From contig JABIFG010000141.1 in assembly GCA_018650795.1 (NCBI GenBank), forward strand, positions 12,902 through 76,901: DNA of 64,000 bases, in the 5' to 3' direction. Every line of letters starts with the position of its first letter. Position 1 is the stretch's first letter. A program made the translations under genes and the position numbers. A model generated the notes under the pieces. That model ran no database searches. It was not told the DNA's origin and saw only the letters and a list, made by a program, of their open reading frames with translations. This stretch comes from Fidelibacterota bacterium (GTDB lineage Bacteria; Fidelibacterota; UBA8477; JABMPR01). Positions 1 through 64,000 of this stretch are shown piece by piece.

Positions 1-1008
1 CGTTACAAAATCAAAAGTAGGGTGCATAGCATACATGAAGACATAATCTTGCATAAGGCTGTGGGATTGCCCTCCTAGGGATGCCAAATAGTCAGCAGGT
101 GACAGCTCATCCTTTTCTGCAACGCCCAAACCATTGTGAAAGTATTCTGCCATGAAGTAAAGCGAGTTGTCGAAAGTGTGATCAGTTCCGAGGACATATT
201 CAGTAAATGTTTGATCTGGAAGTGGCGTTAACGGGGAAAGGTTAGAGTAATCAAAAGTTGCAAACGGACTTTCCATTTCCAGGTCGTTGGTGGAAAACTC
301 GGCCCACAAGCCCCAGCCTAGCAATTCACCGACCAAACCTCCGCCGAGCATCATACGCTGCTTGATGTTCATATCACCCAGAATGGGAACGCTATAATCC
401 ACCCGTTCTTGAAGAGAGCCTGTTAGGGAGAAATCAAAACAGCCCAGCCCCACATTGAATGCGTATTGCTGAGTGCTTTGTTCAATCTCAGCTTCAGGTT
501 GGGCGATGGCGGTAAATAAGGCTCGATCACCCAAGGGTATTTCAAGGCGCAATGCCTTGACTCCGGTTTGCTCATAGCTGGGGTCCAACAGGCTTTTTGA
601 GTTGAAGATATCTGTGGGGTTCCAGGCATATCCAACACCGGGTGAGATTTGCTGCCGGCCTACCGTCAGGTCAAACCGCGGGAAGGAGAGCTTCATATAG
701 AAGTTGTCGAGGAGCAAGGTGTCTGGTAGGTCAACATTCAAAACCAGACCGGATTCGGCATAACCAGGAACAAAATCAAAAATATTCCACGTTGTTTTGC
801 CCCAGTACTGTTGGATGTTGATGTTTGCCCCAATAAGAACATTATCACTAGGACGAACTTCCACATCAAGGCGAAATTTGTTGTATCCAAAATTATAACG
901 TGTCGAACCAAGCTGCATCACATCGGCCTCTGATTCGAAGTAACCGAAAAATTCAGGTTGTGCCAGGAGCAAACCGGGCAGCAGTAATATTGTCCCCCAA
1001 AATTTCAT
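1..1008 (-). CDS. secreted / outer-membrane beta-barrel-like protein, first 336 codons only (gene runs off window start)
   Basis: Not in the ORF track because it has no stop in the window. Hand translation of the minus strand from ATG 1008-1006 stays open to position 1: MKFWGTILLLPGLLLAQPEFFGYFESEADVMQLGSTRYNFGYNKFRLDVEV... The N-terminus looks like a signal peptide. ATGA start/stop overlap with the upstream LolA-like gene. Confidence 0.55.
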   Translation of the reverse strand, partial: MKFWGTILLLPGLLLAQPEFFGYFESEADVMQLGSTRYNFGYNKFRLDVEVRPSDNVLIGANINIQQYWGKTTWNIFDFVPGYAESGLVLNVDLPDTLLLDNFYMKLSFPRFDLTVGRQQISPGVGYAWNPTDIFNSKSLLDPSYEQTGVKALRLEIPLGDRALFTAIAQPEAEIEQSTQQYAFNVGLGCFDFSLTGSLQERVDYSVPILGDMNIKQRMMLGGGLVGELLGWGLWAEFSTNDLEMESPFATFDYSNLSPLTPLPDQTFTEYVLGTDHTFDNSLYFMAEYFHNGLGVAEKDELSPADYLASLGGQSHSLMQDYVFMYAMHPTFDFVT

Positions 1009-1754
1009 TTTTTCAAATTCCTTTCAGAGAAGAAGCCCTTTGGTGGCTCCCAGGCATAGGTGATTTCCAGGTTTCGCATGGTTGTGCTTGAGCGCTCCTT
1101 ATTGTCGGTCATAACCATGGTCATGGCAGTGGGATAGTTCTCAATCATCTCGATGTCGCTCAACACCAGGGATTTTGTGTTATAGCCACTTTCGTTAAAA
1201 TAGTCCAGAGTCACAGGGAAGTAGTCTGATTGTCGCACCCAGAGTATAATTTTTGGGTAAGGCGGCTCTAGGTCGGGTATGCCAATTAGTTCGACTTGCC
1301 AGACCAGATCACCATCACGAGTTTCTTCACCCAGGAGTGTGGGTGTAAATTTTGTCTGAAAGACATCTCCCCCGCCCATGTCCTCATAGGTGAAATCAGA
1401 ACCCTGCATTTTCTGTTTTTTGGCATGAGAGGCTAGCTTGCGAACCCGTTTGGTGCGTGGGAAGTAGCTCCAGATATCATCAGCGTTGTTCAGCATGAGA
1501 AAGGCCTGGCCACGGATAGCAGCAGGTTTGGTATAGCGGGTGAGGGAGCTTTCTCCTTTACCGGCGGACCAGGATTCAAACTCAAAAACCCGTTCTTTAC
1601 CTGAACTGGTGATGATGGTTTGGGTTCCTTTGGAGTAAGTATTTTCGGGTGACATGACATTGGTGACGCGGTCAACGATGTCCACGGCTGTAGGGGTTTG
1701 AGAAAAAACCGCTGAGATACTAAGCAGGATGAAGATAAGCAGTTTAGTTTTCAT
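1005..1754 (-). CDS. LolA-like outer-membrane lipoprotein-sorting family protein
   Basis: 249 aa with signal peptide MKTKLLIFILLSISAVFSQ. The pattern ...TRYTKPAAIRGQAFLMLNNADDIWSYFPRTKRVRKL...DFTYEDMG... matches the LolA_like family as I remember it. Translationally coupled to both neighbours. Confidence 0.55.
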   Translation of the reverse strand: MKTKLLIFILLSISAVFSQTPTAVDIVDRVTNVMSPENTYSKGTQTIITSSGKERVFEFESWSAGKGESSLTRYTKPAAIRGQAFLMLNNADDIWSYFPRTKRVRKLASHAKKQKMQGSDFTYEDMGGGDVFQTKFTPTLLGEETRDGDLVWQVELIGIPDLEPPYPKIILWVRQSDYFPVTLDYFNESGYNTKSLVLSDIEMIENYPTAMTMVMTDNKERSSTTMRNLEITYAWEPPKGFFSERNLKK

Positions 1755-2356
1755 CGTTCTAGTCCTTTCATAAAACTGTCTATTCCCTCAACAAGAGCTC
1801 TATCAAATGCTGCCCGATCATTGTTAAGCATAAACTGCCAGATGAATCCATCTACGAACGCAAGGGCAAGCGTGGCTACCCCGTCATAATTCATTTCGCG
1901 AAAATCTTCTGCCATGACACCAGCCTTCAGAATGTTAATGACGAACTGTTTCATCTTCCCGTATGAATCAAAGAACTGGGCAGCTTCATGTTCACCACGA
2001 CGCATGGCTCGGGCACCCTGAGCCCACATTTCTGTAATAATCAGCATGGCCTCATCCATCTCAAAGACTATTTCAGTATTCATACGCATAAAGGTGCGTA
2101 GTTTATCTCGAGGACTGAGATCCATTGAGTAAAGTGTTTCCGAGGCATCGACCATGTCAGCCATAATAGTGTTGACCATGGCATGAAAGATTTCATCTTT
2201 GCTACTATAGTACTCGTAAACGGTACCTTTGCCGATACCAGCTTCCTTGGCAATATCGGCTATCTTGCCTTTCTCCAGACCATCTCTGGCAAAAATATGA
2301 ATAGCGGCTCTGATGATAGCGTCCGCTTTGGTGGGATCTTTTTGTAGGGGACTCAT
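1751..2356 (-). CDS. TetR/AcrR family transcriptional regulator
   Basis: Classic N-terminal TetR HTH: IIRAAIHIFARDGLEKGKIADIAKEAGIGKGTVYEYYSSKDEIF. About 200 aa, first gene of the minus-strand operon. Confidence 0.9.
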   Translation of the reverse strand: MSPLQKDPTKADAIIRAAIHIFARDGLEKGKIADIAKEAGIGKGTVYEYYSSKDEIFHAMVNTIMADMVDASETLYSMDLSPRDKLRTFMRMNTEIVFEMDEAMLIITEMWAQGARAMRRGEHEAAQFFDSYGKMKQFVINILKAGVMAEDFREMNYDGVATLALAFVDGFIWQFMLNNDRAAFDRALVEGIDSFMKGLER

Positions 2357-2543
2357 GGTGAATTACCTCCTGTGGTTGAGTGCGGAGTGAAAGTATGACC
2401 GAACAGTCGGTCAGTCAAGTATTTTTTGCTGATTCCACATTGTTTTTTTATAAATGCCAATCTTGAATATCTTAACCCAACCTCAAGTCCATATACTGTG
2501 GAAAAATATAGCATGGGAACCAAATGATTTACTGGAGTACTTG

Positions 2544-4136
2544 ATGAGCCGATCGAAAACCGTGGTGCACAAAATAGCACCACTGCTTGTTGGTACCCTC
2601 CTGCTTCTAGGTCTTGGGTCATGTTGTCCCGAAGATCCTTACGCCGATTACCTCAATTTAATCATCACAACGGAACCTAAATCGTTAGACCCGGCCTTGT
2701 CTGCGGATATAACTACGGGAGTTATAACTGCACTGATGTATGACAACCTGGTTCGCTTTGGAACGGGTAGTGAAATTCTACCTGGTCTGGCAAAATCGTG
2801 GCAGATTTCGGATGATGGTTTGAGTTATGTGTTTCACCTACGTGACGATGTCACTTTTTGGAACGGAATACCGCTTTCTGCAGCTGATGTCAAGCACTCC
2901 TTCGAGAGGGTCTTGAATCCAGAGACACGTTCACCACAAACCTGGCTGCTTTCGCCTATCAAGGGTGCTCGAGCCTATATGCAGGGTAATGCAGATGATA
3001 TTAGTGGCATAAGAACCGTAAATAATACCACTGTACAGATTGTTCTCAGTTCACCCTTTGCTCCTTTCTTGGGATTTTTAGGTGCACCTGCAACCGCCAT
3101 TGTTCAAAAGACGCCTCGTGACAGCATAGCGTTAGACTTAAAAATTAATCCCATGGGAACCGGACCCTGGGTGTTTCAAGAATGGCAAGCTGACCGGCAA
3201 ATTCGCTATAAAAGATATGATAACTACTATGCCGGTCCAGCAAAACTTAAAGGCTTATTATTAAACAATATTCCAGAAGTTTTAACCTCTGCAATTGAAT
3301 TTGAAGCAGGTAATTTAGATGTTATGGCCGTCCCAAACTCAGAGTTTAAATACTGGACACGTAGCGAAATGTGGAAACCCTATATCCACAAGCTGGATGA
3401 GCTTGGTATTTACTATTTGGCCATGAATGTGGAGCGAAAACCCTTCGATGATAAACGTGTGAGACAAGCTGTCACCCTTGCTATTGATCGAGAGAAGATT
3501 ATTTATCGCATAATGCACAATAGTGCAACATTGGCGCAAGGCCCTATACCGCCTGGGCTGGAGGGCTACGATAGTACACGAATTGACATTCCATACGATC
3601 CACAAGCTGCCAATGATCTGCTAATTGAAGCGGGATACCCTGATGGTTGCGAATTTGATCTCTGGGTAGATCCAGGTGCAGCCATTTCACAAACATTGGA
3701 AGCTATTCAGCACTATCTTAATGAAGCCGGTTTTATCGTTCATCTCGTACGCAACGATTGGAACATGATGCGCGATGCCATGCGAAAAGGACAAACTGAT
3801 GCATATTGGGGAAACTGGTGGGCCGACTATGCCGATTCAGAAAACTTCCTGGCTCCTCTTTTTCACTCAGACAACGCTGCACGTAGAAATAGATACTCCA
3901 ATCCAGAAGTGGATCGCTCCATTGAGAAACAACAGCGAAGTCTGGATGCTGATGAGAGAAAAGTGCTCGCTATGGAAATCGACAGTATTTTGATTGAAGA
4001 AGCTCCTTATGCGTTTATGTGGTACCCAACATCATATACTGTAGTGCAGCCAAATTTAAAGGGGTATATTCCCCATCTTATGCCAAACGCCAATAAATAT
4101 ACGGATGTTTATTTCGAAGAACAGGACACGCCATGA
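2544..4136 (+). CDS. ABC transporter substrate-binding lipoprotein, family 5 (peptide/nickel type), orphan
   Basis: Track ORF is 2454-4136. The internal ATG at 2544 gives MSRSKTVVHKIAPLLVGTLLLLGLGSC, a signal peptide with a lipobox. SBP_bac_5-type sequence: LVRFG..GSEILPGLAKSWQISDDGLSYVFHLRDDVTFWNG. No permease or ATPase genes are adjacent. Confidence 0.8.
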   Translation: MSRSKTVVHKIAPLLVGTLLLLGLGSCCPEDPYADYLNLIITTEPKSLDPALSADITTGVITALMYDNLVRFGTGSEILPGLAKSWQISDDGLSYVFHLRDDVTFWNGIPLSAADVKHSFERVLNPETRSPQTWLLSPIKGARAYMQGNADDISGIRTVNNTTVQIVLSSPFAPFLGFLGAPATAIVQKTPRDSIALDLKINPMGTGPWVFQEWQADRQIRYKRYDNYYAGPAKLKGLLLNNIPEVLTSAIEFEAGNLDVMAVPNSEFKYWTRSEMWKPYIHKLDELGIYYLAMNVERKPFDDKRVRQAVTLAIDREKIIYRIMHNSATLAQGPIPPGLEGYDSTRIDIPYDPQAANDLLIEAGYPDGCEFDLWVDPGAAISQTLEAIQHYLNEAGFIVHLVRNDWNMMRDAMRKGQTDAYWGNWWADYADSENFLAPLFHSDNAARRNRYSNPEVDRSIEKQQRSLDADERKVLAMEIDSILIEEAPYAFMWYPTSYTVVQPNLKGYIPHLMPNANKYTDVYFEEQDTP

Positions 4137-4453
4137 GCAAGATTGAATCCCATCCCATTTTGGGACAGTTAAATGAAAACCAGAGAGGTTTGACTGATGT
4201 TTCAAAAATTCAGGAGGCACTGGTTGAACGAAGGCGTGTCATGGAACGTGACGGGAAATACACCACGGTTGTGGCTGGGGTTATCGGTATGACGGGTTTG
4301 TTCTTTATGAACCCACTGCCCTTTTATTTGGTACTTGGTCTGCTCGTTGTTGGATTACCTCTAGTCTGGCGCCATCTTGTCAAAGAAGCCCGTGAATTTG
4401 TCATGACGGATGAAGAGGTTGAGGAGATATTGAAAATTGAAAATTGGAAGTAG
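4133..4453 (+). CDS. small membrane protein, unknown function
   Basis: 106 aa with ATGA overlap to the SBP gene. Two hydrophobic helices (TTVVAGVIGMTGLFFMNPLPFYLVLGLLVVGLPLVW). Confidence 0.45.
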   Translation: MSKIESHPILGQLNENQRGLTDVSKIQEALVERRRVMERDGKYTTVVAGVIGMTGLFFMNPLPFYLVLGLLVVGLPLVWRHLVKEAREFVMTDEEVEEILKIENWK

Positions 4454-4547
4454 GAAGAAACAGAACCGACACTTGTTCAAAAGACAAAAATATTTGAATG
4501 CTAAATCCATGGAACTCAAACACGCTTAAACTCACACAGGTAAAAAT

Positions 4548-5726
4548 ATGCCCCTAATTAATGACCCGACTGCCATACTTGTATATTTGATCTCACTGAT
4601 TGGTCTGATCTATTATGCAAAAGAACAAGCCTGGAGCAAAAAACTTTTCGACATAGTCCCACCTGTTATATGGGTGTATTTCCTGCCCATGATATCCACA
4701 ACTCTGGGGATTACACCAGAACAATCCGATTTATACAGCTGGGTGAAAACATACCTGCTGCCAGCAGCATTGGTTTTACTGTTGCTCTCTGCTGATGTCA
4801 AAGCCATCGCCAAACTGGGACCCAAAGCTCTGGGAACCATGCTGGGTGGAACCATTGGAATTGTTTTAGGTGGCGTCATCAGTTTAGCACTCTTTGGTGC
4901 CTGGTTACCTGAAGACGCCTGGCAGGGCCTGGGAGCACTGTCCGGATCATGGATTGGCGGGAGTGCCAACATGGTCGCTGTGGGAACCTCAATCGGTGTC
5001 CGGGACGAACTTTTTGGCGTCATGATCATTGTTGATACTGTGGTCGGTTATGGCTGGATGGGTGTGGTCATTTTTATATCCAGTTTTCAAACCAGACTGG
5101 ATAAATGGAATGGTGTCACAGAATCTCCTGTGGATGATCTCAGTGAACATCTGGCTAATTCAGAGAATAGTAAACGTGAACCGCTCACATTCTCTTCACT
5201 GATCTTTATGGTCGTGGTTGGTTTCGGATTGGGATTTCTATCACTGAAAGCTGGCGAAATGCTTCCTGATCTAGGAAAGGTTGTGACCAGTTTTGGATGG
5301 ACTGTAATCCTCGTATCTCTGGTTGGCCTGGGTTTATCATTTACACCAGTTGCCAGACTGGAAAAACAGGGGGCATCCCATATGGGAAATATGTTTCTCT
5401 ATCTGCTCCTGGCCACTATCGGAGCCAAGGCGGATTTAAGGGCGATCACTGAAGCACCAATGTTCCTCGCCGTAGGTGTGTTATGGATTGGGATTCACGC
5501 AACGATCCTCTTCAGCGTTGGTCGCATGCTAAAGGCACCCATGTTTCTCATTGCCACAAGCTCACAAGCCAATATTGGAGGTGTGGTGAGCGCACCCATT
5601 GTGGCCTCGGTCTACCAGAAGGGTATGGCACCTGTTGGATTGCTCATGGGTGTTCTGGGAAACATCCTCGGCCTGTATTTCGGTTTCCTCACTGCGCAAC
5701 TCATGGAGTGGGTGAGTAGGATTTAG
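4548..5726 (+). CDS. polytopic membrane protein (DUF819/YjcL-like)
   Basis: 392 aa with roughly 10-12 hydrophobic segments. The N-terminus (AILVYLISLIGLIYYAKE..LFDIVPPVIWVYFLPMISTTLGI) resembles DUF819 proteins from memory. Confidence 0.5.
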   Translation: MPLINDPTAILVYLISLIGLIYYAKEQAWSKKLFDIVPPVIWVYFLPMISTTLGITPEQSDLYSWVKTYLLPAALVLLLLSADVKAIAKLGPKALGTMLGGTIGIVLGGVISLALFGAWLPEDAWQGLGALSGSWIGGSANMVAVGTSIGVRDELFGVMIIVDTVVGYGWMGVVIFISSFQTRLDKWNGVTESPVDDLSEHLANSENSKREPLTFSSLIFMVVVGFGLGFLSLKAGEMLPDLGKVVTSFGWTVILVSLVGLGLSFTPVARLEKQGASHMGNMFLYLLLATIGAKADLRAITEAPMFLAVGVLWIGIHATILFSVGRMLKAPMFLIATSSQANIGGVVSAPIVASVYQKGMAPVGLLMGVLGNILGLYFGFLTAQLMEWVSRI

Positions 5727-5762
5727 GTTTAGCAAGCCACGACGATAGAGTTGTTCGGCACT

Positions 5763-5823
5763 CCGAGCGGAGTCGAGGGGTCCATTAATTTGCTTGATAT
5801 AAATATCCCTCGACTCCGCTCGG
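5763..5823. repeat. inverted pair of REP-like repeat units forming a 17-bp perfect hairpin
   Basis: CCGAGCGGAGTCGAGGG (5763-5779) pairs with CCCTCGACTCCGCTCGG (5807-5823) across a 27-nt loop. The right copy reads GTCATCCCGAGCGGAGTCGAGGG on the minus strand. Same family as the repeats at 14.7, 16.6 and 32.0-32.4 kb. Confidence 0.8.
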
Positions 5824-5969
5824 GATGACGAACTAGAGTTATGTGATATTTAACCATTTCTTCAAGAGCCCCAGTGTGTCGACTCGTGGCGACGGGTTGA
5901 ATGCTTCAAGTTTCTATAATCGGTCCAATACCTAGCTTTCAAATCACTATAAAAATCTTATACTAATTC

Positions 5970-6881
5970 ATGAATCAGTGGGATTATCAACAAGGCACAC
6001 CACGTATGCGATTTGGCCCCAATAAAATGGGTGATGGAGTGCGTCAACTCCTGATTGCCAATGTCGCTGTCTACATGCTCACCCAGATTATGGGTATGGG
6101 TATCTGGGCCAGCTGGTTTGGACTGAACCCTCATGATGTCATTTTTGGATTGCGTATCTGGCAACCCTTTACCTATATGTTTTTACATGGTGGCTTCTGG
6201 CATATCGCCATGAATATGCTCATGCTATGGATGTTCGGCTCGGAGCTGGAAGGCGTTTGGGGACGTAAAGAATTTCTTAGATTTTATGTTGTGACCGGCG
6301 CGGGAGCTGGAGTGTTTTCCCTGGTGCCCTACTTCGTGGGTGTTCTGGGAGGCTATCGTGGAACCATTCCCTCAATTATTGGAGCCAGTGGGGCCATCTA
6401 TGCCATTTTGTTGGCCTATGCCGTGACCTATCCCGACCGCAAAGTGCTGGTTTATATGCTGGTCCCCATCAAAGTAAAATACCTCATGCTTATCATGGGA
6501 TTTATGACTTTCGTCTCGGTTGGAAATGGCGATGGAATCAGCCATATAACCCATCTGGGTGGTTTGGTTGTGGGCTGGTTTTATCTGAAAAGAAATGGAC
6601 GCTATCGCGGTCTGAACATCCCCTGGCGACAATGGTTGAGGAGGTTTAAAAAAATTCGCATAATTCAGGATGACGCCCCACGTCAGACTGGACCCTCTGC
6701 TTCAAAGCCCCATCAAAAAGGCTGGCATCGCGTTAGAAGCGAAACAGAATTAAGAAAAGAGATGGATGCATTGTTGGATAAGATAACCAAGGTGGGTTAT
6801 GAAAATTTGAGTAACACAGAAAAAGAGCGCCTGCTGGAACTGTCTTCCCAACTTTCAAACGATGGGGATAGTCGAGACTAA
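5970..6881 (+). CDS. rhomboid family intramembrane serine protease
   Basis: Rhomboid motifs are present: WQPFTYMFLHGGFWHIAMNMLMLWMFG, GASGAIYAIL (GxSG catalytic Ser) and HLGGLVVG (catalytic His). It also has a charged C-terminal tail. Confidence 0.9.
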   Translation: MNQWDYQQGTPRMRFGPNKMGDGVRQLLIANVAVYMLTQIMGMGIWASWFGLNPHDVIFGLRIWQPFTYMFLHGGFWHIAMNMLMLWMFGSELEGVWGRKEFLRFYVVTGAGAGVFSLVPYFVGVLGGYRGTIPSIIGASGAIYAILLAYAVTYPDRKVLVYMLVPIKVKYLMLIMGFMTFVSVGNGDGISHITHLGGLVVGWFYLKRNGRYRGLNIPWRQWLRRFKKIRIIQDDAPRQTGPSASKPHQKGWHRVRSETELRKEMDALLDKITKVGYENLSNTEKERLLELSSQLSNDGDSRD

Positions 6882-6915
6882 ACCTGTCGGCTTTCACCGA
6901 CTCCGCTAAACCCTT

Positions 6916-8193
6916 CTATTGAACAACACTATCTATGAGTGCAATAACGTCATTTACATTGATGTCAAAATCATGATTAATATCTGACAGATAAAAGGTC
7001 ACTGGATCCGGAAGACCCATTCCCACGATACTTTCGATAAGCACAACCACATCAAGAATATTGACAAATTCATCATTGTTGATATCTGGAGGTTCAGGCA
7101 GGGGAGCAGCATAAATGGGCTCAAAGATAACTTCACCACCACCCTCTTCGTTGTCATATAGTGTGGCATCGACTTCTGAAAGATCCAACCCCAACCAATA
7201 ATTGTTCTGAGCCATAATGGGGGAGGATGTACTGTTCCAGATGTGCCAGGTCTGACCATCAAATGTGTTGTCATAGAAAAGATTGAGGCCATCATCACCA
7301 GGATAATCATTGACCATATCACCCAGGTTGGGAGAGGCGTCATTGATTATGGAAACCCCATAATAATTTCCACCGATGTAATTCCCCATAACAATACCCA
7401 TGGAAGATCCAAAACCAGCATAGATTCCAGCCCCGGAATTAAAATTACCTTCCTGGTAATTCGCCACAATAATATTATCCAGGATATAGGCCGGCGAATT
7501 CACAACGGTGATTCCTGTAAAATTACCGCGTATAAAATTGCCTCTTATTACAGGAGCGGCTATAGATGTCAAGGTCCAGACACCCACGCCCTGGCCATGA
7601 TTATTATCGATGATATTATTCTCAATGATCTGAGGTGAGCAGGAATCTATAAACAGAGCGGGATGATTAAAATCGTTCACTGAATTTCCTATGAGAAGAC
7701 AGTTAGAAACCTCCACCTCATCTGACTGGAAAATTTTAATACCGTAATCACCACTATCAATTACTTGCGTCCAGCGGACATAAGAGGAGTCTGTATTTGA
7801 AAAGGAGATCCCTGTCCCTGCAGCACCTTCAATACCACATCCATAAAGCATGGCGCTTCCGCTGATGATATTGATACCACCCTCAAGTTCTATGAAACCA
7901 CAGTTATAGAACTCAAGCAAACCGTTATCGCCCCTGACACTACCTCCATTATGAAAAATAGCTCCAGAAGCAGACAAGACACCCTGGACCCTGAACTCGA
8001 AAGTAGAATCCAGGTCAATACGAACCCCGTTTTCAATGATCAAGGTGTCTCCAATAGCGACCACACAATTCGCTGTCAGGAGATAGGGATTTCCCTGCCT
8101 ATCCCAAACGCCGCCAATATTTCCGCTGACTAATGTTTGGGCTATGAGACTGTTGGTGATGAACAAAAGTAACAATACAATTTTAGTGCGCAT
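6916..8193 (-). CDS. secreted right-handed beta-helix repeat protein with C-terminal dockerin-like module
   Basis: Signal peptide MRTKIVLLLLFITNSLIAQ. Repeated short G/N-rich beta-helix turns (NNIIDNNHGQGVGVW, IRGNFIRGNFTGITVVN, NIIVANY). The C-terminus has two EF-hand-like segments, DINNDEFVNILD and DINHDFDINVND. Confidence 0.6.
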   Translation of the reverse strand: MRTKIVLLLLFITNSLIAQTLVSGNIGGVWDRQGNPYLLTANCVVAIGDTLIIENGVRIDLDSTFEFRVQGVLSASGAIFHNGGSVRGDNGLLEFYNCGFIELEGGINIISGSAMLYGCGIEGAAGTGISFSNTDSSYVRWTQVIDSGDYGIKIFQSDEVEVSNCLLIGNSVNDFNHPALFIDSCSPQIIENNIIDNNHGQGVGVWTLTSIAAPVIRGNFIRGNFTGITVVNSPAYILDNIIVANYQEGNFNSGAGIYAGFGSSMGIVMGNYIGGNYYGVSIINDASPNLGDMVNDYPGDDGLNLFYDNTFDGQTWHIWNSTSSPIMAQNNYWLGLDLSEVDATLYDNEEGGGEVIFEPIYAAPLPEPPDINNDEFVNILDVVVLIESIVGMGLPDPVTFYLSDINHDFDINVNDVIALIDSVVQ

Positions 8194-8297
8194 GAGAGAT
8201 GTCCTTCATTGTTGAGGGAAGATAAATTAATTCAAATGCTTTCAATCATTCAAATGCATAATAATTTGAGCACAGTCAAAACCAGCAGTATGGAGTT

Positions 8298-9098
8298 GTG
8301 AAACATATGGTCGATATCAGTATTGAGATGCAGGAGAAATATAGACGGGATGGGTACATCCGGATCCCAAAAGGCGTTGATACAGAAAGCCTTGAACATC
8401 TCTCAGAAGCACTCCGCGATCTTATGGCAGCACTGAATACCAATACATCAACCATGGAAATGCGTTCAACCTATAAGAAAGCCTTTACTCAGGTCACTAA
8501 TCTATGGCAGCAATCTGATGCAGTAAAAAAATTCGTTTTCCGAAAGGACCTGGCTGAAATCGCCGCCAAAATCATGGGTGTCAACGGCGTTCGGCTTTAC
8601 CACGACCAGGCATTGTTTAAAGAAGCTGGGGGAGGGGCGACGCCCTGGCATGTTGATCAGGCCTATTGGCCGCTTGATACAAGACATACCTGCACATTTT
8701 GGATTCCGCTCCAGACAACACACTCAGAAATGGGCGCTCTCTCTTTTGCAAAAGGGAGCCATTTGAAAAGGGGTGGCAGGGAGATGGTGATTAGTGATGA
8801 AAGCGAAACATTCTTTGCTGAATACGTGAAGCAATCTGGGTTTGATGTGAGTGCTGACGAATTCGAAGTGGGCGATATCAGTATTCATGCTGGTTGGACC
8901 GTCCATCATGCCGGTCCTAATCTTACCGACCAAAACCGGGAAGTTATGACCATTATTTACATGGCAGATGATACCCGCTTGTTAAAATCTCCCAGCAAAA
9001 CTCAGCTTGTTGACCGAGATGCATTTACGCCGGGTGCGCAACAGGGAAAACTCATTAACTCTCCCCTCAACCCAATTTTGTATTCGAAATCAGAGTGA
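8298..9098 (+). CDS. phytanoyl-CoA dioxygenase (PhyH) family Fe(II)/2-oxoglutarate dioxygenase
   Basis: YRRDGYIRIP..., HxD motif in TPWHVDQAYWP, and a distal His in ISIHAGWTVHHAGPN. The start is either GTG 8298 or ATG 8307. Confidence 0.7.
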   Translation: MKHMVDISIEMQEKYRRDGYIRIPKGVDTESLEHLSEALRDLMAALNTNTSTMEMRSTYKKAFTQVTNLWQQSDAVKKFVFRKDLAEIAAKIMGVNGVRLYHDQALFKEAGGGATPWHVDQAYWPLDTRHTCTFWIPLQTTHSEMGALSFAKGSHLKRGGREMVISDESETFFAEYVKQSGFDVSADEFEVGDISIHAGWTVHHAGPNLTDQNREVMTIIYMADDTRLLKSPSKTQLVDRDAFTPGAQQGKLINSPLNPILYSKSE

Positions 9099-9666
9099 AA
9101 TTCTCGATCGAAAGTTTATAACAAATTTCGTCTAGATAGCCACCCCGAGCGGTTTTTACCTGCTTCTCTTCAAAAACAATTCCACCCATTGACTCCGGAA
9201 TTCTCCTGCTAGGGATGTTGGCGCGATCCACGGGATAGATCAGGTAATCCACATCGATATGCTTGAAGGTCCAGGAGGCCAGAGTGTGAATAGCTTCTAG
9301 CCCATATTTGTTACCGTGGGCTGATTTTTTGATCCAGATTCCCAGCTCAGGTGTCCGATGTCGGCCCTCGCCATGTAAACCACAGCAACCCAGGAATTCA
9401 CCACTTGTCTTCTCTGTGATTGCAAGAACCAGATTCCAGCCTTCCCGCATGCCTCTGCGAGAGTCATTTATAAAGTCGAGAGTTTCTTCAATATGATCAG
9501 CCGGCTTGGGAAGCATATAGCGGATGATCCCAGCGTTGAACTCCCGGAAAATATCAGCGCTATACTTGTCGCTTATCGAAAACAGCTTCAGGCGCTTTGA
9601 TACGATGGATAGGGTGGTTAAGTCAAGACCTGCTCTGACAAGAAGGTCAAATGCTTGCATGTTCAC
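9067..9666 (-). CDS. GNAT family N-acetyltransferase (RimJ/RimL-like)
   Basis: FLGCCGLHGEGRHRTPELGIWIKKSAHGNKYGLEAIHTLASWTF...VDRANIPSRRIPESMGG is typical of the Acetyltransf_3 type. The 3' end overlaps the convergent PhyH gene by 32 nt. Confidence 0.7.
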   Translation of the reverse strand: MNMQAFDLLVRAGLDLTTLSIVSKRLKLFSISDKYSADIFREFNAGIIRYMLPKPADHIEETLDFINDSRRGMREGWNLVLAITEKTSGEFLGCCGLHGEGRHRTPELGIWIKKSAHGNKYGLEAIHTLASWTFKHIDVDYLIYPVDRANIPSRRIPESMGGIVFEEKQVKTARGGYLDEICYKLSIENFTLISNTKLG

Positions 9667-9706
9667 AACCCCTTAACAGCACTTGGGAAGCGGATGGTTG
9701 TGGTCC

Positions 9707-10057
9707 CTACTTGCCTTTTTCATCTATCAGTAAATCAGTTAGAATGGGTTTGTGGTTGGGCTGAAATAAACCAACAAAGAATCGTCCTGTGATCGCGTAT
9801 ATCACGAACATCGCCAGAGCCCCCAGCAGAATACCATCTTGTTTGATTGAGGTAATGTCGTATTGATAATGATAAAGACCTCCAGCGATACCAATATTGA
9901 CAAGGGCGTAGAGCAGATTCCCGATGGCAGAAAAACCGAATAAACTTAAAAACCGTAGTCTTATTATTCCAAAAAGCAGGTGAGGCATGGCATTCATTAA
10001 AAAGAAGCCGGTCAGGAAATCTAGGATATTGAGTGTCATAATGGTTTCTCCATTCAA
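9707..10057 (-). CDS. small membrane protein, unknown function
   Basis: 116 aa with 3-4 hydrophobic helices. Lies 5 nt downstream of the preceding gene. Confidence 0.4.
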   Translation of the reverse strand: MNGETIMTLNILDFLTGFFLMNAMPHLLFGIIRLRFLSLFGFSAIGNLLYALVNIGIAGGLYHYQYDITSIKQDGILLGALAMFVIYAITGRFFVGLFQPNHKPILTDLLIDEKGK

Positions 10058-10061
10058 GCTG

Positions 10062-10541
10062 TTATGACTTCAAGTCATTGAGTAGACCCATGAGCACATT
10101 TAAACGCTCGCTGATGATTTCATCATCTTTTGCCAGTGTCGCTTCGAAGAGATCAAGATCATCTTCGATAAACTCATTGTCAATGCAAACCTGCACATTC
10201 ATAGCATCACCCTGGAGACCAATACGATCTAGAGCTGGATAATTCGGGTAGTCTTTCTCGTTTTTATGATAACGCTCGAGAAAAACTTTTCGGGACTTGA
10301 CGATGAGAATGGCCAGATCCAGAACGCGGTGCAAGGGAAGTTCCTCTGACTGGCGGGACCATTTTCCACCGGTATGACGCCAGACTTTGGCGGAGATATC
10401 CACATTGCCGCGTTCATTCCACTGGGCCAGCCCCAGAGATAAACCTTTGGCATCTGAGTTGTGTGCCTTGCGGCCATCAATACGATCATAGTCTTCTGAA
10501 ACAATGACGGGCTTGTGTTTGAGCTCACTTGGTATTTTCAT
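10062..10541 (-). CDS. conserved hypothetical cytoplasmic protein
   Basis: 159 aa, soluble, with no motif I can assign (…GLSLGLAQWNERGNVDISAKVWRHTGGKWSRQSEELPLHRVLDL…). Confidence 0.4.
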   Translation of the reverse strand: MKIPSELKHKPVIVSEDYDRIDGRKAHNSDAKGLSLGLAQWNERGNVDISAKVWRHTGGKWSRQSEELPLHRVLDLAILIVKSRKVFLERYHKNEKDYPNYPALDRIGLQGDAMNVQVCIDNEFIEDDLDLFEATLAKDDEIISERLNVLMGLLNDLKS

Positions 10542-10746
10542 ATTATTAATTTCCTTATGAATATTTACTAAATTACTGCACTACTAAACTAGTAAATAAT
10601 TTTTGTGTATCAAGACTCCTTTTGCCTGTCCCATCTGTGCCTCTTTTGAGCTAAAGTTTATCAAAAAGTGACACCTCCACAAGCAGCCCTGACCCTTCGA
10701 TTATCCAAACTTATTCCTTCAAGATGTGCGCTTTTGACTTAGTTTA

Positions 10747-11907
10747 ATGCGAATGAAGATCATCCATAACATGATAGCCTGGGCAAAAAGACTCCGCGAA
10801 GAAGGTGTCCTTGACCTGATTCTGATCCTCTGGATCATTCTTTTTGTAGGAGGCCTGGCTGTATTCCTCCTGGATTACAGCTCAGACGATAGCAAGATCA
10901 ACAATCTTTTTGATGCCTTCTACTGGGCCTGGGTAACCATGACCACGGTGGGCTTTGGCGACCTGACTCCCGTGACCCCGGCAGCCCGGATCGCGGCATC
11001 TATCATGATGTTTTTCTCCATGGCGTTGATCTCATTCTTTACGGCTACCATTTCATCCATCTTTGTAGCCAGGAAAATCAGAGAGGGTAAAGGTTTGGAA
11101 AAAATAAAATATAGTGAGCACTATATCATCTGCGGTTGGAATGATCTGGCAGACGAATTATTGGAATCACTGCTCAAGCAGGATAAAAAAGACAGTACTC
11201 CCATTGTTCTGGTCAATGAATTATCGGAGGAAGAAATCGATGCCTGGCGCTCCACACTCAATGCTAGCCATCTTGGCTTTGTAAGAGGAGACTTTACTCA
11301 GGATGCCGTTTTGGCAAAGGCCAATGTCTCAAAAGCAAAGGCCGTTCTCATTTTACCAAATCTGATTAAATCAGGCAAACAAGAAGCTGACGAGAAAACA
11401 GCTCTGGCCACCTATTCCATCAAAGCCCTGGCCCCCAAAACAAAAGTCTATGCCTACATCCTTCATTATGAGAATAAATCAAAACTTCGACGGGCCAAAG
11501 CCGATGGCATTATAATCGCTGATGAGTTTGGTCCTTACCTCGGCGCCAGTCAATTGCACAACCCGGGGATTCCAGCCTTTTTATCAGAAGTATTGAATAC
11601 GGACAATTCTCGTCTTGAAACCAGGGTGGTTCCAGATCGTATGATTGGAAAAACCTATGCAGAGTTGTTTAGTGAATCATTTGAAGAACATGAGATGACA
11701 CTTCTGGGTGTTTATCAGGAGGAGGGGAGTGCTGGAATTGGAGATTTTCTCAGCGCTGATTCAGGTGACTATCTTGATCAATTTATTGCCGCCAAACTCA
11801 AGGCTGCTGGTCGAGGTGTCAATGAAGAGCAGAAAATTAAAGTTCGGATTAATCCGGAAAAGGACTATGTCCTGAAGTCCGGTGAACAAATGATATTGTT
11901 AAAGTAG
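10747..11907 (+). CDS. 2-TM potassium channel with C-terminal RCK/TrkA-N domain
   Basis: K+ selectivity filter TMTTVGFGDLTP lies between two TM helices. An RCK-like Rossmann segment follows (HYIICGWNDLADELLESLL). Confidence 0.85.
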   Translation: MRMKIIHNMIAWAKRLREEGVLDLILILWIILFVGGLAVFLLDYSSDDSKINNLFDAFYWAWVTMTTVGFGDLTPVTPAARIAASIMMFFSMALISFFTATISSIFVARKIREGKGLEKIKYSEHYIICGWNDLADELLESLLKQDKKDSTPIVLVNELSEEEIDAWRSTLNASHLGFVRGDFTQDAVLAKANVSKAKAVLILPNLIKSGKQEADEKTALATYSIKALAPKTKVYAYILHYENKSKLRRAKADGIIIADEFGPYLGASQLHNPGIPAFLSEVLNTDNSRLETRVVPDRMIGKTYAELFSESFEEHEMTLLGVYQEEGSAGIGDFLSADSGDYLDQFIAAKLKAAGRGVNEEQKIKVRINPEKDYVLKSGEQMILLK

Positions 11908-11932
11908 GTATTAACCAGGAACAGAGAAGCCC

Positions 11933-12436
11933 ATGCCTTACATACAACATCTAAAAAATTGCCCCCTGTTTAAAGGCTTGACTGAAGACGAGATTGCGGT
12001 CTATCGGCCAGCCACAAAACAGGTCTCCTATAAAGAGGGTGATGTCATTATGACCGAAGGTCAAACAGGGGAGACTCTGTTTATTCTGATCAAAGGTCAG
12101 GTAACCATCAGTAAAAAACTTACCCTTCTGGGAGATGAAGAAGCTGACACCAAGGACAAAACTTTTATCACTCTGTCAGATGAATACAGACCCTTTTTTG
12201 GTGAAATGGCCATGCTCATGGAGGATTCCATACGGACGGCCACAGTGAGTGCATCATCTGATTGTGAAATCGTGATTATGTCCAAAACCGCCTTCCAGGA
12301 AGCCTGTGCAAAACATCCAGCAATTGGGGTTCAGGTAATGGAAAATATTGCGCAGAAACTGGCCACCAATCTGGAGCGTGAGAGTAAAAACGTATTAAAG
12401 CTGACCACTGCCTTTAGTCTGATCTTAGAAGAGTAG
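11933..12436 (+). CDS. stand-alone cyclic-nucleotide-binding domain protein
   Basis: cNMP-binding signatures: FKGLTEDEI, GDVIMTEGQTGETLFILIKGQV, FFGEMAML...RTATVSA. 167 aa, 25 nt downstream of the channel gene. Confidence 0.8.
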   Translation: MPYIQHLKNCPLFKGLTEDEIAVYRPATKQVSYKEGDVIMTEGQTGETLFILIKGQVTISKKLTLLGDEEADTKDKTFITLSDEYRPFFGEMAMLMEDSIRTATVSASSDCEIVIMSKTAFQEACAKHPAIGVQVMENIAQKLATNLERESKNVLKLTTAFSLILEE

Positions 12437-12542
12437 TTATAGCCCAATTTGAATAATAATCGCAACGAACTTACCGATCGCAACAAAAGGCTACAATCTG
12501 GTTGCCTTCGCTATCTTCGTTGAAAAAAAGAAAGTACAAAAA

Positions 12543-13025
12543 ATGAACATCGAAAAAGATAAAGTGGCAAGTATTGATTATACCCTGACCAATGATAGTG
12601 GTGAAGTATTGGATAGCAGTTCTGGTCGTGAACCCCTCGCCTATTTACATGGTAATGGCGGATTGATTCCAGGTCTTGAAAAAGAACTAGAAGGTAAAGT
12701 TAAAGGCGATAAACTGGTGGCCATCATTGCTCCCGATCAGGCTTATGGCGTGCGAACTGAAGAATTGGTTCAGGAAATTCCCCTGGAAAACTTTCAGGAT
12801 GCCAGCGAAGTAAAAATGGGAGCTCAGTTCCAGGTTCAAAATGGCGACCATACGCATATCGCTACGATTACCGCGATTGGTGATAAATCAGCCACCGTGG
12901 ATATGAATCACCCCCTGGCAGATGAAACCCTGCATTTTGATGTGGAAGTCATGGATGTCCGGGAGCCCACCAAAGAAGAACTTGAACATGGACATGTTCA
13001 TGGTGCCGGTGGACATCAGCATTAA
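12543..13025 (+). CDS. slyD: FKBP-type peptidyl-prolyl cis-trans isomerase SlyD
   Basis: KVASIDYTLTNDSGEVLDSS..EPLAYLHGNGGLIPGLEKELEGK..., an IF-domain insert, and a His-rich tail HGHVHGAGGHQH. Confidence 0.85.
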   Translation: MNIEKDKVASIDYTLTNDSGEVLDSSSGREPLAYLHGNGGLIPGLEKELEGKVKGDKLVAIIAPDQAYGVRTEELVQEIPLENFQDASEVKMGAQFQVQNGDHTHIATITAIGDKSATVDMNHPLADETLHFDVEVMDVREPTKEELEHGHVHGAGGHQH

Positions 13026-13032
13026 GTTAGAA

Positions 13033-13093
13033 GTTAGAAGTTAGGTTTCGATATTGTCTCCCAACTCTTAATCCCTAACACCTAACTTCTAAC
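13033..13093. terminator. 14-bp perfect hairpin between convergent genes (possible bidirectional terminator)
   Basis: GTTAGAAGTTAGGT (13033-13046) pairs with ACCTAACTTCTAAC (13080-13093). The left arm belongs to a GTTAGAA heptad run starting at 13026. There is no clean U-tract. Confidence 0.45.
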
Positions 13094-13107
13094 CTGAAAC
13101 GCCCCAA

Positions 13108-13713
13108 TCAATATTTAACCGAACACCCATATGGCTTGGAAATGCTATTGGTGATTGGCTGACCCGCCAGGGCTTGGTCCAGAGCTAAAGAAATAAAATT
13201 TTTGGCCCGGGGAATATCCTCCACTTTGGTAGAGCGAACATTGTCAGCCCCGCCTGCATATACCAGTTGACCCTGGGGATCAATGATAAATATATGCGGT
13301 GTTGTTCTGGCAGCATATGAGTGGCCAACCTGGCCATCGGAATCAATGAGATAGGCGGAGAAAGCAGCACCATGTGCCTTGGCCCTGCGCATGATTTCAT
13401 TGGGCTTAAAATTACCTTCCTTGCCAGGTGCTGAGGAATTGATAGATAACCAGACCACACCCTGTTCAGTATAGGTTGACTGGAGGGCTTGCATCTTACC
13501 GCTGTCATAATGCTTTTTCACGAAGGGGCAATCATAATTGACCCATTCAAGCACCACATAATTCCCGCGGTATTCCCTGAGATTATGTGATTTTCCCATG
13601 GCATCTTTCAGAGAAAAATCAGGAGCAGCTTCCCCAACGCTTAATTTCTGACCAAAACCAGTTGTGGCCAGCAATACAGCAATAATCATAATCGTGATAT
13701 GTTTTAAACGCAT
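13108..13713 (-). CDS. secreted thioredoxin-fold (redoxin/AhpC-TSA-like) protein
   Basis: Track ORF extends to 13866. The ATG at 13713 is preceded by AGGAG and gives signal peptide MRLKHITIMIIAVLLATTGFG. APDFSLKD..G....L.EYRGNYVVLEWVNYDCPFVKKHY indicates a thioredoxin fold with a single active-site Cys. Confidence 0.7.
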   Translation of the reverse strand: MRLKHITIMIIAVLLATTGFGQKLSVGEAAPDFSLKDAMGKSHNLREYRGNYVVLEWVNYDCPFVKKHYDSGKMQALQSTYTEQGVVWLSINSSAPGKEGNFKPNEIMRRAKAHGAAFSAYLIDSDGQVGHSYAARTTPHIFIIDPQGQLVYAGGADNVRSTKVEDIPRAKNFISLALDQALAGQPITNSISKPYGCSVKY

Positions 13714-13723
13714 GTGTATCTCC

Positions 13724-14521
13724 TTATTGAAAGGGTTGATTGACGATGGAGTGGGTGGTGATAGGACCACCAGGTGAAGCAAATGTTTGAACAAGTACGC
13801 CATGTAGAGATTCTGGAAGAACATCTGCATTATTGAGCAGTGGAATGATGATCCATTGCTTGCCAAAACCGCGCTTTACATGAACCGGCCTCGCTAAATC
13901 ATAAACCATTTCGTCATATGGAAAAAAGTCAACGGATAGAAGTTTCCGATCCCAGGGCAGGTGTCTAAAGGCCAGCTCAATCTGATTTTCCTTTTTAGAA
14001 ACTGTGCCCAATGAAATAGGGCCTGAATCAGGAAAACGTTTTTCAGCTTGCTTAAGCAGGGCAGTCCGCTCCTTTATAGCCTTCGATGGAGTGTTACTTG
14101 TGGGTATCATGAAACGGTGTTTAGAAGAACCCGGCTGACAAAGATCTTTACACTCCAGCCATTGAATATCCAGGGCAAAGACGTTGCTATCAGGTATTTC
14201 AGCGGGTGCTTGAATGCTAAACAGGTAAAGCGCTTCATTATCGAGGATAAATGTAGTAATGCCTTGATCAATGTGGCGAGTTGGTACGGGTTCACGACGA
14301 TTTATCACCTTGAAGTCCCTAGGAAGGGACCATTCAAAACTGGTGGGCATGCCAGCTTCTCCGGGATTTTGCCAATAGGTGTACCAACCAGGTTCCATGG
14401 AAAAGATCACTGCGACTTCAATAATCTCATTTGCCAGGACACCATGAGTCAGAGGGACGACTTCAACAGAAACCATGGCTTGTTCAGCAGCAATTAATTG
14501 GGATCCAACCAAGAGTAACAA
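13724..14521 (-). CDS. DsbD N-terminal (DsbD-alpha)-like periplasmic domain protein
   Basis: MEPGWYTYWQNPGEAGMPTSFEWSLP...IQWLECKDLCQPG matches the DsbD-alpha/ScsB-N pattern. The N-terminus is uncertain: TTG 14521 gives a poor signal peptide, while the in-frame upstream stretch IRKITIPRCLPVI has no canonical start. Confidence 0.6.
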   Translation of the reverse strand: MLLLVGSQLIAAEQAMVSVEVVPLTHGVLANEIIEVAVIFSMEPGWYTYWQNPGEAGMPTSFEWSLPRDFKVINRREPVPTRHIDQGITTFILDNEALYLFSIQAPAEIPDSNVFALDIQWLECKDLCQPGSSKHRFMIPTSNTPSKAIKERTALLKQAEKRFPDSGPISLGTVSKKENQIELAFRHLPWDRKLLSVDFFPYDEMVYDLARPVHVKRGFGKQWIIIPLLNNADVLPESLHGVLVQTFASPGGPITTHSIVNQPFQ

Positions 14522-14737
14522 AATGACAGGAAGGCAGCGAGGAATAGTGATTTTCCTTATGGGTTAACGGGCCAATGGTGATAGCAAATGTAACGATAAG
14601 CTTCATCCCTTCGTTCCACAAGGCAAAGTTTTGGTATGCCGCTGGTTGAGCTTGCCTGCCAAGCCATAGTTCAGGTGGAACGTAGGCTGGTCGAAACCAA
14701 ATGTAGTGTAAATCAAGGCAGGCTATATTTTGATCAG

Positions 14738-14804
14738 CCTTCGCACTTCGACGGAGTATATACTGAGCGAAGCCGAAGTGCTCAGTGTGACGGCTCAGGA
14801 TGAC
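14738..14804 (-). repeat. REP-like repeat unit (composite), inverted partner of 16641-16680
   Basis: The minus strand reads GTCATCCTGAGCCGTCACACTGAGC[27-nt insert]GTCGAAGTGCGAAGG. The 20-nt and 15-nt blocks are identical to 16644-16663 and 16666-16680. Confidence 0.85.
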
Positions 14805-14935
14805 AGGTCAATGTCCGGAGACCAGCCTCAGACTGGCAGGCAGGACGATACGTACAATCAAGTTTCTAGTTCCAAATTTCACGGAACATTAGCCCAGAGG
14901 GATGTCCTCAGCTATATTCCCGCGAACCCAATGTT

Positions 14936-16492
14936 TTGGACCCAAACATGCCAGGAAAACCACTCATGAAACACCCCATGCTATTGATTTTTGTTGTCAT
15001 CATCCTTGCTGCCTGTGCAGCACCCCAGCCAGCTGTGACCCCAGAAGCAATGGAAGCACCCCCAACAGCTATCAAGCATGCAATCGAGATCCCCCGAGAA
15101 TTCAGAGCCGCCTGGGTAGCCACAGTAGCCAATATTGACTGGCCCAGCAAACCGGGTCTTAGCACCGCTGAACAACAGGCCGAAGCCATCAGCCTGCTGG
15201 ATAGTGCCGTCATCCTCAACCTCAACGCTATCGTTTTCCAGGTGCGTCCCCAGTGTGATGCCCTCTATCAAAGTGAGCTGGAGCCCTGGTCTTATTTTCT
15301 CACCGGTGAGCAGGGTAAAGCACCAGAACCTTTTTATGACCCCCTTGCTTTCTGGGTAGCAGAAGCCCATAAACGCGGTCTGGAACTCCACACCTGGTTC
15401 AATCCCTATCGCGCTCATCATCCCAATGGACAGAAAAACGAGACCTCCGTGATCTCTACCCGCCCGGAAATTGTACGAGAAATTGACAAGGGTTATTTCT
15501 GGCTGGATCCCGCCATGCAAGCCACACAGGATTACTCTTACGATGTGGTTATGGATGTGGTCAAACGTTATGACATCGATGGGGTCCATTTTGATGATTA
15601 TTTCTACCCCTACAGCAATATTGAATTCCCCGATGATATTCCCTGGCAGAACTATCTGGATAATGGCGGTAGCCTGGAACGTAATGACTGGCGTCGTGAA
15701 GCAGTCAATGTTTTTATCAAACGCGTCTATAGTGGTATCAAGGCAGAAAAAAACTGGGTCAAATTTGGTCTTAGTCCCTTTGGTATCTGGCGTCCCGGCA
15801 ATCCTGCCTCTATTCAGGGCTATGACCAGTATGACAAACTCTATGCAGATGCAAAACTATGGTTGAATGAGGGCTGGGTTGACTATTGGACCCCCCAACT
15901 GTACTGGCCCACACGTAAGATTCCCCAGAGCTATCCAGTATTGCTGGGTTGGTGGGTTGGTCAAAATACACATGACAGAAATATCTGGCCGGGTCTTTTT
16001 ACCAGCAAAATTAAGGATGAAGCCAGCGCTCTGGAAAACTTCAGCCAGATCATGATTACCCGCGGAATGGTTCCCAAGGGCCCTGGTAATGTCCACTTCT
16101 CAATGAAAGCCCTGCAGCGCAATTATGGAGGAATTTCTGACATCCTTCTCAAAGGACCCTACGCCAGGCCGGCACTTATCCCACCATCACCCTGGCTTGA
16201 CAATCAAGTACCGGCTGCACCTCTGGTAGAACTGAATCCCAGGGAAGGCAATGTCCATGTCCATTGGCTTCATGAAGACCAGGAAGATGTCAATCAATGG
16301 GTGGTTTACTTTCAGCGTGGCAAGAAGTGGGATTACAAAATTCTCAACGCCGATAAGGAAGTTTATGTATTACCATTGGTGATCCGCTCTGAAGACGGCA
16401 TGACCCCCCCTGAAGTACTGGATACTATTGCTGTGACAGCAGTAGATCGTTTGGGCAATGAGAGCGAAAGGATTTACATCCCGGTCAGATAA
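14936..16492 (+). CDS. glycoside-hydrolase-like family 10 (GHL10 / YngK-YddW type) lipoprotein
   Basis: REFRAAWVATVANIDWPSKPGLS...LNLNAIVFQVRPQCDALYQSELEPWS..LTG.QG...YDPLAFWVAEAHKRGLELHTWFNPYR is the PF02638-type signature. A lipobox (IILAAC) follows the internal Met at 14966. Confidence 0.8.
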   Translation: MDPNMPGKPLMKHPMLLIFVVIILAACAAPQPAVTPEAMEAPPTAIKHAIEIPREFRAAWVATVANIDWPSKPGLSTAEQQAEAISLLDSAVILNLNAIVFQVRPQCDALYQSELEPWSYFLTGEQGKAPEPFYDPLAFWVAEAHKRGLELHTWFNPYRAHHPNGQKNETSVISTRPEIVREIDKGYFWLDPAMQATQDYSYDVVMDVVKRYDIDGVHFDDYFYPYSNIEFPDDIPWQNYLDNGGSLERNDWRREAVNVFIKRVYSGIKAEKNWVKFGLSPFGIWRPGNPASIQGYDQYDKLYADAKLWLNEGWVDYWTPQLYWPTRKIPQSYPVLLGWWVGQNTHDRNIWPGLFTSKIKDEASALENFSQIMITRGMVPKGPGNVHFSMKALQRNYGGISDILLKGPYARPALIPPSPWLDNQVPAAPLVELNPREGNVHVHWLHEDQEDVNQWVVYFQRGKKWDYKILNADKEVYVLPLVIRSEDGMTPPEVLDTIAVTAVDRLGNESERIYIPVR

Positions 16493-16640
16493 TGTCCTTA
16501 CCTGCGGTTTAGAGATTGCCGCCCCCTTTTTGTCCTATGTCAAAAGTCAAAGGTCGCAGGGCACAAGACCTAAGTCGAACTTCTCTCGACCATACCATTA
16601 TACCCCTCAACGTCCACCCCAAAAAAGGACAACGAGCTGT

Positions 16641-16680
16641 CAACCTGAGCCGTCACACTGAGCTTGTCGAAGTGCGAAGG
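16641..16680 (+). repeat. REP-like repeat unit
   Basis: CAACCTGAGCCGTCACACTGAGCTTGTCGAAGTGCGAAGG. Shares the 20-nt and 15-nt identical blocks with the inverted copy at 14738-14804. Confidence 0.85.
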
Positions 16681-16898
16681 ACGAAATGACCGGTCCCTGC
16701 CAATGGATATAAGGCTTCGAGAACCCCAGCCTCCTTGCACAAAAAGATCTTAAGCAAGCATGTACTGATCGTCCATTACTTTTTGAAGCCCCAGGTTAAA
16801 CTGAGGACCTTGCTTCCTATCCAGCATTACCAATCCACATTTTAACTGCTATATTCCTGCATATTGTTTGTACAAACATTTTGTGAAGGGAATCCATC

Positions 16899-19067
16899 AT
16901 GAAACAATGGCTCCTAATAGCGATAACCGCCCTGATCGGACACGCTGAATGGTCTAACGATCCTGGTAGTCCGGTTCAACTGGGAACGGGAATTCAACCC
17001 CAAATTGTCGCCACTTCAGATGGCGGAGCTTATGTTGCCTGGTTGACCAGTGGCAATTTTCATATCTATTTACAACGACTTGACATCAATGGAGACCCCC
17101 AGTGGAATCCAGGAGGCGAGCTCATAAGCGATGCTGCTAATAGCAGTTGGATAGCGGTTTTTCATATGAACCTTGCTGTTGATGAAGCAGATAATGCTAT
17201 TATTTCCAGCGTTGACACCCGTACTGGGAACTGGGAAGTCTATGCCTATAAAATTGATCCAGATGGGAATCATGTCTGGGATGCAAACGGTCTGCCTCTT
17301 TCAGCCAACGGGAGGGGAAACATTTCCCCGCGCCTGGTGGTAGAGCCTTCGGATAACAGCATTATTGTGACCTGGTCAGATGATTTTACCTCATTACGAT
17401 TGCAAAGGATCAGCCCTGATGGTCAGATGTTGTGGAGTGCGGGTGGAATAAACGCTTCGGCCTTCAATGCAACACTCATCAGCCCCCAACCAACCTTGAG
17501 TTCAGATGGTCACATCCTTGTGCAGGCCGTTAAACAAACGGGATCTTTTCCAGCCTTGAGTAGTCAGGCTATGCTGCAAAAATATGCCCTGGATGGCACT
17601 GCCCAATGGACACCTTGGCTTCCCTTGGCCAGCTCAGTCAACTTCCCCATGGGAAATTGGCAACAGGATATTCAGCCTGATCTTACCGGGGGTGCTTTCT
17701 CATCCTGGACCGAAATGACCACCCAAAATCAAACAGGAAAAATTCAATCGGTAAGTGCCGCGGGCACACTTGACTGGACCAGTGCCGTGGAAGCCTCAAC
17801 ATCAGCCAATAATTTTAGAGTAAGTCCCAGACTAGCCCTGGCTAACGACAGCTCCGGTGTATATGTGGTCTGGGGTGAAACCGATGCATCCCAAATCAAT
17901 CGGGGTGTTTTGGCCCAAAAGATAGATAACAACGGATCTCGGTTATGGGGCGAGGGCGGTCTGGCTGTTGAGCCTATGGGTTTGTCGTCATTTTTGGATA
18001 TTCAGGCCACCGAACTGGAGGATGATCTACTATTGACCTATATTAGACAATACAGTTTTGGGACCATGGATATTTATGCCAGCAGACTTGACCCTGAGGG
18101 ATCCTTTGTGTGGGATACAGATCTGGTGCAAGTGACAAATTCAGCAGCTGAAAAGTCTGATTTAGACATGATTAGAGGTCCCAACTGTGCCTTTTTAGCC
18201 TGGTCTGAGGGGGGCAGTATCAAAGCTCACTGTTTGCTTGATGATGGTAGCCTGGGGATTCCTGGAGAAACACATCAGGATACACTGAATTACTTCCCGA
18301 TGGCCGTAGGACAACGCTGGAGTTACGCTGGGGTATATGACTCAACTTATATTACCGTTGTAGATTCTCAATTGATGGGTGACGTAGTCTATTATGAGTT
18401 TGATGCCTGGTATCCCAACGAATCCATAAATGCCTTTCGATTTGAAGCTTATGAAGTGCTGGTTAATTCAGGTGCTGCCGATCAGCTACTTTACGATTTT
18501 GGGGCTGATCTGAATGACACCTGGACCTTTCAATTTCCCGGGACAGACATATCACAGATCACCCTGACCAGTCTTGGAGATACGCTGGTGACTCCCTATA
18601 GAACCTTTACCAACTGTATCGGGTTCCACCGTTTCATTGGAGCCGACTATGAATATTACGATTGGTTTGCACCAGAGATCGGATTGGTCCAGCGAGATGT
18701 TGTGACCATAGCAGGGCCACAACGGTATCACTTATATGATATTGAACAAGTCGTTGTGGATATCGACGCAGCAGATCGGAACCACCCCGATATGTTCACT
18801 ATGAAGCAGAATTGTCCCAACCCATTTAATCCCAGCACAAACATCCAATATGAGTTGCCTGAGCAAGCCGACATATCAGTAGTCATCTTTGATGTAAATG
18901 GAACCGTGGTCTCAATACTTCAAGCAGGACTGCAAGAAGCCGGGAATTATCAGCTGGAATGGCGTGGTTCCAACCAAGCGGGAAATCCGGTTCCAGCGGG
19001 TCTCTATTTTTGTCGAATCAGTGGAGCAGGGTTTACACAGACCATAAAAATGGTGTATCTGAAGTAG
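16899..19067 (+). CDS. large secreted repeat (propeller-like) protein with T9SS type-A C-terminal sorting domain
   Basis: Has a signal peptide and about 7 repeats of D..G....W (GDPQWNPGG, GNHVWDANG, GQMLWSAGG, GSRLWGEGG...). The C-terminus is QNCPNPFNPSTNIQYELPEQADISVVIFDVNGTVV...GNYQLEWRG...AGLYFCRISGAGFTQTIKMVYLK. Confidence 0.7.
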   Translation: MKQWLLIAITALIGHAEWSNDPGSPVQLGTGIQPQIVATSDGGAYVAWLTSGNFHIYLQRLDINGDPQWNPGGELISDAANSSWIAVFHMNLAVDEADNAIISSVDTRTGNWEVYAYKIDPDGNHVWDANGLPLSANGRGNISPRLVVEPSDNSIIVTWSDDFTSLRLQRISPDGQMLWSAGGINASAFNATLISPQPTLSSDGHILVQAVKQTGSFPALSSQAMLQKYALDGTAQWTPWLPLASSVNFPMGNWQQDIQPDLTGGAFSSWTEMTTQNQTGKIQSVSAAGTLDWTSAVEASTSANNFRVSPRLALANDSSGVYVVWGETDASQINRGVLAQKIDNNGSRLWGEGGLAVEPMGLSSFLDIQATELEDDLLLTYIRQYSFGTMDIYASRLDPEGSFVWDTDLVQVTNSAAEKSDLDMIRGPNCAFLAWSEGGSIKAHCLLDDGSLGIPGETHQDTLNYFPMAVGQRWSYAGVYDSTYITVVDSQLMGDVVYYEFDAWYPNESINAFRFEAYEVLVNSGAADQLLYDFGADLNDTWTFQFPGTDISQITLTSLGDTLVTPYRTFTNCIGFHRFIGADYEYYDWFAPEIGLVQRDVVTIAGPQRYHLYDIEQVVVDIDAADRNHPDMFTMKQNCPNPFNPSTNIQYELPEQADISVVIFDVNGTVVSILQAGLQEAGNYQLEWRGSNQAGNPVPAGLYFCRISGAGFTQTIKMVYLK

Positions 19068-19101
19068 CTGGATCGGGTATATTTCAGGCACGGGGAAAAA
19101 C

Positions 19102-20046
19102 ATGATATCGATCTCACATCTCAGAAAAAACTTTGGTGATCTTGCCGCTGTAGATGACCTGTCCCTGACCATCAATCATGGGGAGATCTTGGGACTATTG
19201 GGTCCCAATGGCGCTGGAAAAACGACCACCATACGTATGCTCTGTGACTTGCTGGAACGAGATGGGGGTGAGATTCACTGGGAAACCACAGGAGAACTGT
19301 CTGAGATTATCGGCTTCTGTTCCCAGGAGAACCTATACTGGCCGCGACTCACTTGCCGGGAACAATTGGTGTTTCTGGGTACGATGCACAAAATGTCGGC
19401 AGCAGCAGCCCACAGCAGAGCCATTGAACTACTCAACATGCTGGGGCTAGCCGGGAAGACAGATGTCTATGCCGCCAAACTCTCTGGTGGGATGCAGCGC
19501 CGCTTGAATATTGCCCTGGCTCTCATCCATGATCCACCTGTCCTCATCTTGGATGAACCCGAAGCAGGGCTGGATCCCCAGAGCCGTATTCTGGTCCGCG
19601 ATCTCATTCGCTCTCTCGCTCGCCAGAAAACGGTCATCATCACTACCCATAATATGGATGAAGCAGAGCGTCTATCGGATCGCGTTGCCATTATCGATCA
19701 TGGCAAGTTGCTGGAAGTTGGTAGTGTGGATTCACTCAAACAATCATTGGGCAGCGGTGATTGTCTGGAATGTCGCTTTGAGACAGATCTGGGCTACTTA
19801 CTCACCGAGAAATCATCACCTGCAACTCAGTTTATCGAAGCCATCAGCTCGTTGGGTCTGGCTACTGATACCATTTCGGTGGTACAGGATAAATTGCTTA
19901 TCAGATCTTTCCAACACCTGGAAAAGCTCTCGGCATTGACTGATCTGGCAAAAATGCAGGGCCTGGAAATTCAAGATATCCAACTCCGTAAAACCACCCT
20001 GGAGGATGTCTTCATCAATCTCACTGGAAGGGCTTTGCGAGAATGA
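19102..20046 (+). CDS. ABC transporter ATP-binding protein (ABC-2 exporter type)
   Basis: Walker A GPNGAGKTTT, signature LSGGMQRRL, Walker B VLILDEPEAGLD, H-loop TTHNMDEA. Confidence 0.9.
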   Translation: MISISHLRKNFGDLAAVDDLSLTINHGEILGLLGPNGAGKTTTIRMLCDLLERDGGEIHWETTGELSEIIGFCSQENLYWPRLTCREQLVFLGTMHKMSAAAAHSRAIELLNMLGLAGKTDVYAAKLSGGMQRRLNIALALIHDPPVLILDEPEAGLDPQSRILVRDLIRSLARQKTVIITTHNMDEAERLSDRVAIIDHGKLLEVGSVDSLKQSLGSGDCLECRFETDLGYLLTEKSSPATQFIEAISSLGLATDTISVVQDKLLIRSFQHLEKLSALTDLAKMQGLEIQDIQLRKTTLEDVFINLTGRALRE

Positions 20047-21194
20047 TTTGGGCCATCTTTATAAAAAGTATCAAGGAGCAGCTCCGTAATTTCTGGATAC
20101 TCATCCTCACCGTTTCCATGGCGCCCTTTTTTGTGTTTGTTTATTTCCTGATCAACGAGGCGAGTCAACCTCATTATCGTGCTCTCATCGTTAATCAGGA
20201 CCAGGGAGTTACGGTACAGGACGAGCAAATAAATATAGGAAGTGCCCTGTTGCCTGGTTTTCAGGAATACATTGACAGCATGGAAAACATTCCCCTGAGT
20301 ATCCGTTCTGCAGGCTCTCGGGCAGCAGCCATCAAAAAAATTGAGACCCGCAAAGCAGATGTCCTGCTGGTGATTCCTGCTCATTTTAGTCAAGCCCTGC
20401 TATCAGAAGCTACCCATACGCCAGAGCTTGAAATTGTGGGCAATCTTACCAGCACGGGTTATCTGATCTCCGCGGTCTGGGTGGGGGAGATGCTTAATGA
20501 ATTCATGGCTCAGCAAACCGGACAAGAGCGACTTTTTACGGTAAAGGAAACTGCCCTGGGGCTTTCAGGGCAAATCGATGAGTTTGAAATCTGGGTTCCG
20601 GGGATACTCATCCTCTCCATCATTATGCTTATGTTTTCAGCCACCATCGCCATTATCGTTGAAGTGGATCAAGGCACCATTCTCAGAATGAAATTATCTG
20701 GAATGCGAGCCTGGCAGTTTCTCGTGGGTGTGGGCTCCAGCCAGATGCTTGTGGGTATCATTGCTATTTTTCTCACTCTGGCGGCAGCCACCTCCCTGGG
20801 CTTTGAAATGCGAGGATCCTTCTGGTCATTCCTGCTCATCACTGTCCTCACCAGCATCAGTATGATTGCTTTCAGCTTGATTCTGGCAGCTGTGACACGT
20901 TCAGTAACAGATGTGCTGGTGGTGGGTAACTTTCCCCTCTTTTTGTTTATGTTTTTCTCAGGAGCCGCTTTTCCCATCTCACCCCAGGCCTGGTTTTATC
21001 TGGGTGATTATGGTGTCAGCTGGCAAACCCTCATGTCTGCAGCACCAGCCATTTCAGCCCTCCAGAAAACCAGCATAATGGGTGTAGGTCTCGCTGATGT
21101 AGGCGGTGAACTGTTGGCACTCGTTTTCATGACAGCCATCTACTTTGCAATTGGTTTATGGGGTTTTCAGCGCCGTCACCTCAGAACAAAATAG
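20043..21194 (+). CDS. ABC-2 type transporter permease
   Basis: ATGA overlap with the ATPase gene. One N-terminal TM, a large extracytoplasmic loop, then five C-terminal TM helices, which is the typical ABC-2 permease layout. Confidence 0.75.
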   Translation: MIWAIFIKSIKEQLRNFWILILTVSMAPFFVFVYFLINEASQPHYRALIVNQDQGVTVQDEQINIGSALLPGFQEYIDSMENIPLSIRSAGSRAAAIKKIETRKADVLLVIPAHFSQALLSEATHTPELEIVGNLTSTGYLISAVWVGEMLNEFMAQQTGQERLFTVKETALGLSGQIDEFEIWVPGILILSIIMLMFSATIAIIVEVDQGTILRMKLSGMRAWQFLVGVGSSQMLVGIIAIFLTLAAATSLGFEMRGSFWSFLLITVLTSISMIAFSLILAAVTRSVTDVLVVGNFPLFLFMFFSGAAFPISPQAWFYLGDYGVSWQTLMSAAPAISALQKTSIMGVGLADVGGELLALVFMTAIYFAIGLWGFQRRHLRTK

Positions 21195-21219
21195 AAAGTC
21201 CCCAGTACAAATATTTATC

Positions 21220-22047
21220 ATGTTATTCAGGCGCATCCTCTATCTGCTCATATTCATGCCACTTTTAGGCTGGAGTGATACAGTCTCTGGACGTATGGTT
21301 GACAGAGAGACAGGCGAGGCCTTGCCCTATGTAAATATCGGTGTTCTTGGAGGGGAGCGGGGGACGGTCTCCAATGAGCAGGGCTATTTCCATTTTGATC
21401 TCACGGACCTGATACCGGAATCCGTAGTCAGATTCTCCTATATCGGTTATGAAAATTATGATGCTGAAGTAGCAGAGCTCAGCTTGGCAGATAAAAGTCT
21501 GGGTGAAATCAAGTTGACTCCGAAAACACTAGAAATGCAGGCTGTCCTGGTTTATCCCCGGGAATTCAAGGAGAAGATCGTGGGTAACCCACATCCACCA
21601 AACAGAATGAGAGCCGGTTTCTCAAAGGACAGCCTGGGGTACGAAGTCGGTATTCGGGTTAAAATAAGAAAACGCCCTACAGTGCTTAAGACACTAACCC
21701 TCCATGGCGTTGTCACCAGCTACGATACAGTCTTTTACCGTCTGAATGTCTATGAAATGGATGACAAAATTCCGAGCAGAAACATTCTTAACACACCCAT
21801 CTATATCACCCTTACCGATTTTGAACAGCTGGCGGATATCACACTGGATCTAACTTCCTATCATATTGTGGTTCAGGATGATTTTGTGATTACGCTGGAG
21901 CAAGTAAAAGATCTGGGAGAAGGGGAACTGACCTTTTCTACGGGCATTCTCAACGGTAAAATATTCTATCGGCGGACGAGTCAGGCAGTCTGGCGTTCAG
22001 CCCCTTTTGGTCTGGGGATGAGTGTGTTGATCCGTTATGAGAAGTAG
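21220..22047 (+). CDS. CarboxypepD_reg-like domain protein, secreted
   Basis: Track ORF starts at 21145. The ATG at 21220 gives signal peptide MLFRRILYLLIFMPLLGWS. VSGRMVDRETGEALPYVNIGVLGGERGTVSNEQGYFHF is the carboxypeptidase-regulatory-like fold motif. Confidence 0.65.
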   Translation: MLFRRILYLLIFMPLLGWSDTVSGRMVDRETGEALPYVNIGVLGGERGTVSNEQGYFHFDLTDLIPESVVRFSYIGYENYDAEVAELSLADKSLGEIKLTPKTLEMQAVLVYPREFKEKIVGNPHPPNRMRAGFSKDSLGYEVGIRVKIRKRPTVLKTLTLHGVVTSYDTVFYRLNVYEMDDKIPSRNILNTPIYITLTDFEQLADITLDLTSYHIVVQDDFVITLEQVKDLGEGELTFSTGILNGKIFYRRTSQAVWRSAPFGLGMSVLIRYEK

Positions 22048-22056
22048 TTCAGCGCT

Positions 22057-22737
22057 CTAGGAGCTATGTGCCACGGCCGAGGGTGTTTGACAACCCACGA
22101 TGGCTGGTACTTCTTGAATCAAATCATCTTTTACCAGGGCATCCACCATAAATAAGGCAAAATCAATGCGACGGGTTTTGTTGCTCTCCAGGATAGGATC
22201 TCCAATATGCTGGCTCCAGACTGGCAGTCCCTGGCTTTCACCTTCTTCCAGATCGCTGCCACGCACTACAGTCCATTTGGTATCGCTCTCAAAAATACGC
22301 CGACAAGCTTCCACCTGATCATCCAACTCAACAGCACGGAAGAATCGTCCAATCTTTGCTGCAATACTCACTAGAACTTTAAAGGTGGTGGAGTAAACGT
22401 CTTTGCCATCCCGGGTGATATGCCAGCCACAGGAAAAAATGAGACGAGCGCTTGGTTGGGCATAATCCATGACAGCCTGGGCCGTCCCAGATGAATACTG
22501 CTGAACTCCCCAGGGTACCAAAACGGTCAGTACGCCATCGCAGCCGGTTACTGCCTGTTTAATGATTTCCCTGTCATTGGTGGCTCCAGGGATGATGGTC
22601 ATTTTATCCTTAAAAGCATCGAGTTTACTGACACTCTTTTCACGGCAGACACCCACCACCTCGTAACCGCGATCCAGGGCATGCTGAACCATATATCTTC
22701 CTAATTTCCCTGATGCTCCCACGATACAAATCTTCAT
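22057..22737 (-). CDS. NAD(P)H-binding (NmrA/atypical SDR-like) oxidoreductase
   Basis: The ATG at 22737 is preceded by GGAGA. It gives MKICIVGASGKLGRYMVQHALDRGYEVVGVCR, a Rossmann GxxGxxG motif. Confidence 0.7.
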   Translation of the reverse strand: MKICIVGASGKLGRYMVQHALDRGYEVVGVCREKSVSKLDAFKDKMTIIPGATNDREIIKQAVTGCDGVLTVLVPWGVQQYSSGTAQAVMDYAQPSARLIFSCGWHITRDGKDVYSTTFKVLVSIAAKIGRFFRAVELDDQVEACRRIFESDTKWTVVRGSDLEEGESQGLPVWSQHIGDPILESNKTRRIDFALFMVDALVKDDLIQEVPAIVGCQTPSAVAHSS

Positions 22738-22900
22738 ATATTCTCCAATAATTGAATAGTTGTCAATATTAACTAACGCTGGCAAACTAGAAGAAAAGGT
22801 TCGATCTAAAACAACAAAGATTGACCTTGTTGGTGTATATGGGATACTGTGATAAGCAGAATATCAAAAACCACGTTATAGGGGGAAGTGGCAATACTTG

Positions 22901-23575
22901 TTACATCGGTCCAGTGTTGTCAATTATTGGTTTTGATATATGCTGTAAATAGACATCAATGGCCTGCTTCAGCCGGGCTGGCTTGAATCCATATGGACCA
23001 ATCCCGGCCGCGTATTTAACCAGACCATCTAGTCCAATCAGATACAAGCGCGTGGGTTTGGCTGCATAGGCCTTACTAACGGAATCATCCATATTATCTA
23101 CATAGGTACGGATGTCATATTGTAAAGAGGCTTCGCATTGACCTGCCACAAGTCGACGTTCTTCAATTGTTTGGGGATCGTACACATCAAAAGCGGTCGC
23201 GGGGCTATACTTTTTGGTTAGTTTTCCCAATATCCCACCGCCCATCCACCAGCCATCCACGGGGTGTGCTTCACGTATATAAATGGGCAAGAATTGAACT
23301 TGTTCGCTATAGTTCTGGTACAGCTCGCGGAGACTCACGGTCCCCTTCACGTAGGGCGGTCATGTGAAACTACCAAAGACCAGCGCCACTGGTTTTTGTC
23401 CACGGAATTCAGACAGACGTACACGCTGTTTGCCACTCGCGTCAAACAGTTCAAAATCAGGGGCTTCGTCCCCTTCTTTTGGAGCCAAAGCATTATACTT
23501 CTTCTGCCAGACCGCCTCTTTATTTCGATACTGTAAAGTTTTAGTGATAAAATTCAAGATTAAAATTCCCCTCAT
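22901..23575 (-). CDS. iodothyronine-deiodinase-like thioredoxin-fold selenoprotein (in-frame UGA = Sec at codon 72)
   Basis: Track ORFs 23360-23575 and 22901-23350 are in the same frame, separated only by TGA (23362-23360) and three sense codons. The joined product reads ...KPVALVFGSFT-U-PPYVKGTVSLRELYQNYSEQVQFLPIYIREAHPVDGWW...YAAKPTRLYLIGLDGLVKYAAGIGPYGF. This matches the deiodinase signatures GS.T-U-P.F, IYI.EAH..DGW and YAA.P.RLY.I. Confidence 0.8.
23329..23345 (-). promoter_or_regulatory. putative bacterial SECIS apical hairpin
   Basis: The mRNA reads UGA-N14-GGGGAC CGUGA GUCUCC. That is a 6-bp stem (one G-U pair) with a 5-nt loop containing GU, sitting 24-25 nt after the U of UGA. The spacing is close to the E. 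coli fdhF SECIS as I recall it. Confidence 0.55.
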
Positions 23576-23625
23576 GTAGATTTTGTACCGTGCAGTTCGC
23601 CTTAGAAGTGCAACTTTTTCAGGCT

Positions 23626-24027
23626 TTACGCCACTTTCACAACAGCTTCACCATCAATAACTATTTTACCTTTGCTGTTCACGCAAAATGTTCGCAAGGT
23701 CACAATCGGTTTGTCCTCACGGATTTTTATAACCTGAACCGTTGCAGTGACCTCTTCATCAATAAACACCGGATGGGTAAAATTGAGTGATTGGCCTAAA
23801 TAGATACCGCCTTTACCAGCCAAATCATTACCCAGCAGGCCGGAAAAAAGACTGGCGACCAGCATGCCATGCACAATTCTTTGCCCAAAAACAGTCTCTT
23901 TTGCAAAAGACGAGTCTAGATGAAGGGGGTTTTTATCCAAGGATAGGTCTGAGAACTCATGGACGTCACTATCTGTGAAGATTTTTTTCACTGATCTTTT
24001 GTCGCCAACCTTCAATTTGATCATCAT
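23626..24027 (-). CDS. MaoC-like (R)-specific enoyl-CoA hydratase / hot-dog fold dehydratase
   Basis: FSDLSLDKNPLHLDSSFAKETVFGQRIVHGMLVASLFSGLLGN...PG is the MaoC dehydratase signature. 133 aa. Confidence 0.85.
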   Translation of the reverse strand: MMIKLKVGDKRSVKKIFTDSDVHEFSDLSLDKNPLHLDSSFAKETVFGQRIVHGMLVASLFSGLLGNDLAGKGGIYLGQSLNFTHPVFIDEEVTATVQVIKIREDKPIVTLRTFCVNSKGKIVIDGEAVVKVA

Positions 24028-24134
24028 TATGATCCTTTCAGAAATATTACTAGGTGTCGGGCCGTAGCTCTGGAAGAGCGAAGATGGGCTTTAAACTTTT
24101 AGCAAGGCCACCTGAAATCTTGTCTTGCCATTTT

Positions 24135-25025
24135 TCAATTATATCCAGCTGAGAATTCTAGCAATCTAACATTCAGTGTTTCCTGGACTACTTGCCCGTA
24201 GTGGTCAAGTGATAAATACAAGACACCCACATTGTTTTTAATCCATATCTCACCATCATAAACCTGAAAAATGATAGATGAAGTTAAAGCTGTGGTTCCA
24301 GAGAATGCATCAGAACTGGAATTGTATAATTGATTTGTGAATGGAGTTTGAAGTTCAAGGTTTGTCATGCCATGGTTTAAGCTCTCATGGAAATACTTAT
24401 TAAGAACTATTGAAAAACTTGTATCTGCAAAAGGAACTGATAAAAATGAGGCTACAGCATAGTTTTCATCTATAGGTTCCTCCAGATATTGAAGGTCGTT
24501 TATTTCAATAGTGTCGCTAAGACCGTAGGATTTCTTAAAACCGGCGATAGTTATTTCTGAGCCAATAGAACCAGGGGAAGAATCGATAATAATACGGTGA
24601 ATTATTAGATCTATAAAACTATCATAAGGAGGTTCATCCCAGCGAGTATACTTATACTCATATGTCCAATGGGAGCCAACAGTAGATGGGTAGTAGTCTA
24701 TCTTGACAAGCGATAAGTCGACAATAGTATCAGCGGTACTATTAAAAAGAAAGCTAGTGTCCATATGCATCAAAGAAAACAGAGAAAATAAATAATCATC
24801 GTTTCCGCCCAGACTGATCTCATAGTTCCCTAGGCTGTCTGAATAGGCAACACCTGAATCCTGTGAGGAATGATATTTGATTGCAACTCCTTGAATTGCC
24901 ACGGAAGACCCCATAATATGCCCACTCAAATTAATCTTTGGGCTTTCATTGATTGGCCGAGTCGTTTCTGTACTACATGAAATTTGTAGTATCAACAGAG
25001 ACGCAATTGACAATTCCCTTATCAT
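24135..25025 (-). CDS. hypothetical lipoprotein (cassette-borne)
   Basis: 296 aa with a lipobox-type signal (LLILQISCS). Low GC and no recognisable catalytic motif. Starts just downstream of an attC-like repeat. Confidence 0.45.
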   Translation of the reverse strand: MIRELSIASLLILQISCSTETTRPINESPKINLSGHIMGSSVAIQGVAIKYHSSQDSGVAYSDSLGNYEISLGGNDDYLFSLFSLMHMDTSFLFNSTADTIVDLSLVKIDYYPSTVGSHWTYEYKYTRWDEPPYDSFIDLIIHRIIIDSSPGSIGSEITIAGFKKSYGLSDTIEINDLQYLEEPIDENYAVASFLSVPFADTSFSIVLNKYFHESLNHGMTNLELQTPFTNQLYNSSSDAFSGTTALTSSIIFQVYDGEIWIKNNVGVLYLSLDHYGQVVQETLNVRLLEFSAGYN

Positions 25026-25061
25026 TTATTTTCCAGATTCTCGTATATCACTCTATCAGTT

Positions 25062-25190
25062 GGCCTAACGTTTCAGCCATAACCTGCTTCTCAACAGATT
25101 GTAGTATTGTAAAAACACGGTATCCCTGTAGTTCATTTTTATTAACCGAGCCCTTTGTGTGAGTAAGGTTGAAGCCGTTGATAGAAAGCC
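25062..25190 (-). repeat. attC-like repeat copy 2 (degenerate palindrome)
   Basis: Begins directly after the stop of 25191-26675. Its first 35 nt on the minus strand (GGGCTTTCTATCAACGGCTTCAACCTTACTCACAC) match copy 1 at 28 of 35 positions without gaps. Further shared blocks are ACAGGG.ACCG, AATCTGTT, GAAGCAG and CGTTAG. It ends in GTTAGGC, which fits the GTTRRRY consensus. Confidence 0.6.
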
Positions 25191-26675
25191 CTACTTCAGA
25201 AAGATTATAGTCCTATTCTCATGCCAAGACAACGCTGATACTCTTAAGAAATAAAGTCCTGAGCTTAATTCAAACCCATTATTTGTAGTACCATTCCAAA
25301 ACTGATTGTAACGTCCTGCTTCCTGTTCGCTAAATTTGCGACTCCATATTTTTGTACCTGACAAATCATAAATATCTAAGACCACTGATGAACGAACGGG
25401 TAAAGTATATCCAATATTACAGGTACTATTCGTTGGATTTGGCGAAATGGTAATTTGCCGAAAGAATGAATCAGATTTTTCCGTTGGGATTAGTGCCGAC
25501 GTGGATGTTTGACCCATCGAGTCCGTCTTAATTATCCAAAAATCCGCATTTGAATCTCGACCCACTACAAGAAATCCATTGTCATAAGTTTGAATCACAG
25601 CCTTCATCTCATTGTAACCATGACTACCATAGGTTCTAGTCCACATAACCTCACCATCAGAATCTGTTTTTACCATCCAGCCAAGATCATCATTATTAGC
25701 CAGCCCCGCATTTTGTTTTTGACCAACCATTAGAAACCCACCATCATTTGTTTGAACCAATGAGCTTGTAATCTCATTATGGTAATCTCCATATGTATGA
25801 GACCATACTATTTCACCGTTAGAATCAATTTTAAATAACCAAAAATCTCCCTGGGTGGATTCAAATGAGGCTGTGAAACCGGTAATTACGAAACACTGAT
25901 CGTCAGTCCGCACTAGGTCATAAGCCGCATGAAACCCCGCACCACCATATGTTTCAGTCCAAAGTGTGTCACCATTTGCATCTGTTTTTAATATCCAACA
26001 ATCCCCGTCGTCACTTGTCCCCACTACTAAGTATTCTTGATCATGGGTTTCTAAAACTGAATGTGTTGCATCATTCAAACCCATATTATATCCGCGTGTC
26101 CATAAAGTATCACCGTTGATATCGGTCTTGATTAACAATAAGTCTTTCTCTGGCTCATCAAATGATAAAACTTTTCCGCATATCAAATATCCTTCGTCGG
26201 TCGTTTCAATAACTGAAGAGCCAATACTAATTGCAAATTCCCCAACACCAAAAGTTCTCGTCCAAAGGGTATCTCCAGCTTGATCAATTTTAACTAACCA
26301 AATGCCCCCTTCCTCACTCATAATTGTCCCCGAAAAAACATAATCATGGGTAAGAGTTTCAATTATCGAGTAAGCTTCCTCAATAATTGCGTCTTCTCCA
26401 TATGTTTTTGACAAGATTGTATCACCAGAAAGATTTGCCTTGATCAGCCAGATATCAGAAGCCTCTGGTGAACCATAACCAAAAGACTCTGTTGTACCAA
26501 TTACAGTATATGTTGAATCCGCCGTTTGAACCACGGACATTGCTCGATCAAACCAGGCTCCGCCATACGACTTAATCCAAGTGTTTTGACCATAAGACAC
26601 CGATATCACCAATAGTGTGGTGATATTTATCGATAGTCGTAATATATTTGATCTCATATTTCCTGCCCCACCCAT
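25191..26675 (-). CDS. secreted beta-propeller-like repeat protein with T9SS type-A C-terminal sorting domain (cassette-borne)
   Basis: At least six ~48-aa repeats, each ending in a GDT-type motif (GDTILSKTYG, GDTLWTRTFG, GDTLWTRGYN, GDTLWTETYG, GEIVWSHTYG, GEVMWTRTYG). The C-terminus is ISPNPTNSTCNIGYTLPVRSSVVLDIYDLSGTKI...GRYNQFWNG...SGLYFLRVS....IIFLK. Confidence 0.7.
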   Translation of the reverse strand: MGGAGNMRSNILRLSINITTLLVISVSYGQNTWIKSYGGAWFDRAMSVVQTADSTYTVIGTTESFGYGSPEASDIWLIKANLSGDTILSKTYGEDAIIEEAYSIIETLTHDYVFSGTIMSEEGGIWLVKIDQAGDTLWTRTFGVGEFAISIGSSVIETTDEGYLICGKVLSFDEPEKDLLLIKTDINGDTLWTRGYNMGLNDATHSVLETHDQEYLVVGTSDDGDCWILKTDANGDTLWTETYGGAGFHAAYDLVRTDDQCFVITGFTASFESTQGDFWLFKIDSNGEIVWSHTYGDYHNEITSSLVQTNDGGFLMVGQKQNAGLANNDDLGWMVKTDSDGEVMWTRTYGSHGYNEMKAVIQTYDNGFLVVGRDSNADFWIIKTDSMGQTSTSALIPTEKSDSFFRQITISPNPTNSTCNIGYTLPVRSSVVLDIYDLSGTKIWSRKFSEQEAGRYNQFWNGTTNNGFELSSGLYFLRVSALSWHENRTIIFLK

Positions 26676-26693
26676 TTTTAGATAGAATTAGTG

Positions 26694-26829
26694 CTTTCTA
26701 ACGCTCTAGGCTTGAGCTGCTTCATGAGAAGTGTTCAAAACAGATTCGGTACCCTGTATGCGTGATATCAATTTCAGTTTCCCCCGAAATGAGTGTGAGT
26801 CAGCTCTAAGCCTTTGTTAGAAACCCCTG
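26694..26829 (-). repeat. attC-like repeat copy 1 (well-folding)
   Basis: Three segments pair: TTTCTAAC (26695-702) with GTTAGAAA (26816-823), AGGCTT (26708-713) with AAGCCT (26808-813), and GAGCTG (26714-719) with CAGCTC (26801-806). They are interrupted by an internal loop (GCTCT vs TT) and one bulged base (26807). This is an R-box / unpaired spacer / L-box with an extrahelical base, around an ~80-nt variable centre. Confidence 0.65.
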
Positions 26830-26864
26830 AATATAGCAATAATTACTATTACTCAGAATGTTTA

Positions 26865-27134
26865 TCAATGTGAATCGTAATGTCCACCAATGGCAAAGAT
26901 GTAAATGGATTTGTCATCATATTTATAAATTACTCTATCCCCTTTAGACAATCTCCGTGACCAAAACCCTTTAAGGTTGTGTCTGAGTTGTTCAGGCTTG
27001 CCTAATCCGTGTGATGGATCGCCTCTTTGCATTTCTTGGATAATCTTACACAGATTCGTGTGTAGTTTTTTGTCCTTCTTTCGAAGTTCTTCATATTTTG
27101 ACCAGCTTTTACCTTCAAATACTATTGATCTCAT
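26865..27134 (-). CDS. yoeB: YoeB/Txe family toxin (ribosome-dependent mRNA interferase)
   Basis: ...GLGKPEQLRHNLKGFWSRRLSKGDRVIYKYDDKSIYIFAIGGHY closely parallels E. coli YoeB (GKGKPEPLKHNLSGFWSRRI...HRLVY...HY). Confidence 0.9.
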   Translation of the reverse strand: MRSIVFEGKSWSKYEELRKKDKKLHTNLCKIIQEMQRGDPSHGLGKPEQLRHNLKGFWSRRLSKGDRVIYKYDDKSIYIFAIGGHYDSH

Positions 27135-27387
27135 CTAATTCCTCAGAAGTTGGGGAATATCCTGATCCCGTAGTATGAGTTTCAATGGATTCGATAATTT
27201 GTGCCGAAAGAGATGAGTTCTGAAGCACAAATAGGGTTTCTTGCTCCCTCTCCCAATCCTCAGCACTTTGTACAACAAAATCTTTACCGGCACGTCTTTT
27301 AACACGAATGCTAGAGTGCTCAGAAAGCGCTTGATCCACAAAGGCTTTTATATTTGCCCTAAACTGGTTTACTGAGACTTCAATCAT
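27115..27387 (-). CDS. yefM: YefM/Phd family antitoxin
   Basis: 90 aa with a Phd/YefM-type N-terminus (SVNQFRANIKAFVDQAL..SSIRVKRRAGKDFVVQSAEDWEREQETLFVLQNS). Overlaps yoeB by 20 nt. Confidence 0.85.
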   Translation of the reverse strand: MIEVSVNQFRANIKAFVDQALSEHSSIRVKRRAGKDFVVQSAEDWEREQETLFVLQNSSLSAQIIESIETHTTGSGYSPTSEELDEINSI

Positions 27388-27415
27388 TATAAGCTCCTTT
27401 CATATTTCGCCCATA

Positions 27416-27436
27416 ATGTACCATATTGCGGTACAT
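27416..27436. promoter_or_regulatory. putative YefM-YoeB operator palindrome
   Basis: ATGTACC-N7-GGTACAT lies 29-49 nt upstream of the yefM start. The E. coli yefM-yoeB operator is built on TGTACA-type palindromes. Confidence 0.5.
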
Positions 27437-27909
27437 ATCACAAGATAACATTTAACAATCACAAACTATCCTTGGGGTGTTTCTAACAGTGTTTATACGG
27501 TCTCGTATAAGACGAACCAAACGCCCAAACGCCCGTATAATTTTTTTTATTGTTTGCGTAAGTTTCTGTTATTCAACAGTCTATCCTTAGTCCGTTTTTA
27601 TCGCGGAATTTTATCATGACCGCATAAATAGCTCGCCTCAGCTCCACAAGCGCCGAGTGTATTTTGTTATGGCCTGTAAATGCTGTGTTTTGCACAAGAA
27701 CCCCCGTCCCTGGTTTATATCATACGCGAATCTAGACCTTCTGTCTATTTAATCAAGAGCTCAGTTCTTCAGGCTTCTTGAAGGCGACTGAAAGTCAAAG
27801 CGGAAGTCCCAAAATATGAGAGATATGCTCTAGATTATTGAGTCTTACCTGAATACCTTAGATGCTGTAAAAAAAATAATCTTGTGTTTGGAAAGGGTAA
27901 AAGTCATCC

Positions 27910-28980
27910 ATGGCCAGTAAAGGCATGAAAATAGCCGAAGCACTCAAACATCTCGGTCTTGAAAAAACTGCTGACGCTAATGATGTCAAGCTAGCCTATC
28001 GTGATCTGGCCAAAATCTGGCACCCCGACCGCTTTCAAAACGATGAACGAGTTGGTGCCAAAGCAGAAGCCCAGATCAAAATCATCAATGAAGCCAAAAC
28101 GGTGGCCCTCAACTATGTTGAGAAATATGGTCATTTCCGACACGTCAAGGATGATAATGCGGGTGCCGGTATGGGCTTTGAGCCCCCCAGGCCACCCCCC
28201 AGATACCAACAGCAACAAGCCAGACCACGCCCTAGACCACAGCCAGAACCGGAACCACCACCGCGAAAAGAACCCCCCAAGCCGCCCCCAAAAAAGGAAC
28301 GGCCCAAACCACCACCACGGTCCAAGCCGGAACCTGATGTCTTTGAAGAATCCATGTCCTTTAGTGATTATTTGCCTGGCTCAACCTCTCTTTTTGTAGC
28401 CACTATCCTGATTATCCTGATAGGCTTCTTTTTTATGCTGGGTTCTTCACTCTTCAACTCACCAGTGGATCGTTTTAAAGAGTATGCCGAAAGACCAACT
28501 CTCCAGAGTGCTGCCAGAGTTAAAGCCATGCAACAGCGCGAGGCTGAGGCAACCCGGACAAAAGCCGCTGTAAAAAAAGAAGAGCCTGTAGCTGAAGTGG
28601 TCATTTTAGATACTTTTTTTACACTGGGCTCTGACAAAGACTGGGTTTCTGAGGTTCAAGGTCCGCCCCTGCAGATCAAAGGGCTGGAGTGGCGCTATGG
28701 TTTCTCCACAGTTCAGTTCGATGGTGACAAAGTGGTTTCCTGGATATCTTCAGAATTAAATCCACTGAAGGTTGGAATGATTCTGGATCCCAATCGCTTC
28801 TATTCCGATCGTTATTTCAGCACAGGCTCCAAAAAGGATGAGGTGGCTGCCATCCAGGGCGCTCCGGATATTATTGAACCCAACAGGTGGACCTATGGTG
28901 ATGCCTGGGTAGAATTTGATTCAGATACGGTAGTGACTTGGCAGAACGATCAATCCATTCGTCTTGCTATCCGCTATTAA
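27910..28980 (+). CDS. J-domain (DnaJ-like) membrane protein with Pro-rich linker and duplicated C-terminal domain
   Basis: J-domain with an HPD motif (AYRDLAKIWHPDRFQNDE). The linker is RPRPRPQPEPEPPPRKEPPKPPPKKERPKPPPRSKPEP. One TM helix (LFVATILIILIGFFFMLGSSLF). Two related ~50-aa C-terminal repeats (FTLGSDKDWVSEVQGPP..WRYG...VQFDGDKVVSW and FSTGSKKDEVAAIQGAP..WTYGDAWVEFDSDTVVTW). Confidence 0.75.
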   Translation: MASKGMKIAEALKHLGLEKTADANDVKLAYRDLAKIWHPDRFQNDERVGAKAEAQIKIINEAKTVALNYVEKYGHFRHVKDDNAGAGMGFEPPRPPPRYQQQQARPRPRPQPEPEPPPRKEPPKPPPKKERPKPPPRSKPEPDVFEESMSFSDYLPGSTSLFVATILIILIGFFFMLGSSLFNSPVDRFKEYAERPTLQSAARVKAMQQREAEATRTKAAVKKEEPVAEVVILDTFFTLGSDKDWVSEVQGPPLQIKGLEWRYGFSTVQFDGDKVVSWISSELNPLKVGMILDPNRFYSDRYFSTGSKKDEVAAIQGAPDIIEPNRWTYGDAWVEFDSDTVVTWQNDQSIRLAIRY

Positions 28981-29335
28981 CCACTCCGTGCCAAGGCTTC
29001 GGGTGGCAGGCCATCCCGCTTCAATTTTCAAATCCACTTCGTGTTCATTCGTCAGATTTGTGCCATTCGTGTCTAATAGCTTTGGCGCTGGCACAGGAGG
29101 GCACACCCCAACCTATATCTGTATACCAATGTGCCCACTCTACAGCAGCCCCACAAACTCATAAAACGCAATAACTCATTACACCTTATCAGTTTCCCCT
29201 TACACCACCCCAACACCGCGTCTAAATTCATAGCTTGAAAATTTAGAGATTTGCAGATGGAATTCAGTTGCAGGGTAAAAAACATCTCTGCGGCCTCTGC
29301 GCTCTCTGTGGTTATTAAAAAGGTTGATACATAGC

Positions 29336-31996
29336 ATGACACAAGAACTCAGTAAACGTTACGACGCCTCACTCATTGAGGACAAATGGTACCAGCATTG
29401 GTTGGAGCAAAACTACTTTCATTCCCAGCCCGATGATACCAAAGAACCCTATACCATAGTCATCCCGCCACCCAATGTGACAGGAATTCTGACCCTGGGA
29501 CATGTTCTCAATAATACCATGCAGGATATTCTCATTCGCTGGCGACGCATGCAGGGTCGTGAAGCCTGTTGGATTCCTGGTACTGATCATGCTTCCATTG
29601 CCACAGAAACCAAAGTTGTGAACATGCTTCGCGAAAAAGGCATCACCAAACATGAGATTGGTCGAGACGCCTTCCTGGAACATGCCTGGGAATGGAAAGA
29701 GAAATACGGTGGAATCATCATTGAACAGCTCAAAAAGCTGGGCGCCTCCTGTGATTGGGAGCGAGAACGCTTCACCATGGACGATGACTATTACAAGGCT
29801 GTCCTCCACTCCTTTGTTGAACTCTATAACGCTGGTTATATTTATCGTGGAAAACGCCTGGTCAACTGGTGCCCCAAAACCAAATCAGCCATTTCAGATG
29901 AAGAAGTCATCTACCAGGAACGCAACAGCCATCTCTGGCATATGCGCTATCCCATCAAAGATTCACATGAATTTCTCGTTGTAGCTACCACCCGCCCTGA
30001 AACGATGCTGGGTGACACTGGCGTGGCTGTTCATCCCGATGACGAACGCTATCAACATCTTATTGGCAAGCATGTCGTGCTGCCCCTGGTTGGACGTGAA
30101 ATTCCCATTTTCGCTGATGAATACGTCGACAAGGAATTTGGAACGGGCTGTGTCAAAGTGACACCATCCCATGATCCTAATGACTGGGAGATGGGCAAGC
30201 GGCACAACTTGGAATTCATCAATATTTTTAATGAAGATGCCAGCCTGAATAGCAACGTGCCGGGCAAGTTTATCGGTCTGGATCGTTTTGAAGCACGTGA
30301 AGTAGTGATCGAACAGCTTAAAGAGCTGGACCTCATGGAAAAGATCGAAGAACATGTTCACAAGGTAGGTTACTCCGAACGTGGCAATGTGCCCATCGAG
30401 CCCTACGCGTCAGAACAGTGGTTTATGAATATGACTGAGCTGGTCAAACCTGCCTTGCAAGCGGTTCGGGATGATAAAATCAAGTTTCATCCTGCTCACT
30501 GGACCAAGACCTATGAACACTGGATGACCAACATCAAAGACTGGTGCATCAGTCGTCAACTCTGGTGGGGTCACCGTATTCCTGTGTATACTTGTCAGGA
30601 CTGTAATGAGCTGACGGTTCAAGTTGAAAGTCCTATCAATTGTAGCAAATGTGGATCAGACAATCTCAAACAGGATGAAGATGTGTTGGACACCTGGTCC
30701 TCTTCCTGGTTATGGCCTTTTGCAGTCCATCAATGGCCAGAAGACAGCCAGGATCTCGACTATTATTATCCTACCAATGATCTGGTTACCGGCCCTGATA
30801 TCATTTTTTTCTGGGTAGCTCGCATGATCATGGCAGGTGCTCAGTTCAAGGGTGATATTCCTTTTGAGAATGTTTATTTCACTAGCATCATACGGGACAG
30901 TGATGGCCGCAAAATGTCCAAGTCCCTGGGGAATTCACCCGACCCATTGGATTTGATTGAAAAATATGGAGCCGATGCCCTGCGCTTTGGTGTCATGCTC
31001 ATCGCCCCCAAAGGGCAGGATATCCTCTTTGCCGAGGAACGCCTGGATGTGGCTCGCAACTTTATGAACAAGGTCTGGAATGCCAGTCGCTTTGTGCTCA
31101 TGAACAAGGATTTTGAGCTTACTGCCGATCATCTCAACCCTGAGAAATGGCAGGATCTGGAACTGCCTGATCGCTGGATTTTGCATCGTCTGAATGGAAC
31201 CATATTACGGGTTACCAAACAGCTGGAAAGCTTCTCTTTTGATGAAACAGCCCGTTCACTGTGGGACTTTATCTGGAATGATTTCTGTGACTGGTACATC
31301 GAGATGATCAAGCTACGTTTGTATGAAGGGACAGAAACCCAGAAACAGACCGCCATGTCCGTTGCCATTTATGTACTTCGGGATATCATGAAAATGCTCC
31401 ATCCCTACGCACCCTTTATGAGCGAAGAAATCTGGCAGCAGGTCAAGCTGGCTGACGAACCTGATCTGATTGTTGCCGATTGGCCAACTGTCACGGATGC
31501 ATTTCATGCCCCGTCAGAAGCCAAAGAAACCGATTTTTTGAAAAAGGTGATCACCGCAGTGCGTACCATTCGCTCCGAGATGAATGTTCCGCCATCACAG
31601 GGTATCAAGCTGGTGGGTCGTGTACACAGCCAGGCTCAGTTGGATATTTTGACCAAAACGAGGGAGACCATTGCCAAGCTCATCCGCTGTGATGAGATCA
31701 CTCTGGGTCTTGATGTGGAGAAGCCGGGTTTCGCGGCCTCTGCCATGGTGGAAAAAATGGAATTGTTTATCCCCCTGGAGGGACTCATTGATTTAGACAA
31801 AGAAATTGAGCGTCTCGAGAAGGAAATTGCCACAACAGAAGGTCTGTTAAAGTCGGTTCAGGGCAAGCTGGCTAATAAAAACTTTGTGGATCGTGCCCCG
31901 GAAGCCGTGGTTACTAAAGAGCGGGACAAGCTGGATCATTATGCCCAGTCCCTCGATAAGCTAAGAGAGCATCTTGAAACCATGAAGGCGCTGTAA
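29336..31996 (+). CDS. valS: valine--tRNA ligase
   Basis: Class I motifs PPPNVTGILTLGHV (HIGH-type) and KMSKSLGN. Also has a CP1 editing domain, a zinc-knuckle (CQDCN...CSKCG) and a C-terminal coiled coil. The ATG at 29336 is preferred over the track's TTG at 29324. Confidence 0.97.
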   Translation: MTQELSKRYDASLIEDKWYQHWLEQNYFHSQPDDTKEPYTIVIPPPNVTGILTLGHVLNNTMQDILIRWRRMQGREACWIPGTDHASIATETKVVNMLREKGITKHEIGRDAFLEHAWEWKEKYGGIIIEQLKKLGASCDWERERFTMDDDYYKAVLHSFVELYNAGYIYRGKRLVNWCPKTKSAISDEEVIYQERNSHLWHMRYPIKDSHEFLVVATTRPETMLGDTGVAVHPDDERYQHLIGKHVVLPLVGREIPIFADEYVDKEFGTGCVKVTPSHDPNDWEMGKRHNLEFINIFNEDASLNSNVPGKFIGLDRFEAREVVIEQLKELDLMEKIEEHVHKVGYSERGNVPIEPYASEQWFMNMTELVKPALQAVRDDKIKFHPAHWTKTYEHWMTNIKDWCISRQLWWGHRIPVYTCQDCNELTVQVESPINCSKCGSDNLKQDEDVLDTWSSSWLWPFAVHQWPEDSQDLDYYYPTNDLVTGPDIIFFWVARMIMAGAQFKGDIPFENVYFTSIIRDSDGRKMSKSLGNSPDPLDLIEKYGADALRFGVMLIAPKGQDILFAEERLDVARNFMNKVWNASRFVLMNKDFELTADHLNPEKWQDLELPDRWILHRLNGTILRVTKQLESFSFDETARSLWDFIWNDFCDWYIEMIKLRLYEGTETQKQTAMSVAIYVLRDIMKMLHPYAPFMSEEIWQQVKLADEPDLIVADWPTVTDAFHAPSEAKETDFLKKVITAVRTIRSEMNVPPSQGIKLVGRVHSQAQLDILTKTRETIAKLIRCDEITLGLDVEKPGFAASAMVEKMELFIPLEGLIDLDKEIERLEKEIATTEGLLKSVQGKLANKNFVDRAPEAVVTKERDKLDHYAQSLDKLREHLETMKAL

Positions 31997-32002
31997 AGAA
32001 TA

Positions 32003-32087
32003 TGTCCCCCTTAGCCTGTCGAAGGGTTGGTCACGGGAAATGGTTGAACCAATAATTGATTTGTGTCATCCTGAGCTTGTCGAAGGA
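32003..32087 (+). repeat. two REP-like repeat units upstream of / overlapping the GIY-YIG ORF
   Basis: TTAGCCTGTCGAAGGG (32011-32026) and GTCATCCTGAGCTTGTCGAAGGA (32065-32087). Same family as the repeats at 5.8, 14.7 and 16.6 kb. Confidence 0.8.
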
Positions 32088-32118
32088 TAGACACCTCAAC
32101 CCAAGAGACAATTCAAAA

Positions 32119-32457
32119 GTGAAAACCTATTGCGTCTATATTTTGAAATGTGCAAATCAAAGCTACTATACTGGCATCACAAGCAGATTGGATGAAAAAA
32201 TATTTGAGCATCAGTCAGGTCAGGACCCTAAGTCCTATACTTTTAATAAACGACCTGTCGAGTTAGTTTTTTCTGCTGACTTTTCAGAAGTAAATGATGC
32301 AATTGCTTTTGAAAAACAGATCAAAGCCTGGAGAAGAGATAAGAAAACAGCCCTTATTGAAGGTAGGATTGACGCGTTACCCGAATTATCCAAAAACTAT
32401 TCCACTAAAACTGATAGCTCCGGCGTGTCCACTTCGACAGGCTCAGCGAGACACTGA
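32119..32457 (+). CDS. GIY-YIG (URI-domain, YhbQ-like) nuclease family protein
   Basis: YCVYILKCANQSYYTGITSRLDEKIFEHQSG...AIAFEKQIKAWRRDKK is the GIY-YIG/COG2827 signature. The track start at 32056 adds MICVILSLSKD, which is translated repeat sequence. The in-frame GTG at 32119 is a more plausible start, and the C-terminal ~10 codons also run into a repeat. Confidence 0.75.
   Translation: MKTYCVYILKCANQSYYTGITSRLDEKIFEHQSGQDPKSYTFNKRPVELVFSADFSEVNDAIAFEKQIKAWRRDKKTALIEGRIDALPELSKNYSTKTDSSGVSTSTGSARH
32429..32454 (-). repeat. REP-like repeat unit, inverted relative to 32065-32087
   Basis: The minus strand reads GTGTCTCGCTGAGCCTGTCGAAGTGG, compared with GTGTCATCCTGAGCTTGTCGAAGGAT at 32063-32088 (about 20 of 26 identical). 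Confidence 0.75.
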
Positions 32458-32468
32458 TAAGGATCCAT

Positions 32469-34103
32469 ATGGGCACCATTAAAAAAGCATTTCTACTTCT
32501 CCTTATACTTCTCCTGGTTGCCTGCAAACCCGAGCAAAAACCCCGCCTGGTTGTCGTCATATCAGTCGACCACCTCGCCTATTTTGCCTATGATCATTAC
32601 CGACCCGTTTTCACGGGGGGCTTTAAATGGCTGGATGATCATGGCACCAGTTTCGACAATGCCCACCATGAACATGGTTATTGTTCCACTGGTCCTGGAC
32701 ACTTTGTTTTAGGGTCCGGGTTACATCCTGGCCCAGCAGGTATAATTGGTAATAATTGGTATGATCGGGTCAATAAAAAAGATGTGTATTGCGTAGAAGA
32801 TCCAGAAGTCAATGAACTGGATATTCCAGCGAACCATATGTCCTATAATAAGGTCAATGGCACAAGTTATGGAGATTGGCTCAAGGCTGTCTCGCCTAAG
32901 TCAAAAGTTTATGGCGTATCCTGCAAAGACCGAGCTTCCATTATGATGTCTGGCAAAAATCCTGATCTGGCTCTCTGGTATAATTGGAGAGGATCATTTA
33001 CCACCACTGACTATTACACGGATGTCATTCCAGAATGGCTCATAGACTTTAACGAGAATCTCAATATCCTGGGTTATCGGGATTCAGTCTGGACCACAGA
33101 TCTTGACCCCCAACTCCTAGCTGAGTATACCCATGGTGATTCCTTTTATGGTGAAAGCGATCGCTTTGAGAAAACCAATTATAGCCCGGTTTTCCCGATT
33201 GGTTTTGAAGCGGAGTGGGATGATGCCAAGGTCAGAAATGAAATCGCCAGTCGTCCCTGGATGGATCGCATGACCCTGGAACTGGCAGCCACTATCGTTC
33301 GAGAAACTGATTTGGGTCAGGATGGGACCCCAGACATCCTGAATATCGGTTTATCCACCATGGATTTACTGGCCCACTATTATGGCCCATTTTCCCATGA
33401 AGTCATGGACCACCTCACCAGGGTTGATGATTATATCATGACATTTATTGATTTCCTGGATCAGGAAGTAGGGCTGGAGCACGTGGTGTTCGTCCTCACT
33501 GCTGATCATGGTGGTTTGCCCCTGCCTGAACATTGGACCCATGTCCAGAATAACCCAGGTGGTCGTGTAGATGAAGAGCTCTATCTTGCTACTCGGGCCA
33601 AAGCCTACGCCGAACTTGATTCGCTCTACGGGAATCATGATTTCATCCACCGCAAAGGCTCTAGCTACTATTATGATTTTGCGATGATGGATACATTGGG
33701 AGTCCAACAGGCCGTGGTAGATTCTATGCTTCAGACCTATATGGAATCTATCGAGGGCGTTTACCGTCTCTATACCAAGACAGAATTATTAGCCGCCACT
33801 TCTGATGATTATCGCTCTTATCGTCTAAGAAATTTCATGCATCCCCAATTGAGCCCTGATGTATATACCTTGATTGAAGAAGGATGGTTATTCCGTAATC
33901 CCTACGGGACTTCCCACAGTACGCCTTACGAATATGACAGTCATGTTCCTTTGGTTTTTAGCTCGGTGCATATGCGGCAGGTTAGTCTTATGGATTCCGT
34001 GGCTACAGTAGATATAGCACCTACAATAGGTGATATTCTCGGTGTGGAGCCCTTGAATAAAGTGGCTGGCAAAAGCCTGCTACCCCTCTTGATTTCTAAC
34101 TAA
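32469..34103 (+). CDS. alkaline-phosphatase superfamily lipoprotein (type I phosphodiesterase / nucleotide pyrophosphatase family)
   Basis: Lipobox LLLVAC. Metal and nucleophile motifs VVVISVDHLAYF, GYCSTGPGHFVLGSG, LTADHGG and YDSHVPLVF. Confidence 0.75.
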   Translation: MGTIKKAFLLLLILLLVACKPEQKPRLVVVISVDHLAYFAYDHYRPVFTGGFKWLDDHGTSFDNAHHEHGYCSTGPGHFVLGSGLHPGPAGIIGNNWYDRVNKKDVYCVEDPEVNELDIPANHMSYNKVNGTSYGDWLKAVSPKSKVYGVSCKDRASIMMSGKNPDLALWYNWRGSFTTTDYYTDVIPEWLIDFNENLNILGYRDSVWTTDLDPQLLAEYTHGDSFYGESDRFEKTNYSPVFPIGFEAEWDDAKVRNEIASRPWMDRMTLELAATIVRETDLGQDGTPDILNIGLSTMDLLAHYYGPFSHEVMDHLTRVDDYIMTFIDFLDQEVGLEHVVFVLTADHGGLPLPEHWTHVQNNPGGRVDEELYLATRAKAYAELDSLYGNHDFIHRKGSSYYYDFAMMDTLGVQQAVVDSMLQTYMESIEGVYRLYTKTELLAATSDDYRSYRLRNFMHPQLSPDVYTLIEEGWLFRNPYGTSHSTPYEYDSHVPLVFSSVHMRQVSLMDSVATVDIAPTIGDILGVEPLNKVAGKSLLPLLISN

Positions 34104-34334
34104 TATTCTCACGCCAGCAATTACAAAACATCTCTCGTAGAGATGTTGAGTTGTGCCCTAAATCATTGTTATCAACAACCAAGTCCTTATATTTGATTTT
34201 ATTTGCATTTGCAGTAGTTCCCCGTAAAAATCGGGGATAAATACTGTCTATCTGATTTGGTGTCATGCCGGTGTGCATACCGGGCGGATACTGCAGTATA
34301 GCCACGACCTTAACCGGGCATCGGGAGGTGTTTT

Positions 34335-35225
34335 ATGCGAGCACAAAAGTATCGAGTCGCAATGGCGATGATTCAGTCGATTGGTTTGCTGATCCTGCTC
34401 CAGCAATGTGCCTGGATTTTTGGCGAAAAGGATCCGATAGAACTCGTTAAACCTGCTCCCGTCGGGGGCTACGAAGCACTTAGCGCGCGCATCCATTATC
34501 CCACAGATATCCGCGAAGCGGGTATTGAAGGCACGGTGATTGTCAGGGCGCTCATTTCTGTTGAGGGACAGGTCGAAGAGACCCGAGTTGTCGAACCGCT
34601 GAATCCTGTCTTGGATCAAATCGTGACCAATGCCATCAAACGCACACCTTTTGAACCGGCCACCAGATTGGGCAAACCCGAAGAAGTCTGGATATCTATA
34701 CCCTTTGTTTTTGCTTTTAAGGAGTGGTCTTTACAAACCACACCATTTGCCAGTTTCAGCATGACTATTCACCCTGACCAGACCTATAAAAATTTTGAGG
34801 TTGAAATTAAAGGACAATTGAAGGATGGCCTGGAGTGGCCCTTGCGTTTTGAGTGTTTACTGCCCTTCAATGCTGACAACCCCTGGGTCCAGACCGGTGA
34901 TGGTAATTCACCCCTTTCTGGCATTGTGAGAGATGATAAAGGGGAGTGGTTGATTTTCCAGATATCCAACCGTGAACTGGCCTTTGGATTCACCTATAAG
35001 TCCATGGAAGGCATATTGGAACAGAAGTTCTTATATGGGTTCACCATGAATCACGCGCTTCCAGGCTGGGTGCTGAATGTAGTTTATGATGATCAGACTG
35101 TTAATTTTACTCAAACACCGGATCGAAAGGTCACGCTGGAGAATGGTGAAACCCGATTTGAATATGACTTTAAACCACAGGACTCCTACGAGTCGAGGTA
35201 TCTGGAGATTGAACTTCAAAAATAG
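34335..35225 (+). CDS. TonB C-terminal-domain protein with extra C-terminal domain of unknown function
   Basis: The TonB_C-like segment is PAPVGGYEALSARIHYPTDIREAGIEGTVIVRALISVEGQVEETRVVEPLNPVLDQIVTNAIKRTPFEPATRLGKPEEVWISIPFVF. The N-terminus is signal/lipobox-like (LLILLQQC) rather than a TonB TM anchor with a Pro-rich spacer. Confidence 0.55.
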   Translation: MRAQKYRVAMAMIQSIGLLILLQQCAWIFGEKDPIELVKPAPVGGYEALSARIHYPTDIREAGIEGTVIVRALISVEGQVEETRVVEPLNPVLDQIVTNAIKRTPFEPATRLGKPEEVWISIPFVFAFKEWSLQTTPFASFSMTIHPDQTYKNFEVEIKGQLKDGLEWPLRFECLLPFNADNPWVQTGDGNSPLSGIVRDDKGEWLIFQISNRELAFGFTYKSMEGILEQKFLYGFTMNHALPGWVLNVVYDDQTVNFTQTPDRKVTLENGETRFEYDFKPQDSYESRYLEIELQK

Positions 35226-35384
35226 ATTCTGATTTTGAAAGATGACTAGAATCCTCCTTGACAAAGCCAGGCTGACAGGCAACATTTAAAGACTTAATTC
35301 AAAACCGGTAATAATTTGTGTTGATTGCATAAAATTTACTGATAGTGTCGTCATTTATAACTGAATAAAACGGAAGAAAAAGCT

Positions 35385-35921
35385 ATGGCAAAAGAACAGG
35401 GATATACCAGAAAAAAGACAATCATGGAGCAATACCCCAGTCGACAGGCGCTGGTGTATTCAGGAGCTGCATTTCTCATTTTAGTAACTGGATTGAGAAC
35501 CGTCCTCTCTGTGGCCGAAGAAGGCTTTGGGTTTATTGAGTTTGTTACCATTGGTGCTCTGGCTGTAGAATTCAGCCTCTTACTTCTGTATGCTTTGACA
35601 ATTTATCAGGCCGGGAAAGAAACTTTTCTCATGACCCTTGAAGAGGAGGCAGCTGAATTGGAAGGTGGTGGTGAAGCTGTAGACGGTAGCCCTGCCCCAG
35701 CTAAAGATTTTAGCGTGAAGTCCACAGATGTCCCCGAGGTTGCTCTTGAAATCAATAAATTTACAAAACAAGCCAGTGTCCTGATTGACAAGCTGACCAA
35801 AAATGCTGAGCAAAGTGAGAATTTGAACCAGCACCTGAAAGAATTGGCTGATGAACAGATCAATATTCGAGTCAGAAATGAGATTCAACGATTGTTAAGC
35901 GCTAATATGGGTGCGAAATAA
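35385..35921 (+). CDS. GldL/PorL-like inner-membrane motor protein (short form)
   Basis: Two N-terminal TM helices (ALVYSGAAFLILVTGLRTV and FVTIGALAVEFSLLLLYALTIY), with a lone Glu inside TMH2. An acidic linker and coiled-coil tail follow. The motifs line up with my memory of Flavobacterium GldL (YGMGAAVVILGALFKI ... SIGLVTEALIFALSAF). Confidence 0.55.
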   Translation: MAKEQGYTRKKTIMEQYPSRQALVYSGAAFLILVTGLRTVLSVAEEGFGFIEFVTIGALAVEFSLLLLYALTIYQAGKETFLMTLEEEAAELEGGGEAVDGSPAPAKDFSVKSTDVPEVALEINKFTKQASVLIDKLTKNAEQSENLNQHLKELADEQINIRVRNEIQRLLSANMGAK

Positions 35922-35939
35922 AACGACAGGAGTAGCCGT

Positions 35940-37352
35940 ATGGCTCGCAAGAAAAAGTTTCAAGCTCGTGTCGAAGTCTATTTCATCATTTATATCGCCA
36001 CGATTGTCAGTTTCTTCGCCATCGAAGGTGAAGTAAAACATTTCAAAGACAACCAGAAGAAAATCCTACTGGAAGTATCCAAGGATAAAATCCAAAATCT
36101 GGTTACGATTCGTAATGCCACGGATCTGCATGGCAAAGATACCATCAATTTAAAAGTCCAGCTTGATGGGGCCTTTTCCAAAGATTCCTTTGAAGGAACG
36201 ATTCATCTCAATCCCATTGATGCACCGGAAGAATTGGGACTCAAGGAATTATCCTACAACCTCAATCCGAAAAATGAAGATCCGGACAATAAGACCTTTA
36301 TGGCGGTAATACCCAAATCTGACTTTGATCTAAAAGCCGAAATTCTTTATCGCATGTCAGCGGATATCAGCGTCATGCCTGATGAGGATCTCGTTCAGCT
36401 GGAGCTGGAGAAATCCTACTCTGATAAAATCATTGTTCACAAAATCATGGATGCCATGACTGATGTGGGCAAAATTTCCCTGGAAAAACAATTCCAGAAT
36501 ACGCTGGATCCTGCTGGAGGTGCAATTCAAGCACCCTTTAACATTACAGTTGACCGTCCCAAAGTTAGCATTGTAGAGGGCTTGCCCTGGGAAGTTCGTG
36601 TGATTATTGGCGGAATTGTGGATGAAGACGATCTGGAATTGACTGCCATAAAAGGGGGTAATCTGATCGGTAATCTGGAGGCGGGCACACCAGTAACAGT
36701 AGTTACGGGTCGAGGTCGCAAGGATGGCAAAATTATTCTAAGGGGAACCAGACTGTCTGACGAAGAAACCTCAGATATAGAGTTTCTGCTCCAGGTGAGA
36801 CCCCCGCTCTGGCAGAAACAACCCTCCATAACAGAAGCATATGTGGGTGACCCTATCATATTTGAGGGAGCTTTGAGAGATATTCCCTCGTCCGAAACCT
36901 CTATCCGTGTTGGCGGTACTGCGGTACGGGGAGGCATTATGCCCGGCACCATTGCACAGTTGCCTGACTTGACCGAGGAGGGGACGATAACTTTTCAGGT
37001 GCTTGTCGATGGACGGGACGTGAAAGGGATGACCCATTCAATCAAGGTTGTCAAACCACCTGCTCCCAAGGTTTCAATCAATCCAGTGGGTCGTGATGGG
37101 AATTATCTGACCTTCGAAATCACCACTTACGGAAAGAATAATAGCATTCGTCGCTTCCGGAAAAAGGGTGGCATCGGATCAAATCGCCAGCTTGGCGAAG
37201 CCCAGGTTTTGGGAAGTAGAAAAATCTATCGTTGGGAGGTTGAACTGGAAGAGCCTTTTGATAATCTTGAATCTCAAGAGATTAAATTCAACGTGGATGA
37301 CCAGAACAAGAGCGCCACATCGTACAGGAAGATTTTTATCTATAACTACTAA
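35940..37352 (+). CDS. GldM/PorM-like bitopic protein
   Basis: Single N-terminal TM helix with Arg and Tyr eight residues apart (QARVEVYFIIYIATIVSFFAIEGEV, compared with GldM RQKMINLMYLVFIAMLAMNVSKEV). A ~430-aa beta-rich periplasmic region follows. Confidence 0.5.
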   Translation: MARKKKFQARVEVYFIIYIATIVSFFAIEGEVKHFKDNQKKILLEVSKDKIQNLVTIRNATDLHGKDTINLKVQLDGAFSKDSFEGTIHLNPIDAPEELGLKELSYNLNPKNEDPDNKTFMAVIPKSDFDLKAEILYRMSADISVMPDEDLVQLELEKSYSDKIIVHKIMDAMTDVGKISLEKQFQNTLDPAGGAIQAPFNITVDRPKVSIVEGLPWEVRVIIGGIVDEDDLELTAIKGGNLIGNLEAGTPVTVVTGRGRKDGKIILRGTRLSDEETSDIEFLLQVRPPLWQKQPSITEAYVGDPIIFEGALRDIPSSETSIRVGGTAVRGGIMPGTIAQLPDLTEEGTITFQVLVDGRDVKGMTHSIKVVKPPAPKVSINPVGRDGNYLTFEITTYGKNNSIRRFRKKGGIGSNRQLGEAQVLGSRKIYRWEVELEEPFDNLESQEIKFNVDDQNKSATSYRKIFIYNY

Positions 37353-37403
37353 AAGAAAGTCGTAGAAAATAAATATGTTTGAATTGATAAGAAGGAGGGA
37401 CCA

Positions 37404-38708
37404 GTGAAATTACGAAACCTCATAACTTTACTTATAACGCTTGTCTTTGTGTCTACAATGTGGGCACAGGGTTTTCAGGAAACGGGTAAGCTTGAATGGG
37501 TTGTTAAGGATCGTGAATTTAGCCGCTCATTTATGGAAGCCTATATCGATACCCTGATGGAAATTGATGATATGGCAGAGTTGGAAGTTCAGGAAACTGA
37601 CGAATTACGTGTGATAGTCGGTATCGATGTAGAAGGTAATTCCAGCCTGGAAAGCATTTATGCCAAAGGTCGCAGCGGTGTCTTAAACAAACTGGTTCGT
37701 GCTGTTCTGGACAGTATGGATGTGGAAATGGTTAGCCGTATTCAGAGTCGCAAATACAGCTGGGATTACCTCTCTGCTGTTGATGTGGGTGGTGGCCGTG
37801 GTGACGTGGTCAACGTTTTTGAAGAGCGCAGTAATAAGCAGGTTCGTGATGCTTTCTGGTGGACCCATCGGCGTGTTGATATTTCTGTTTTCCCGCGGAT
37901 GTTTATTCGTGTGAATCCCAATTTTGCCTTTGCTACCGAGTTTGGTAGACAGGATTTGGGTTTTCCTGCTGCCGCATCCAGGACACTAAATATGGGTCTG
38001 GCAACAGAGGTTCTGAAATTTTATGTCACACTGCCTGCATCCTATTTAAATCTGATGAAGAATAGCAATTCTCCTCTTGAAGGAACTTTTGGTGGCGTGT
38101 TAAAATTTGACTCCCCCAATTTTGGTGGTAGCCTGTCTTTTCAGGACATGAATTTTCTGGGCAATACAGATACGACCTCATTTTTGAATCCCTCAAATGT
38201 TGTTTATAATCCGTCTTCAGGTCAGTTCTACTATAGCTTTACAAGCCGTATTGGCAGTACTGCCGATCAACCTGGTTTTGTTCCCCTGGGCTCCTTGCGA
38301 CTTCAAATAGGTTTTAGTTATATGCAATTTGCCTATGGTGACGTTCTAGATGATGAAGCAGGTGTTACAGATGGTATTGGTGCTTTTAGGCTGCTAGACA
38401 AGAGCGATCCTCTTGAATCTATGTTTGGTCTGTTCAGGGCTGAGTATGCCTCAGATATGAACAACCGCTTTTTTAATAGGATCAAGATGGCAGCACAGCT
38501 AAACATCGGCTTGAATGGCTTTGGAGGTTTTGATTTTACCACATCCTATACCATTACCGAATGGCTTGGTGTAAATTTGAACATGACCTATTTCTGGAGT
38601 CCCATGACCTTCAATTATGTTGATCCCACCCCGGGCTCAAACACAACCCTTGAATATGAATGGGAGCCAGGTTTCTATATCGTCCCATCCATAGCAGTAT
38701 ACTTCTAG
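37404..38708 (+). CDS. signal-peptide protein, probable outer-membrane beta-barrel (paralog A)
   Basis: GTG start and signal peptide MKLRNLITLLITLVFVSTMWAQ. The C-terminal half is Gly/aromatic-rich with alternating hydrophobic strands and ends in ...IVPSIAVYF. Paralogous to the next gene. Confidence 0.5.
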   Translation: MKLRNLITLLITLVFVSTMWAQGFQETGKLEWVVKDREFSRSFMEAYIDTLMEIDDMAELEVQETDELRVIVGIDVEGNSSLESIYAKGRSGVLNKLVRAVLDSMDVEMVSRIQSRKYSWDYLSAVDVGGGRGDVVNVFEERSNKQVRDAFWWTHRRVDISVFPRMFIRVNPNFAFATEFGRQDLGFPAAASRTLNMGLATEVLKFYVTLPASYLNLMKNSNSPLEGTFGGVLKFDSPNFGGSLSFQDMNFLGNTDTTSFLNPSNVVYNPSSGQFYYSFTSRIGSTADQPGFVPLGSLRLQIGFSYMQFAYGDVLDDEAGVTDGIGAFRLLDKSDPLESMFGLFRAEYASDMNNRFFNRIKMAAQLNIGLNGFGGFDFTTSYTITEWLGVNLNMTYFWSPMTFNYVDPTPGSNTTLEYEWEPGFYIVPSIAVYF

Positions 38709-38720
38709 GAGGATTTGAAA

Positions 38721-39989
38721 ATGACTACATCAATTCGCAAAACACTCCTGGCCTCACTTATTCTGTTGATCTCGCTCTCTACGGTTTGGGCACAGCCCAA
38801 GGCTCCACCCATGTTGGATCCACGCCGTTTTGATGCCTGGACCGTTGAGTATGAACCTTTCCGCCTGCTCATTGAAAATGCTGTGGAAGAGTATATCACC
38901 TTGAACGACACGAATCTGCCTCCCATTGCAGCCTCAGACAATGTGATTGCTGTCCGCTCAAAATCAGGTCAGCGACAACTTTATCAGATTCGTTATGGAA
39001 CGGTCTCAGAAGGTTATAATGTCATCGATAACATGGAGGTGAAGTGGGTACTGGGAGCCACTCTGGCTCAGACCATTTCCGAGAAGGAAACCTACTATCA
39101 TCTCGACACACAGGAACCCTATGAAACCACCAAGCACCGACCAGAAATTGACTATCTCGAGGTTGAGTCATTCTGGACTCATACTGATTTACAAATTGGT
39201 ACGGATCGTTTGGTCTATCTCTTTGGAAAATCAGGTGGAATTACCGTTGAATGGGGTAACGAACTTTTTGGTCGTCCCTATGGTGAAGCTGGATTTGCCC
39301 GTTTTGGCGTGATTACCCCCATCTTTAAGATGGGAATTCAGGTTCCCTCACCATCCATCCCCTTGGGATTCCGCGTTGGTACAGACGATTCTGATGATCA
39401 GCTCACAGGCGGCATCGGTGGATTTGGAGCCTTTAAATACAAGGTTCTGTATGGTGAGCTGTTTTTCCAATCGCTGGAAGCAGCGCTGGCCAGTGGCACA
39501 CATATCAACAGCTATGATCTGGGCGGTTTGATTAATCTCAGCTTTAACACGACACTGTCAGGCATCCCCATGGGTGAAAAAAGGCGTCTTTTTGCTGGAG
39601 CCCTGCAAATTCGCCTGGGTGGCGTGATTGCCCGGGTTGATCACAGTCAAATTGTTAATGATCGCGTCTATTTCCAGAACCTGAAACGCAGCTACAGTGT
39701 TGCTGCTGGTGATACAACGGAGGAGTTTAAAAATGGAGATGCTGCCTCTCTGGAGGAATCAGGTGTTTTCTTCCGCCTAGATTATGCCTCCCCTCTCATC
39801 CAGAAAAGCTATCCACGACATGAAGCTGTTTTCCAGATTTCTGGTCCCAGTATCATGACCAAATACACGTACAATGTGAACAAGACTCTGGGTCTTCCAC
39901 TCAGTGTACTTATATATACCACGGATAATGAGTGGACACCAAGTGCCGCCATTCTGCTTGGTTTTAAATTGAGGCTTGATCAAAATTAA
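38721..39989 (+). CDS. signal-peptide protein, probable outer-membrane protein (paralog B)
   Basis: The ATG at 38721 lies 7 nt after TAGGAGGA (the track uses TTG 38715). Signal peptide MTTSIRKTLLASLILLISLSTVWAQ. Shares SFWTH and E.G....G.P...G..T...K....P blocks with paralog A. Confidence 0.5.
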   Translation: MTTSIRKTLLASLILLISLSTVWAQPKAPPMLDPRRFDAWTVEYEPFRLLIENAVEEYITLNDTNLPPIAASDNVIAVRSKSGQRQLYQIRYGTVSEGYNVIDNMEVKWVLGATLAQTISEKETYYHLDTQEPYETTKHRPEIDYLEVESFWTHTDLQIGTDRLVYLFGKSGGITVEWGNELFGRPYGEAGFARFGVITPIFKMGIQVPSPSIPLGFRVGTDDSDDQLTGGIGGFGAFKYKVLYGELFFQSLEAALASGTHINSYDLGGLINLSFNTTLSGIPMGEKRRLFAGALQIRLGGVIARVDHSQIVNDRVYFQNLKRSYSVAAGDTTEEFKNGDAASLEESGVFFRLDYASPLIQKSYPRHEAVFQISGPSIMTKYTYNVNKTLGLPLSVLIYTTDNEWTPSAAILLGFKLRLDQN

Positions 39990-40008
39990 CGAGTCTCATA
40001 TTTAGCAT

Positions 40009-40040
40009 GAAAAAGGGTAGGCTTATGTCTACCCTTTTTT
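40009..40040 (+). terminator. Rho-independent terminator
   Basis: AAAAGGGTAG-GCTTATGT-CTACCCTTTT followed by TT. A 10-bp stem, 20 nt after the stop of the 4-gene operon. Confidence 0.8.
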
Positions 40041-40352
40041 GTCCATATGGGGAACCGCGATGTAGTTTCGACAACAAAGCCTAAACGGCTTGTAGTCATC
40101 AGGCTGAAAGAGTGGACCGGAGGCGGATTATTGATAAGCAGGCAAGCGCTCATGGTAGATCGAAAAGCAGTTAACCTCGGTCAATTTCGTTTCCGGGGTA
40201 AAGCCTACCAATAATTAGAGCCTTCTTTTCCAAACATCACTATTTGCATGGTATTTGGGATGTTCATGCCTATTTTGTGGCGAAACAATGTTAAACAGAA
40301 GATCATATTTTATTCAAAAACTAAATAATTCGTTTGTAAAAACGGAGGCAAC

Positions 40353-40856
40353 CTGCCTTTCCGTTTAACCAATGAAGGCGAGTACGCCGTTCGTCTTATG
40401 GTCTATCTGGCAGGACGAGATCGCGATCAACTTGTCTCTGCACGGGAAATTGCAAAAAATCAAAATATTCCTCAACGCTTTCTCAGAACTATCGTCTCAC
40501 AGTTTGCCAAGTTGGGATTTATCAATTCCTTTCAGGGTAATGGCGGTGGTGTTCGACTTGCTGAGGGTGCCGAGAATAAAACCCTGTTGGAAGTCATTGA
40601 AGCAGTTGAAGGTCCCATTTACTTAAATGTTTGTATGCAAGGGGGAGAGGCCTGCCAGTTTTCAAACCAGTGTGCTGTCCATCTTGTCTGGCATGAAGCC
40701 CAGGAATCCATTCAGAAAATTCTGGGTCGCAAAAAGATCAAAGAATTAGCTCAGGTTAATTTTGATCTGGCGGCCGGCGGTCTGGGAGCTGGTTCTGATG
40801 CTATGTGTGGTATACCAGCCAACCCTGAAGACGCTGAGGCTTCCCGTGGCAATTAA
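40353..40856 (+). CDS. Rrf2 family (IscR/NsrR-like) transcriptional regulator, probable non-ATG start
   Basis: The frame is open from 40329 and encodes FRLTNEGEYAVRLMVYLA, the canonical Rrf2 N-terminus, upstream of the track's ATG at 40398. The only start-like codon is CTG at 40353, 4 nt after GGAGG. A Cys triad C-x6-C-x5-C (CMQGGEACQFSNQC) suggests an Fe-S cluster. Confidence 0.75.
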   Translation: MPFRLTNEGEYAVRLMVYLAGRDRDQLVSAREIAKNQNIPQRFLRTIVSQFAKLGFINSFQGNGGGVRLAEGAENKTLLEVIEAVEGPIYLNVCMQGGEACQFSNQCAVHLVWHEAQESIQKILGRKKIKELAQVNFDLAAGGLGAGSDAMCGIPANPEDAEASRGN

Positions 40857-43293
40857 CTTCGGTAAATATGAAACGGGTCAAACACCTACAGATCAGGAAA
40901 AAGCCCTGAACTGTTACCATTGTGGTGAAGCCTGCCCAGACAACACCATTGCTATCGGAGACAAGAGCTTTTGCTGCCATGGTTGTAAAACCGTATTTGA
41001 AATTCTCAATGCCAACGAGATGTGCGACTATTATAACATTGAGGACACCCCGGGCATTACCCCCAAGCAGGATTTGATCTCAGGACGCTTTGAATATTTA
41101 GATGATGAAACCGTAAAACCTCAGGTCATTGATTTTTCAGATGGAACCACAGAGAAGGTGACCTTTCACACGCCGACCATGCATTGTGCCTCATGCATTT
41201 GGCTACTTGAAAAACTCCATGATATGGATTCTCGTATTTATAGCTCAGTGGTAAACTTTCCCCGTAAGCAAGTGACCATTATCTACAATCGGGAAGAGAT
41301 GAAGCTTAGTGAAGCTGCGGCCCTTATTTCATCCCTTGGTTATGAGCCACTTGTGAGTCTCGATACAGTAGACAAGCGAGAACAATCCTCGGCTGAAAAG
41401 AAACTGTATCTCAAGATTGGCCTGGCTGGATTTGCCTTTGGGAATGTCATGATCCTCAGTTTTCCAGAGTACCTCTCACGAGTCGGGTCGGTTGATCCCA
41501 CTTTCAAGATGGTGTTCGGTTATCTCAGCCTGGTGTTGTCCTTACCGGTTCTGCTCTTCGCTACCAAGGATTACTATCTGTCAGCCTGGGCTGGCTTGAA
41601 GTCTCGCACCGTTAATATTGATGTTCCTATCACGCTGGGCATCGGCATGCTCTTTTTCAGGTCTGCCTGGGAAATTCTCACTCAGACCGGTGTCGGTTAT
41701 CTCGACTCATTTACTGGCCTGGTCTTCTTTTTATTGGTGGGCCGTCTATTTCAACAGAAAACCTATGAAGTCCTCTCCTTTGAAAGAGATTATAAGTCAT
41801 TTTTCCCCCTTTCCGTCACGCGCAAGATCAACAACGTAGAAGCCGTTGTTCCAGTTTCAAAACTGAAACCAGGCGATCGGATTGTGGTGCGGAATCAAGA
41901 ATTAATTCCGGCCGACTCCGTGCTCCTCAAAACAGACGCCTCAATCGATTATAGCTTTGTCAGTGGGGAGTCCACGCCGGTAACAAAAAATGCTGGAGAT
42001 TTTATCTATGCTGGTGGACGGCAGGCTGGCACCACCATTGAGCTAGAGGTCATTAAGGAACCATCTCAGAGCTATTTGACCCAGCTCTGGAACAATGATG
42101 TCTTTAGTAAACCGCGCTTTTCGCGTCTGAATGTTCTGGTAAACCAGGTGAGTCACTACTTCACTTTTGGTGTTCTCGCCATTGCTATTATTGCATCACT
42201 TTATTGGCTTCAAATTGATACGGCTACAGGTATTAAAGTGTTTACATCTGTTCTGATCGTTGCTTGCCCATGTGCTCTTGCTTTATCCTCACCATTTGCC
42301 CTGGGAACTGCCATGCGTATTTTTGGACGTAAGGGTTTTTATGTAAAGAACACAGATGCCGTGGAAGCCTTGTCAAAAATCGATACCATCGTCCTGGACA
42401 AAACAGGTACGTTGACTGAATCTCGACAGGAAACCATCGAATTTTCAGGGGATGTGCTTACCCATGAAGATCAGGAAATCATTAAATCTCTCGTTCAACA
42501 TTCCACACACCCCTTGAGTCAGAAGATCTTCCAGGCCCTGGATGTACATGCTGTCCATTCCGTGGATAAATATGAAGAAGTCTCAGGAAAAGGAATCCAG
42601 GGTCTTATTGAGGGACGCAACATCCAACTGGGTTCTGCCAAATGGTTGGGACTCCAGGAAGATGCAAGTGATGCCGAGGATATGAAGACCAGGGTCTTTC
42701 TCAGTATGAATGATGAAGTCCGAGGCTCATTTTTAATCGCAAATGTATTCCGCAAGGGTTTGCGACCATTACTCTCTGGTCTCAAGCAACAATTCGATAT
42801 GTACCTGCTGTCTGGTGATACTGAGCGGGAAAAAGCAGCGCTGGTCAATTTGTTTGGTAGCGAACAAAATTTGTTGTTCCGTCAAACACCGGAAAATAAG
42901 CTGGATTTTGTTTCTAGAGTTCAGGGCGAAGGCGCCCATGTACTCATGGTGGGTGACGGTCTCAATGATGCCGGCGCCTTACGAGCCAGCGAAGTAGGCA
43001 TTGCCATCACCGATGATGTCTCGGCTTTTTCTCCTGCCAGTGATGGCATTCTCACCGGCAAGAACCTGCATTTATTAGGGTCTTTCATCAAAATGTCAAA
43101 AGCGACTACAACGGTTATTGTAGCCAGTTTTGTAATCTCAATTATATATAATGTGGTTGGAGTCAGTTTTGCGGTGGCGGGAAAATTATCCCCACTGGTT
43201 TCGGCTATTCTCATGCCTGCCAGTTCAATTTCCGTTGTGGCTTTCACCACGTTTACAACGAGCTTGCGAGCCCGTATGATGAAATTAACTTGA
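40846..43293 (+). CDS. ccoI: heavy-metal (copper) translocating P-type ATPase, CcoI/FixI type
   Basis: N-terminal Cys-rich domain CYHCGEACPDN..FCCHGCKTVFEIL. HMA domain MHCASC. CPC motif (VACPCALALSSP), DKTGTLT and GDGLNDAG. GTG 40846 after TGAGG is the likely start, overlapping the Rrf2 stop; the track starts at 40762. Confidence 0.9.
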   Translation: MAINFGKYETGQTPTDQEKALNCYHCGEACPDNTIAIGDKSFCCHGCKTVFEILNANEMCDYYNIEDTPGITPKQDLISGRFEYLDDETVKPQVIDFSDGTTEKVTFHTPTMHCASCIWLLEKLHDMDSRIYSSVVNFPRKQVTIIYNREEMKLSEAAALISSLGYEPLVSLDTVDKREQSSAEKKLYLKIGLAGFAFGNVMILSFPEYLSRVGSVDPTFKMVFGYLSLVLSLPVLLFATKDYYLSAWAGLKSRTVNIDVPITLGIGMLFFRSAWEILTQTGVGYLDSFTGLVFFLLVGRLFQQKTYEVLSFERDYKSFFPLSVTRKINNVEAVVPVSKLKPGDRIVVRNQELIPADSVLLKTDASIDYSFVSGESTPVTKNAGDFIYAGGRQAGTTIELEVIKEPSQSYLTQLWNNDVFSKPRFSRLNVLVNQVSHYFTFGVLAIAIIASLYWLQIDTATGIKVFTSVLIVACPCALALSSPFALGTAMRIFGRKGFYVKNTDAVEALSKIDTIVLDKTGTLTESRQETIEFSGDVLTHEDQEIIKSLVQHSTHPLSQKIFQALDVHAVHSVDKYEEVSGKGIQGLIEGRNIQLGSAKWLGLQEDASDAEDMKTRVFLSMNDEVRGSFLIANVFRKGLRPLLSGLKQQFDMYLLSGDTEREKAALVNLFGSEQNLLFRQTPENKLDFVSRVQGEGAHVLMVGDGLNDAGALRASEVGIAITDDVSAFSPASDGILTGKNLHLLGSFIKMSKATTTVIVASFVISIIYNVVGVSFAVAGKLSPLVSAILMPASSISVVAFTTFTTSLRARMMKLT

Positions 43294-43312
43294 TGAACAG
43301 TGAGAGTCTAAC

Positions 43313-43513
43313 TTGTACGTAATGTTTATCCTGATGGCTTTTAGTCTGACGGTATCTTTGATTTTTTTGGGTGCCTATGTCTGGTCGGTCAAGTCCGGAC
43401 AGTTTGATGACAAATATACCCCATCAGTGAGAATGTTATTCGAAGATAAAAAAGTATCAAAGAAAACGGAACCCGGTACTATTTCGGGAGATAAAAACGA
43501 GGAGAATAAATAA
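43313..43513 (+). CDS. ccoS: cbb3-type cytochrome oxidase maturation protein CcoS/FixS
   Basis: 66 aa with a single TM followed by WSVKSGQFDD, the CcoS signature. Confidence 0.85.
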   Translation: MYVMFILMAFSLTVSLIFLGAYVWSVKSGQFDDKYTPSVRMLFEDKKVSKKTEPGTISGDKNEENK

Positions 43514-45630
43514 TGGAGATGGAAAAATTTCAGTACGACAATAAAATCGTGCGAATGTTTTTCTGGGCCACCGTTATATGGGGTGTCACAGCCTTTCTGG
43601 TTGGACTTACTATAGCGCTTCAACTGCCATCACCCTGGTGGAATTTTAGCACATCATGGCTAACTTTTGGTCGCCTGCGTCCCCTGCATACCAACGCAGC
43701 TATTTTTGCGTTTGTCGGCAATGGCATATTCATGGGATATTACTATTCAGCTCAAAGATTGCTTAAAGCCCGAAATTTTTCCGATGTGCTCAGTAAAGTG
43801 CATTTCTGGGGGTGGCAGGGTATCATTGTCTCAGCAGTGTTGACTCTGCCTGCCGGTTTATCCACCGCCAAGGAATATGCAGAGCTGGAATGGCCCATTG
43901 ATATCGCCATCGCCCTGATCTGGGTTGCCTGGGGTGTCAACATGATGGGGACCATCCTTAAACGCCGCGAAAAGCACCTCTATGTAGCGATCTGGTTTTA
44001 TATCGCCACCTTTGTCACGGTTGCCATGCTCCATATTGTGAATTCTCTGGAGATGCCAGTGAGTTTCATGAAGAGTTATCCAATTTATGCCGGTGTACAG
44101 GATGCTCTGGTTCAATGGTGGTACGGTCACAATGCTGTCGCCTTCTTCCTGACCACACCTTATCTGGGTTTGATGTACTACTTCATGCCAAAAGCCGCCC
44201 AGAGACCGGTCTACTCCTATAGACTGTCTATCATTCACTTCTGGGCTCTCATCTTTCTGTATATCTGGGCTGGTCCTCACCATTTGCTCTATTCCTCAAC
44301 ACCCGATTGGGCACAAACACTGGGAACTGTATTCTCTATCATGCTGATTGCTCCTTCATGGGGTGGTATGCTCAATGGTTTGCTCACACTACGAGGTGCC
44401 TGGGACCGAGTTCGTCAGGATCCCATCCTGAAATTTATGGTTGTGGCCATTTCCGCTTATGGAATGTCCACCTTTGAAGGTCCCATGATGTCATTGAAAA
44501 ACTATAATGCCATCACGCACTTTACAGATTATACGATTGCCCATGTCCACGTTGGCACTTTGGGATGGAACGGTCTGTTAACTTTTGGTATGCTGTATTG
44601 GCTGGCACCACGCCTATGGAATGCAAAGCTTTATTCAGTTAAACTGGCCAATGTTCACTTCTGGTTAGCTACGCTTGGAATCATTTTCTATGTCATTCCC
44701 ATGTACTGGACTGGTATTACCCAGGCCTTAATCTGGAAACAGTTCACACCTGAGGGCTTGCTCGTCTATCCAAACTTTCTGGAAACCGTATTACAGCTGG
44801 TCCCCATGTACTGGACACGAGCCTTTGGTGGAACGCTTTATCTGACGGGTTCCTTGATTATGGTTTATAACCTGGTCAAAACTGCCCGCTCTGGTGCTCC
44901 AATTCCTGATCAGGAAATGGAAGCTGCTCCCTTGAAGCCCATCGTGGCCGAACCAGGTGAACACAAACACCGCTGGCTTGAAGCCCGACCCATGTACTTC
45001 CTGGCCTTGGCTTTGGTTGCCGTGGCTATTGGTGGTATTGTAGAATTTGTGCCCATGTTTGTTGTGAAGTCCAATATTCCAACCATCAGCACGGTCACAC
45101 CTTATTCACCCCTGGAGCTTGAGGGTAGAGATATTTACATCAAGGAAGGTTGTTCTAACTGCCACTCACAGATGATTCGTCCATTCAGAAGCGAAACCGA
45201 ACGCTATGGTGAGTACTCGAAAGCCGGTGAGTTTGTTTATGATCATCCATTCCTGTGGGGTTCCAAACGAACGGGACCAGATCTCCATCGTGAAGGTGTT
45301 GGCAAGTTGAAAAAACCGGATGCCTGGCATTATAATCACATGGACAATCCTCGCTCAATGAGTCCTGGTTCTATTATGCCGGTCTATCCCTGGTTGCTGG
45401 AGAGATCCAATGATTATGATGATCTTCCCAAGAAAATCAGTGTCATGAGAACCTTAGGTGTTCCATATGCAGAAGGATACGAAGATCAGGCCCTGGAAGA
45501 CCTTAAGCAACAGGCTGACGGAATTGTGGCCAATCTTAAGGAATCAGGCATTGAAACGTCCTGGGATAAAGAGATTATCGCTCTTATCGCATATCTGCAG
45601 AAGCTTGGAACAGGAATTCTTCCCAAATAG
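43513..45630 (+). CDS. ccoNO: cbb3-type cytochrome c oxidase, fused subunits I and II (CcoN-CcoO)
   Basis: 705 aa. The N-terminal ~470 aa is a polytopic heme-copper oxidase (HTNAAIF, WWYGHNAVAFF, HHLLY, HVHVGTLGW). The C-terminal part has a TM helix and a heme-c site CSNCHSQMIRP, which is CcoO-like. Confidence 0.95.
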   Translation: MEMEKFQYDNKIVRMFFWATVIWGVTAFLVGLTIALQLPSPWWNFSTSWLTFGRLRPLHTNAAIFAFVGNGIFMGYYYSAQRLLKARNFSDVLSKVHFWGWQGIIVSAVLTLPAGLSTAKEYAELEWPIDIAIALIWVAWGVNMMGTILKRREKHLYVAIWFYIATFVTVAMLHIVNSLEMPVSFMKSYPIYAGVQDALVQWWYGHNAVAFFLTTPYLGLMYYFMPKAAQRPVYSYRLSIIHFWALIFLYIWAGPHHLLYSSTPDWAQTLGTVFSIMLIAPSWGGMLNGLLTLRGAWDRVRQDPILKFMVVAISAYGMSTFEGPMMSLKNYNAITHFTDYTIAHVHVGTLGWNGLLTFGMLYWLAPRLWNAKLYSVKLANVHFWLATLGIIFYVIPMYWTGITQALIWKQFTPEGLLVYPNFLETVLQLVPMYWTRAFGGTLYLTGSLIMVYNLVKTARSGAPIPDQEMEAAPLKPIVAEPGEHKHRWLEARPMYFLALALVAVAIGGIVEFVPMFVVKSNIPTISTVTPYSPLELEGRDIYIKEGCSNCHSQMIRPFRSETERYGEYSKAGEFVYDHPFLWGSKRTGPDLHREGVGKLKKPDAWHYNHMDNPRSMSPGSIMPVYPWLLERSNDYDDLPKKISVMRTLGVPYAEGYEDQALEDLKQQADGIVANLKESGIETSWDKEIIALIAYLQKLGTGILPK

Positions 45631-45647
45631 GGAAGAATATATATCGT

Positions 45648-45836
45648 ATGTTAAGTCGCATTTATCCAGGAGCAGAAGGCCTTCAGTTTTTTCAAGGACT
45701 TTCTCTCGTCCTGTTCTTTCTCGTCTTTGTGGGAGCGATCGTTATGATCGTCACCATGCAGAAGGGGCACATTGATAAAATGAGCAACTTGCCCCTCGAG
45801 AGCGGGGATGATCAAAATAATGGAGGCCTTTTATAA
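45648..45836 (+). CDS. ccoQ: CcoQ/FixQ-like small membrane subunit
   Basis: 62 aa with a single TM (LSLVLFFLVFVGAIVMIV), positioned between ccoNO and ccoP. Confidence 0.65.
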   Translation: MLSRIYPGAEGLQFFQGLSLVLFFLVFVGAIVMIVTMQKGHIDKMSNLPLESGDDQNNGGLL

Positions 45837-46627
45837 TGGGCAAAGTCACAAACGAACTCATTGATCACGATTATGATGGAATTCAGGAGTATGACAACGA
45901 CCTTCCAGGTTGGTGGAAAGCTCTATTCATAATCACAATCGTCATAGCAATTATATATGTACCATATTATCACCTCTTTGGTGATTTACAGGACACAGAA
46001 TATCAAAAGGAAATGGGCACTTATGTAGAAGCTGGCGCAGGTCGCGGTGCTTTTGCTGCCTATGCATCCCCATGGGTCAGCGATGGAGAAATCACGCCTG
46101 CCTTACGGGCAGAAATGGATAAAATCCTGGATGCTCCCTTTGATGAACAATTGATGCGGGCCATGGCTAAAGCAGATACTGACCAATTGGCCAAACTGAA
46201 AGCAGCATTTCCTGACCTCATCGCGGCTTACGGAAGTGGCGTTTCAGCTGCACCAGCTTCTGAACCCGTAGAAACCAAAGAAGTCGCTGCGGTAGCACCT
46301 GCTGTTGAAATGGTAGCCCTCACTGATGAAGCCAGCCTGACTGCAGGGAAAAAGATATGGGACACCCAGTGTTTTACCTGTCACCTCAATGATGGTGGAG
46401 GAAGTATTGGTCCAAATATGACCGATGATTACTGGATTCATGGTGGTGATATGGCTTCAGTTGTCCACCTCATTAAAGTGGGTGTACCAACCAAGGGCAT
46501 GATCCCCTGGGAAGCCACCCTCACACCAGATCAGATTGATCAAGTCGCCAGCTACATTTTAGTGGAGCTGGTCGGAACGACCCCGGCGACTCCCAAGGCT
46601 CCCCAGGGAGAATTGGAAAAGGGTTAG
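45836..46627 (+). CDS. ccoP: cbb3-type cytochrome c oxidase subunit III (CcoP), monoheme form
   Basis: FixP_N motif DHDYDGIQEYDNDLPGWW followed by a TM helix. There is a single CxxCH site (CFTCH), with a downstream Met ligand region GMIPW. Confidence 0.9.
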   Translation: MGKVTNELIDHDYDGIQEYDNDLPGWWKALFIITIVIAIIYVPYYHLFGDLQDTEYQKEMGTYVEAGAGRGAFAAYASPWVSDGEITPALRAEMDKILDAPFDEQLMRAMAKADTDQLAKLKAAFPDLIAAYGSGVSAAPASEPVETKEVAAVAPAVEMVALTDEASLTAGKKIWDTQCFTCHLNDGGGSIGPNMTDDYWIHGGDMASVVHLIKVGVPTKGMIPWEATLTPDQIDQVASYILVELVGTTPATPKAPQGELEKG

Positions 46628-46656
46628 TCCTTAAGGAAGATAATGTTTGAGAAAGC

Positions 46657-46686
46657 AGCTCACGCAATGCGTGAGTTACTTTTGCC
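46657..46686 (+). terminator. hairpin / weak intrinsic terminator after ccoP
   Basis: CTCACGC-AAT-GCGTGAG (46659-46675) followed by TTACTTTTG. Confidence 0.45.
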
Positions 46687-46728
46687 TTATTAGTTTGTAG
46701 TAAACAAATACTTGGAGATGGCAGGTAT

Positions 46729-48144
46729 ATGGCTCAGCCGGACAGAAATCTGACAAACATTGATGCACCGTCAGCATATAGAGATAGAATTGCTTCCATT
46801 GATGAGGACGGTAAACGAAAATGGGTTTTCCCCCGTAAACCCTCCGGTCGTTTTTACAATGCCAGAACCTGGTTCTCGTATCTGCTTCTGGCGATCATGT
46901 TTAGCGGCCCGTTCATAACCATCAATAGTCGACCTTTTCTCCTCCTCAATATTATAGAACGCAAATTTATCATTCTGGGTATGGCTTTCTGGCCCCAGGA
47001 CAGTTTTATATTTGTACTGGCCACGCTGACTTTTGTGGTGGGCATCCTCCTGTTTACAGTCATCTATGGTCGCCTTTTTTGTGGATGGGCTTGTCCACAA
47101 ACCATCTTCATGGAAATGGTCTTTCGTAAAATCGAATATCTCATCGATGGTAATGCCAACAAGCAGCGCAAGCTCAAAGCTCAAGCCTGGAATGCTGAAA
47201 AGGTTTTCAAGCGAGTCCTGAAGCATGCTATTTTTTGGGTTCTGTCCTTTATCATTGGTAATACATTTCTGGCCTACATAATTGGCAAGGATGAACTCTT
47301 CCAGATAATTACTGCGCCGGTTTCAGAACATGTTGGTGGTTTTACCATTATGGTGCTTTTTACCACCATGTTTTATTATGTTTATGCCTTTTTTCGTGAA
47401 CAGATTTGTACACAAATCTGTCCTTATGGTCGTCTTCAATCCGTCCTTCTTGATGATAAATCTATTGTGGTAGCTTATGATTTCAACCGTGGAGAGCAGC
47501 GTGGTAAACCCAAAAAGAACAGCATCGAAGAGCTGGGTGATTGCATCGATTGCAACCAGTGTGTTGAAGTGTGCCCCACGGGTATTGACATTCGGAATGG
47601 CACTCAATTAGAGTGTGTTAATTGTACGGCCTGTATTGACGCCTGTGACAACGTAATGGATAAGGTTAAGAAGCCACGCGGCTTGATTCGTTATGATTCA
47701 TTTAATGGGATTCGTACAGGTGAAACATTTGGTCTGAATTTTCGAAATATAGGCTATTCCGCCATTTTGATTGCCCTCATATTTTTCTTTTTCCTCCTGT
47801 TGGTGAGTCGTTCGGATGTTGAATCGACCATATTACGTTCATATGGTACCATGTATCAAGAGGTTGGCCAAAACCATTTCACCAATTTATATACGGTTAA
47901 AGTTCTCAATAAAACATTTAATGATCTTCCTCTTCGTCTTGAATTGCTGGAACCTGAAGGTACCCTGACCATGGTGGGTGGAGCTATAAAGGTTAGCGGT
48001 CAGGATAAATCAGAGGGTGCCTTTTTTGTGGATTTGTCAGGTGATATACTAGATGGCACAGAAACCAAATTAAAGATCGCTGTTCATAGTGGTGATCGCT
48101 TGCTAGAAACTGTAAAAACTTCATTTATGGGACCAAGGAAATAA
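46729..48144 (+). CDS. ccoG: cytochrome c oxidase accessory protein CcoG/FixG (4Fe-4S ferredoxin membrane protein)
   Basis: CGWACPQT, CPYGRLQ, CIDCNQCVEVCPTGIDIR and CVNCTACIDACD, with a C-terminal Ig-like domain. Confidence 0.93.
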   Translation: MAQPDRNLTNIDAPSAYRDRIASIDEDGKRKWVFPRKPSGRFYNARTWFSYLLLAIMFSGPFITINSRPFLLLNIIERKFIILGMAFWPQDSFIFVLATLTFVVGILLFTVIYGRLFCGWACPQTIFMEMVFRKIEYLIDGNANKQRKLKAQAWNAEKVFKRVLKHAIFWVLSFIIGNTFLAYIIGKDELFQIITAPVSEHVGGFTIMVLFTTMFYYVYAFFREQICTQICPYGRLQSVLLDDKSIVVAYDFNRGEQRGKPKKNSIEELGDCIDCNQCVEVCPTGIDIRNGTQLECVNCTACIDACDNVMDKVKKPRGLIRYDSFNGIRTGETFGLNFRNIGYSAILIALIFFFFLLLVSRSDVESTILRSYGTMYQEVGQNHFTNLYTVKVLNKTFNDLPLRLELLEPEGTLTMVGGAIKVSGQDKSEGAFFVDLSGDILDGTETKLKIAVHSGDRLLETVKTSFMGPRK

Positions 48145-48611
48145 TGAGCGAACAAACTCAAGAAGGTAGGCTGTGGATGTGGGGTTTGGTGGCCACAATT
48201 GGTGCCTCCATTGCATTCTTTGTAGGTTTCGCCATTTGGACTTTTCAAGATGATGTGGAACTGGTATATGATAATTATTACGAAAAAGATGTAGTTTTTG
48301 AACAGCAGATAAAAAGGGTGGCCAGGACAGAGGCACTCCCCATTAAGCCGGTACTGCGTTATAACCAAAACACCCAGGTTCTAAATGTGAAATTTCCATT
48401 GGCTCTGGGGCATGTTCCTACCAAAGGAGATGTACTGCTCTTTCGTCCAGCTGATCTACATGAGGATCGATTGTTTCGCCTGGCATTGGTGGGTGATAGC
48501 CTCCAGGTCATCGCGCTCCCGGATATGGTTTCCGGGCTATGGAGAATCAAATTGAACTGGTCCAGCGGTGGGGAAGAGTATTATCTGGAAAAAGCTCTGG
48601 TGGTAAACTGA
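48144..48611 (+). CDS. FixH/CcoH family protein
   Basis: 155 aa with ATGA coupling to ccoG. One TM helix (LWMWGLVATIGASIAFFVGFAIW) followed by YDNYYEKDVVFEQQI, a FixH-type sequence. Confidence 0.75.
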   Translation: MSEQTQEGRLWMWGLVATIGASIAFFVGFAIWTFQDDVELVYDNYYEKDVVFEQQIKRVARTEALPIKPVLRYNQNTQVLNVKFPLALGHVPTKGDVLLFRPADLHEDRLFRLALVGDSLQVIALPDMVSGLWRIKLNWSSGGEEYYLEKALVVN

Positions 48612-48706
48612 TCAAGAGCAGCCCACCACTGATTGTCTCCAACAAATAACCCTTGCTGAACATGTGGCTCAAGTTAATTTTTTCCAATTGGTTTAGGAGA
48701 GATACT

Positions 48707-49759
48707 ATGGGGCTGAAACGCGGACTCATTCTTGCAATTCTTGGTATATTTATTCTGACTGCTTGCAGTGAGGATCCTGACATACTCTACGCAAAGGCCG
48801 AAACCGAGGCAGCTCTCGGTTCTCGACAAAAAGCCCTGAATTATCTTATGGAAATTCAACAATCCAATCCGGATTATACAGAAGCATATTTATTTGCTGC
48901 GCGTCTGTTTTTTGAGGATAATAATCTTACAGATGCTGTGAATCAGTGTAAGCGTGGCCTGGATGCAAAGGCCGACTCAGCCCAGATTCTGAGATACATT
49001 GGTGAGATATATCATTTGAGCGGAAGTTTAGAGAATGCCTACCAATACTATCGCATGGCTGTTCAGGCTAATGCCAATGATGTTGATGCCCAGATAAGCA
49101 TGGGATACATACTCAACGATAAAGATTTATATGAACAAGCTCTGGGACATTTTGATACAGCCCTGGATCTTGATTCAGCCAATTATCAGGCAACCGTAGG
49201 TAAGGCCAAAACCCTGAAAAATTCAGGCAAGATCGCTGCTTCAATTGAACTGTTGGAAGAAGCTGTCAAGAGTGAACCCATGGAAGGTGCTGCCTACGGC
49301 ACATTGGCTATGGCCCAAGAAGAAACAGCGACCGAGGACAAGGATATTCTTGAGAACTATGCTCTTGCCGTCAAGTTGTCCCCCAGGAATAAATCTGTCT
49401 GGGATGCCTATGTTGATTTTATGATGGATGCTCAGGATCAAAAGCAGGCTGTCAAGGTATTGCAAAACTACCTTTATCATTTCCCTCAGGTCATTGAAGG
49501 CAGACACCGTCTGGCAGAACTATACATTGATTTAGCCCGGGCGGAAAGTCTCTCCTGGCTGGATGCTGCGCGACAACAGTGTGACCAGGCTTTAATTACC
49601 GATGGGGATGATCATTACAGCCACGCTCTGTTAGCCAAAATTTATCTACTCCAGGAAAAACCAAGACTAGCGCTTCTTGAAGCACAATTAGCATTTGAGA
49701 TTAATCCAAATACTGAATATCGGGAATTGGTGGATCAGGCCAAGTTTTACACAAACTGA
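48707..49759 (+). CDS. tetratricopeptide-repeat lipoprotein
   Basis: The ATG at 48707 follows AGGAGAG and gives MGLKRGLILAILGIFILTAC, a lipobox. Contains multiple TPR-like A..Y...G....A...Y..AL units. Confidence 0.7.
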   Translation: MGLKRGLILAILGIFILTACSEDPDILYAKAETEAALGSRQKALNYLMEIQQSNPDYTEAYLFAARLFFEDNNLTDAVNQCKRGLDAKADSAQILRYIGEIYHLSGSLENAYQYYRMAVQANANDVDAQISMGYILNDKDLYEQALGHFDTALDLDSANYQATVGKAKTLKNSGKIAASIELLEEAVKSEPMEGAAYGTLAMAQEETATEDKDILENYALAVKLSPRNKSVWDAYVDFMMDAQDQKQAVKVLQNYLYHFPQVIEGRHRLAELYIDLARAESLSWLDAARQQCDQALITDGDDHYSHALLAKIYLLQEKPRLALLEAQLAFEINPNTEYRELVDQAKFYTN

Positions 49760-49899
49760 TATACCACCTTAAAAGCTTATCCCCTGTCGGAACAGACATT
49801 TGGATTCTCGTTCCAAAGTCATCTAATTCAGCACGTTTCGGATGACTATTTAATTCCCCATTGGGGCGCAAACCGGGATAAAAAGTACAGGAAATAGAC

Positions 49900-51033
49900 A
49901 TGCGGAAAAAAGTTGTCGTATTGGGTGCAGGCATGGTGGGAAGAGCCATGGCTATCGATTTGAGCAAGCAAAATGACGTGCTGTCAGTTGACAGGGATGC
50001 AGGTGCGCTAGCCCTCCTGGCAAGCCATTCTAGCCTGGTCACCAAACAAGCCGACCTGGGTGATGCTGCATCTGTCACAGGGGTGATTGCCGATGCAGAT
50101 ATCGTGGTGGGAGCGGTACCTGGTTTTATGGGGTTCAAAACACTGGAAACCGTTATTGCTGCTGGGAAGAATATCGTAGATATCTCATTTTTCTCAGAAA
50201 ACCCCTTTGAACTGGATGCCCTGGCAAAAGCTCAAGGAGTGATTGCTGTCATGGACGCAGGAGTTGCCCCTGGAATGAGTAATATAATTTTGGGCTCTTA
50301 TCAAAATGAGATGAAGGTCACAGACTACATCTGTTATGTCGGTGGATTACCAAGAGAGCGAATCTGGCCCTACGAGTATAAAGCGCCTTTTTCACCCATT
50401 GATGTCATTGCAGAATATACTCGACCCTCCCGTATTGTTGAAAACAGTGAATTGGTTCAGAGGGTCGCCCTTTCAGAACCTGAACTGATTGATTTCCCAG
50501 GCGTCGGAACCCTGGAAGCATTCAATACGGATGGATTGAGGAGCTTGGTTCACACGATGAAAATCCCCAATATGATAGAAAAGACCCTACGCTATCCAGG
50601 ACATATTGAGCTCATGCGCGTGCTCCGCGAAACCGGCTTTTTTGGAGAGCAACATGTCCAGATTGGTGATCAGAGCATTAGGCCAATTGATTTGACTACC
50701 TCGCTACTTTTCCCCAAATGGAAGCTCGGGGAAGAGGAAGAAGAATTCACAGTTATGAATATCCTGGTTGAAGGTCTGAAGGCAGGTAAAAACTTTAAGC
50801 ATAAGTATGAATTGCTTGATCGCTATGACCCCACAACAAAGACATCTTCCATGGCCAGAACCACAGGATACACCTGTACCGCAATCACCCAGCTTGTTTT
50901 GGATGGTCAATATAGTCGCATTGGAATTAGTCCTCCTGAGTATGTTGGTGCAACCCAGGGGTGTCTTGAGACGGTTTTCAATTATCTCGAACAAAGAGGC
51001 GTGATTTATAAGAAAAGCTCAGTAGAGGGCTAA
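49900..51033 (+). CDS. saccharopine dehydrogenase family protein (lysine dehydrogenase-like)
   Basis: MRKKVVVLGAGMVGRAMAIDL is an NAD(P)-binding Rossmann motif. At 377 aa, the length and sequence are typical of Sacchrp_dh N+C architecture. Confidence 0.75.
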   Translation: MRKKVVVLGAGMVGRAMAIDLSKQNDVLSVDRDAGALALLASHSSLVTKQADLGDAASVTGVIADADIVVGAVPGFMGFKTLETVIAAGKNIVDISFFSENPFELDALAKAQGVIAVMDAGVAPGMSNIILGSYQNEMKVTDYICYVGGLPRERIWPYEYKAPFSPIDVIAEYTRPSRIVENSELVQRVALSEPELIDFPGVGTLEAFNTDGLRSLVHTMKIPNMIEKTLRYPGHIELMRVLRETGFFGEQHVQIGDQSIRPIDLTTSLLFPKWKLGEEEEEFTVMNILVEGLKAGKNFKHKYELLDRYDPTTKTSSMARTTGYTCTAITQLVLDGQYSRIGISPPEYVGATQGCLETVFNYLEQRGVIYKKSSVEG

Positions 51034-51042
51034 AGGTCAGTT

Positions 51043-52464
51043 TTGAAACTGTCTAAATCTACAAAAGGTCTGTCTCTTTGGACATTGGTCATGTTGATCT
51101 TTGTCCCCACCTTTGGTTTTAACAATATCACTTCCAATGGAGTAGCGCTTGGTCCTGCTGCTGTCCCATCCTGGTTATTGGTCTGTATTTTCTATTTTTT
51201 GCCCCTCACCGCCATCATTGCTGAGCTGGCATCAGTAAATGAGAATAAGAGTGGTGGAATATACAGTTGGATTGCGACCAGCCTTGGGCATCGCTGGGCT
51301 TTCTTTGGCACTTGGTCCTATTTTATTTCCAATTTGTTCTATCTCCAGTTCGTGTTTGCTCGTATTCCCGTAATGGCCTCATGGGCTTTGTTTGGGGAAA
51401 ACCGTTTCACAGATGCCAATGTGAGCCTGCTGCCCTATTATTCCATTTTATTATGTCTGATACTGACCTGGATTGCCAGTCGCGGTGTGCGTACTTTTTC
51501 CAAATTGAGTAATCTGGGTGGTAAATTGACCTTCGCTGTAACGGGCGGCTTTATTATTTTTGCTTTTCTGGCCTATCTAAAAGGTACCCCCTCAGCAACC
51601 GAATTCTCCGTTGAAAGCATGACACCAGATTTTTCAACCAGCTATTTTGCCACATTCTCCTGGCTCTTGTTGGCCGTTGCTGGAGCTGAAGTTGGTGGTA
51701 CCTATATTCACGAAGTTGAGAAGCCCCTGAAAAATTTCCCCCGCGGTGTTATCATGGCTACGATGCTGGTGGGTGTGGCATATATCCTGGGATCATTCGC
51801 TGTGGGGCTGGTGGCATCTCCAGAAGTATTGGCCGAAGCAGGTTTAAAAGATGCTATTTTTGTGGTCCACAAACTGCTGGCAGAAAGCCTGGGTATCAAT
51901 GGAATATTGGTAGTGCGTTTGTTTGCTTTGATTTTAATGGTGACATCTGTAGCAGCCTACGTTGTCTGGATTGAATCTCCGTTGCGAGCCATGTTTTCAG
52001 AGGTCCCCGCCGGAACCTTCCCGGAAATTTTGACGCGCAAAGATGCTGATGGCGGACTGAGTCATGCCTTATGGGTTCAAGCTGGGGTGGTGATTATCCT
52101 CATTGCAATACCTTTGATTGGCCTGGAATCCATAGATGCGTTTTTCCGACTGGTTACTGATTTGACAGCCTTGAGTCTGGTGATTCCCTATATTATTTTA
52201 ACAGTGGCATATCTGGTTTTTAGAAAGAATAATAATCCCGGACCCTTTACCATGATGCGCTCAAACAAACTGGCGCACTCAGTAGCTCTGGGTACGATTC
52301 TTGTCAGTATTGCCGGATTCTTTGGTGCTGGTATTGATTATTATGTCGATGCAGAAACAGGCTGGGAAGCAGCCAAAGCTATTTTAATGACCTACGGTGG
52401 TCCCATTTTCTTGATTGCCCTGGGTTATGGACTCACACATTTTCGTAAAAGCCCGGTTCGCTAG
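51043..52464 (+). CDS. APC-superfamily amino-acid permease
   Basis: 473 aa with about 12 TM helices and YjeM/GadC-like N-terminal motifs (FGFNNITSNGVALGPAAVPSWLL...AELASV). TTG start, 9 nt after the dehydrogenase stop. Confidence 0.7.
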   Translation: MKLSKSTKGLSLWTLVMLIFVPTFGFNNITSNGVALGPAAVPSWLLVCIFYFLPLTAIIAELASVNENKSGGIYSWIATSLGHRWAFFGTWSYFISNLFYLQFVFARIPVMASWALFGENRFTDANVSLLPYYSILLCLILTWIASRGVRTFSKLSNLGGKLTFAVTGGFIIFAFLAYLKGTPSATEFSVESMTPDFSTSYFATFSWLLLAVAGAEVGGTYIHEVEKPLKNFPRGVIMATMLVGVAYILGSFAVGLVASPEVLAEAGLKDAIFVVHKLLAESLGINGILVVRLFALILMVTSVAAYVVWIESPLRAMFSEVPAGTFPEILTRKDADGGLSHALWVQAGVVIILIAIPLIGLESIDAFFRLVTDLTALSLVIPYIILTVAYLVFRKNNNPGPFTMMRSNKLAHSVALGTILVSIAGFFGAGIDYYVDAETGWEAAKAILMTYGGPIFLIALGYGLTHFRKSPVR

Positions 52465-52506
52465 AGACCCAAAAAGAAGTCAAGGGGGAACGATGAAGGA
52501 GTATAT

Positions 52507-53451
52507 ATGAAAAACATGATATTTGGAACTGGACCACTGGCCTGGTGGGTTATGCAGACCTTGTTGGAGAGGGGTGATACAGTTGCTCTAGCCAGCCGCA
52601 GTGGAAAAATCAATAAGCCCTTACCCGAGAATATTGAAATTCATGCCTGTGATGCAACTCAGCCTGATGAGGTGGCCAAAGCCTGTCAGGAGATGGATGC
52701 AGTCTATTTTTGTGCCATGCCGCCCTATAACAAGTGGCCCGACCTTTTTCCACCCCTGGTAGTTGGCTTTTTAAAAGGTGTTGCCAGAACCAAGGCTAAA
52801 TTGATTTTTGGTGACAATCTCTACTTATATGGATCTACTGAGGGTACACGTATCAACGAAACAGTAGCCCATGATGCTTCAGGCCATAAGGGTCGTACCC
52901 GTGAGTTTGTGGCACGTCAATTTATGATGGCCCATGAGCGGGGAGACAATTTGGTAACCATTGGTCGCGCCTCAGATTTTTATGGTCCCCAGACGACTAA
53001 TGCTGTTTTTGGTGAGATGTTTTTCAAACCCGCCCTGACAGGTAAAACAGCCAATCTTTTGGGGGATTTAGAATTGCCCCATACCTTTAGCTATATCAAA
53101 GATTTTGCCAGAGGCTTGGTAACCCTGGGCAATAATGAATCTGCTTTTGGTGAGGCCTGGCACACACCCAATGCCCCGACAATTTCTACCGCGGAAATGC
53201 TCGGTCTGATTGAGGCGGAGCTGGGTGGTAAAGTTAAGGTACGTGCCGCTGGAAAAACCATGATCTCCATGCTGGGATTATTCAATCCCATGATAAGAGA
53301 AGTTAAGGAGATGATGTACACCTGGGAAGAGCCCTACATAGTGGACCACTCTAAATTTGAAGCTGCTTTTGGAGTTGAAATCACCAGCCATGAAGAGGCC
53401 CTTAAAGAAACTATTGCCTGGTTTAAAAGTTATCGAGAGATCAAAGAGTGA
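52507..53451 (+). CDS. NAD-dependent epimerase/dehydratase family (extended SDR-like) protein
   Basis: 314 aa with an N-terminal IFGTGPLAWWVMQTLLERG dinucleotide-binding fold. Confidence 0.6.
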   Translation: MKNMIFGTGPLAWWVMQTLLERGDTVALASRSGKINKPLPENIEIHACDATQPDEVAKACQEMDAVYFCAMPPYNKWPDLFPPLVVGFLKGVARTKAKLIFGDNLYLYGSTEGTRINETVAHDASGHKGRTREFVARQFMMAHERGDNLVTIGRASDFYGPQTTNAVFGEMFFKPALTGKTANLLGDLELPHTFSYIKDFARGLVTLGNNESAFGEAWHTPNAPTISTAEMLGLIEAELGGKVKVRAAGKTMISMLGLFNPMIREVKEMMYTWEEPYIVDHSKFEAAFGVEITSHEEALKETIAWFKSYREIKE

Positions 53452-53858
53452 AAAAGCTGAGCCAGGATCAGATCCTGAATTTTCTCCTATATGCTGGAGC
53501 TGTTTATTTTCTGCTGGTTGCCATCGTTCATTTTCTGGGAATTAAAATACCTGGTTTTTTCGTTTATTATAATGTGCCATCCCACGCCTATCAGGATAGG
53601 ATTATTTCCTTTCTAACCTTTGGTTGGTCGGGTCTTTTCTTTCTAACAGCCAGGAAAATGGACTCAGATCTCATCAAGCTTATTCTGGTTATTGGGCTTA
53701 TTGCTGTCATAGCACTTGTAGTGAACACAATAATCACTGACTTTCAACAACTGGACCAGTCCCTTAGTGGTGCTGATTATAAATGGATTATCGGTGGGCT
53801 GATGTTCTACTGGTTGGGTCTTGTGGTTCATTCCAGACAGCACTTTTTAAATAAGTAA
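53448..53858 (+). CDS. membrane protein, unknown function
   Basis: 136 aa with four hydrophobic helices. 4-nt overlap with the upstream gene. Confidence 0.4.
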   Translation: MKKLSQDQILNFLLYAGAVYFLLVAIVHFLGIKIPGFFVYYNVPSHAYQDRIISFLTFGWSGLFFLTARKMDSDLIKLILVIGLIAVIALVVNTIITDFQQLDQSLSGADYKWIIGGLMFYWLGLVVHSRQHFLNK

Positions 53859-53929
53859 TGGTTTCAAATTGATCGCACGCCCAGCATATTTTTCTGTGAT
53901 TTATGTGAGTCATAAATGAGGATAAGCCC

Positions 53930-54463
53930 ATGAAAATCAGACGCTCCGCCCGTACCATACTGGCAACGCTGCTGGTATTGGCTGTGTTCACCACATTGAC
54001 AGCATGGCATAACAAGGCTTCCCAGCAACTCTCTGATCCGGAAAAACAAGACTTGATCAAACAGCTCAGTCAGAAAAACCCCGCTTTGTTCCCCTTTGTA
54101 AAAGCAATGGAGTTGCGGGATAATGCTTCCAGCTTTTATGTGATGGGAACAGGTAATCAAAAAACTTGGCCTGGGGATATATTCCGAGCATGCTATTCTG
54201 ATCCCCTGGCTGCGTGGAGCATGGCTGACAAATTACCCAAGCCTGGCTCTGATAAAATTCACTTGATTCGTTATCGTAGCGTGGAGGATTTCCTGTTCAC
54301 TCTGAACGAAGCTGAGACATATTCACCTGGAGCCCTGATTTCATTAAAATTTCGGCAATATCAGGCTATTCCAGAACCTGCATTTGTTCTCTCGTTACGA
54401 TTATTGTTTTCGATAATTGCAGGTGTTCTCGGTTTGATCTTGGTCAAGTATTTTAATCGATAG
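53930..54463 (+). CDS. hypothetical protein with N- and C-terminal hydrophobic anchors
   Basis: 177 aa. An N-terminal signal/anchor (ILATLLVLAVFTTL) and a C-terminal TM (LLFSIIAGVLGLILV). Confidence 0.35.
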   Translation: MKIRRSARTILATLLVLAVFTTLTAWHNKASQQLSDPEKQDLIKQLSQKNPALFPFVKAMELRDNASSFYVMGTGNQKTWPGDIFRACYSDPLAAWSMADKLPKPGSDKIHLIRYRSVEDFLFTLNEAETYSPGALISLKFRQYQAIPEPAFVLSLRLLFSIIAGVLGLILVKYFNR

Positions 54464-54652
54464 TAATTACCGCCCACCCTCGCCTGGGTACCGTTAGTCA
54501 CAAAGTGCTTTACCAATCTTGATTTTGTTATTAAAACGCAAGAACTCTTCAGTGCAAAAGGTGGCAAAAAGGACATAATAAATGTATGTTGAAGGCTCAA
54601 ATGAGTAGTGATAAATATCCTGTTAAAATTAATGATAAATGAAGGTGTTCAC

Positions 54653-56572
54653 ATGAAACGTAATCAGATTTTTGTTCTGTTAATGCTCGTTGTTTCTCTG
54701 GTGTTATGGTCATGCGGTGGTGGCGAAAAACAAGCTGCAGATACAGCCGGTGCCGACAATAGCACTATAGCCAAAGATATGACCACGTCGGCTGAAAATG
54801 GCGGCTATGGATTTGAAAAGCTGGCAGAAGACTTAGGCTATATTACCTATGAAATGCAGCCAGAGGAGCAAATCTTCTTTGGTGATCCTCGTGCAAAAAA
54901 AGGCGGCATGTTTCGTCACATCACCACTCGTTTTCCTGCAACCATGCGTACAGAGGGTCAAAACGCCAATTATGTTGAGAATAGCACCATTTCCGGACTC
55001 TGCTATGAGGGCTTGGTTACAACCCATCCACTAACCCTGGAGTTTATCCCATCCCTTGCCAGCCATTGGAAAGTTTCCGAGGATAAATTGAAATTCTGGT
55101 TCAGAATAAACCCTGATGCCCGCTGGTCTGATGGTCATGAAGTTGTTGCAGAAGATGTGGTAGCCACTTGGGATCTTCATATGGATGAAACCATTTTATC
55201 ACCCTCTGATCAACTCGTTTATGGGAAGTTTGAACGGCCTGTTGTAGAGAGTAAATATATCGTTTCCGTCGTATGTAAGGAATTGAGCTGGAGAAATCTA
55301 CTCTATTTTGGAGGGATGGCTCTGCTTCCAGCACACTATCTCAATCAAATAGATGGATCTGAGTACCTTAAGGAATACCAGTTCAAAATGTTGCCAAGCA
55401 CGGGATCGTACATAATCCATGAAGAAGATATCATTAGCCAGGAGTCATTCACACTCACTCGCCGCACCGATTATTGGGCAAAAGATGATCCTATGAACAA
55501 ATACTTGGCTAATTTCGATAAAATCAAATTCATAGTCGTAAAAGACAATCAACCACTTATGTATGAAAAATTCAAAAAGGGTGAAGGCGATTTCTACACG
55601 GTTAGTAAAGCCCGTGTCTGGGTAGAGGAAACCAATTATGAATCAATTCAAAAGGGTTGGATTCAGAAGCGTAAGGTTTATTCAGAAAAACCAGCAGGTA
55701 CATCAGGTTATGCCTTTAATATGCGTAAATGGCCCTTCAATGATAAGCGCGTTCGGATGGCATTTACCTATCTCTACAATCGCGAAAAAATGAATAAAGA
55801 GATGTATTACAGTGAATACTCCATGATGAACTCAATGTATTCTGGTTCCGTTTATGAAAACCCGAACAACGAAAAAGTTGTCTATAGTCCGGATAAAGCC
55901 GTCAAGCTTCTCGAGGAAGCCGGCTTTAAAAACCGGAACGATGAGGGCTGGCTCGTTAACGCAGATGGACGTATCTTGCGCTTTGAAATAGCTATTATGA
56001 AGGGTTCAGATTACATGGTGACCCCGGTTCAGCAGATGATGAAAGATTATGGCATCGACATGCAAATAAAATACATCGATGGGACCGCTAACTGGAAAAA
56101 TCTTATGGAACGTAATTTTACAATCTATATGCAAAATTGGAGCGGACTGGTTTTTCCAAATCCTGAAACATCTCTTCATTCATCGCTAGCTGACCAGGAC
56201 AATAACAACAACATTGGTGGTTTTAAAAATGAGCGCGTTGACGTCCTGCTGGCCGAATATGATAAAACTTTCTCGCAGGCTCGACGAGTTGAAATCATCC
56301 GGGAGATAGATGGTATTTACTCTGACATTCACCCTGCAGCATGGGGAATAGCAAGAAATTATCAACGTATTCTTTACTGGGACAAATTCGGTTATCCGGA
56401 ATATATGGTTACCCGTTTTACAGGTGATTATCGTACTGCTTTCACTCACTGGTGGATTGAACCGGAGAAAGAAAAAGCGCTTAAAGAAGCCATGGCGAAT
56501 AATACCAATCTCCCCAGTGGTGAGGTTGATGTAAAATTCTGGCCAAAATTTTTAAAGGCAAGCTTAAAGTAA
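54653..56572 (+). CDS. ABC transporter substrate-binding lipoprotein, family 5, YejA-like (large peptide-binding type)
   Basis: The ATG at 54653 gives MKRNQIFVLLMLVVSLVLWSC, a lipobox. About 640 aa, SBP_bac_5-like (LASHWKVSEDKLKFWFRINPDARWSDGHEVVAEDV). Confidence 0.8.
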   Translation: MKRNQIFVLLMLVVSLVLWSCGGGEKQAADTAGADNSTIAKDMTTSAENGGYGFEKLAEDLGYITYEMQPEEQIFFGDPRAKKGGMFRHITTRFPATMRTEGQNANYVENSTISGLCYEGLVTTHPLTLEFIPSLASHWKVSEDKLKFWFRINPDARWSDGHEVVAEDVVATWDLHMDETILSPSDQLVYGKFERPVVESKYIVSVVCKELSWRNLLYFGGMALLPAHYLNQIDGSEYLKEYQFKMLPSTGSYIIHEEDIISQESFTLTRRTDYWAKDDPMNKYLANFDKIKFIVVKDNQPLMYEKFKKGEGDFYTVSKARVWVEETNYESIQKGWIQKRKVYSEKPAGTSGYAFNMRKWPFNDKRVRMAFTYLYNREKMNKEMYYSEYSMMNSMYSGSVYENPNNEKVVYSPDKAVKLLEEAGFKNRNDEGWLVNADGRILRFEIAIMKGSDYMVTPVQQMMKDYGIDMQIKYIDGTANWKNLMERNFTIYMQNWSGLVFPNPETSLHSSLADQDNNNNIGGFKNERVDVLLAEYDKTFSQARRVEIIREIDGIYSDIHPAAWGIARNYQRILYWDKFGYPEYMVTRFTGDYRTAFTHWWIEPEKEKALKEAMANNTNLPSGEVDVKFWPKFLKASLK

Positions 56573-56777
56573 TAATTGGATTGGATTGCGTAAATACGAT
56601 TGTTTTATTAAACTTGAGCTTTAATAACGTCACATTCTGGCCCGTCTTCGATACTGGCCAGCAGGAAAGCGGTGGTCTCAATTTTGAGATTACGTCTTTT
56701 TTCTCTTGTTGCAAAGACCAAACAAAGCACGCCATCACACCCAGGTGGCTCATGACTATCTACGGTAACCAATAATT

Positions 56778-58055
56778 ATGACAGCATATTTTATTCGTCG
56801 CATTCTTCTCATGATTCCAACTTTCCTGGGATCAACGATATTGATTTTCATTATTCTCCAGATGGCACCAGGTGGTCCTTTAGAGCGAACTATTCAACAG
56901 CTCCAGGCTGGTGCGATGCAGGAAGGAGAATCTGTCGGCAGTGTGGGCGATATTATGGGAGGTGGAACCTCTATTTTACCCGCATCAGCCATGCGAGAAC
57001 TCAAAAGGTTCTATGGTTTTGATAAACCAGTTTATCAACGCTATCTAATCTGGTTAGGCATTTGGCCCCGAGAAATCAAACATCGCGAAGTCGAGTTCCC
57101 TGATGGTATGATTGAAGCCCAAAAAAATGTCGGTCGCGGAAACTATATGACCCTTCGTCTTGAGGGTGATAAAGTCAGTGTTTATGACAAGAACGGAAAC
57201 CTCAGCGATGTCTGGAGTGCCTCCATCGATCCTGATGGCTCAGACGAAGCCATGATTTTGGCAACAATCTTTCAAACAGAATATTCTGGAATTCTTACGG
57301 GTAATTTAGGAACCTCCTATACTTATGATCAACCGGTAACTGAGGTCATGGCTCCACGGTTTAAGGTGTCCATGTTCTTTGGCCTTACTGGATTATTTCT
57401 TTCTTACATTGTTTGTATTCCTTTAGGTATTCGCAAGGCTTTAAACCATGGTTCTGCATTCGATTTTCTATCTAGTGTCACCATCTTTGTTGCCTACTCC
57501 ATTCCCGGATTTGCCCTGGGGGGGGTTTTGTTGGTGATTTTTGGTGGCGGGTCTTTCTGGGATGTCTTTCCCTTGGGTGGCTTCCGGTCGCCAACTGAAA
57601 TCTGGCAAGAGCTGAGCGTTTGGGGGCAGATTAAAGATCAACTCTGGCATGCAATATTACCAATTATAGCCTGGTCCATCGGAAGTTTCGCCGGTCTTAC
57701 CGTGTTAATGAAGAACAGTCTGCTTGAGAATATTTCGCAGGATTATATCCGCACAGCTTTTGCCAAGGGCCTGCAGGAAAAAAGAGTAATTTGGGTGCAC
57801 GCTATACGGAACTCGGTCATTCCAATCGCCTCCGGAATTGGTGGCATTATTGGTGTGGTCATCGCTGGTTCTTACCTCATCGAGAAGGTGTTCAATATAG
57901 ACGGTTTTGGGAAAATGGGTTTTGAAGCGATTATTGATCGTGACTATCCCATTACATTGGGTTTTTTAGTGATCGTCGTCATGATTCGTCTGGTGGCCAA
58001 TATTCTTTCTGATATTGCCCTGGCCACGGTTGATCCAAGAATAAGATTTAAATAA
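56778..58055 (+). CDS. ABC peptide transporter permease (YejB/DppB-like)
   Basis: BPD_transp_1 EAA-type region: YIRTAFAKGLQEKRVIWVHAIRNSVIPI. Has a long periplasmic insertion after TM1. Confidence 0.85.
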   Translation: MTAYFIRRILLMIPTFLGSTILIFIILQMAPGGPLERTIQQLQAGAMQEGESVGSVGDIMGGGTSILPASAMRELKRFYGFDKPVYQRYLIWLGIWPREIKHREVEFPDGMIEAQKNVGRGNYMTLRLEGDKVSVYDKNGNLSDVWSASIDPDGSDEAMILATIFQTEYSGILTGNLGTSYTYDQPVTEVMAPRFKVSMFFGLTGLFLSYIVCIPLGIRKALNHGSAFDFLSSVTIFVAYSIPGFALGGVLLVIFGGGSFWDVFPLGGFRSPTEIWQELSVWGQIKDQLWHAILPIIAWSIGSFAGLTVLMKNSLLENISQDYIRTAFAKGLQEKRVIWVHAIRNSVIPIASGIGGIIGVVIAGSYLIEKVFNIDGFGKMGFEAIIDRDYPITLGFLVIVVMIRLVANILSDIALATVDPRIRFK

Positions 58056-58057
58056 AG

Positions 58058-59125
58058 ATGGATAGCAAACAGATGCCCGAAAACCAAGAGATATCACTTT
58101 CCATTCTAAAAAAGCGCTGGCTAAAGTTCAAAACCCTGAAACGAGGATACTACTCATTTATCCTGTTGATAATTCTGTATACCCTTTCATGGTTTTTACC
58201 GCTGTTAATTAATAATCGAGCCCTAGTCCTCAGTTATGAGGGCGAGATGTATTTTCCTGTCCTATCAGGATATCACACGGGTGCCGAATTTGGGCAAGAT
58301 GTCCCTGGTGAAGCGGTTTATCGTCAACTCCAGGCCACCTGGACAGAGGCGGACAATGGTAACTGGATAATCATGCCGGTTTATCCCTACAGCCCCTATG
58401 AGGATATTACAGCAGTTGGCAACAAAATGTATGATCCACCCTCTAATACACATTGGCTGGGAACGGACAATACCGGGCGTGACGTCTTTGCCCGCCTATG
58501 TTATGCCTTCAATATCTCCATCTCATTTGCCCTGGTTCTCACCATCCTGAATTACATCATTGGTGTGATTATCGGGGGAAGCATGGGCTATTTCGGAGGA
58601 AAATTTGACCTCTTTTTTCAACGAATTATCGAAATTTGGTCCAGCCTGCCCATGTTGTTTGTGATCATCATTATCAGCTCCATTATTCGACCATCCTTCT
58701 TCCTGTTGATTTTCATCTACACCATTGTCAACTGGATTGGTATGACCTATCTCATGCGAGCTGAATTTTACCGCGAGAAATCAAAGGATTATGTGGCGGC
58801 GGCTCTGTCCATGGGGCAGACAAATTTTAAAGTGATGTTTAAACATATTTTGCCCAACTCGTTGGTTCCGGTAATCACCTATTTTCCGTTTGCCGTTGTT
58901 GGTGGAATTTCCGCGTTGGTTGGTTTGGATTATTTAGGTTTTGGCATGCCACCACCAACACCTAGCTGGGGCCAAATGTTAGATGTCGGCTTACAAAATA
59001 TTTCAAAATGGTGGATGGTCTTTGCACCAGTTTCAGCACAGTTTGTTACACTGATCATGGTCGTTTTTATTGGTGAGGCTGTCCGTGAAGCCTTTGATCC
59101 AAAAGTTTATTCGAGGTTAAGATGA
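58058..59125 (+). CDS. ABC peptide transporter permease (YejE/DppC-like)
   Basis: HWLGTDNTGRDVFARL N-terminal motif plus an EAA-like YVAAALSMGQTNFKVMFKHILPNS. Confidence 0.85.
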   Translation: MDSKQMPENQEISLSILKKRWLKFKTLKRGYYSFILLIILYTLSWFLPLLINNRALVLSYEGEMYFPVLSGYHTGAEFGQDVPGEAVYRQLQATWTEADNGNWIIMPVYPYSPYEDITAVGNKMYDPPSNTHWLGTDNTGRDVFARLCYAFNISISFALVLTILNYIIGVIIGGSMGYFGGKFDLFFQRIIEIWSSLPMLFVIIIISSIIRPSFFLLIFIYTIVNWIGMTYLMRAEFYREKSKDYVAAALSMGQTNFKVMFKHILPNSLVPVITYFPFAVVGGISALVGLDYLGFGMPPPTPSWGQMLDVGLQNISKWWMVFAPVSAQFVTLIMVVFIGEAVREAFDPKVYSRLR

Positions 59126-60600
59126 GTCGGGAAAAGCTGGTAGAAGTCAAGGGGCTCAAGACCCGGTTCAAAGTTGGGGGAGAATGGGCCAAAGCCGTCG
59201 ATGGGGTCAGTTTTGATATCTACGAAGGTGAGACGCTGGGCATTGTGGGAGAGTCAGGATCCGGAAAATCGGTATCCGTGCTCTCGCTGATCCAGCTCAT
59301 TCCCAATCCACCCGGAGAAGTTTCAGATGGCGAAATTATTTTCAAAGGGCAAAAGATTTTTGATGCTGAGGATTTGGCGCGAGTCAGAGAAGTCCCACCG
59401 TATAAATATTTTCAAAAGCTTCCTGAAAACAAACGAAATCAGGCCGCCACAGCCTTCTTTATCGCCTGGATAGCCATCTATGCTCTTTTACCAATTCCTG
59501 GACTATTATTGTGGATAGTTTCATTCATCTTTAGTCTGACAACCATGGTTCACCTGTTTTACAATTCACCCCAAAGGAAAGCCATGGCAGCGTTTCGAGA
59601 AAATATTTATAGCCGCATGTGGGATATTCGTGGTTCTGAAATCGCCATGATTTTTCAAGAGCCGATGACCTCCCTGAATCCTGTCTTTAATATCGGTATG
59701 CAGATGATGGAGTCCATCAGGCCGACATCCCTGAAAGATACCTTCAAAGCCGGGTTTGTAAGTCGGTCCAAGAGCTTGAAAAGCTATTCGATTAAAAGCA
59801 GAGTACAAATCTCAGCCATCTTCGCTGTTGCCGTCCTGTTCTTTTCCCAACTGGCTTCAGGTTGGAGTTTTGTACTCCCCTCCATGTTGATAAATTTCAT
59901 TGTGGGTGGTCTGGTACCAACTGCGATTGCTTTCATAATCATTGGCGTGGATAAGGTGATCAGTGATGAATTTAAGACACGCCACCAGGAACTTTATAAT
60001 TCAGCGGTGAAGCTGTTGGATACAGTGGGAATCCCTGATGCAGAGCGTCGGATAGGTGATTACCCACACCAATTCTCAGGAGGCATGCGGCAGCGCGTCA
60101 TGATAGCCATGGCTCTGGCAAAAAACCCCTCTTTGCTGATTGCTGATGAGCCCACTACTGCTCTTGACGTTACTATTCAAGCTCAGATTTTGGAATTGAT
60201 GTTAGACCTTAAAAAGGGAAACACGGAAGCTGCTGTGGTTTTGATTACCCATGATCTGGCTGTTGTAGCTGAAACCTGTGAGCGGGTAATTGTGATGTAT
60301 GGTGGCATCATTCAGGAAGTTGCTGAAGTAAATGATTTGTTTGGAAAACCCTTACACCCCTATACCCATGGGTTGCTCGGCTCCATACCAAGACCAGACA
60401 AGGACTCCAAACGGGAACGCCTTGAAACGATCCCAGGCATGGTCCCCAATATTTTGGATTTACCAGTAGGCTGCAAATTTTGCACTCGCTGTGCAGTTAA
60501 ACTGGATAAATGTGATACAGAAGAACCGCCCCTTCAGGAGATAACTCCAGGTCATTTTGTGCGTTGTTTTGTGACCCAGGAAGAACAGGTGTCAGCATGA
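59122..60600 (+). CDS. ABC ATP-binding protein (DppD/OppD-like) carrying two hydrophobic insertions
   Basis: Walker [10 protein letters not shown]-loop MIFQEP, signature FSGGMRQR, Walker [14 protein letters not shown]-loop ITHDL, and an oligopeptide C-terminal domain ([19 protein letters not shown]). At 492 aa it is about 160 aa longer than usual. Confidence 0.85.
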
Positions 60601-61601
60601 GCAAGAACACGCTGGTAGACATAAAAAATCTGTCTGTACACTTTCCTGTACATGGTGGTGTCTTTTCAAAACGCGTCGCTACGGTAAAGGCCGTGGATGG
60701 AATAAATTTTTCAATTGACCGCAAGCAGATTGTGGGCATGGTTGGTGAATCAGGTTGTGGTAAAACTACTGTTGGTCGGGCCATGATAAACATCCTCCGC
60801 CATGTAGCTCCAGATGTTGAAATCGGTGGTAGCATTGAATATCATTTTGGAGATGAGGTGGTTGATTTCGCAGCTCTCAGCTCACGAGAAATACGGAAAT
60901 ATCGTTCCAGGGTTCAGATGATTTTCCAAGATCCCTATGCCTCCTTAAATCCACGTATGACGGTGGCTCAAATCATCAGTGAACCTCTTCAGCTGCATAC
61001 GAATATGACCAAGCAGGAACAGACCGAGCGAGTTGGCTGGTTGCTGGACAAGGTTGGGCTGCAGCCAGAACAGGCCCGACGTTATCCCCATGAATTTTCT
61101 GGTGGTCAGCGACAACGTGTGGGTATTGCCCGAGCCCTTGCCACAAACCCAGACCTCATAATCTGTGATGAACCAGTTTCTGCTTTAGACGTTTCCATTC
61201 AAGCACAGGTTATCAATTTGATGATGGATCTTCAGGATGAGTTTGATGTTTCTTACCTGTTTATTGCTCATGACCTTTCTGTGGTGGAACACATTTCGGA
61301 TAAAATTGCGGTGATGTATCTTGGAGATATGGCCGAATATGGTAACGCTCAGGAAGTATATCATCAACCCAGACATCCCTATAGCAAAGCATTGCTTTCA
61401 GCAGTTCCATTACCTGATCCCAGTCGCAAAAACCGGAAAAGAATTGTACTGCAGGGTGATGTTCCCACACCTCTTAATAAACCAAGTGGCTGTGCCTTCA
61501 GGACCCGTTGTCCCATCGCTCAACCTGCTTGTGCAGAATCAAAACCGGAGTTTAAAGAACAGGCCAAAGATCATTTTGTAGCCTGTCCAATAGTGGAATA
61601 A
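60597..61601 (+). CDS. ABC ATP-binding protein (DppF/OppF-like)
   Basis: ATGA overlap start at 60597. GESGCGKTT, MIFQDP, FSGGQRQR, LIICDEPVSALD, AHDL, and a C-terminal HPYSKALLSAVP...CAFRTRCP. Confidence 0.9.
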   Translation: MSKNTLVDIKNLSVHFPVHGGVFSKRVATVKAVDGINFSIDRKQIVGMVGESGCGKTTVGRAMINILRHVAPDVEIGGSIEYHFGDEVVDFAALSSREIRKYRSRVQMIFQDPYASLNPRMTVAQIISEPLQLHTNMTKQEQTERVGWLLDKVGLQPEQARRYPHEFSGGQRQRVGIARALATNPDLIICDEPVSALDVSIQAQVINLMMDLQDEFDVSYLFIAHDLSVVEHISDKIAVMYLGDMAEYGNAQEVYHQPRHPYSKALLSAVPLPDPSRKNRKRIVLQGDVPTPLNKPSGCAFRTRCPIAQPACAESKPEFKEQAKDHFVACPIVE

Positions 61602-61755
61602 AATTTTTCTGGATTTATGACACCCAGAAAGTTTAGTTTTAGTGGTCGTGTTCAATAATGCAACCACACGGGTAAAACTCACTTTTCGAAGCCGAGGGGC
61701 AGTTGAAGATTTGGCAAGCATGCCAATGATTATCAATATCTTTGAAAGTGCTCTT

Positions 61756-63930
61756 ATGAAACGAACCATCCTGTTGCTCCTTTTTTATACCCTCAGTCTG
61801 GCCAATACTATCCAGGTGCTGGATAAGCAGAGCTCCACCCCCCTCCCTGGTGTAAATATTACTATTGTTGGAACTGTCGAAGGGTTCCACACAGACCTGG
61901 ATGGCAATTTCGTTCTGGAAGATCATCACCGCGGACAGGATTTAAAATTTTCCTATATCGGTTATGCAGACACCACCATGAATTATATCGATCTATTTAA
62001 TGTGCAGGTGATTTACCTGATGCCTGATGTATTGAGTCTGTCCTCTGTTGAGGTGGTTTCGTCAAAATTGGAATGGGAGCAGACCGACTTACCGGCCATC
62101 GTAACAGTACTTCGCACTCGCGAGTTGATTGACCAGGGAGTTACGGAGGTGAAGGAGGTGCTTGAGAGGGATCCTAGTGTTATCGTTACCGAAAATTTTT
62201 CCGGGGAGCAGCAAATTTCTATTCGAGGGAGCAACGCCAATGAAGTCATGATCGTGTATGATGGTATCACAATGAATTCAGGGTATAAGAGTCGCTTTGA
62301 TCTGTCCTGGCTCAACCTGAATGATACAGAATCCATATCTATTATAAAGGGATCCGGTACCCTGAGATACAGTTCAGGAGCGTTTGGGGGTGTCGTGGTG
62401 ATCGAGCCTCAAAAAGTGGGCAGGTCTTCCCTGGTGTTGAATGCCCAGCGAGATGATCAAAAGTTGGCTTCTTATAGTGTATCAGACGTGCTTCAGTGGG
62501 GGAACATTCGAACGCGAATCACCTATTCCAACAAGGAGCTCATGCCATATGGAACCCAGCCGGGGAGCCCCGTTACTAGCCGGAATTTTTTGAATCTTTA
62601 TGCGGGATATGCCTTTAAAGACACATCCAACATCCTTGGAGTTGGACATGTTAATATCAGTGAGGCTAGGGCCTCTTCTGAGGATTATGAAGATAGTTAT
62701 CGGGATCAATATACCCAGGTGAGGTATCAGGGAGATATCGGCATCCTCCCACAAATGAACATCCAATTTATAAACAGGAAAAACAGCAGTCATTTTCTAA
62801 ATCATACTGGAACGGCCTTTCTAAACTCAAGTGATGCTGGCGAGACCAGCAATATCGCTGTGGTCGAAAATAAAATTCTTAGTAAATCTTTTGTCAATTT
62901 TGCAAGAATAGAGCTCAGGAATGACTCTCATGTTAGTGAGTCCGAAGTCTATAATGTAAAATGGGATCATCTTACACTCCACGATATTGAGTTGAACCAG
63001 ACACGCATAGCTGCAACAGAAATTGCCAAATATCGAACGAGCCTGGATCTTCCTTTTGTGGATTTCATGGAGTTGAATGCTAGCTTTCGCTATGATAAGA
63101 TTGATCTAACCAAGAGCCACACAGCTACAAGGGATGGAGATATTTACATCGACCAGGTAAACAATGAAACCTTTGACTACCTGTCAAAACGTAATGGATT
63201 TACCCTGAACAAGACCAGAAAGGACTTGAAATATCAACTGTTTTATAGTTCTGGAACCAGCATCAGGTACCCCAGTATGTATGATCAGTATTTGAGGGAG
63301 ATCACGACCATTGTTCGATACCAGGCAGGTGACTTGAAGCCAGAATTAAACTCATCCCTGGAATTTGGTTTACAACTAACAATTCAACCAAAGAACAAAT
63401 CCAGCGTAATGGAAAACATGGATGTTCAAGTCTCCCGATTCAAAAACAGATACATCGATAAAATATATTACCGTTCAATACCTAGAGCCTTACCCACCCC
63501 GATTAACTTTTCAGCTACCACGAACTTAACCGGCTATGAAATGTCTTCATCCATTGGACTTTTCAATGATGTGATAAGACTATTTGCTGGAACGACTCGA
63601 CTTGACATCTCATCATATACCATCTTTCCCAACAAGCCGAAGTTTAAAGATATAGCAGAAGTTGAGTTTGGAGCAAAATATGGGAGTGTCCGGTTACAGT
63701 ATTTCCACGAAGGCGAGCAATTTTACACCGGTTCACTTGATGGGATCAACTATCAGGTTGTCGAGTTGGGTGGAAGAGAAAACCTTAATTTTTATGCGTC
63801 TACTAAAATTCCAATATTTGGAAGAGCCATCATCTTTGGTCTCAGCGCTCAAAATCTGATGTCAGATGTTGACGCTCCCTATTATTTTGATCAACGCAGA
63901 TGGATTCTCAATATGGGTGTCAGGATATAA
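61756..63930 (+). CDS. TonB-dependent receptor with N-terminal CarboxypepD_reg domain
   Basis: The ATG at 61756 gives signal peptide MKRTILLLLFYTLSLA. IQVLDKQSSTPLPGVNITIVGTVEGFHTDLDGNFVL is the CarboxypepD_reg motif. Plug-domain motifs are present (ISIRGSNANEVMIVYDGITMNS, SISIIKGSGTLRYSSGAFGGVVVI), followed by a long beta-barrel. Confidence 0.8.
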   Translation: MKRTILLLLFYTLSLANTIQVLDKQSSTPLPGVNITIVGTVEGFHTDLDGNFVLEDHHRGQDLKFSYIGYADTTMNYIDLFNVQVIYLMPDVLSLSSVEVVSSKLEWEQTDLPAIVTVLRTRELIDQGVTEVKEVLERDPSVIVTENFSGEQQISIRGSNANEVMIVYDGITMNSGYKSRFDLSWLNLNDTESISIIKGSGTLRYSSGAFGGVVVIEPQKVGRSSLVLNAQRDDQKLASYSVSDVLQWGNIRTRITYSNKELMPYGTQPGSPVTSRNFLNLYAGYAFKDTSNILGVGHVNISEARASSEDYEDSYRDQYTQVRYQGDIGILPQMNIQFINRKNSSHFLNHTGTAFLNSSDAGETSNIAVVENKILSKSFVNFARIELRNDSHVSESEVYNVKWDHLTLHDIELNQTRIAATEIAKYRTSLDLPFVDFMELNASFRYDKIDLTKSHTATRDGDIYIDQVNNETFDYLSKRNGFTLNKTRKDLKYQLFYSSGTSIRYPSMYDQYLREITTIVRYQAGDLKPELNSSLEFGLQLTIQPKNKSSVMENMDVQVSRFKNRYIDKIYYRSIPRALPTPINFSATTNLTGYEMSSSIGLFNDVIRLFAGTTRLDISSYTIFPNKPKFKDIAEVEFGAKYGSVRLQYFHEGEQFYTGSLDGINYQVVELGGRENLNFYASTKIPIFGRAIIFGLSAQNLMSDVDAPYYFDQRRWILNMGVRI

Positions 63931-64000
63931 ATTAGCTTAGTCTTTTCGGCGTTTACTGGTCGAGTGAACGTGCTTCACATATTGTACAAAATCTGAGCTT

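Follow-up and report, generated by a model that had tools for sequence, protein, structure and literature searches.

A bacterial "deiodinase-like protein" selenoprotein family (Pfam00837) with a bacterial-type SECIS was described from the Sargasso Sea by Zhang, Fomenko and Gladyshev in 2005 (PMC1088965) and appeared again in the GOS survey of 2008 (PMC2398784); these earlier surveys contained 4 and 22 Sec sequences. The family is also treated in reviews, which give its motif as UxxC (PMC9312934, PMC13188914). An earlier note on this DNA stated that such proteins are known from marine metagenomes and that their substrate is not known, which agrees with both surveys (PMC1088965, PMC2398784). As for the host lineage, three SAR406 single-cell genomes are reported to carry SelD, listed there as "orphan SelD", and our literature searches for Sec in Marinimicrobia returned nothing beyond that listing (PMC5029168). 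Here, we analysed a 64-kb stretch of DNA (the window) from a Marinimicrobia (SAR406) bacterium and found in it a member of this known family of selenoproteins, not a new kind of system. The features of the locus are as follows.

22901..23575, minus strand: predicted deiodinase-like selenoprotein gene, complete, 224 codons plus stop, ATG at 23575
23363..23575, minus strand: N-terminal part, comprising a helix at the N terminus, beta strands and the G-S-F-T residues that lead into the active site
23360..23362, minus strand: in-frame UGA, putative Sec codon, residue 72, motif G-S-F-T-U-P-P-Y, assigned from the Dio3/Dio2 Sec column and the TGA and Cys counts
22901..23359, minus strand: C-terminal part, with R101-E102-A103-H104-P105 (23275-23261), C147 (23137-23135) and R176 (23050-23048)
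23329..23345, minus strand: SECIS-type hairpin, within codons G78-T79-V80-S81-L82
22812..22832, minus strand: tentative terminator-like hairpin with a U run behind it, from a consensus scan only, between this gene and the next one, about 70 nt beyond the stop codon

The gene is intact and contains a single interruption. The earlier note had regarded two ORFs, 23360-23575 (71 aa) and 22901-23350, as one gene split at a TGA, and both indeed lie in the same frame on the minus strand, with the TGA at 23362-23360 as the sole interruption between 22901 and 23575. Across it, the joined ORFs read ...PVALVFGSFT-TGA-PPYVKGTVSL, which contains the junction LVFGSFT-UGA-PPYVKG exactly as it had been described. 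The joined protein has only one Cys, C147. An alternative TTG start lies at 23557 with GAGGGG before it and is used by some gene callers, giving a 65-aa N-terminal piece. Elsewhere, the N-terminal part (23363..23575) is annotated as a separate hypothetical ORF of 65 or 71 aa, and the C-terminal part as a "T4_deiodinase" or hypothetical protein of 145 or 149 aa.

The product of 22901-23575 is a bacterial relative of the iodothyronine deiodinases, a placement supported by profile, alignment and fold. The earlier note had proposed an alignment of the joined product to Pfam PF00837 (T4_deiodinase), and this gave 92.8 bits (E 2.7e-26) against a cutoff of 27, with residues 21-206 matched to profile positions 60-233 of 237, across the TGA. 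Dio3 and Dio2 were the best matches among solved structures, both by sequence (2.8e-19 for Dio3, 4TR3) and by predicted fold. In these alignments, the TGA falls on the catalytic Sec of mouse Dio3 and Dio2 (Cys in the crystallised mutants), and G-S-F-T-TGA-P-P-Y is matched to G-S-C-T-C(U)-P-P-F in Dio3 and G-S-A-T-C(U)-P-P-F in Dio2. The family blocks that the note had recognised downstream of the TGA, IYIREAHPVDGWW, YAAKPTRLYLI and GIGPYGF, align to IYIEEAHPSDGW, YGAYFERLYVI and GRGPDGY of mouse Dio3. The AlphaFold model of the joined product reached a pLDDT of 78.7 and a pTM of 0.78, with low confidence for the insertion (residues 105-129), and a fold search with this model placed 4TR3 and 9H48 first in the PDB, at a TM score of 0.76, above ResA and the peroxiredoxins. 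The predicted structure is a thioredoxin fold with a deiodinase-type insertion, and its nearest structures are the solved deiodinases. Assignment to the peroxiredoxins (AhpC-TSA, PF00578) was considered and rejected: the score of 29 bits exceeded the cutoff of 26, but the match covered only profile positions 2-63 of 124, the peroxidatic P-x-x-x-T-x-x-C is missing, since T directly precedes U and the T-x-x-C spacing does not occur, and peroxiredoxins ranked lower than deiodinases in the fold search.

The UGA is conserved in related genes. TGA occupied this column in all 83 related loci that we read as DNA, and these loci span Chloroflexota, Desulfobacterales, Zixibacteria, Neomarinimicrobiota and others. 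Cys-containing bacterial homologues, to which the earlier note had suggested a comparison, do exist: of 131 more distant full-length sequences, 121 have a Cys precisely aligned with the TGA. Within the Sec subfamily, the columns of R101-E102-A103-H104-P105, C147 and R176 are invariant, and among the 121 Cys-type homologues E102 is kept in 120, H104 in 120, R176 in 119 and C147 in 85. E102, H104 and R176 match Dio3 E200, H202 and R275 in the alignment, the proton-relay and substrate-clamp residues of that enzyme. The Sec-only clade, defined by the motif T-U-P-P-Y/F-V, the invariant C147 and a nearly invariant SECIS, occurs in 403 or more species-level genomes; the majority are Anaerolineae, and Desulfobacterales, Zixibacteria and Marinimicrobia are represented as well.

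Both halves of the gene are under purifying selection. Against ten other species, pN was 0.15-0.23 and pS 0.71-1.05 upstream of the TGA, and the corresponding values downstream were 0.08-0.17 and 0.39-0.79; in the N-terminal part, amino acids are conserved at 0.95-1.0 in many columns where third bases vary almost at random. In place of read data for the TGA, three assemblies from different samples were compared, and the gene was base-identical in them, TGA included. These data bear directly on the idea that the locus is a pseudogene, or that the TGA is a sequencing or assembly error (a nonsense mutation or a miscalled TGC/TGT), in favour of which there is the bare presence of a stop codon and nothing more. 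With the same sequence in three assemblies, TGA at the same column of every related locus in many phyla, and pN well under pS on both sides of the TGA, we regard this explanation as next to impossible.

The second element of the locus is the hairpin downstream of the UGA. The hairpin GGGGAC-CGUGA-GUCUCC reported in the earlier note is present, with its 5' arm at 23345-23340, the loop at 23339-23335 and the 3' arm at 23334-23329, but its geometry required correction: the 6-bp stem begins 14 nt after the UGA, not 15, and the loop G and U stand at +25/+26 (U of UGA as +1), not at +24/25. It is the inner 5-bp core conserved between species (23344-23330) that begins 15 nt after the UGA. Folding of the region after the UGA, which the note had also proposed, gave an unremarkable result for the single sequence: the 76 nt after the UGA had an MFE of -14 kcal/mol, while shuffled versions averaged -16.5 (z +0.92). 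Because this is indistinguishable from shuffles, single-sequence thermodynamics is no evidence for the hairpin, which rests on comparative data. The comparison of 80 species, on the other hand, revealed a conserved and covarying hairpin. A hairpin of at least 5 bp folded in 80 of 80 sequences with a median dG of -7.45 kcal/mol, while most other windows of the same stretch gave about -0.5 to -2 kcal/mol, and only overlapping windows and one alternative hairpin of the PP codons with GGG (-4.45) came near that value. The hairpin positions were paired in 91.9% of cells, compared with 27-59% for slid controls, its covariation score was reached by none of 500 shuffles, and RNAalifold returned the 5-bp hairpin as the only consensus structure of the 80 species. 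The pair at 30-40 was GC in 71 sequences and UA in 7, and the pair at 31-39 was AU in 75 and GC in 2; the seven compensatory U-A sequences may form one clade and therefore may represent one evolutionary event. Third-base entropy at fourfold sites was 0.29-0.85 bits in the hairpin codons versus 1.5-2.0 elsewhere, TCN was used for the Ser+9 codon in none of the aligned sequences, the loop G was invariant, the loop U was present in at least 90% of sequences, and the distance of the hairpin from the TGA was fixed. This comparative evidence supports a conserved, covarying and synonymous-site constrained element that is probably of the SECIS type. The hairpin is short, and its conservation overlaps in part with the conserved amino acids G-T-V-S-L. 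An Rfam scan of the window at gathering thresholds gave no match.

The same stretch of sequence could be read differently, as the ribosome-binding site and start codon of a second gene rather than a SECIS. In that case, the locus would encode two separate small proteins, a 71-aa peptide ending at the TGA and a 145-aa product of an ORF that starts at the GTG of the GGGACCGTGAGTCTC block. Gene callers annotate the split in every assembly, AAGGGGA resembles a Shine-Dalgarno sequence, and the GTG is conserved in most sequences. However, L027, L055, L057 and L068 have GGA or GGG in place of the GTG, the spacing from GGGGA to GTG is just about 3 nt, and where GGG becomes GGT, the opposite arm changes from CTC to ATC, which fits base pairing and not a ribosome-binding site. 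Moreover, the split would fall within the thioredoxin fold, right at the catalytic residue, and the nucleophile would be lost, and homologues with Cys at the TGA column are single polypeptides. We therefore consider two separate proteins very improbable.

It is also conceivable that the UGA specifies one of the standard amino acids, Trp, Cys or Gly, through an altered code or a near-cognate tRNA. Public databases do contain "full-length" versions with W at this position, and no Sec machinery was seen in the 64-kb window and about 10 kb on either side. ARAGORN found no tRNA-Sec in the window, in any of the fetched loci or within about 10 kb past either window end, and no selA, selB or selD was seen among the window proteins scanned or within about 10 kb past either end; for the window itself, the earlier note had come to the same result. 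A tblastn search of the fetched DNA with an E. coli SelD query gave no match. Nevertheless, the W forms are gene calls on short contigs that read TGA as Trp, and the DNA of L001 has TGA. Of the 50 other window ORFs, 15 end in TGA, which indicates that the standard code applies there, as it does in the host phyla, and a read-through scan at single TGAs detected no other credible selenoprotein gene, and hence no other credible in-frame TGA, in the window. In addition, a hairpin at a fixed distance with synonymous constraint is what SelB-dependent decoding would need, and the position is Sec in deiodinases and Cys in homologues. A standard amino acid at the UGA thus has only a slim chance of being correct.

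We consider it very probable that 22901-23575 is a single functional gene whose product is a soluble deiodinase-family enzyme with one thioredoxin-fold domain and Sec as the catalytic residue. The in-frame UGA almost certainly encodes Sec under the direction of the conserved downstream hairpin, although the insertion itself is what we infer from these data. SelB, presumably bound at the hairpin, would deliver Sec to the UGA at codon 72 instead of termination, whereas ordinary gene callers stop at this UGA and begin again at the GTG in the hairpin loop, giving the two annotated ORFs. Judging from the structural model of Dio3, the selenolate in S-x-T-U-P-P-Y would lie beside E102, H104 and R176 and may attack an electrophilic atom of the substrate. 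The selenenyl intermediate could then be resolved by C147, for which we propose this role, to a selenenylsulfide, and this would be recycled by a thioredoxin- or glutaredoxin-type reductant. As the target of this attack we prefer a halogen atom in a natural iodinated or brominated phenolic, so that the reaction would be a reductive dehalogenation, but this proposal is tentative and on the doubtful side. A peroxide or disulfide substrate, with a generic thiol-dependent redox role, is a plausible alternative that falls short of probable. A broader form of the preferred dehalogenation would make the Sec-only clade a widespread Se-dependent reductive dehalogenase that acts on natural iodinated or brominated aromatics without a corrinoid or flavin, adds an unrecognised route to organohalogen or iodine cycling in marine waters and sediments that are poor in oxygen, and retains the ancestral activity of the animal thyroid-hormone deiodinases; this we speculate upon as a rather unlikely case.

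The gene neighbours give no pointer to function. A MaoC-like hydratase gene lies upstream and a gene for an NmrA-like NAD(P)-binding protein (22057-22785) downstream, and neither adjoins the homologues in other lineages. De novo clustering of the neighbours of 80 loci yielded no gene family present in more than 12 loci and no conserved operon.

The literature has covered the family, the bacterial SECIS and the question of the substrate from 2005 on. What this locus adds is that the gene is mis-annotated wherever it is found, either as a hypothetical ORF of 65-71 aa plus a "T4_deiodinase" fragment of 135-150 aa, or as one complete protein in which a spurious Trp stands at the catalytic position, and because of this hundreds of public MAGs under-report a selenoprotein and a selenium requirement. 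It also places a deiodinase-family selenoenzyme in SAR406, an abundant lineage of oxygen-minimum zones. Furthermore, a clade within the family uses Sec only and has a nearly invariant mini-SECIS across several phyla, which makes it a clean candidate set for asking what bacterial deiodinase homologues do.

The E. coli fdhF SECIS is the archetypal SelB-binding hairpin, with G23 and U24 in the loop GGUC, and the minimal SelB-binding stem-loop is 17 nt, comparable in size to the hairpin described here. The two elements have in common a hairpin that lies within the gene immediately 3' of the UGA, at a fixed distance and with G-U in a small apical loop. The present hairpin differs in the position of these bases (G25/U26 rather than G23/U24), in its 5-nt loop CGUGA instead of GGUC, in having no bulged U, and in having no conserved lower stem that includes the UGA (RNAalifold), and SelB binding is putative here. 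In vertebrate Dio1-3, by contrast, the SECIS is a eukaryotic 3'-UTR element. These enzymes (4TR3 for Dio3, 9H48 for Dio2) share with our protein about 29% identity, the thioredoxin fold with a Dio-type insertion, G-S-x-T-U-P-P-F/Y, the E-A-H-P-x-D-G-W block, the R-L-Y block and equivalents of E200, H202 and R275. Our protein shows no clear hydrophobic membrane anchor at its N terminus, has an insertion after DGW that exceeds theirs by about 13 residues, and lacks aligned equivalents of Dio3 H219, C168 and C239 (H219 aligns to D-P and the resolving C239 to Ile), a different Cys, C147, being conserved instead; the thyroid hormones, the substrates of vertebrate Dio, would be unexpected for it. 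NCBIfam NF038285 ("deiodinase_rel", a deiodinase family protein with a 347-position model) has a C-terminal deiodinase domain homologous to our protein and an N-terminal domain of about 175 residues that our protein does not have; full membership was rejected, as the score was 181.3 bits, below the cutoff of 250, and only positions 176-344 of 347 were matched. The bacterial deiodinase-like family has in common with this gene the Pfam family, the bacterial and marine origin, the catalytic in-frame UGA, the Cys homologues and a bacterial-type stem-loop just downstream with G in a small apical loop. Its reviewed motif is UxxC, whereas throughout our clade, this protein included, U is followed by P-P-Y/F and has no Cys close by, and the single conserved Cys lies 75 residues downstream of U.

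The deiodinase-like gene is a single frame of 224 codons on the minus strand (23575-22901), and its sole interruption is the TGA at 23362-23360, at which the mechanical ORF list divides it. The features concerned are as follows.

23575-23360, minus strand: N-terminal ORF piece, 71 aa, from the mechanical ORF list
23350-22901, minus strand: C-terminal ORF piece, 149 aa, GTG start, from the mechanical ORF list
23345-23329, minus strand: hairpin GGGGAC-CGUGA-GUCUCC, within the coding sequence and 3' of the TGA

The single frame and the junction (PVALVFGSFT-TGA-PPYVKGTVSL) were re-read in the sequence, and the coordinates and motifs from which an earlier note had proposed a deiodinase-like selenoprotein were right. 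With Cys put at the TGA position for the library searches, the joined product matched the T4_deiodinase profile PF00837 over residues 21-206 at 92.8 bits (gathering score 27; E 2.7e-26), and the Redoxin and AhpC-TSA profiles gave marginal, partial matches only. The top solved-structure matches were the catalytic core of mouse Dio3 (4TR3, E 2.8e-19) and Dio2 (9H48, E 9.5e-14); as the same note had proposed, the alignment runs across the junction and sets the TGA on their catalytic Sec, crystallised as Cys (FGSCTCPPF against FGSFT-U-PPY). These two entries were also the nearest PDB folds (TM 0.76) to an AlphaFold model of the product (pLDDT 78.7, pTM 0.78), with ResA-type thiol-disulfide oxidoreductases and peroxiredoxins ranking below them. 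Compared with the NCBIfam model NF038285 (deiodinase_rel), whose C-terminal half alone was matched, at 181 bits against a cutoff of 250, the present protein is a shorter, single-domain relative.

As the earlier note had argued, the UGA is not accidental; it is conserved. In a scan of GTDB with one genome per species, 403 genomes encode a relative; the best 80 of these belong mainly to Anaerolineales and other Chloroflexota and also include Desulfobacterales, Zixibacteria, Deferrisomatales and Neomarinimicrobiota. Each of the 83 loci whose DNA was read has TGA at the Sec column. When 1.84 billion representatives were searched exhaustively with HMMER, 4053 related clusters came back, and the predicted Cys-containing homologues were among them: the top 131 column-spanning matches have Cys in 121 cases, "W" in 4 (again TGA), Ser in 4, Leu in 1 and Ala in 1. 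These alignments show the classical pairing of Sec with Cys. Amino acids are conserved both 5' and 3' of the TGA while third bases are nearly random, and pairwise pN is 0.08-0.23 in both halves against a pS of 0.39-1.05. Three assemblies, each from a different sample (ENA ERZ27245991, JGI 3300004277 and JGI 3300003496), carry the gene without a single base difference, the TGA included. TGA is an ordinary stop in 15 of the 50 window ORFs, and a window-wide scan found nothing resembling a further gene junction at an in-frame TGA. Together these results show an intact gene and indicate that translation continues through its TGA.

Public annotation divides or alters this gene in other lineages as well. 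Among 5.8 billion clustered proteins, 1369 relatives were found; the closest are mostly fragments of 130-150 aa that start just 3' of the TGA, and the "full-length" relatives have Trp at the Sec column. Because the DNA of one such case, locus L001, has TGA there, its Trp arose in gene calling on a short contig, where TGA was taken for a Trp codon. The Trp form FGSFTWPP occurs in L001:205-867 and in the public proteins P0002-P0011, P0130, P0168, P0202 and P0228, and calls of this kind hide selenoproteins as apparent Trp variants. A Desulfobacterales MAG has a like split around the TGA (65 + 135 aa). Three pairs of loci (L014 and L034, L025 and L046, L021 and L050) are each two TGA-type copies on different contigs of one Chloroflexota MAG, thus Sec-containing paralogues within a single genome. 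Locus L055 (JAIWHF010000042.1, "Methanosarcinales archaeon", coverage 0.28) differs from the Anaerolineales locus L057 at 3 of 84 nt in the TGA/SECIS stretch, and is probably bacterial DNA placed in the wrong bin; an archaeal selenoprotein gene that has a bacterial SECIS is the less likely reading. The window protein is 78% identical to that of L008 (unclassified bacterium), 67-70% to the Chloroflexota and Desulfobacterales versions and 60% to that of L068, the other Neomarinimicrobiota copy, whose hairpin loop deviates (UGGAA); this closeness to non-Neomarinimicrobiota copies suggests horizontal transfer or old paralogy.

Since single-sequence folding of the hairpin region was thermodynamically not unusual (z +0.92), the case for the hairpin was built on a gap-free alignment of 80 distinct sequences. 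In these, the block GGGACCGTGAGTCTC, which encodes Gly-Thr-Val-Ser-Leu, is nearly invariant and lies constantly 15 nt 3' of the TGA. RNAalifold, given no hint, returned a 5-bp stem with a 5-nt loop at this place as the sole consensus structure; 91.9% of the alignment cells were paired, against 27-59% when the 3' arm was slid by 1-3 columns, and the covariation score was matched by none of 500 column shuffles. Compensatory changes were found from G-C to U-A in seven sequences (GGU...AUC, a synonymous Gly change with Leu-to-Ile on the opposite arm) and from A-U to G-C in two; the seven resemble one clade and may represent few independent events. Synonymous constraint gives the strongest signal that is independent of coding. 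Third-base entropy at fourfold-degenerate codons outside the hairpin is 1.5-2.0 bits nearly throughout the stretch examined, the exceptions lying just 5' of the UGA (Leu-7, 0.98; Thr-1, 0.83; codons counted from the UGA), whereas within the hairpin it falls to 0.60 (Gly+6), 0.73 (Thr+7), 0.85 (Val+8) and 0.29 (Leu+10), and Ser+9 is AGY throughout, never TCN. Hairpins with 5 bp or more form here in 80/80 sequences, with a median dG of -7.45 kcal/mol, against about -0.5 to -2 in most other windows of the stretch, apart from those overlapping the hairpin and an alternative upstream hairpin of the PP codons with GGG (-4.45). Loop base 2 is invariably G and loop base 3 is U in at least 90% of sequences; numbered from the U of the UGA as +1, they are G25/U26, and their counterparts in the fdhF SECIS are G23/U24. 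The hairpin thus resembles published bacterial SECIS elements, whose signature is a small G-containing apical loop directly 3' of the UGA (PMC1088965), and it is conserved, covarying and synonymously constrained where the earlier note had placed it. We also considered a ribosome-binding site with GTG restart for the block and rejected it, because GTG is replaced by GGA or GGG in four species, the spacing is too short and the compensatory changes would be unexplained. Around the UGA itself (23357-23365), the preceding codon is ACC in 66 of the 80 sequences (0.83 bits), Ser-3 is nearly always AGY and the base directly 3' is always C, so that the immediate UGA context also seems constrained beyond coding needs.

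The residues invariant in the Sec subfamily are S69-x-T71-U72-P-P, R101-E102-A103-H104-P105, G108-W109, R140, C147 (the sole Cys of the protein), D160, Y170 and P174-x-R176. The Cys-type homologues keep E102, H104, D160, P174 and R176 in 119-121 of 121 cases and C147 in 85 of 121. E102, H104 and R176 align with E200, H202 and R275 of Dio3, to which the structural model of that enzyme assigns the proton relay and the substrate clamp; H219 and C239 of Dio3 have no aligned equivalent in the present protein. The selenolate would attack the substrate as nucleophile, C147 could resolve the selenenyl intermediate, and a thioredoxin-type reductant may recycle the enzyme. Reductive dehalogenation of natural halogenated phenolics is an attractive, if rather doubtful, reading of the reaction, because the clade retains Sec exclusively together with a Dio-type His/Arg clamp. 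At least as likely, and quite conceivable though short of probable, is a generic role in thiol-dependent redox chemistry or as a peroxidase, which Zhang et al. suggested (PMC1088965).

The genomic context is uninformative on function. Genes for a MaoC-like hydratase and for an NmrA-like NAD(P)-binding protein flank it on the same strand, and a terminator-like hairpin follows it; other lineages do not share these neighbours, and every neighbour family is confined to 12 loci at most, out of about 80. The window encodes type IX secretion sorting domains, TonB-dependent receptors, housekeeping proteins and the following fusion.

43513-45630: CcoN-CcoO fusion (cbb3-type cytochrome oxidase subunits I and II), 705 aa, NF011053 at 1233 bits

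Proteins at least 90% identical to this CcoNO carry the NCBI names Candidatus Marinimicrobia or Neomarinimicrobiota (SAR406), and this places the host in that lineage. The population was sampled in more than 100 contigs, and NCBI MAG GCA_018662545.1 contains the right-hand end of the window. As had been noted earlier, the window holds no tRNA-Sec by tRNA search and no SelA, SelB or SelD domains among its proteins, and none of these was found within about 10 kb past either end; three SAR406 single-cell genomes are listed with SelD (PMC5029168), the sole outside support on Sec machinery. The segment 24001-28000, directly upstream of the MaoC and deiodinase-like genes, may be a small acquired island: its G+C is 0.39 against about 0.45 elsewhere, with negative GC skew, and it holds a YoeB/YefM toxin-antitoxin pair (about 26865-27387), a 296-aa protein without a Pfam match and a 494-aa protein whose tail is a type IX secretion sorting domain. 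A second thiol-redox module, without in-frame TGA, lies at 13108-14521 (minus strand), where a Redoxin/AhpC-TSA gene adjoins one that encodes a DsbD N-terminal domain, the mechanical ORFs overlapping by about 140 nt. The sole window tRNA, tRNA-Ile (anticodon GAU, 53769-53845), lies over the 3' end of a mechanical ORF of 136 aa (53448-53858), which is a gene in public annotation (4327-4737 of locus L088) and may be spurious or mis-ended.

Overall, we judge the proposed deiodinase-like selenoprotein correct. We found no explicit literature report of a deiodinase-like protein from the host phylum; as the earlier note had stated, such selenoproteins are known from marine metagenomes. Researchers have described four Sec and six Cys sequences, with bacterial SECIS elements, from the Sargasso Sea in 2005 (PMC1088965) and 22 Sec sequences in the GOS survey (PMC2398784). 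The present gene belongs to this published family, and no new kind of element is added beyond it. What our analysis adds is that the clade is carried by at least 403 species and is exclusively Sec, that its mini-SECIS is nearly invariant across phyla, and that the gene is systematically mis-annotated. Whereas two reviews give the family motif as UxxC (PMC9312934, 2022; PMC13188914, 2026), the clade of the present gene has U-P-P-Y/F and no proximal Cys.

Follow-up and report, generated by a model that had tools for sequence, protein, structure and literature searches.

A probable chromosomal cassette array with an orphan attI-type site and no adjacent integrase gene in Marinimicrobia

Taken together, the sequence comparisons make it highly probable that an AT-rich, lineage-specific block in the window (the whole 64-kb stretch of DNA analysed) is a short chromosomal cassette array of Marinimicrobia (SAR406), which keeps an attI-type site and has no adjacent integrase gene. 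This would make it a CALIN that has an orphan attI. Such an array, now fossilising, is of an ordinary kind and no new mechanism, and the integron interpretation of the initial annotation was largely right. Marinimicrobia, which have yet to be cultured, abound in dark and low-oxygen ocean waters, and little is known of their gene acquisition.

The attC elements

Two elements on the minus strand have the position and form of attC sites. Element 1 (26696-26822; 127 nt) is intact, and its final six bases are part of cassette 2; element 2 (25063-25186; 124 nt) is decayed. That the two are homologous, as first proposed, is upheld by 76% column identity when they are aligned and by 28/35 identical positions in their first 35 nt (hand count). 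The 31-nt arm pattern that they have in common has no other match in the window, with 0.01 expected by chance. Each element lies directly 3' of a same-strand ORF, element 1 at 43 nt past the yoeB stop and element 2 at 5 nt past that of a 494-aa gene, and the length of each falls within the attC range of 57-141 nt.

Folding of element 1 reproduces every feature for which the initial annotation had called it a textbook attC: an 8-bp R box, a 2/5-nt unpaired spacer, a 6+6-bp L box and one extrahelical base (DNA fold z-scores of -2.8 and -3.2). This base is a T on the bottom strand and lies on the '' (R''-L'') arm, as in attC L boxes. The cores, TTCTAAC...GTTAGAA, keep the AAC/GTT triplets, with the outermost base of each box off the consensus (RYYYAAC/GTTRRRY). 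All 17 covariance-model pairs are canonical. For element 2 the same assignment stands in part. Its R' (GTTAGGC) conforms to GTTRRRY and its covariance score is high (59.9 bits, E 1.3e-12), but it has no stable fold of its own (DNA fold z +1.4 and +0.1), its R'' reads TTCTATC, with a TATC core in place of TAAC and AAC changed to ATC, and 5/17 covariance-model pairs are non-canonical, including 4/12 broken L-box pairs. From these sequences, element 1, one of three cassette sites, is the only one that looks usable.

The score just given comes from a family-specific covariance model, R1. It was built on 58 homologous sites from other genomes, many of which belong to integrase-adjacent arrays, and the window copies were excluded. 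A search with an attC covariance model had been suggested as a check, and R1 matches both elements strongly, element 1 at 89.7 bits (E 4.7e-20). Over the whole 64 kb it finds no match beyond these two.

The attC family and its integrons

At least 70 copies of the family were found outside the window by nhmmer and covariance model, in metagenome contigs and in MAGs of Candidatus Neomarinimicrobiota (Marinimicrobia); among the genome matches, 18/23 are Neomarinimicrobiota or Marinimicrobia MAGs. These copies stand in dense same-strand arrays, one after nearly every ORF. Related MAG contigs, which are fragments, show up to 9 sites per 6.4 kb (L012). The family consensus of ~125 nt is YTAAC-AA-AGGCTT-N-GAGCKG ... 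CAGCTC-AAGCCT-AARGC-GTTAG. Its L-box helix is 93.7% paired, with compensatory double changes in 6 pairs; R core pairs 12-16/136-140 persist in the majority of the 58 copies; and the position of the bulged base is kept, the base itself being mostly T on the bottom strand, with G or C in variants.

Arrays of the family adjoin integron integrase genes at six distinct loci (L013, L016, L030, L034, L043/L044 and L047). At the first four of these, the IntI homologues match IntI1 at 45-49% identity across their full length and score 404-469 bits with NCBIfam TIGR02249 "integron integrase" (cutoff 265). Some of these Marinimicrobia integrases are already labelled as such by NCBI. In the literature searched, no paper linking integrons to Marinimicrobia was found.

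Crossover footprint at cassette boundaries

Insertion of a cassette at G|TT leaves a footprint, in that the R'' of a cassette's attC originally partnered the bases with which that cassette now begins. This was scored out of 8 by comparing the R'' flank of site n with the bases that follow the GTTA of site n-1. Across the family arrays, 33/37 neighbouring attC pairs score at least 4/8; the mean is 5.1/8, while the adjacent R' averages 2.3/8 and background 2.5/8.

In the window, the R'' flank of cassette 1, GGGGTTTC, complements GAAACACC after the attI GTTA at 7/8 and its adjacent R' at 6/8. For cassette 2, complementarity of the R'' flank is 7/8 with the cassette start (GAAAGCAC) and 2/8 with its own adjacent R'; on the family-specific background, a 7/8 match to GAAAGCAC occurs in 1/58 foreign sites. 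The boundary footprint described by the initial annotation is therefore discriminating for cassette 2 but barely so for cassette 1.

A long imperfect hairpin after a gene, as in element 1, would also be expected if the elements were generic intergenic repeats (REP or MITE-like) or terminator hairpins with no more than a likeness to attC; a second copy without a fold, and the presence of only two copies in 64 kb, would fit as well. This explanation is scarcely credible in view of the family arrays, which adjoin integron integrases and carry the G|TT cassette-boundary footprint. Nor was a T-tract terminator signature found at the elements, and a search of Rfam, which holds no attC family, gave no family match to them. 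The scattering outside cassette-like contexts that would have spoken against attC was not seen; the copies follow ORFs in same-strand arrays with the footprint.

Cassettes and their genes

Three cassettes on the minus strand had been claimed. Their gene contents are as stated, but no attC is detectable after the 296-aa gene of the third. Cassette 1 (26702..27486; 785 bp) consists of yefM (27115-27387, minus strand; Pfam PhdYeFM_antitox), yoeB (26865-27134, minus strand; Pfam YoeB_toxin) and element 1. Upstream of yefM, the palindrome TGTACC-N7-GGTACA (27417-27435) is a candidate antitoxin operator; it may serve as one by analogy with the TGTACA operators of E. coli yefM-yoeB. As to the promoter that the initial annotation assigned to this cassette, a sigma-70 scan gave no more sites than in shuffled sequence.

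Cassette 2 (25069..26701; 1633 bp) carries a 494-aa secreted, propeller-like repeat protein (25191-26675, minus strand) and the decayed element 2. A T9SS C-terminal sorting domain, as first described, is recognised in this protein by Pfam FlgD_ig, above the cut-off, and Por_Secre_tail, at 26.3 bits, 0.7 below the 27-bit cut-off. The initial annotation took such cargo to be unusual for integron cassettes in an FCB-group genome. This does not hold: T9SS-tailed proteins recur in cassettes of related Marinimicrobia integrons, which are rich in toxin-antitoxin pairs and T9SS-secreted proteins.

Cassette 3 (24105..25068, 3' end uncertain) carries a 296-aa putative lipoprotein (24135-25025, minus strand) with a lipobox-like N-terminal LQISC and no Pfam match. 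R1 finds no attC here, even with the search confined to the cassette 3 stretch. On the minus strand at 24105-24115, TCAGGTGGCCT matches the predicted complement of the cassette 3 start (TCAGTTGGCCT) at 10/11 positions and could be what is left of the R'' flank of an attC since lost; matches of this type are expected by chance ~1.4 times per window on both strands, and at a frequency of roughly 1e-3 at one given spot and strand.

Homologues of the 494-aa and 296-aa genes adjoin each other in L050, in unrelated chromosomal surroundings of an ordinary kind; an RNase D-like gene lies next to them, and no attC is present. This pair is awkward for a reading of the two genes as "two independent cassettes". 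Cassettes 2 and 3 could instead have been made from an L050-like operon by the addition of an attC after each gene, a snapshot of de novo cassette formation, which we consider improbable. The origin of integron cassettes is, to our knowledge, still unexplained.

The attI-like site and the missing integrase

At the head of the array lies an attI-like region (27484..27627, minus strand) with two motifs, each found once in the window with 0 expected: motif 1, TTATGCGGTCATGATAAAATTCC (27605-27627), and motif 2, an inverted repeat TTATAC-GAGACC-GTATAA followed by ACACT and GTTA (27484-27510), with the G|TT crossover at 27487|27486. The two motifs occur at a spacing of 116-121 nt in the window and in L013, L016, L030 and L047. 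Among the loci compared, the window copies aside, the pair is confined to L013, L016 and L030, where it follows the intI stop, the motif patterns having been defined after the fact from few sequences, the window among them. L047, which is independent since it was retrieved through its IntI protein, shares this architecture but for a single mismatch in motif 2. In L018 motif 2 alone is present, and the crossover site of the L043/L044 integron has neither motif. We know of no universal attI consensus. The region is assigned as a putative attI because it heads the array, has GTTA where the first crossover falls, and shares its architecture with integrase-adjacent sites.

No IntI-type tyrosine recombinase was found in the 64-kb window, either by tblastn with IntI1 or with a five-IntI HMM on the six-frame translation, in agreement with the initial annotation, which had seen no integrase; by the same methods no recognisable intI remnant was found beside attI. 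An intI adjoining attI and cassettes, as in a complete integron, is present at L013, L016, L030 and L034 and absent from the window. Given this absence, the block is assigned to CALIN with an orphan attI. The earlier CALIN-like reading was correct as to an integrase-free attC cluster in the window but overlooked the attI-like site; because of that site, the block looks like an integron platform minus its integrase rather than loose cassettes.

The most likely origin is the loss of intI from a once complete integron in which intI, attI and cassettes were co-directional, as in relatives. Speaking against this, the 64 kb hold no integrase and no recognisable intI remnant adjoins attI, so that integrase loss is an inference. 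The same lack of a detectable intI pseudogene would suit an unlikely alternative, in which an integrase encoded elsewhere inserted the cassettes singly at a non-classical (secondary, "attG") site and no platform ever existed here. Such a route to CALINs is known (Cury et al. 2016, PMC4889954). The interval between NmrA and DnaJ, which houses the block, is a variable hotspot in all relatives, in keeping with this alternative. A bioRxiv preprint (10.1101/2022.09.11.507474) reportedly concerns this route as well. Against the alternative, motifs 1 and 2 both precede the first crossover, ordered and spaced (116-121 nt) as they are downstream of intI in L013, L016, L030 and L047, and ~145 nt of attI architecture is not expected of a chance site. 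A further reading, milder than that of de novo cassette formation and likewise improbable, is that orphan attI platforms such as this one and L018 may act as satellite docking sites, with IntI supplied in trans from another locus.

Chromosomal setting

The block (24028..27815) lies between a MaoC-like gene and the conserved DnaJ upstream region. Its GC content is 38-40% across 24-28 kb and 43-50% elsewhere, which confirms the AT-richness noted at the outset. The upstream neighbour is, as first described, a DnaJ-domain protein (Pfam) and not a tyrosine recombinase, and its homologues are named Candidatus Marinimicrobia. In an alignment of four relatives, conservation common to all begins ~100 nt upstream of the DnaJ ATG; with the closest relative, L037, it begins at about 27700.

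The NmrA...DnaJ frame is kept in five distinct relatives (six loci; DnaJ 74-81% identical), with ValRS also kept in the four whose contigs extend downstream. Between NmrA and DnaJ, each of the five has different genes or none (in L041/L042, NmrA directly adjoins DnaJ), and no attC was found in this interval at any of the six loci. Conserved core synteny, which would have counted against a cassette array, is thus absent. With its low GC and its absence from relatives, the block is foreign and variable.

The setting also bears on whether the window holds just the margin of a sedentary chromosomal integron that is large and active, with its integrase outside the window. The high homogeneity of the attC family, as in large chromosomal integrons, and the long arrays of related MAGs (L012) would fit. 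This is nevertheless very unlikely: the array is enclosed by conserved chromosomal genes, between the DnaJ upstream region and MaoC...NmrA; it starts at the attI-like site and so cannot continue past it; and there is no further attC in 64 kb. Sedentary chromosomal integrons have tens of cassettes, homogeneous attC sites and a vertically inherited intI, and the window has three cassettes and no intI.

Insertion sequences in attC

Targeting by insertion sequences is a known behaviour at attC sites. Some members of the same population, the variants L005 and L009, have an IS110-family element inside element 1. An attC-targeting IS occupies the same position in attCs of L035 and L047, and the same IS end forms the right-hand junction in L020 and L025. 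The transposases carry DEDD_Tnp_IS110 and Transposase_20 domains, and the insertions have one fixed position and one orientation in several family attCs, at AACAAAG|GCTTAGAG within L''.

Proposed history

The footprints suggest that circular cassettes, each an ORF with an attC, were inserted in succession by an integron integrase. At each step the bottom strand of attC, in its folded form, would have been recombined by this enzyme with the attI core GTTA, the exchange falling between G and TT. Three units would thus have been left downstream of attI: yefM-yoeB with an intact attC, the T9SS protein with a decayed attC, and the lipoprotein with its attC nearly gone. At present the array is probably largely frozen. 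Cassette 1 alone would keep a site usable by an IntI encoded elsewhere in the genome, cassettes 2 and 3 would be effectively fused and fixed, and the toxin-antitoxin cassette may help to stabilise the block. In the sampled population the array appears to be fixed and clonal, apart from those cells in which an IS110-family element has entered the intact attC.

Followed beyond the window, the locus opens onto an attC family that is homogeneous and specific to the phylum, and several MAGs hold complete integrons of this family. Their toxin-antitoxin and T9SS-rich cargo suggests a part for these integrons in diversifying the cell surface and secretome. With the attC covariance model and the attI motif, cassettes in ocean metagenomes could be mined and attributed to Marinimicrobia. 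The attC-targeting IS110 elements, for their part, show a recombination site being targeted under sequence guidance in nature.

Comparison with known systems

As defined by Cury et al. (2016, PMC4889954), a CALIN is a group of clustered attC sites without an integron integrase. The window has two minus-strand attC sites (26689-26831 and 25056-25195) 1.63 kb apart, each after an ORF, with no IntI within 64 kb; the cassettes are of unknown or non-resistance function, and attC identity within the element is low, owing to the decay of one site. It is set apart by keeping an attI-type site at its head, which the definition does not call for or lead one to expect, and by having a third cassette without attC.

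In inverted-integrase integrons, known from Treponema denticola and other non-proteobacterial lineages, intI is transcribed toward attI and the cassettes. The same co-directional layout is seen in L013, L016, L030, L043/L044 and L047, and the window has it minus intI, together with homogeneous attC sites and toxin-antitoxin cassettes. The host phylum (Marinimicrobia/SAR406) is different, as are the attC family of ~125 nt with its own consensus and the attI with a TTATRC-N6-GYATAA repeat 5-6 nt before GTTA.

The class 1 attC of aadA1 (Tn21/R100) has cores GTCTAAC...GTTAGAT, resembling the TTCTAAC...GTTAGAA found here, and likewise has an unpaired spacer, an extrahelical base on the R''-L'' arm and a position directly 3' of an ORF. 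Element 1 is longer, at 127 as against 60 nt, its spacer is 2/5 nt, and the bulged base is mostly T in place of the canonical G.

For the insertions, the nearest likeness is the IS1111-attC group, IS110-family elements reportedly described by Tetu and Holmes in 2008 as targeting attC sites. The fixed position and orientation within attC are common to both. In contrast to that group, the elements here have a long non-coding end upstream of the transposase gene, which is IS110-like and not IS1111-like, and they insert in L''.

The cassette block and its setting

The data support a locus that is an integrase-less integron platform, with an attI-like site and three cassettes, only one of which retains an intact attC. 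Every gene from 24135 to 27387 lies on the minus strand: yefM (27115-27387; Pfam PhdYeFM_antitox, E 6e-13) and yoeB (26865-27134; YoeB_toxin, E 8e-21) in cassette 1; a 494-aa protein (25191-26675) in cassette 2; and a 296-aa protein (24135-25025; lipobox-like LQISC, no Pfam match) in the proposed cassette 3. The N-terminus of the 494-aa protein resembles a signal peptide; the protein contains the repeat 'GDTLWT.TYG' seven or eight times, and its C-terminus matches FlgD_ig and, just under the cut-off, Por_Secre_tail. On one side the block borders a minus-strand MaoC-like dehydratase gene (23626-24027); on the other lies a plus-strand DnaJ-domain gene (27910-28980), with valyl-tRNA synthetase after it. 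As first described, the DnaJ-domain gene is the nearest upstream gene and the block is AT-rich, its GC content being 38-40% between 24 and 28 kb as against 43-50% elsewhere in the window. A scan for sigma-70 promoters and terminators performed no better than on shuffled sequence and speaks neither for nor against the putative yefM-yoeB promoter.

Several other features of the window were recorded. A small GIY-YIG domain gene (32056-32457) separates the genes for valyl-tRNA synthetase and phosphodiesterase, which adjoin each other directly in L038, L040 and L041, all relatives. At the upstream end of the GIY-YIG gene the repeat GTCAYCCTGAGCTTGTCGAAG is present at 32004-32024 and again at 32065-32085. 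A 37-nt inverted repeat (14780-14816/16627-16663, 89% complementary) brackets a 518-aa ORF (14936-16492), and related hairpin repeats of the GTCA..CTGAGC..GTCGAAG type occur at several intergenic sites (5753-5833; 16652-16672). These hairpins are a small repeat family unrelated to attC sites.

One intact and one decayed attC

The two minus-strand elements, element 1 (26696-26822) and element 2 (25063-25186), align over their full length with 76% column identity, and a 31-nt degenerate pattern for their common 5' arm matches only these two places in 64 kb (0.01 expected). On either strand, element 1 folds as the initial annotation had claimed: eight base pairs make up the R box (TTTCTAAC/GTTAGAAA), 2 and 5 nt stay unpaired as a spacer, and the L box consists of two 6-bp helices separated by one bulged base (z-scores -2.8 and -3.2). 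In canonical attC sites, the extrahelical bases lie on the R''-L'' arm; the bulge of element 1, a T on the bottom strand, is on that arm. The aadA1 attC used in the original comparison was confirmed in the plasmid R100 sequence. The proposed homology of the two elements is real, but element 2 is decayed: no stable fold was found for it (z +1.4 and +0.1), and five of its modelled pairs are non-canonical.

A family-specific covariance model, R1, was built from 58 copies outside the window with the attC structure (17 pairs) specified by hand. Searched with filters off, R1 matches element 1 at 89.7 bits (E 4.7e-20) with all pairs canonical, and element 2 at 59.9 bits (E 1.3e-12) with an R'' of TATC; across the 64 kb, no further match falls below E 0.9. 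Rfam, which contains no attC family, matched nothing in the window at its gathering threshold; in the region of the elements, with E values allowed up to 10, the matches did not exceed chance. The GTTAGAAA octamer occurs seven times in the window (2.2 expected), including two minus-strand copies spaced 30 nt apart (53610-53617 and 53640-53647), neither of which is within an attC by the covariance model.

The attC family in other genomes and metagenomes

The 5'-arm pattern has no match in the GTDB genome collection and matches two metagenome contigs, L011 and L012. The 3'-arm pattern finds 23 loci in GTDB species-representative genomes, of which 18 belong to Candidatus Neomarinimicrobiota or Marinimicrobia MAGs, often with several contigs per MAG. 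Searches with nhmmer and then the covariance model yielded about 70 distinct copies, which form dense single-strand arrays with one site behind almost every ORF (nine copies in 6.4 kb of L012; five or six each in L034, L015 and L032).

The alignment of 58 copies (A2) leaves out those of the window. RNAalifold predicted only a 7-bp core from it, so the attC-type structure was set by hand and checked by pair counting. The L-box helix is paired in 93.7% of cases, the bulge position is kept, and six L-box pairs show two-sided changes that preserve pairing (GGCTT/AAGCC to AGCTT/AAGCT; GAGCTG/CAGCTC to GTACTG/CAGTAC). The R core, YTAAC/GTTAG, is paired, and four positions outside it are unpaired with the adjacent R'.

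The family also occurs in MAGs labelled Lentisphaeria (L013), Enterobacteriaceae (L026) and Bacteroidetes (L024); L013 additionally carries an IntI and attI matching the Marinimicrobia type. These are likely mis-binned co-assembly contigs, or possibly reflect transfer of cassettes or integrons.

Cassette boundaries

Crossover at G|TT implies that the R'' flank of attC n was originally paired with the bases that follow GTTA at the end of attC n-1. Over 37 neighbouring site pairs in arrays, the R'' flank complements these bases at a mean of 5.1 of 8 positions, as compared to 2.3 for its own adjacent R' and 2.5 for all non-neighbour combinations. At least 4/8 is reached by 33 of the 37 pairs, and the four outliers score 1/8 each. 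At least two of the outliers, in L011, have a weaker, later-detected attC between the two sites; in the remaining two the sites are unusually far apart. Such a footprint is the mechanistic hallmark of integron cassettes and rules out the alternative of a generic intergenic repeat.

In the window, cassette starts were said to complement their own R'' better than the adjacent R' does. This is clear for cassette 2 (7/8 against its own start, only 2/8 against the adjacent R'), but hardly so for cassette 1 (7/8 against the attI side, yet 6/8 against the adjacent R'). In the arrays of L018 and L013, the R'' flank of the first attC is likewise 7/8 complementary to the attI-side bases.

The third cassette and its neighbour

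The assignment of the 296-aa putative lipoprotein as a cassette holds in part. No attC was found behind the gene, even when the search was confined to 250 nt and run without filters. However, 20 nt past its stop lies TCAGGTGGCCT, a candidate R''-flank relic identical at 10 of 11 positions to the sequence predicted to pair with the start of the cassette, a match expected by chance at roughly 1e-3 at this spot and strand. Among 5.8 billion clusters, the protein has a single homologous cluster (53% identity). In L050 (ENA ERZ27316756 k141_486672), this homologue lies ~35-57 nt downstream of a full-length homologue of the 494-aa protein (35-43% identity), the pair occupying L050:2096-4160 beside an RNase D-like gene. 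L050 contains no attC anywhere. The 494/296 pair is therefore conserved outside any integron context, contiguous elsewhere and split in the window by a decayed attC.

One possible reading is joint selection of two cassettes that are linked in function; with both present in a three-cassette array, adjacency in the observed order has a one-in-three chance. Another possible reading is a cassette fusion in progress, while a trace of how cassettes were made is less likely. By tblastn against other arrays, most of the similarity of the 494-aa protein lies in its T9SS tail, the 296-aa protein has no homologue, and yefM and yoeB have none at the threshold used in the arrays examined.

A putative attI region

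On the minus strand before the first crossover, the window reads TTATAC-GAGACC-GTATAA-ACACT-GTTAGAAAC (27510 down to 27478). The arrangement TTATRC-N6-GYATAA, 5-6 nt, then GTTA also heads the arrays of L013, L016 and L030, where it is 150-290 nt past the intI stop codon, and that of L018, which has no intI within 5 kb. The window (27605-27627), L013, L016 and L030 also carry a second motif, TTATRSGG-N5/6-ATAARA-NN-CC, situated 116-121 nt farther upstream. L047, retrieved via its IntI protein and hence independently of the motif search, carries the two motifs 121 nt apart; TTATRC-N6-GYATAA has one mismatch there, and the crossover reads GTTAGAAAG. Neither motif was found in L043/L044, where the crossover context differs. 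The patterns were derived post hoc; the conserved order, spacing and position argue that 27484-27627 is a putative attI region. The DnaJ upstream region common to relatives starts at ~27816, or ~27700 for the closest relative.

Relatives and insertion sequences

Ten contigs across samples (Saanich Inlet and other metagenomes, MAG GCA_018652845.1) are 99.98-100% identical to the window over the block. In five distinct relatives (six loci), the NmrA...DnaJ frame is kept with DnaJ 74-81% identical, and ValRS-phosphodiesterase-TonB is also kept in the four whose contigs reach downstream. Between NmrA and DnaJ, each relative has different genes and L041/L042 have none; the block's gene order is thus not conserved core. 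No attC of this family was found in this interval of L037-L042. The interval itself (window 22057-27909) is a hotspot whose minus-strand gene set differs per relative (among them TfoX_N, 4HBT, Rce1-like, APH, methyltransferase, DUF4256), one lineage being without any; the relatives likewise lack the MaoC, 71-aa and deiodinase-like genes of the window.

In two of the ten contigs (L005, L009), the R'' end of element 1 is replaced by the end of an IS110-family element, and contig L004 breaks at the same position. The same end adjoins attCs in L035, L020 and L025, and the left-hand junction is the same in L047; the L035 transposase has DEDD_Tnp_IS110 and Transposase_20 domains. Because the same end is found at element 1 and at other attCs, the intact attC is a target of an attC-specific IS, and the insertion is polymorphic in the population.

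Copies of the IS lie at L005:1-118 and L009:1-22 (variants of window 26813-26831), L035:826-2113 and L047:12010-13237. Insertion is at a single fixed point of the L'' box, AACAAAG|GCTTAGAG, and always opposite in orientation to the cassettes. Within the long non-coding 5' end of the IS sits CCGAGGCTTAGATCTC, which nearly duplicates the right junction and may serve as the guide of a bridge RNA or seek RNA; the GAGGCTTAGA segment at this end is a candidate guide for insertion into AACAAAG|GCTTAGAG. A second IS110-family transposase (353 aa; L035:3254-4407) adjoins an attC with R'' replaced by CCTTTTAGNNAATATC. This end recurs at attC 5' ends (L014:113, L030:6052, L035:4392), and the element it bounds is probably a second attC-targeting IS family.

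Integrases and comparison with known integrons

A tblastn search with IntI1 of plasmid R100 found no integrase in the window, as noted initially, or in the 21-kb locus L001; together with the footprint and the R1 matches, this supports the CALIN-like interpretation. An intI remnant beside attI, hinted at by DNA alignment to IntI C-terminal coding sequence, was rejected as unsupported: an HMM of five IntI had no match there in six-frame translation. Overall, the initial annotation is confirmed, with corrections to element 2, the footprint of cassette 1, and cassette 3. Its view that T9SS cargo would be unusual does not hold, because T9SS-tailed proteins recur in the cassettes of these arrays and are no oddity of this locus.

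The same search returned full-length IntI1 homologues (45-49% identity) in L013, L016, L030 and L034, all four of which pass NCBIfam TIGR02249 'integron integrase' (404-469 bits, cutoff 265). Three form a clade with 62-67% mutual identity, whereas that of L034 belongs to a lineage of its own. L043/L044 also have arrays of this attC family linked to IntI, and in L047 an attC of the family, interrupted by an IS, lies next to intI. The intI gene is directed toward the cassettes in L013, L016, L030, L043/L044 and L047, and is divergent in L034. MAG BH29 has been assigned both L034:51-6205 and L016:632-2836, two integron types with a common attC family: the former has a divergent intI, a distinct IntI lineage (43% identical) and another attI context, while the latter is of the same-direction type. 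Either a single genome holds both integrons or the bin may be mixed.

No description of integrons in this phylum was found in the literature searched, yet they are annotated in databases, and several of these proteins are already named 'integron integrase [Candidatus Marinimicrobia bacterium]' at NCBI.

What the first reader, a model, noticed from the sequence alone, without database searches (positions are those of the whole stretch)
35385..40040. GldL/GldM-like motor pair coupled to two paralogous outer-membrane proteins instead of GldK/GldN
Four tightly packed co-directional genes (gaps of 18, 51 and 12 nt) end in a strong intrinsic terminator.

- ORF1 (178 aa) has the GldL/PorL layout: two N-terminal TM helices, a single buried Glu in TMH2 (..IGALAVEFSLLL..) and a coiled-coil cytoplasmic tail.
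- ORF2 (470 aa) has the GldM/PorM layout: one N-terminal TM helix with a conserved-looking Arg and a Tyr eight residues later (RVEVYFIIY vs GldM RQKMINLMY), then a long beta-rich periplasmic part. In the Flavobacterium/Porphyromonas systems, the TMH2 Glu of GldL and the TM Arg of GldM are the proton-coupling residues.
- Canonical loci are gldK-L-M-N. Here there is no FGE/SUMF1-like GldK lipoprotein and no GldN.
- Instead there are two ~430-aa signal-peptide proteins that are paralogs of each other (FWWTHRRVDISV vs SFWTHTDLQIGT; EFGRQDLGFP..LATEVLKFYVTLP vs EWGNELFGRP..VITPIFKMGIQVP). The first ends in an aromatic residue, as OM barrels do.

T9SS-type sorting domains occur elsewhere in the window, so secretion cargo exists. 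Either this is a strongly divergent T9SS core for this lineage, or a GldLM-type pmf motor is wired to a new outer-membrane partner. I do not know of this architecture being described.
Basis: partly seen in the sequence, partly recalled or inferred. Interest (0 to 1): 0.82.

Follow-up and report, generated by a model that had tools for sequence, protein, structure and literature searches.

The report
Unannotated four-gene envelope-spanning cassette of SAR406
Four adjacent genes kept together across the ocean bacterial phylum Marinisomatota (SAR406) encode two inner-membrane and two outer-membrane proteins laid out like a proton-driven envelope motor, but they show no demonstrable relationship to the GldL/GldM motor they were compared with.

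Summary
Four co-directional genes (35385-39989) end in a strong hairpin terminator.

- ORF1: two membrane helices with a near-invariant Glu in the second, plus a coiled-coil tail.
- ORF2: one N-terminal membrane helix, then four beta-sandwich domains.
- ORF3 and ORF4: distant paralogs with signal peptides and a predicted C-terminal beta-barrel.

The order ORF1-2-3-4 is kept in every one of the 32 Marinisomatota genomes whose contig has room, down to 26-30% ORF1 identity. It also occurs in three unrelated-looking contigs (GC 33-62%). All sources call the proteins hypothetical.

GldL/GldM membership is not supported. Pfam, NCBIfam, PDB profile searches and an exhaustive profile search of 1.84 billion proteins find no GldL or GldM. 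The same Pfam models detect divergent phage-borne GldL at 1e-23 to 1e-28. ORF2 lacks the helical D1 domain of GldM, and Foldseek returns only generic Ig chains. Profile-profile comparison of ORF1 with GldL is weak (P about 0.003, probability 11%), though it aligns the two glutamates.

My best reading is a new trans-envelope complex, probably proton-coupled. The membrane helices are the most conserved parts of both inner-membrane proteins. Its outer-membrane task is unknown, and a role as a SAR406 type IX secretion motor is possible but untested.

The parts
35385..35921 (+). ORF1, 178 aa. Inner-membrane hairpin (TMH1 about 22-41, TMH2 about 50-74), a near-invariant mid-membrane Glu62, a cytoplasmic coiled-coil linker and a conserved C-terminal helix.
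   Evidence: ORF and hydropathy. Family alignments are, with the motif VYxGAAxLIxxVGxR ... ALxxEFxLLxxYA. The TM helices are the most conserved regions (0.71 and 0.60, against 0.25-0.50 elsewhere). There is no Pfam or NCBIfam family. 63 representative clusters were found among 1.84 billion proteins.
35940..37352 (+). ORF2, 470 aa. Bitopic inner-membrane protein with a conserved TM helix ([RK]-V-E-V-Y-F...S.F..EGE), helix 29-52, then four beta-sandwich domains (about 56-190, 201-287, 299-371 and 384-467).
   Evidence: AlphaFold2 model with pLDDT 84. Foldseek returns generic Ig-domain chains. The TM segment is the most conserved part (0.70, against 0.37-0.51). No Pfam hit.
37404..38708 (+). ORF3, 434 aa. 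Signal peptide (...MWA|Q), an N-terminal alpha/beta domain (about 29-115), an invariant FWWTHRR segment (151-157) and a predicted C-terminal beta-barrel of about 16 strands that ends in Phe.
   Evidence: AlphaFold2 model with pLDDT 66. Foldseek gives only weak matches to outer-membrane barrels such as OmpT, AlgE and porins (E at least 1.2e-3, TM-score at most 0.25). No Pfam or PDB sequence hit.
38721..39989 (+). ORF4, 422 aa (424 aa from the TTG at 38715). A paralog of ORF3 with signal peptide (...VWA|Q).
   Evidence: BLASTP against ORF3 gives E 5e-5, co-linear. Homologs in the pelagic clade carry N-terminal Cadherin/Big_9 domains. No structure was predicted for ORF4 itself.
40007..40042 (+). 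Intrinsic-terminator-like hairpin with a U-tract that closes the four-gene unit.
   Evidence: Sequence. RNA fold energy is -20.9 kcal/mol.
34335..35225 (+). Upstream gene for a probable lipoprotein with a TonB_C domain and a beta-rich C-terminal domain. It may be a lineage-specific accessory and is not part of the conserved core.
   Evidence: Pfam TonB_C at 2.6e-15. It is present directly upstream only in the close relatives L010-L023 and absent in the distant ones. The gap to ORF1 is 159 nt.

Best explanation
The four genes encode a previously undescribed complex that spans the cell envelope.

**Components**
- ORF1 and ORF2 form an inner-membrane module. Its functional core is the membrane-embedded helices. 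These are the ORF1 hairpin with its near-invariant Glu62, and the ORF2 helix with Glu12, Tyr14 and Phe15.
- The four beta-sandwich domains of ORF2 form a rod. I estimate that it is long enough to cross the periplasm.
- ORF3 and ORF4 form a paralogous pair of outer-membrane beta-barrels, each with an N-terminal domain.

**Proposed mechanism**
- I infer that proton (or ion) flow through the ORF1/ORF2 membrane core drives a conformational or rotary movement of ORF2.
- That movement would be passed to the ORF3/ORF4 barrels to power an outer-membrane process, most likely export or handling of surface or secreted proteins.
- It would then work like GldLM, ExbBD-TonB or TolQRA without being a detectable member of any of those families.

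**Shown versus inferred**
- Shown: gene structure, conservation, synteny, predicted folds, and absence from known families.
- Inferred: the ORF1-ORF2 and ORF2-ORF3/4 contacts, the energy coupling, the stoichiometry and the outer-membrane task.
For: **Synteny**
- Strict ORF1-2-3-4 order is kept in every locus with room among 32 species-level Marinisomatota genomes, down to 26-30% ORF1 identity.
- The same order occurs in three very different contigs, L068 (GC 62%), L070 (GC 54.5%) and L072 (GC 33%).
- The ORF1-ORF2 pair is always adjacent, with gaps of about 3-45 nt or an overlap.

**Conservation pattern**
- The TM helices are the best-conserved parts of both inner-membrane proteins. That is unusual for simple membrane anchors.
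- A carboxylate in mid TMH2 is kept in at least 90% of family members.

**Predicted folds**
- The ORF2 model is a TM helix, a further helix and four beta-sandwich domains.
- The ORF3 model is a signal peptide, an N-terminal domain and a beta-barrel. It gives weak matches to outer-membrane barrels and ends in an aromatic residue.

**Resemblance to GldL**
- Profile-profile alignment with GldL is weak, but it places the GAA motif, R38/K27 and E62/E49 in register. Scores are P 0.007, then 0.003 with more GldL sequences. 7 of 200 block-shuffled controls reach the first score.
Against: - No protein-protein contact, stoichiometry or energy dependence has been tested. No multimer model could be run.
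- There is no significant homology to any known stator, whether GldL, MotA, ExbB or TolQ.
- The GldL resemblance is within the range that shuffled membrane helices sometimes reach.
- ORF2 Glu12 is replaced by Ser, Pro or Asp in the most distant pairs (L008, L067, L070, L071).
- One relative of the ORF1 family (P0160, locus L066) stands alone with no ORF2-like neighbour.
- The ORF3 model is of only moderate confidence (pLDDT 66). Its most conserved segment is modelled with low confidence.
Confidence: 0.42

Rival explanations
1. The cassette is the type IX secretion motor of Marinisomatota. ORF1 and ORF2 would be extremely diverged PorL/PorM equivalents. The ORF3/ORF4 barrels would replace the PorK/PorN ring and serve the many cargo proteins that carry T9SS-type C-terminal domains.
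For: - CTD-type cargo is present in the window.
- It is reported as highly expanded in SAR406 genomes, with 24 copies in one bin. No secretion machinery is described in the passages I read (PMC5596340).
- Reviews list other FCB phyla as possible T9SS holders, but not this phylum (PMC11285876).
- In L072 a Por_Secre_tail protein (43.7 bits) sits 63 nt upstream of the cassette on the same strand.
- The overall architecture and the weak in-register GldL alignment fit.
- One marginal GldM_2nd hit was found (E 0.063).
Against: - There is no significant GldL or GldM signal, although the Pfam models find phage-borne GldL and GldM easily.
- ORF2 lacks the helical D1 domain and shows nothing against GldM TM+D1 (P 0.38).
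- The GldM_2nd hit is 1 of 13 proteins, among Ig-like noise.
- The wider ORF1 family is small, with 63 clusters. By my own knowledge, T9SS-type CTDs occur across many phyla, so this cassette cannot be the general answer.
- Whether these genomes hold SprA, PorV, PorU or canonical gldKLMN could not be checked here.
- A single adjacency to a CTD protein can be chance in CTD-rich genomes.
Confidence: 0.14
2. The cassette is a passive structural complex without energy coupling. Examples would be an inner-to-outer-membrane tether, or a scaffold for outer-membrane protein or lipid assembly. In that case the conserved membrane residues serve only for packing.
For: - It is conserved across the phylum, including in AT-rich pelagic lineages (GC 33-34%, which I take to be streamlined). 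That suggests a housekeeping envelope role.
- There is no ATPase or recognisable motor domain.
- The small-residue motif GAA...G in TMH1 is typical of tight helix packing.
Against: - A buried, near-invariant carboxylate in mid-membrane is energetically costly and is usually functional.
- The TM helices are more conserved than every soluble domain.
- The conserved cytoplasmic C-terminal helix of ORF1 suggests regulation or coupling on the cytoplasmic side.
Confidence: 0.25
3. The ORF1/ORF2 pair is an inner-membrane adaptor for export of a surface polymer such as a polysaccharide, playing a role like a co-polymerase. The outer-membrane partner would vary between lineages, and ORF3/ORF4 would be the export channel here.
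For: - In L008 an ORF1-like/ORF2-like pair is followed by a Wza-type Poly_export/SLBB protein instead of the barrels.
- In the pelagic clade the cassette follows five co-directional genes. These include a ParA/MinD-type ATPase (AAA_31) and coiled-coil bitopic proteins.
- AlgE, an alginate export barrel, is among the weak Foldseek matches.
Against: - No glycosyltransferase, flippase or polymerase gene lies next to the cassette in the window or in the loci examined.
- The Wza-type gene in L008 is 295 nt downstream and is a single case.
- The ATPase has a ParA-type Walker A motif and no tyrosine cluster.
- The AlgE matches are not significant.
Confidence: 0.1

Closest known systems
GldL/GldM (PorL/PorM), the proton-driven motor of type IX secretion and gliding in Bacteroidota (PDB 6YS8, 7SAT-7SAZ)
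   Same: - The small protein has two N-terminal TM helices, a conserved Glu in TMH2, a variable cytoplasmic linker and a conserved C-terminal helix.
- The partner is encoded immediately downstream. It is bitopic and N-in, with a basic residue at the cytoplasmic end of its helix and a periplasm-spanning chain of beta-sandwich domains.
- Outer-membrane-associated partners are encoded next.
- The host belongs to the FCB group and has CTD-type cargo.
- Profile-profile alignment puts Glu62 on GldL Glu49.
   Different: - No HMM-level homology, although the Pfam GldL_N and GldM models are sensitive.
- ORF2 has one helix (29-52) in place of the helical D1 domain of about 190 residues.
- The Arg/Tyr pair is not conserved. 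ORF2 instead carries its own conserved Glu12.
- The partners are two beta-barrel paralogs, not the GldK lipoprotein and GldN.
ExbB-ExbD-TonB and TolQ-TolR-TolA, inner-membrane ion-driven energisers of outer-membrane proteins (comparison from my own knowledge of these families)
   Same: - An inner-membrane complex is coupled through a periplasm-spanning protein to outer-membrane beta-barrels.
- The single-pass subunit has a conserved acidic residue at the cytoplasmic end of its helix. Compare ORF2 Glu12 with ExbD Asp25 and TolR Asp23.
- In close relatives a TonB_C-domain protein is encoded directly upstream.
   Different: - ORF1 has two TM helices, not three, and gives no MotA_ExbB hit.
- ORF2 has Ig-like domains rather than a Pro-rich linker plus a TonB_C or TolA domain.
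- ORF3 and ORF4 have no Plug or TonB-dependent receptor signature.
Agl-Glt gliding machinery of Myxococcus, with paralogous outer-membrane barrels GltA/GltB and TonB_C-type periplasmic proteins (from my own knowledge)
   Same: It has paralogous outer-membrane beta-barrels working as a pair, linked across the periplasm to a proton-driven inner-membrane motor. TonB_C-domain proteins lie in the neighbourhood.
   Different: The motor there is TolQR-type (AglRQS). No sequence relationship was detected here, and the cassette has far fewer components.
Co-polymerase/outer-membrane export pairs for polysaccharides (Wzc-Wza type; from my own knowledge)
   Same: An inner-membrane protein with a large periplasmic part is paired with an outer-membrane export protein. 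One distant ORF1/ORF2 pair sits beside a Wza-type gene.
   Different: There is no Wzz or Poly_export domain in the cassette. No polysaccharide synthesis genes lie nearby.

Membership tests
GldL/PorL | Matches the family sequence models (Pfam GldL_N PF22827; NCBIfam/TIGRFAM GldL). | tested here: not met
   - No hit for ORF1 at E up to 1, nor for any of 45 family members at E up to 10.
- The ORF1 profile finds no GldL chain in the PDB.
- It finds none among 1.84 billion proteins. All 51 hit sequences I printed, of 63, carry the ORF1 motif.
- A GldL TM-core HMM scores ORF1 relatives at about 2.6 bits, within noise.
- Positive control: GldL_N finds phage-borne GldL at 1.9e-28 and 3e-23.
GldL/PorL | Two N-terminal TM helices with a functionally essential Glu in TMH2 (Glu49 in F. 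johnsoniae). | tested here: met
   Hydrophobic segments lie at 23-41 and 53-71. Glu62 is kept in at least 90% of 45 sequences. hhalign aligns Glu62 with Glu49. The function of the residue was not tested.
GldL/PorL | Statistically supported profile-profile homology. | tested here: inconclusive
   - hhalign gives probability 0.4% with the narrow ORF1 profile.
- It gives 5.5% (P 0.007) with the 67-sequence profile.
- It gives 10.6% (P 0.003) with 16 GldL sequences.
- Block-shuffled controls reach the score of the 5.5% comparison in 7 of 200 trials.
GldL/PorL with GldM/PorM | A 5:2 complex, with the GldM helices inside a GldL pentamer. | not testable with these tools
GldM/PorM | Matches the GldM domain models (GldM_1st, 2nd, 3rd and 4th). 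| tested here: not met
   - No hit for ORF2.
- Of 13 diverse ORF2 relatives, only one gives a sub-threshold GldM_2nd hit (E 0.063, 14.2 bits against a 24.4-bit cut-off) amid Ig-like noise.
- PDB profile searches find no GldM or PorM.
- hhalign against GldM TM+D1 gives P 0.38.
- Positive control: all four models hit a real GldM in L051.
GldM/PorM | A helical periplasmic D1 domain followed by three beta-sandwich domains. | tested here: not met
   The AlphaFold2 model has a single helix (29-52) and then four beta-rich domains. No GldM or PorM chain is among the top 50 Foldseek PDB matches. A domain-by-domain superposition on 6EY4 could not be run.
GldM/PorM | An invariant Arg in the TM helix (Arg9) and a Tyr eight residues later. 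| tested here: inconclusive
   A basic residue is usual at this position (R or K), but it is S in L072 and N in L008. The position also fits the ordinary positive-inside pattern. Tyr18 becomes Asn in the pelagic clade.
GldK/PorK and GldN/PorN | A lipoprotein with an FGE-sulfatase-type domain (GldK), and a GldN-family periplasmic protein, both encoded beside gldL and gldM. | tested here: not met
   ORF3 and ORF4 have no Pfam or NCBIfam hit, and neither do their distant homologs. The ORF3 model is a beta-barrel.
Outer-membrane beta-barrel proteins (generic) | A signal peptide, a closed antiparallel barrel and a C-terminal aromatic residue. | tested here: inconclusive
   - N-terminal signal-like segments are present.
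- The ORF3 model has about 16 strands, at pLDDT 66.
- Foldseek matches to OmpT, AlgE and porins are all weak (E at least 1.2e-3).
- A terminal Phe or Trp occurs in ORF3 and in most homologs, but not in window ORF4.
- No structure was predicted for ORF4.
MotA/ExbB/TolQ stators | Matches the MotA_ExbB model and has 3-4 TM helices. | tested here: not met
   No hit. ORF1 has only two hydrophobic segments.

The most novel reading that the evidence does not exclude
The cassette is a new, independently evolved or extremely diverged family of ion-driven envelope motors. In SAR406 it would power secretion or surface display of the expanded set of T9SS-type CTD proteins. That would make it the missing energiser of type IX-like secretion outside Bacteroidota, with a two-barrel outer-membrane module in place of the PorK/PorN ring.
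Probability: 0.13. Interest if true: 0.88.

Novelty: new variant of a known kind. Interest (0 to 1): 0.6.

Why it matters
- **Ecological weight.** Marinisomatota (SAR406) is, by general knowledge, one of the most abundant bacterial groups of the dark ocean. It has very few cultured members; one isolate, Fidelibacter multiformis, is described in PMC11652737 (listed).
- **Unstudied proteins.** A four-gene envelope system kept in every lineage examined, including the AT-rich (GC 33-34%) pelagic ones, is probably central to how these cells build or use their surface. Yet all four proteins are annotated as hypothetical and belong to no described family.
- **New motor class.** If the inner-membrane pair is an ion-driven motor, it would add a new class to the few known envelope energisers (Mot, Ton, Tol, Zor, GldLM). 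It would also give a concrete candidate for how CTD-tagged proteins are exported in a phylum where no type IX machinery has been reported.
- **Method point.** A GldL/GldM-like layout can be read from raw sequence even where every homology method fails. Architecture alone should not be filed as family membership.

Tried and rejected
**Searches for GldL/GldM that found nothing**
- Direct family assignment by Pfam and NCBIfam for all four proteins gave no hit.
- PDB sequence-profile searches with the ORF1, ORF2 and ORF3 family profiles found only coiled-coil designs, titin-type Ig domains, or nothing.
- I tried to bridge to GldL through an exhaustive profile search of 1.84 billion proteins. It found a wider ORF1 family of 63 clusters but no GldL.
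- Pfam scans of 45 ORF1 relatives and 13 ORF2 relatives gave only coiled-coil or Ig-like noise. One GldM_2nd hit at E 0.063 I treat as noise.
- A GldL TM-core HMM run against all ORFs of the fetched loci does not lift ORF1 relatives above background.
- hhalign of the ORF2 family against GldM TM+D1 found nothing.

**A scan that failed**
I used GldL-like genes from viral contigs instead.

**Readings I rejected**
- Phage lysis cassette (holin plus spanins): the proteins are too large, and the cassette is chromosomal and conserved across the phylum.
- Type IV pilus or type II secretion platform: there is no secretin or PilB/PilC. Only weak T2SSB-like hits occur, in an upstream gene of one clade.
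- Anti-phage defence system: I set this aside without testing it. The PADLOC library was not searched. The reasons are the housekeeping neighbours and the conservation across the phylum.
- TonB_C gene as a core part: I rejected this because it is present only in close relatives.

**Literature**
- Searches for type IX secretion or gliding machinery in Marinimicrobia found only reports of CTD-protein expansion.

Full report
**1. What is in the sequence**

- ORF1 runs 35385-35921 (178 aa).
- ORF2 runs 35940-37352 (470 aa).
- ORF3 runs 37404-38708 (434 aa).
- ORF4 runs 38715/38721-39989 (424 aa from the TTG, 422 aa from the ATG).

The gaps are 18 and 51 nt, then 12 nt if ORF4 starts at the ATG at 38721. 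Public gene calls use that start. Eighteen bases after the ORF4 stop lies a hairpin with a U-tract, at about 40007-40042, with a fold energy of -20.9 kcal/mol. The simple consensus scan missed it. The next gene is an Rrf2-type regulator, followed by a P-type ATPase and a cbb3 oxidase cluster. The cassette is therefore a self-contained unit among housekeeping genes.

**2. The four proteins**

*ORF1.* It has two hydrophobic segments, 23-41 and 53-71. A tail follows that scores only against coiled-coil proteins.

*ORF2.* It has one hydrophobic segment, 11-29. The AlphaFold2 model (pLDDT 84) shows a helix at 29-52 and then four beta-rich domains. Foldseek against the PDB returns generic chains of Ig-type domains such as antibodies, ICAM, titin and protocadherins. 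No GldM or PorM chain is among the 50 matches shown.

*ORF3.* It has a signal-like N-terminus. Its moderately confident model (pLDDT 66) has an N-terminal alpha/beta domain and a C-terminal barrel of about 16 strands that ends in Phe. The structural matches are to outer-membrane barrels (OmpT, AlgE, porins), and all are weak (E at least 1.2e-3, TM-score at most 0.25). The most conserved segment, FWWTHRR at 151-157, lies in a region modelled with low confidence.

*ORF4.* It is a co-linear paralog of ORF3 (E 5e-5, 19% identity). Relatives cross-hit between the two families.

None of the four proteins has a Pfam or NCBIfam family. Every public source calls them hypothetical.

**3. Organism and conservation**

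Close homologs come from Candidatus Marinimicrobia (Neomarinimicrobiota, SAR406) genomes assembled from metagenomes.

*Within the phylum.* A scan of one genome per species found 32 loci, all from this phylum. Four of them are labelled 'uncultured Lentisphaeria' or just 'bacterium'. In every locus with enough contig, the order ORF1-ORF2-ORF3-ORF4 is kept. This holds down to 26-30% ORF1 identity, in AT-rich pelagic lineages with GC of 33-34%.

*The wider ORF1 family.* An exhaustive profile search of 1.84 billion representative proteins found 63 clusters. They share the motifs VYxGAAxLIxxVGxR in the first helix and ALxxEFxLLxxYA in the second.

*Outside the close relatives.* Contexts of distant members show the same four-gene cassette in contigs of GC 62% (L068), 54.5% (L070) and 33% (L072). 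The ORF1/ORF2 pair is also adjacent in L006, L067 and L071.

*Two exceptions.*
- In L008 the pair is followed by a Wza-type Poly_export/SLBB gene.
- In L066 an ORF1-like domain with extra N-terminal helices stands alone.

**4. Is it GldL/GldM?**

*Sequence-model tests are negative.*
- Pfam and NCBIfam give nothing for ORF1 or ORF2.
- Pfam gives nothing GldL-like for 45 ORF1 relatives.
- For 13 ORF2 relatives the only related hit is one sub-threshold GldM_2nd match (E 0.063). It sits among comparable Ig-like noise hits.
- Profile searches of the PDB, which holds five GldL/PorL and several GldM/PorM sequences, find none of them.
- The 1.84-billion-protein profile search reached no GldL.
- A GldL TM-core HMM built from 16 sequences scores ORF1 relatives at about 2.6 bits, inside the noise of unrelated ORFs.

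*The positive control shows this is not a lack of sensitivity.* Pfam GldL_N detects divergent GldL-like proteins on phage contigs at 1.9e-28 and 3e-23. All four GldM domain models detect a GldM on contig L051.

*Structure and motif.* ORF2 lacks the helical D1 domain of GldM. hhalign of the ORF2 family against GldM TM+D1 gives P 0.38.

*The one positive sign is weak.* hhalign of the ORF1 family TM core against GldL rises from probability 0.4% to 5.5% and then 10.6% (P 0.003) as both profiles are broadened. It aligns both helices with the GAA motif, R38/K27 and Glu62/Glu49 in register. Column shuffles that keep the helix-loop-helix layout reach the score of the 5.5% comparison in 7 of 200 trials.

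I conclude that the layout is GldLM-like, that membership is not shown, and that very distant common ancestry of ORF1 and GldL can be neither claimed nor excluded.

**5. What speaks for a functional membrane core**

I weighted sequences for redundancy in family alignments that include the distant cassettes.
- The two ORF1 helices have mean column conservation of 0.71 and 0.60. The rest of ORF1 has 0.25-0.50.
- The ORF2 helix has 0.70. Its periplasmic domains have 0.37-0.51.

Simple membrane anchors are normally the least conserved parts of a protein. ORF1 keeps a carboxylate in mid-membrane in at least 90% of members. Within Marinisomatota and in L068, ORF2 keeps the signature [RK]-V-E-V-Y-F at the cytoplasmic end of its helix. 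The Glu is lost in the most distant pairs.

I estimate that a helix plus four beta-sandwich domains gives a rod of roughly 15-20 nm. That would be enough to reach the outer membrane. The ORF3/ORF4 barrels encoded next are the natural partners.

This supports the reading of an inner-membrane module that couples ion flow to movement of a periplasm-spanning rod acting on outer-membrane barrels. It does not prove it. The known systems that work this way are GldLM, ExbBD-TonB and TolQRA.

**6. What the outer-membrane module might do**

There are only hints.
- CTD-type cargo is present in the window. It is reported as strongly expanded in SAR406 genomes, and no machinery is described in the passages I read (PMC5596340).
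- In L072 a clear Por_Secre_tail protein lies 63 nt upstream of the cassette.
- In the pelagic clade the ORF4 homolog is 769-778 aa, with N-terminal Cadherin/Big_9 domains.
- In that clade the cassette follows five co-directional genes. These include a ParA/MinD-type ATPase and coiled-coil bitopic proteins, one of which has a weak T2SSB/CdsD_C-like C-terminus.
- One distant pair sits by a Wza-type gene.

These hints point to secretion or surface display, but they do not agree on a substrate. I could not test whether cassette-bearing genomes hold SprA, PorV, PorU or canonical gldKLMN.

**7. Verdict**

The architecture and the synteny are right, and the GldL/GldM family assignment is not.

| Reading | Probability |
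|---|---|
| New trans-envelope complex, probably ion-coupled | about 0.4 |
| Passive structural scaffold | about 0.25 |
| Diverged type IX secretion motor | about 0.14 |
| Polymer-export adaptor | about 0.1 |

I rate the finding as a new variant of a known kind, namely envelope-spanning energy-transducing systems, built from four protein families that nobody has described. Interest is moderate to high. The system is phylum-wide in a major ocean lineage, and the hypothesis can be tested directly with multimer modelling and whole-genome scans.

Noticed in passing
L042-L065 (IMG/VR viral contigs), e.g. L047:1015-1542 and L060:4983-5423: GldL_N-domain proteins (Pfam 1.9e-28 and 3e-23) are encoded on viral contigs without a GldM. 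In one group the gene lies between a DUF3127 gene and a primase-type gene (BT4734-like_N/PriCT_1/DUF5906). In another it is followed by a small protein with a weak 3-TM holin match. Only L051/L052 have a real GldM downstream. Phage-borne stand-alone GldL-like proteins seem unexplained.
   Followed up: partly
window 34335-35225 (+): A probable lipoprotein (LLILLQQC) with a TonB_C domain (2.6e-15) and an unassigned beta-rich C-terminal half. It is conserved directly upstream of the cassette only in close relatives.
   Followed up: partly
L028, L029, L031, L034-L036, L038, L039, L041 (complete in L038:5470-9845; only the last gene on L040): In the AT-rich pelagic SAR406 clade, five co-directional genes precede the cassette. 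They encode a zinc-ribbon/TM protein, a 242-aa TM protein, a ParA/MinD-type ATPase (AAA_31), a 476-aa coiled-coil bitopic protein, and a 326-aa protein with a weak T2SSB/CdsD_C-like C-terminus. This may be a larger nine-gene machine.
   Followed up: partly
L028:8864-11173 and L030:7222-9558: The ORF4 homologs of the pelagic clade are 769-778 aa, with N-terminal Cadherin/Big_9/Cadherin_4 domains in front of the barrel region. The ORF3 homologs there are about 590 aa.
   Followed up: no
window 37404-37475 and 38721-38801; also L068, L070 and L072 homologs: By eye, all eight ORF3/ORF4-type signal peptides I looked at place a Gln directly after the likely cleavage site (WA|Q, RA|Q, SA|Q, C|Q, G|Q, S|Q). 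This echoes the Q-rule, which is described as specific to Bacteroidetes (PMC5837995, seen).
   Followed up: no
window 24001-28000: GC drops to 0.39 against about 0.45 elsewhere. The stretch holds a CTD-bearing protein (25191-26675, - strand) and a 296-aa ORF with no family (24135-25025, - strand). It may be an acquired island.
   Followed up: no
window 43513-45630 (+): A single 705-aa ORF carries both COX1 (CcoN) and FixO (CcoO) domains. It is a fused cbb3 oxidase subunit, followed by FixP, FixG-like and FixH genes.
   Followed up: no
window 22901-23350 (-): A 149-aa ORF matches the iodothyronine deiodinase family (T4_deiodinase, 9.9e-15).
   Followed up: no
window 32469-34103 (+); L038:16165-17430; L002:2260-3606: An alkaline-phosphatase-superfamily enzyme (Phosphodiest or Sulfatase) lies within about 2 kb of the cassette in three otherwise different neighbourhoods. 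This may be chance in genomes rich in such enzymes.
   Followed up: no
L066:10001-11203: A 400-aa protein (P0160) carries the ORF1-type helix pair after an N-terminal extension with further hydrophobic segments. It stands alone between recG and miaA with no ORF2-like partner. The hairpin domain is therefore also used outside the cassette.
   Followed up: no
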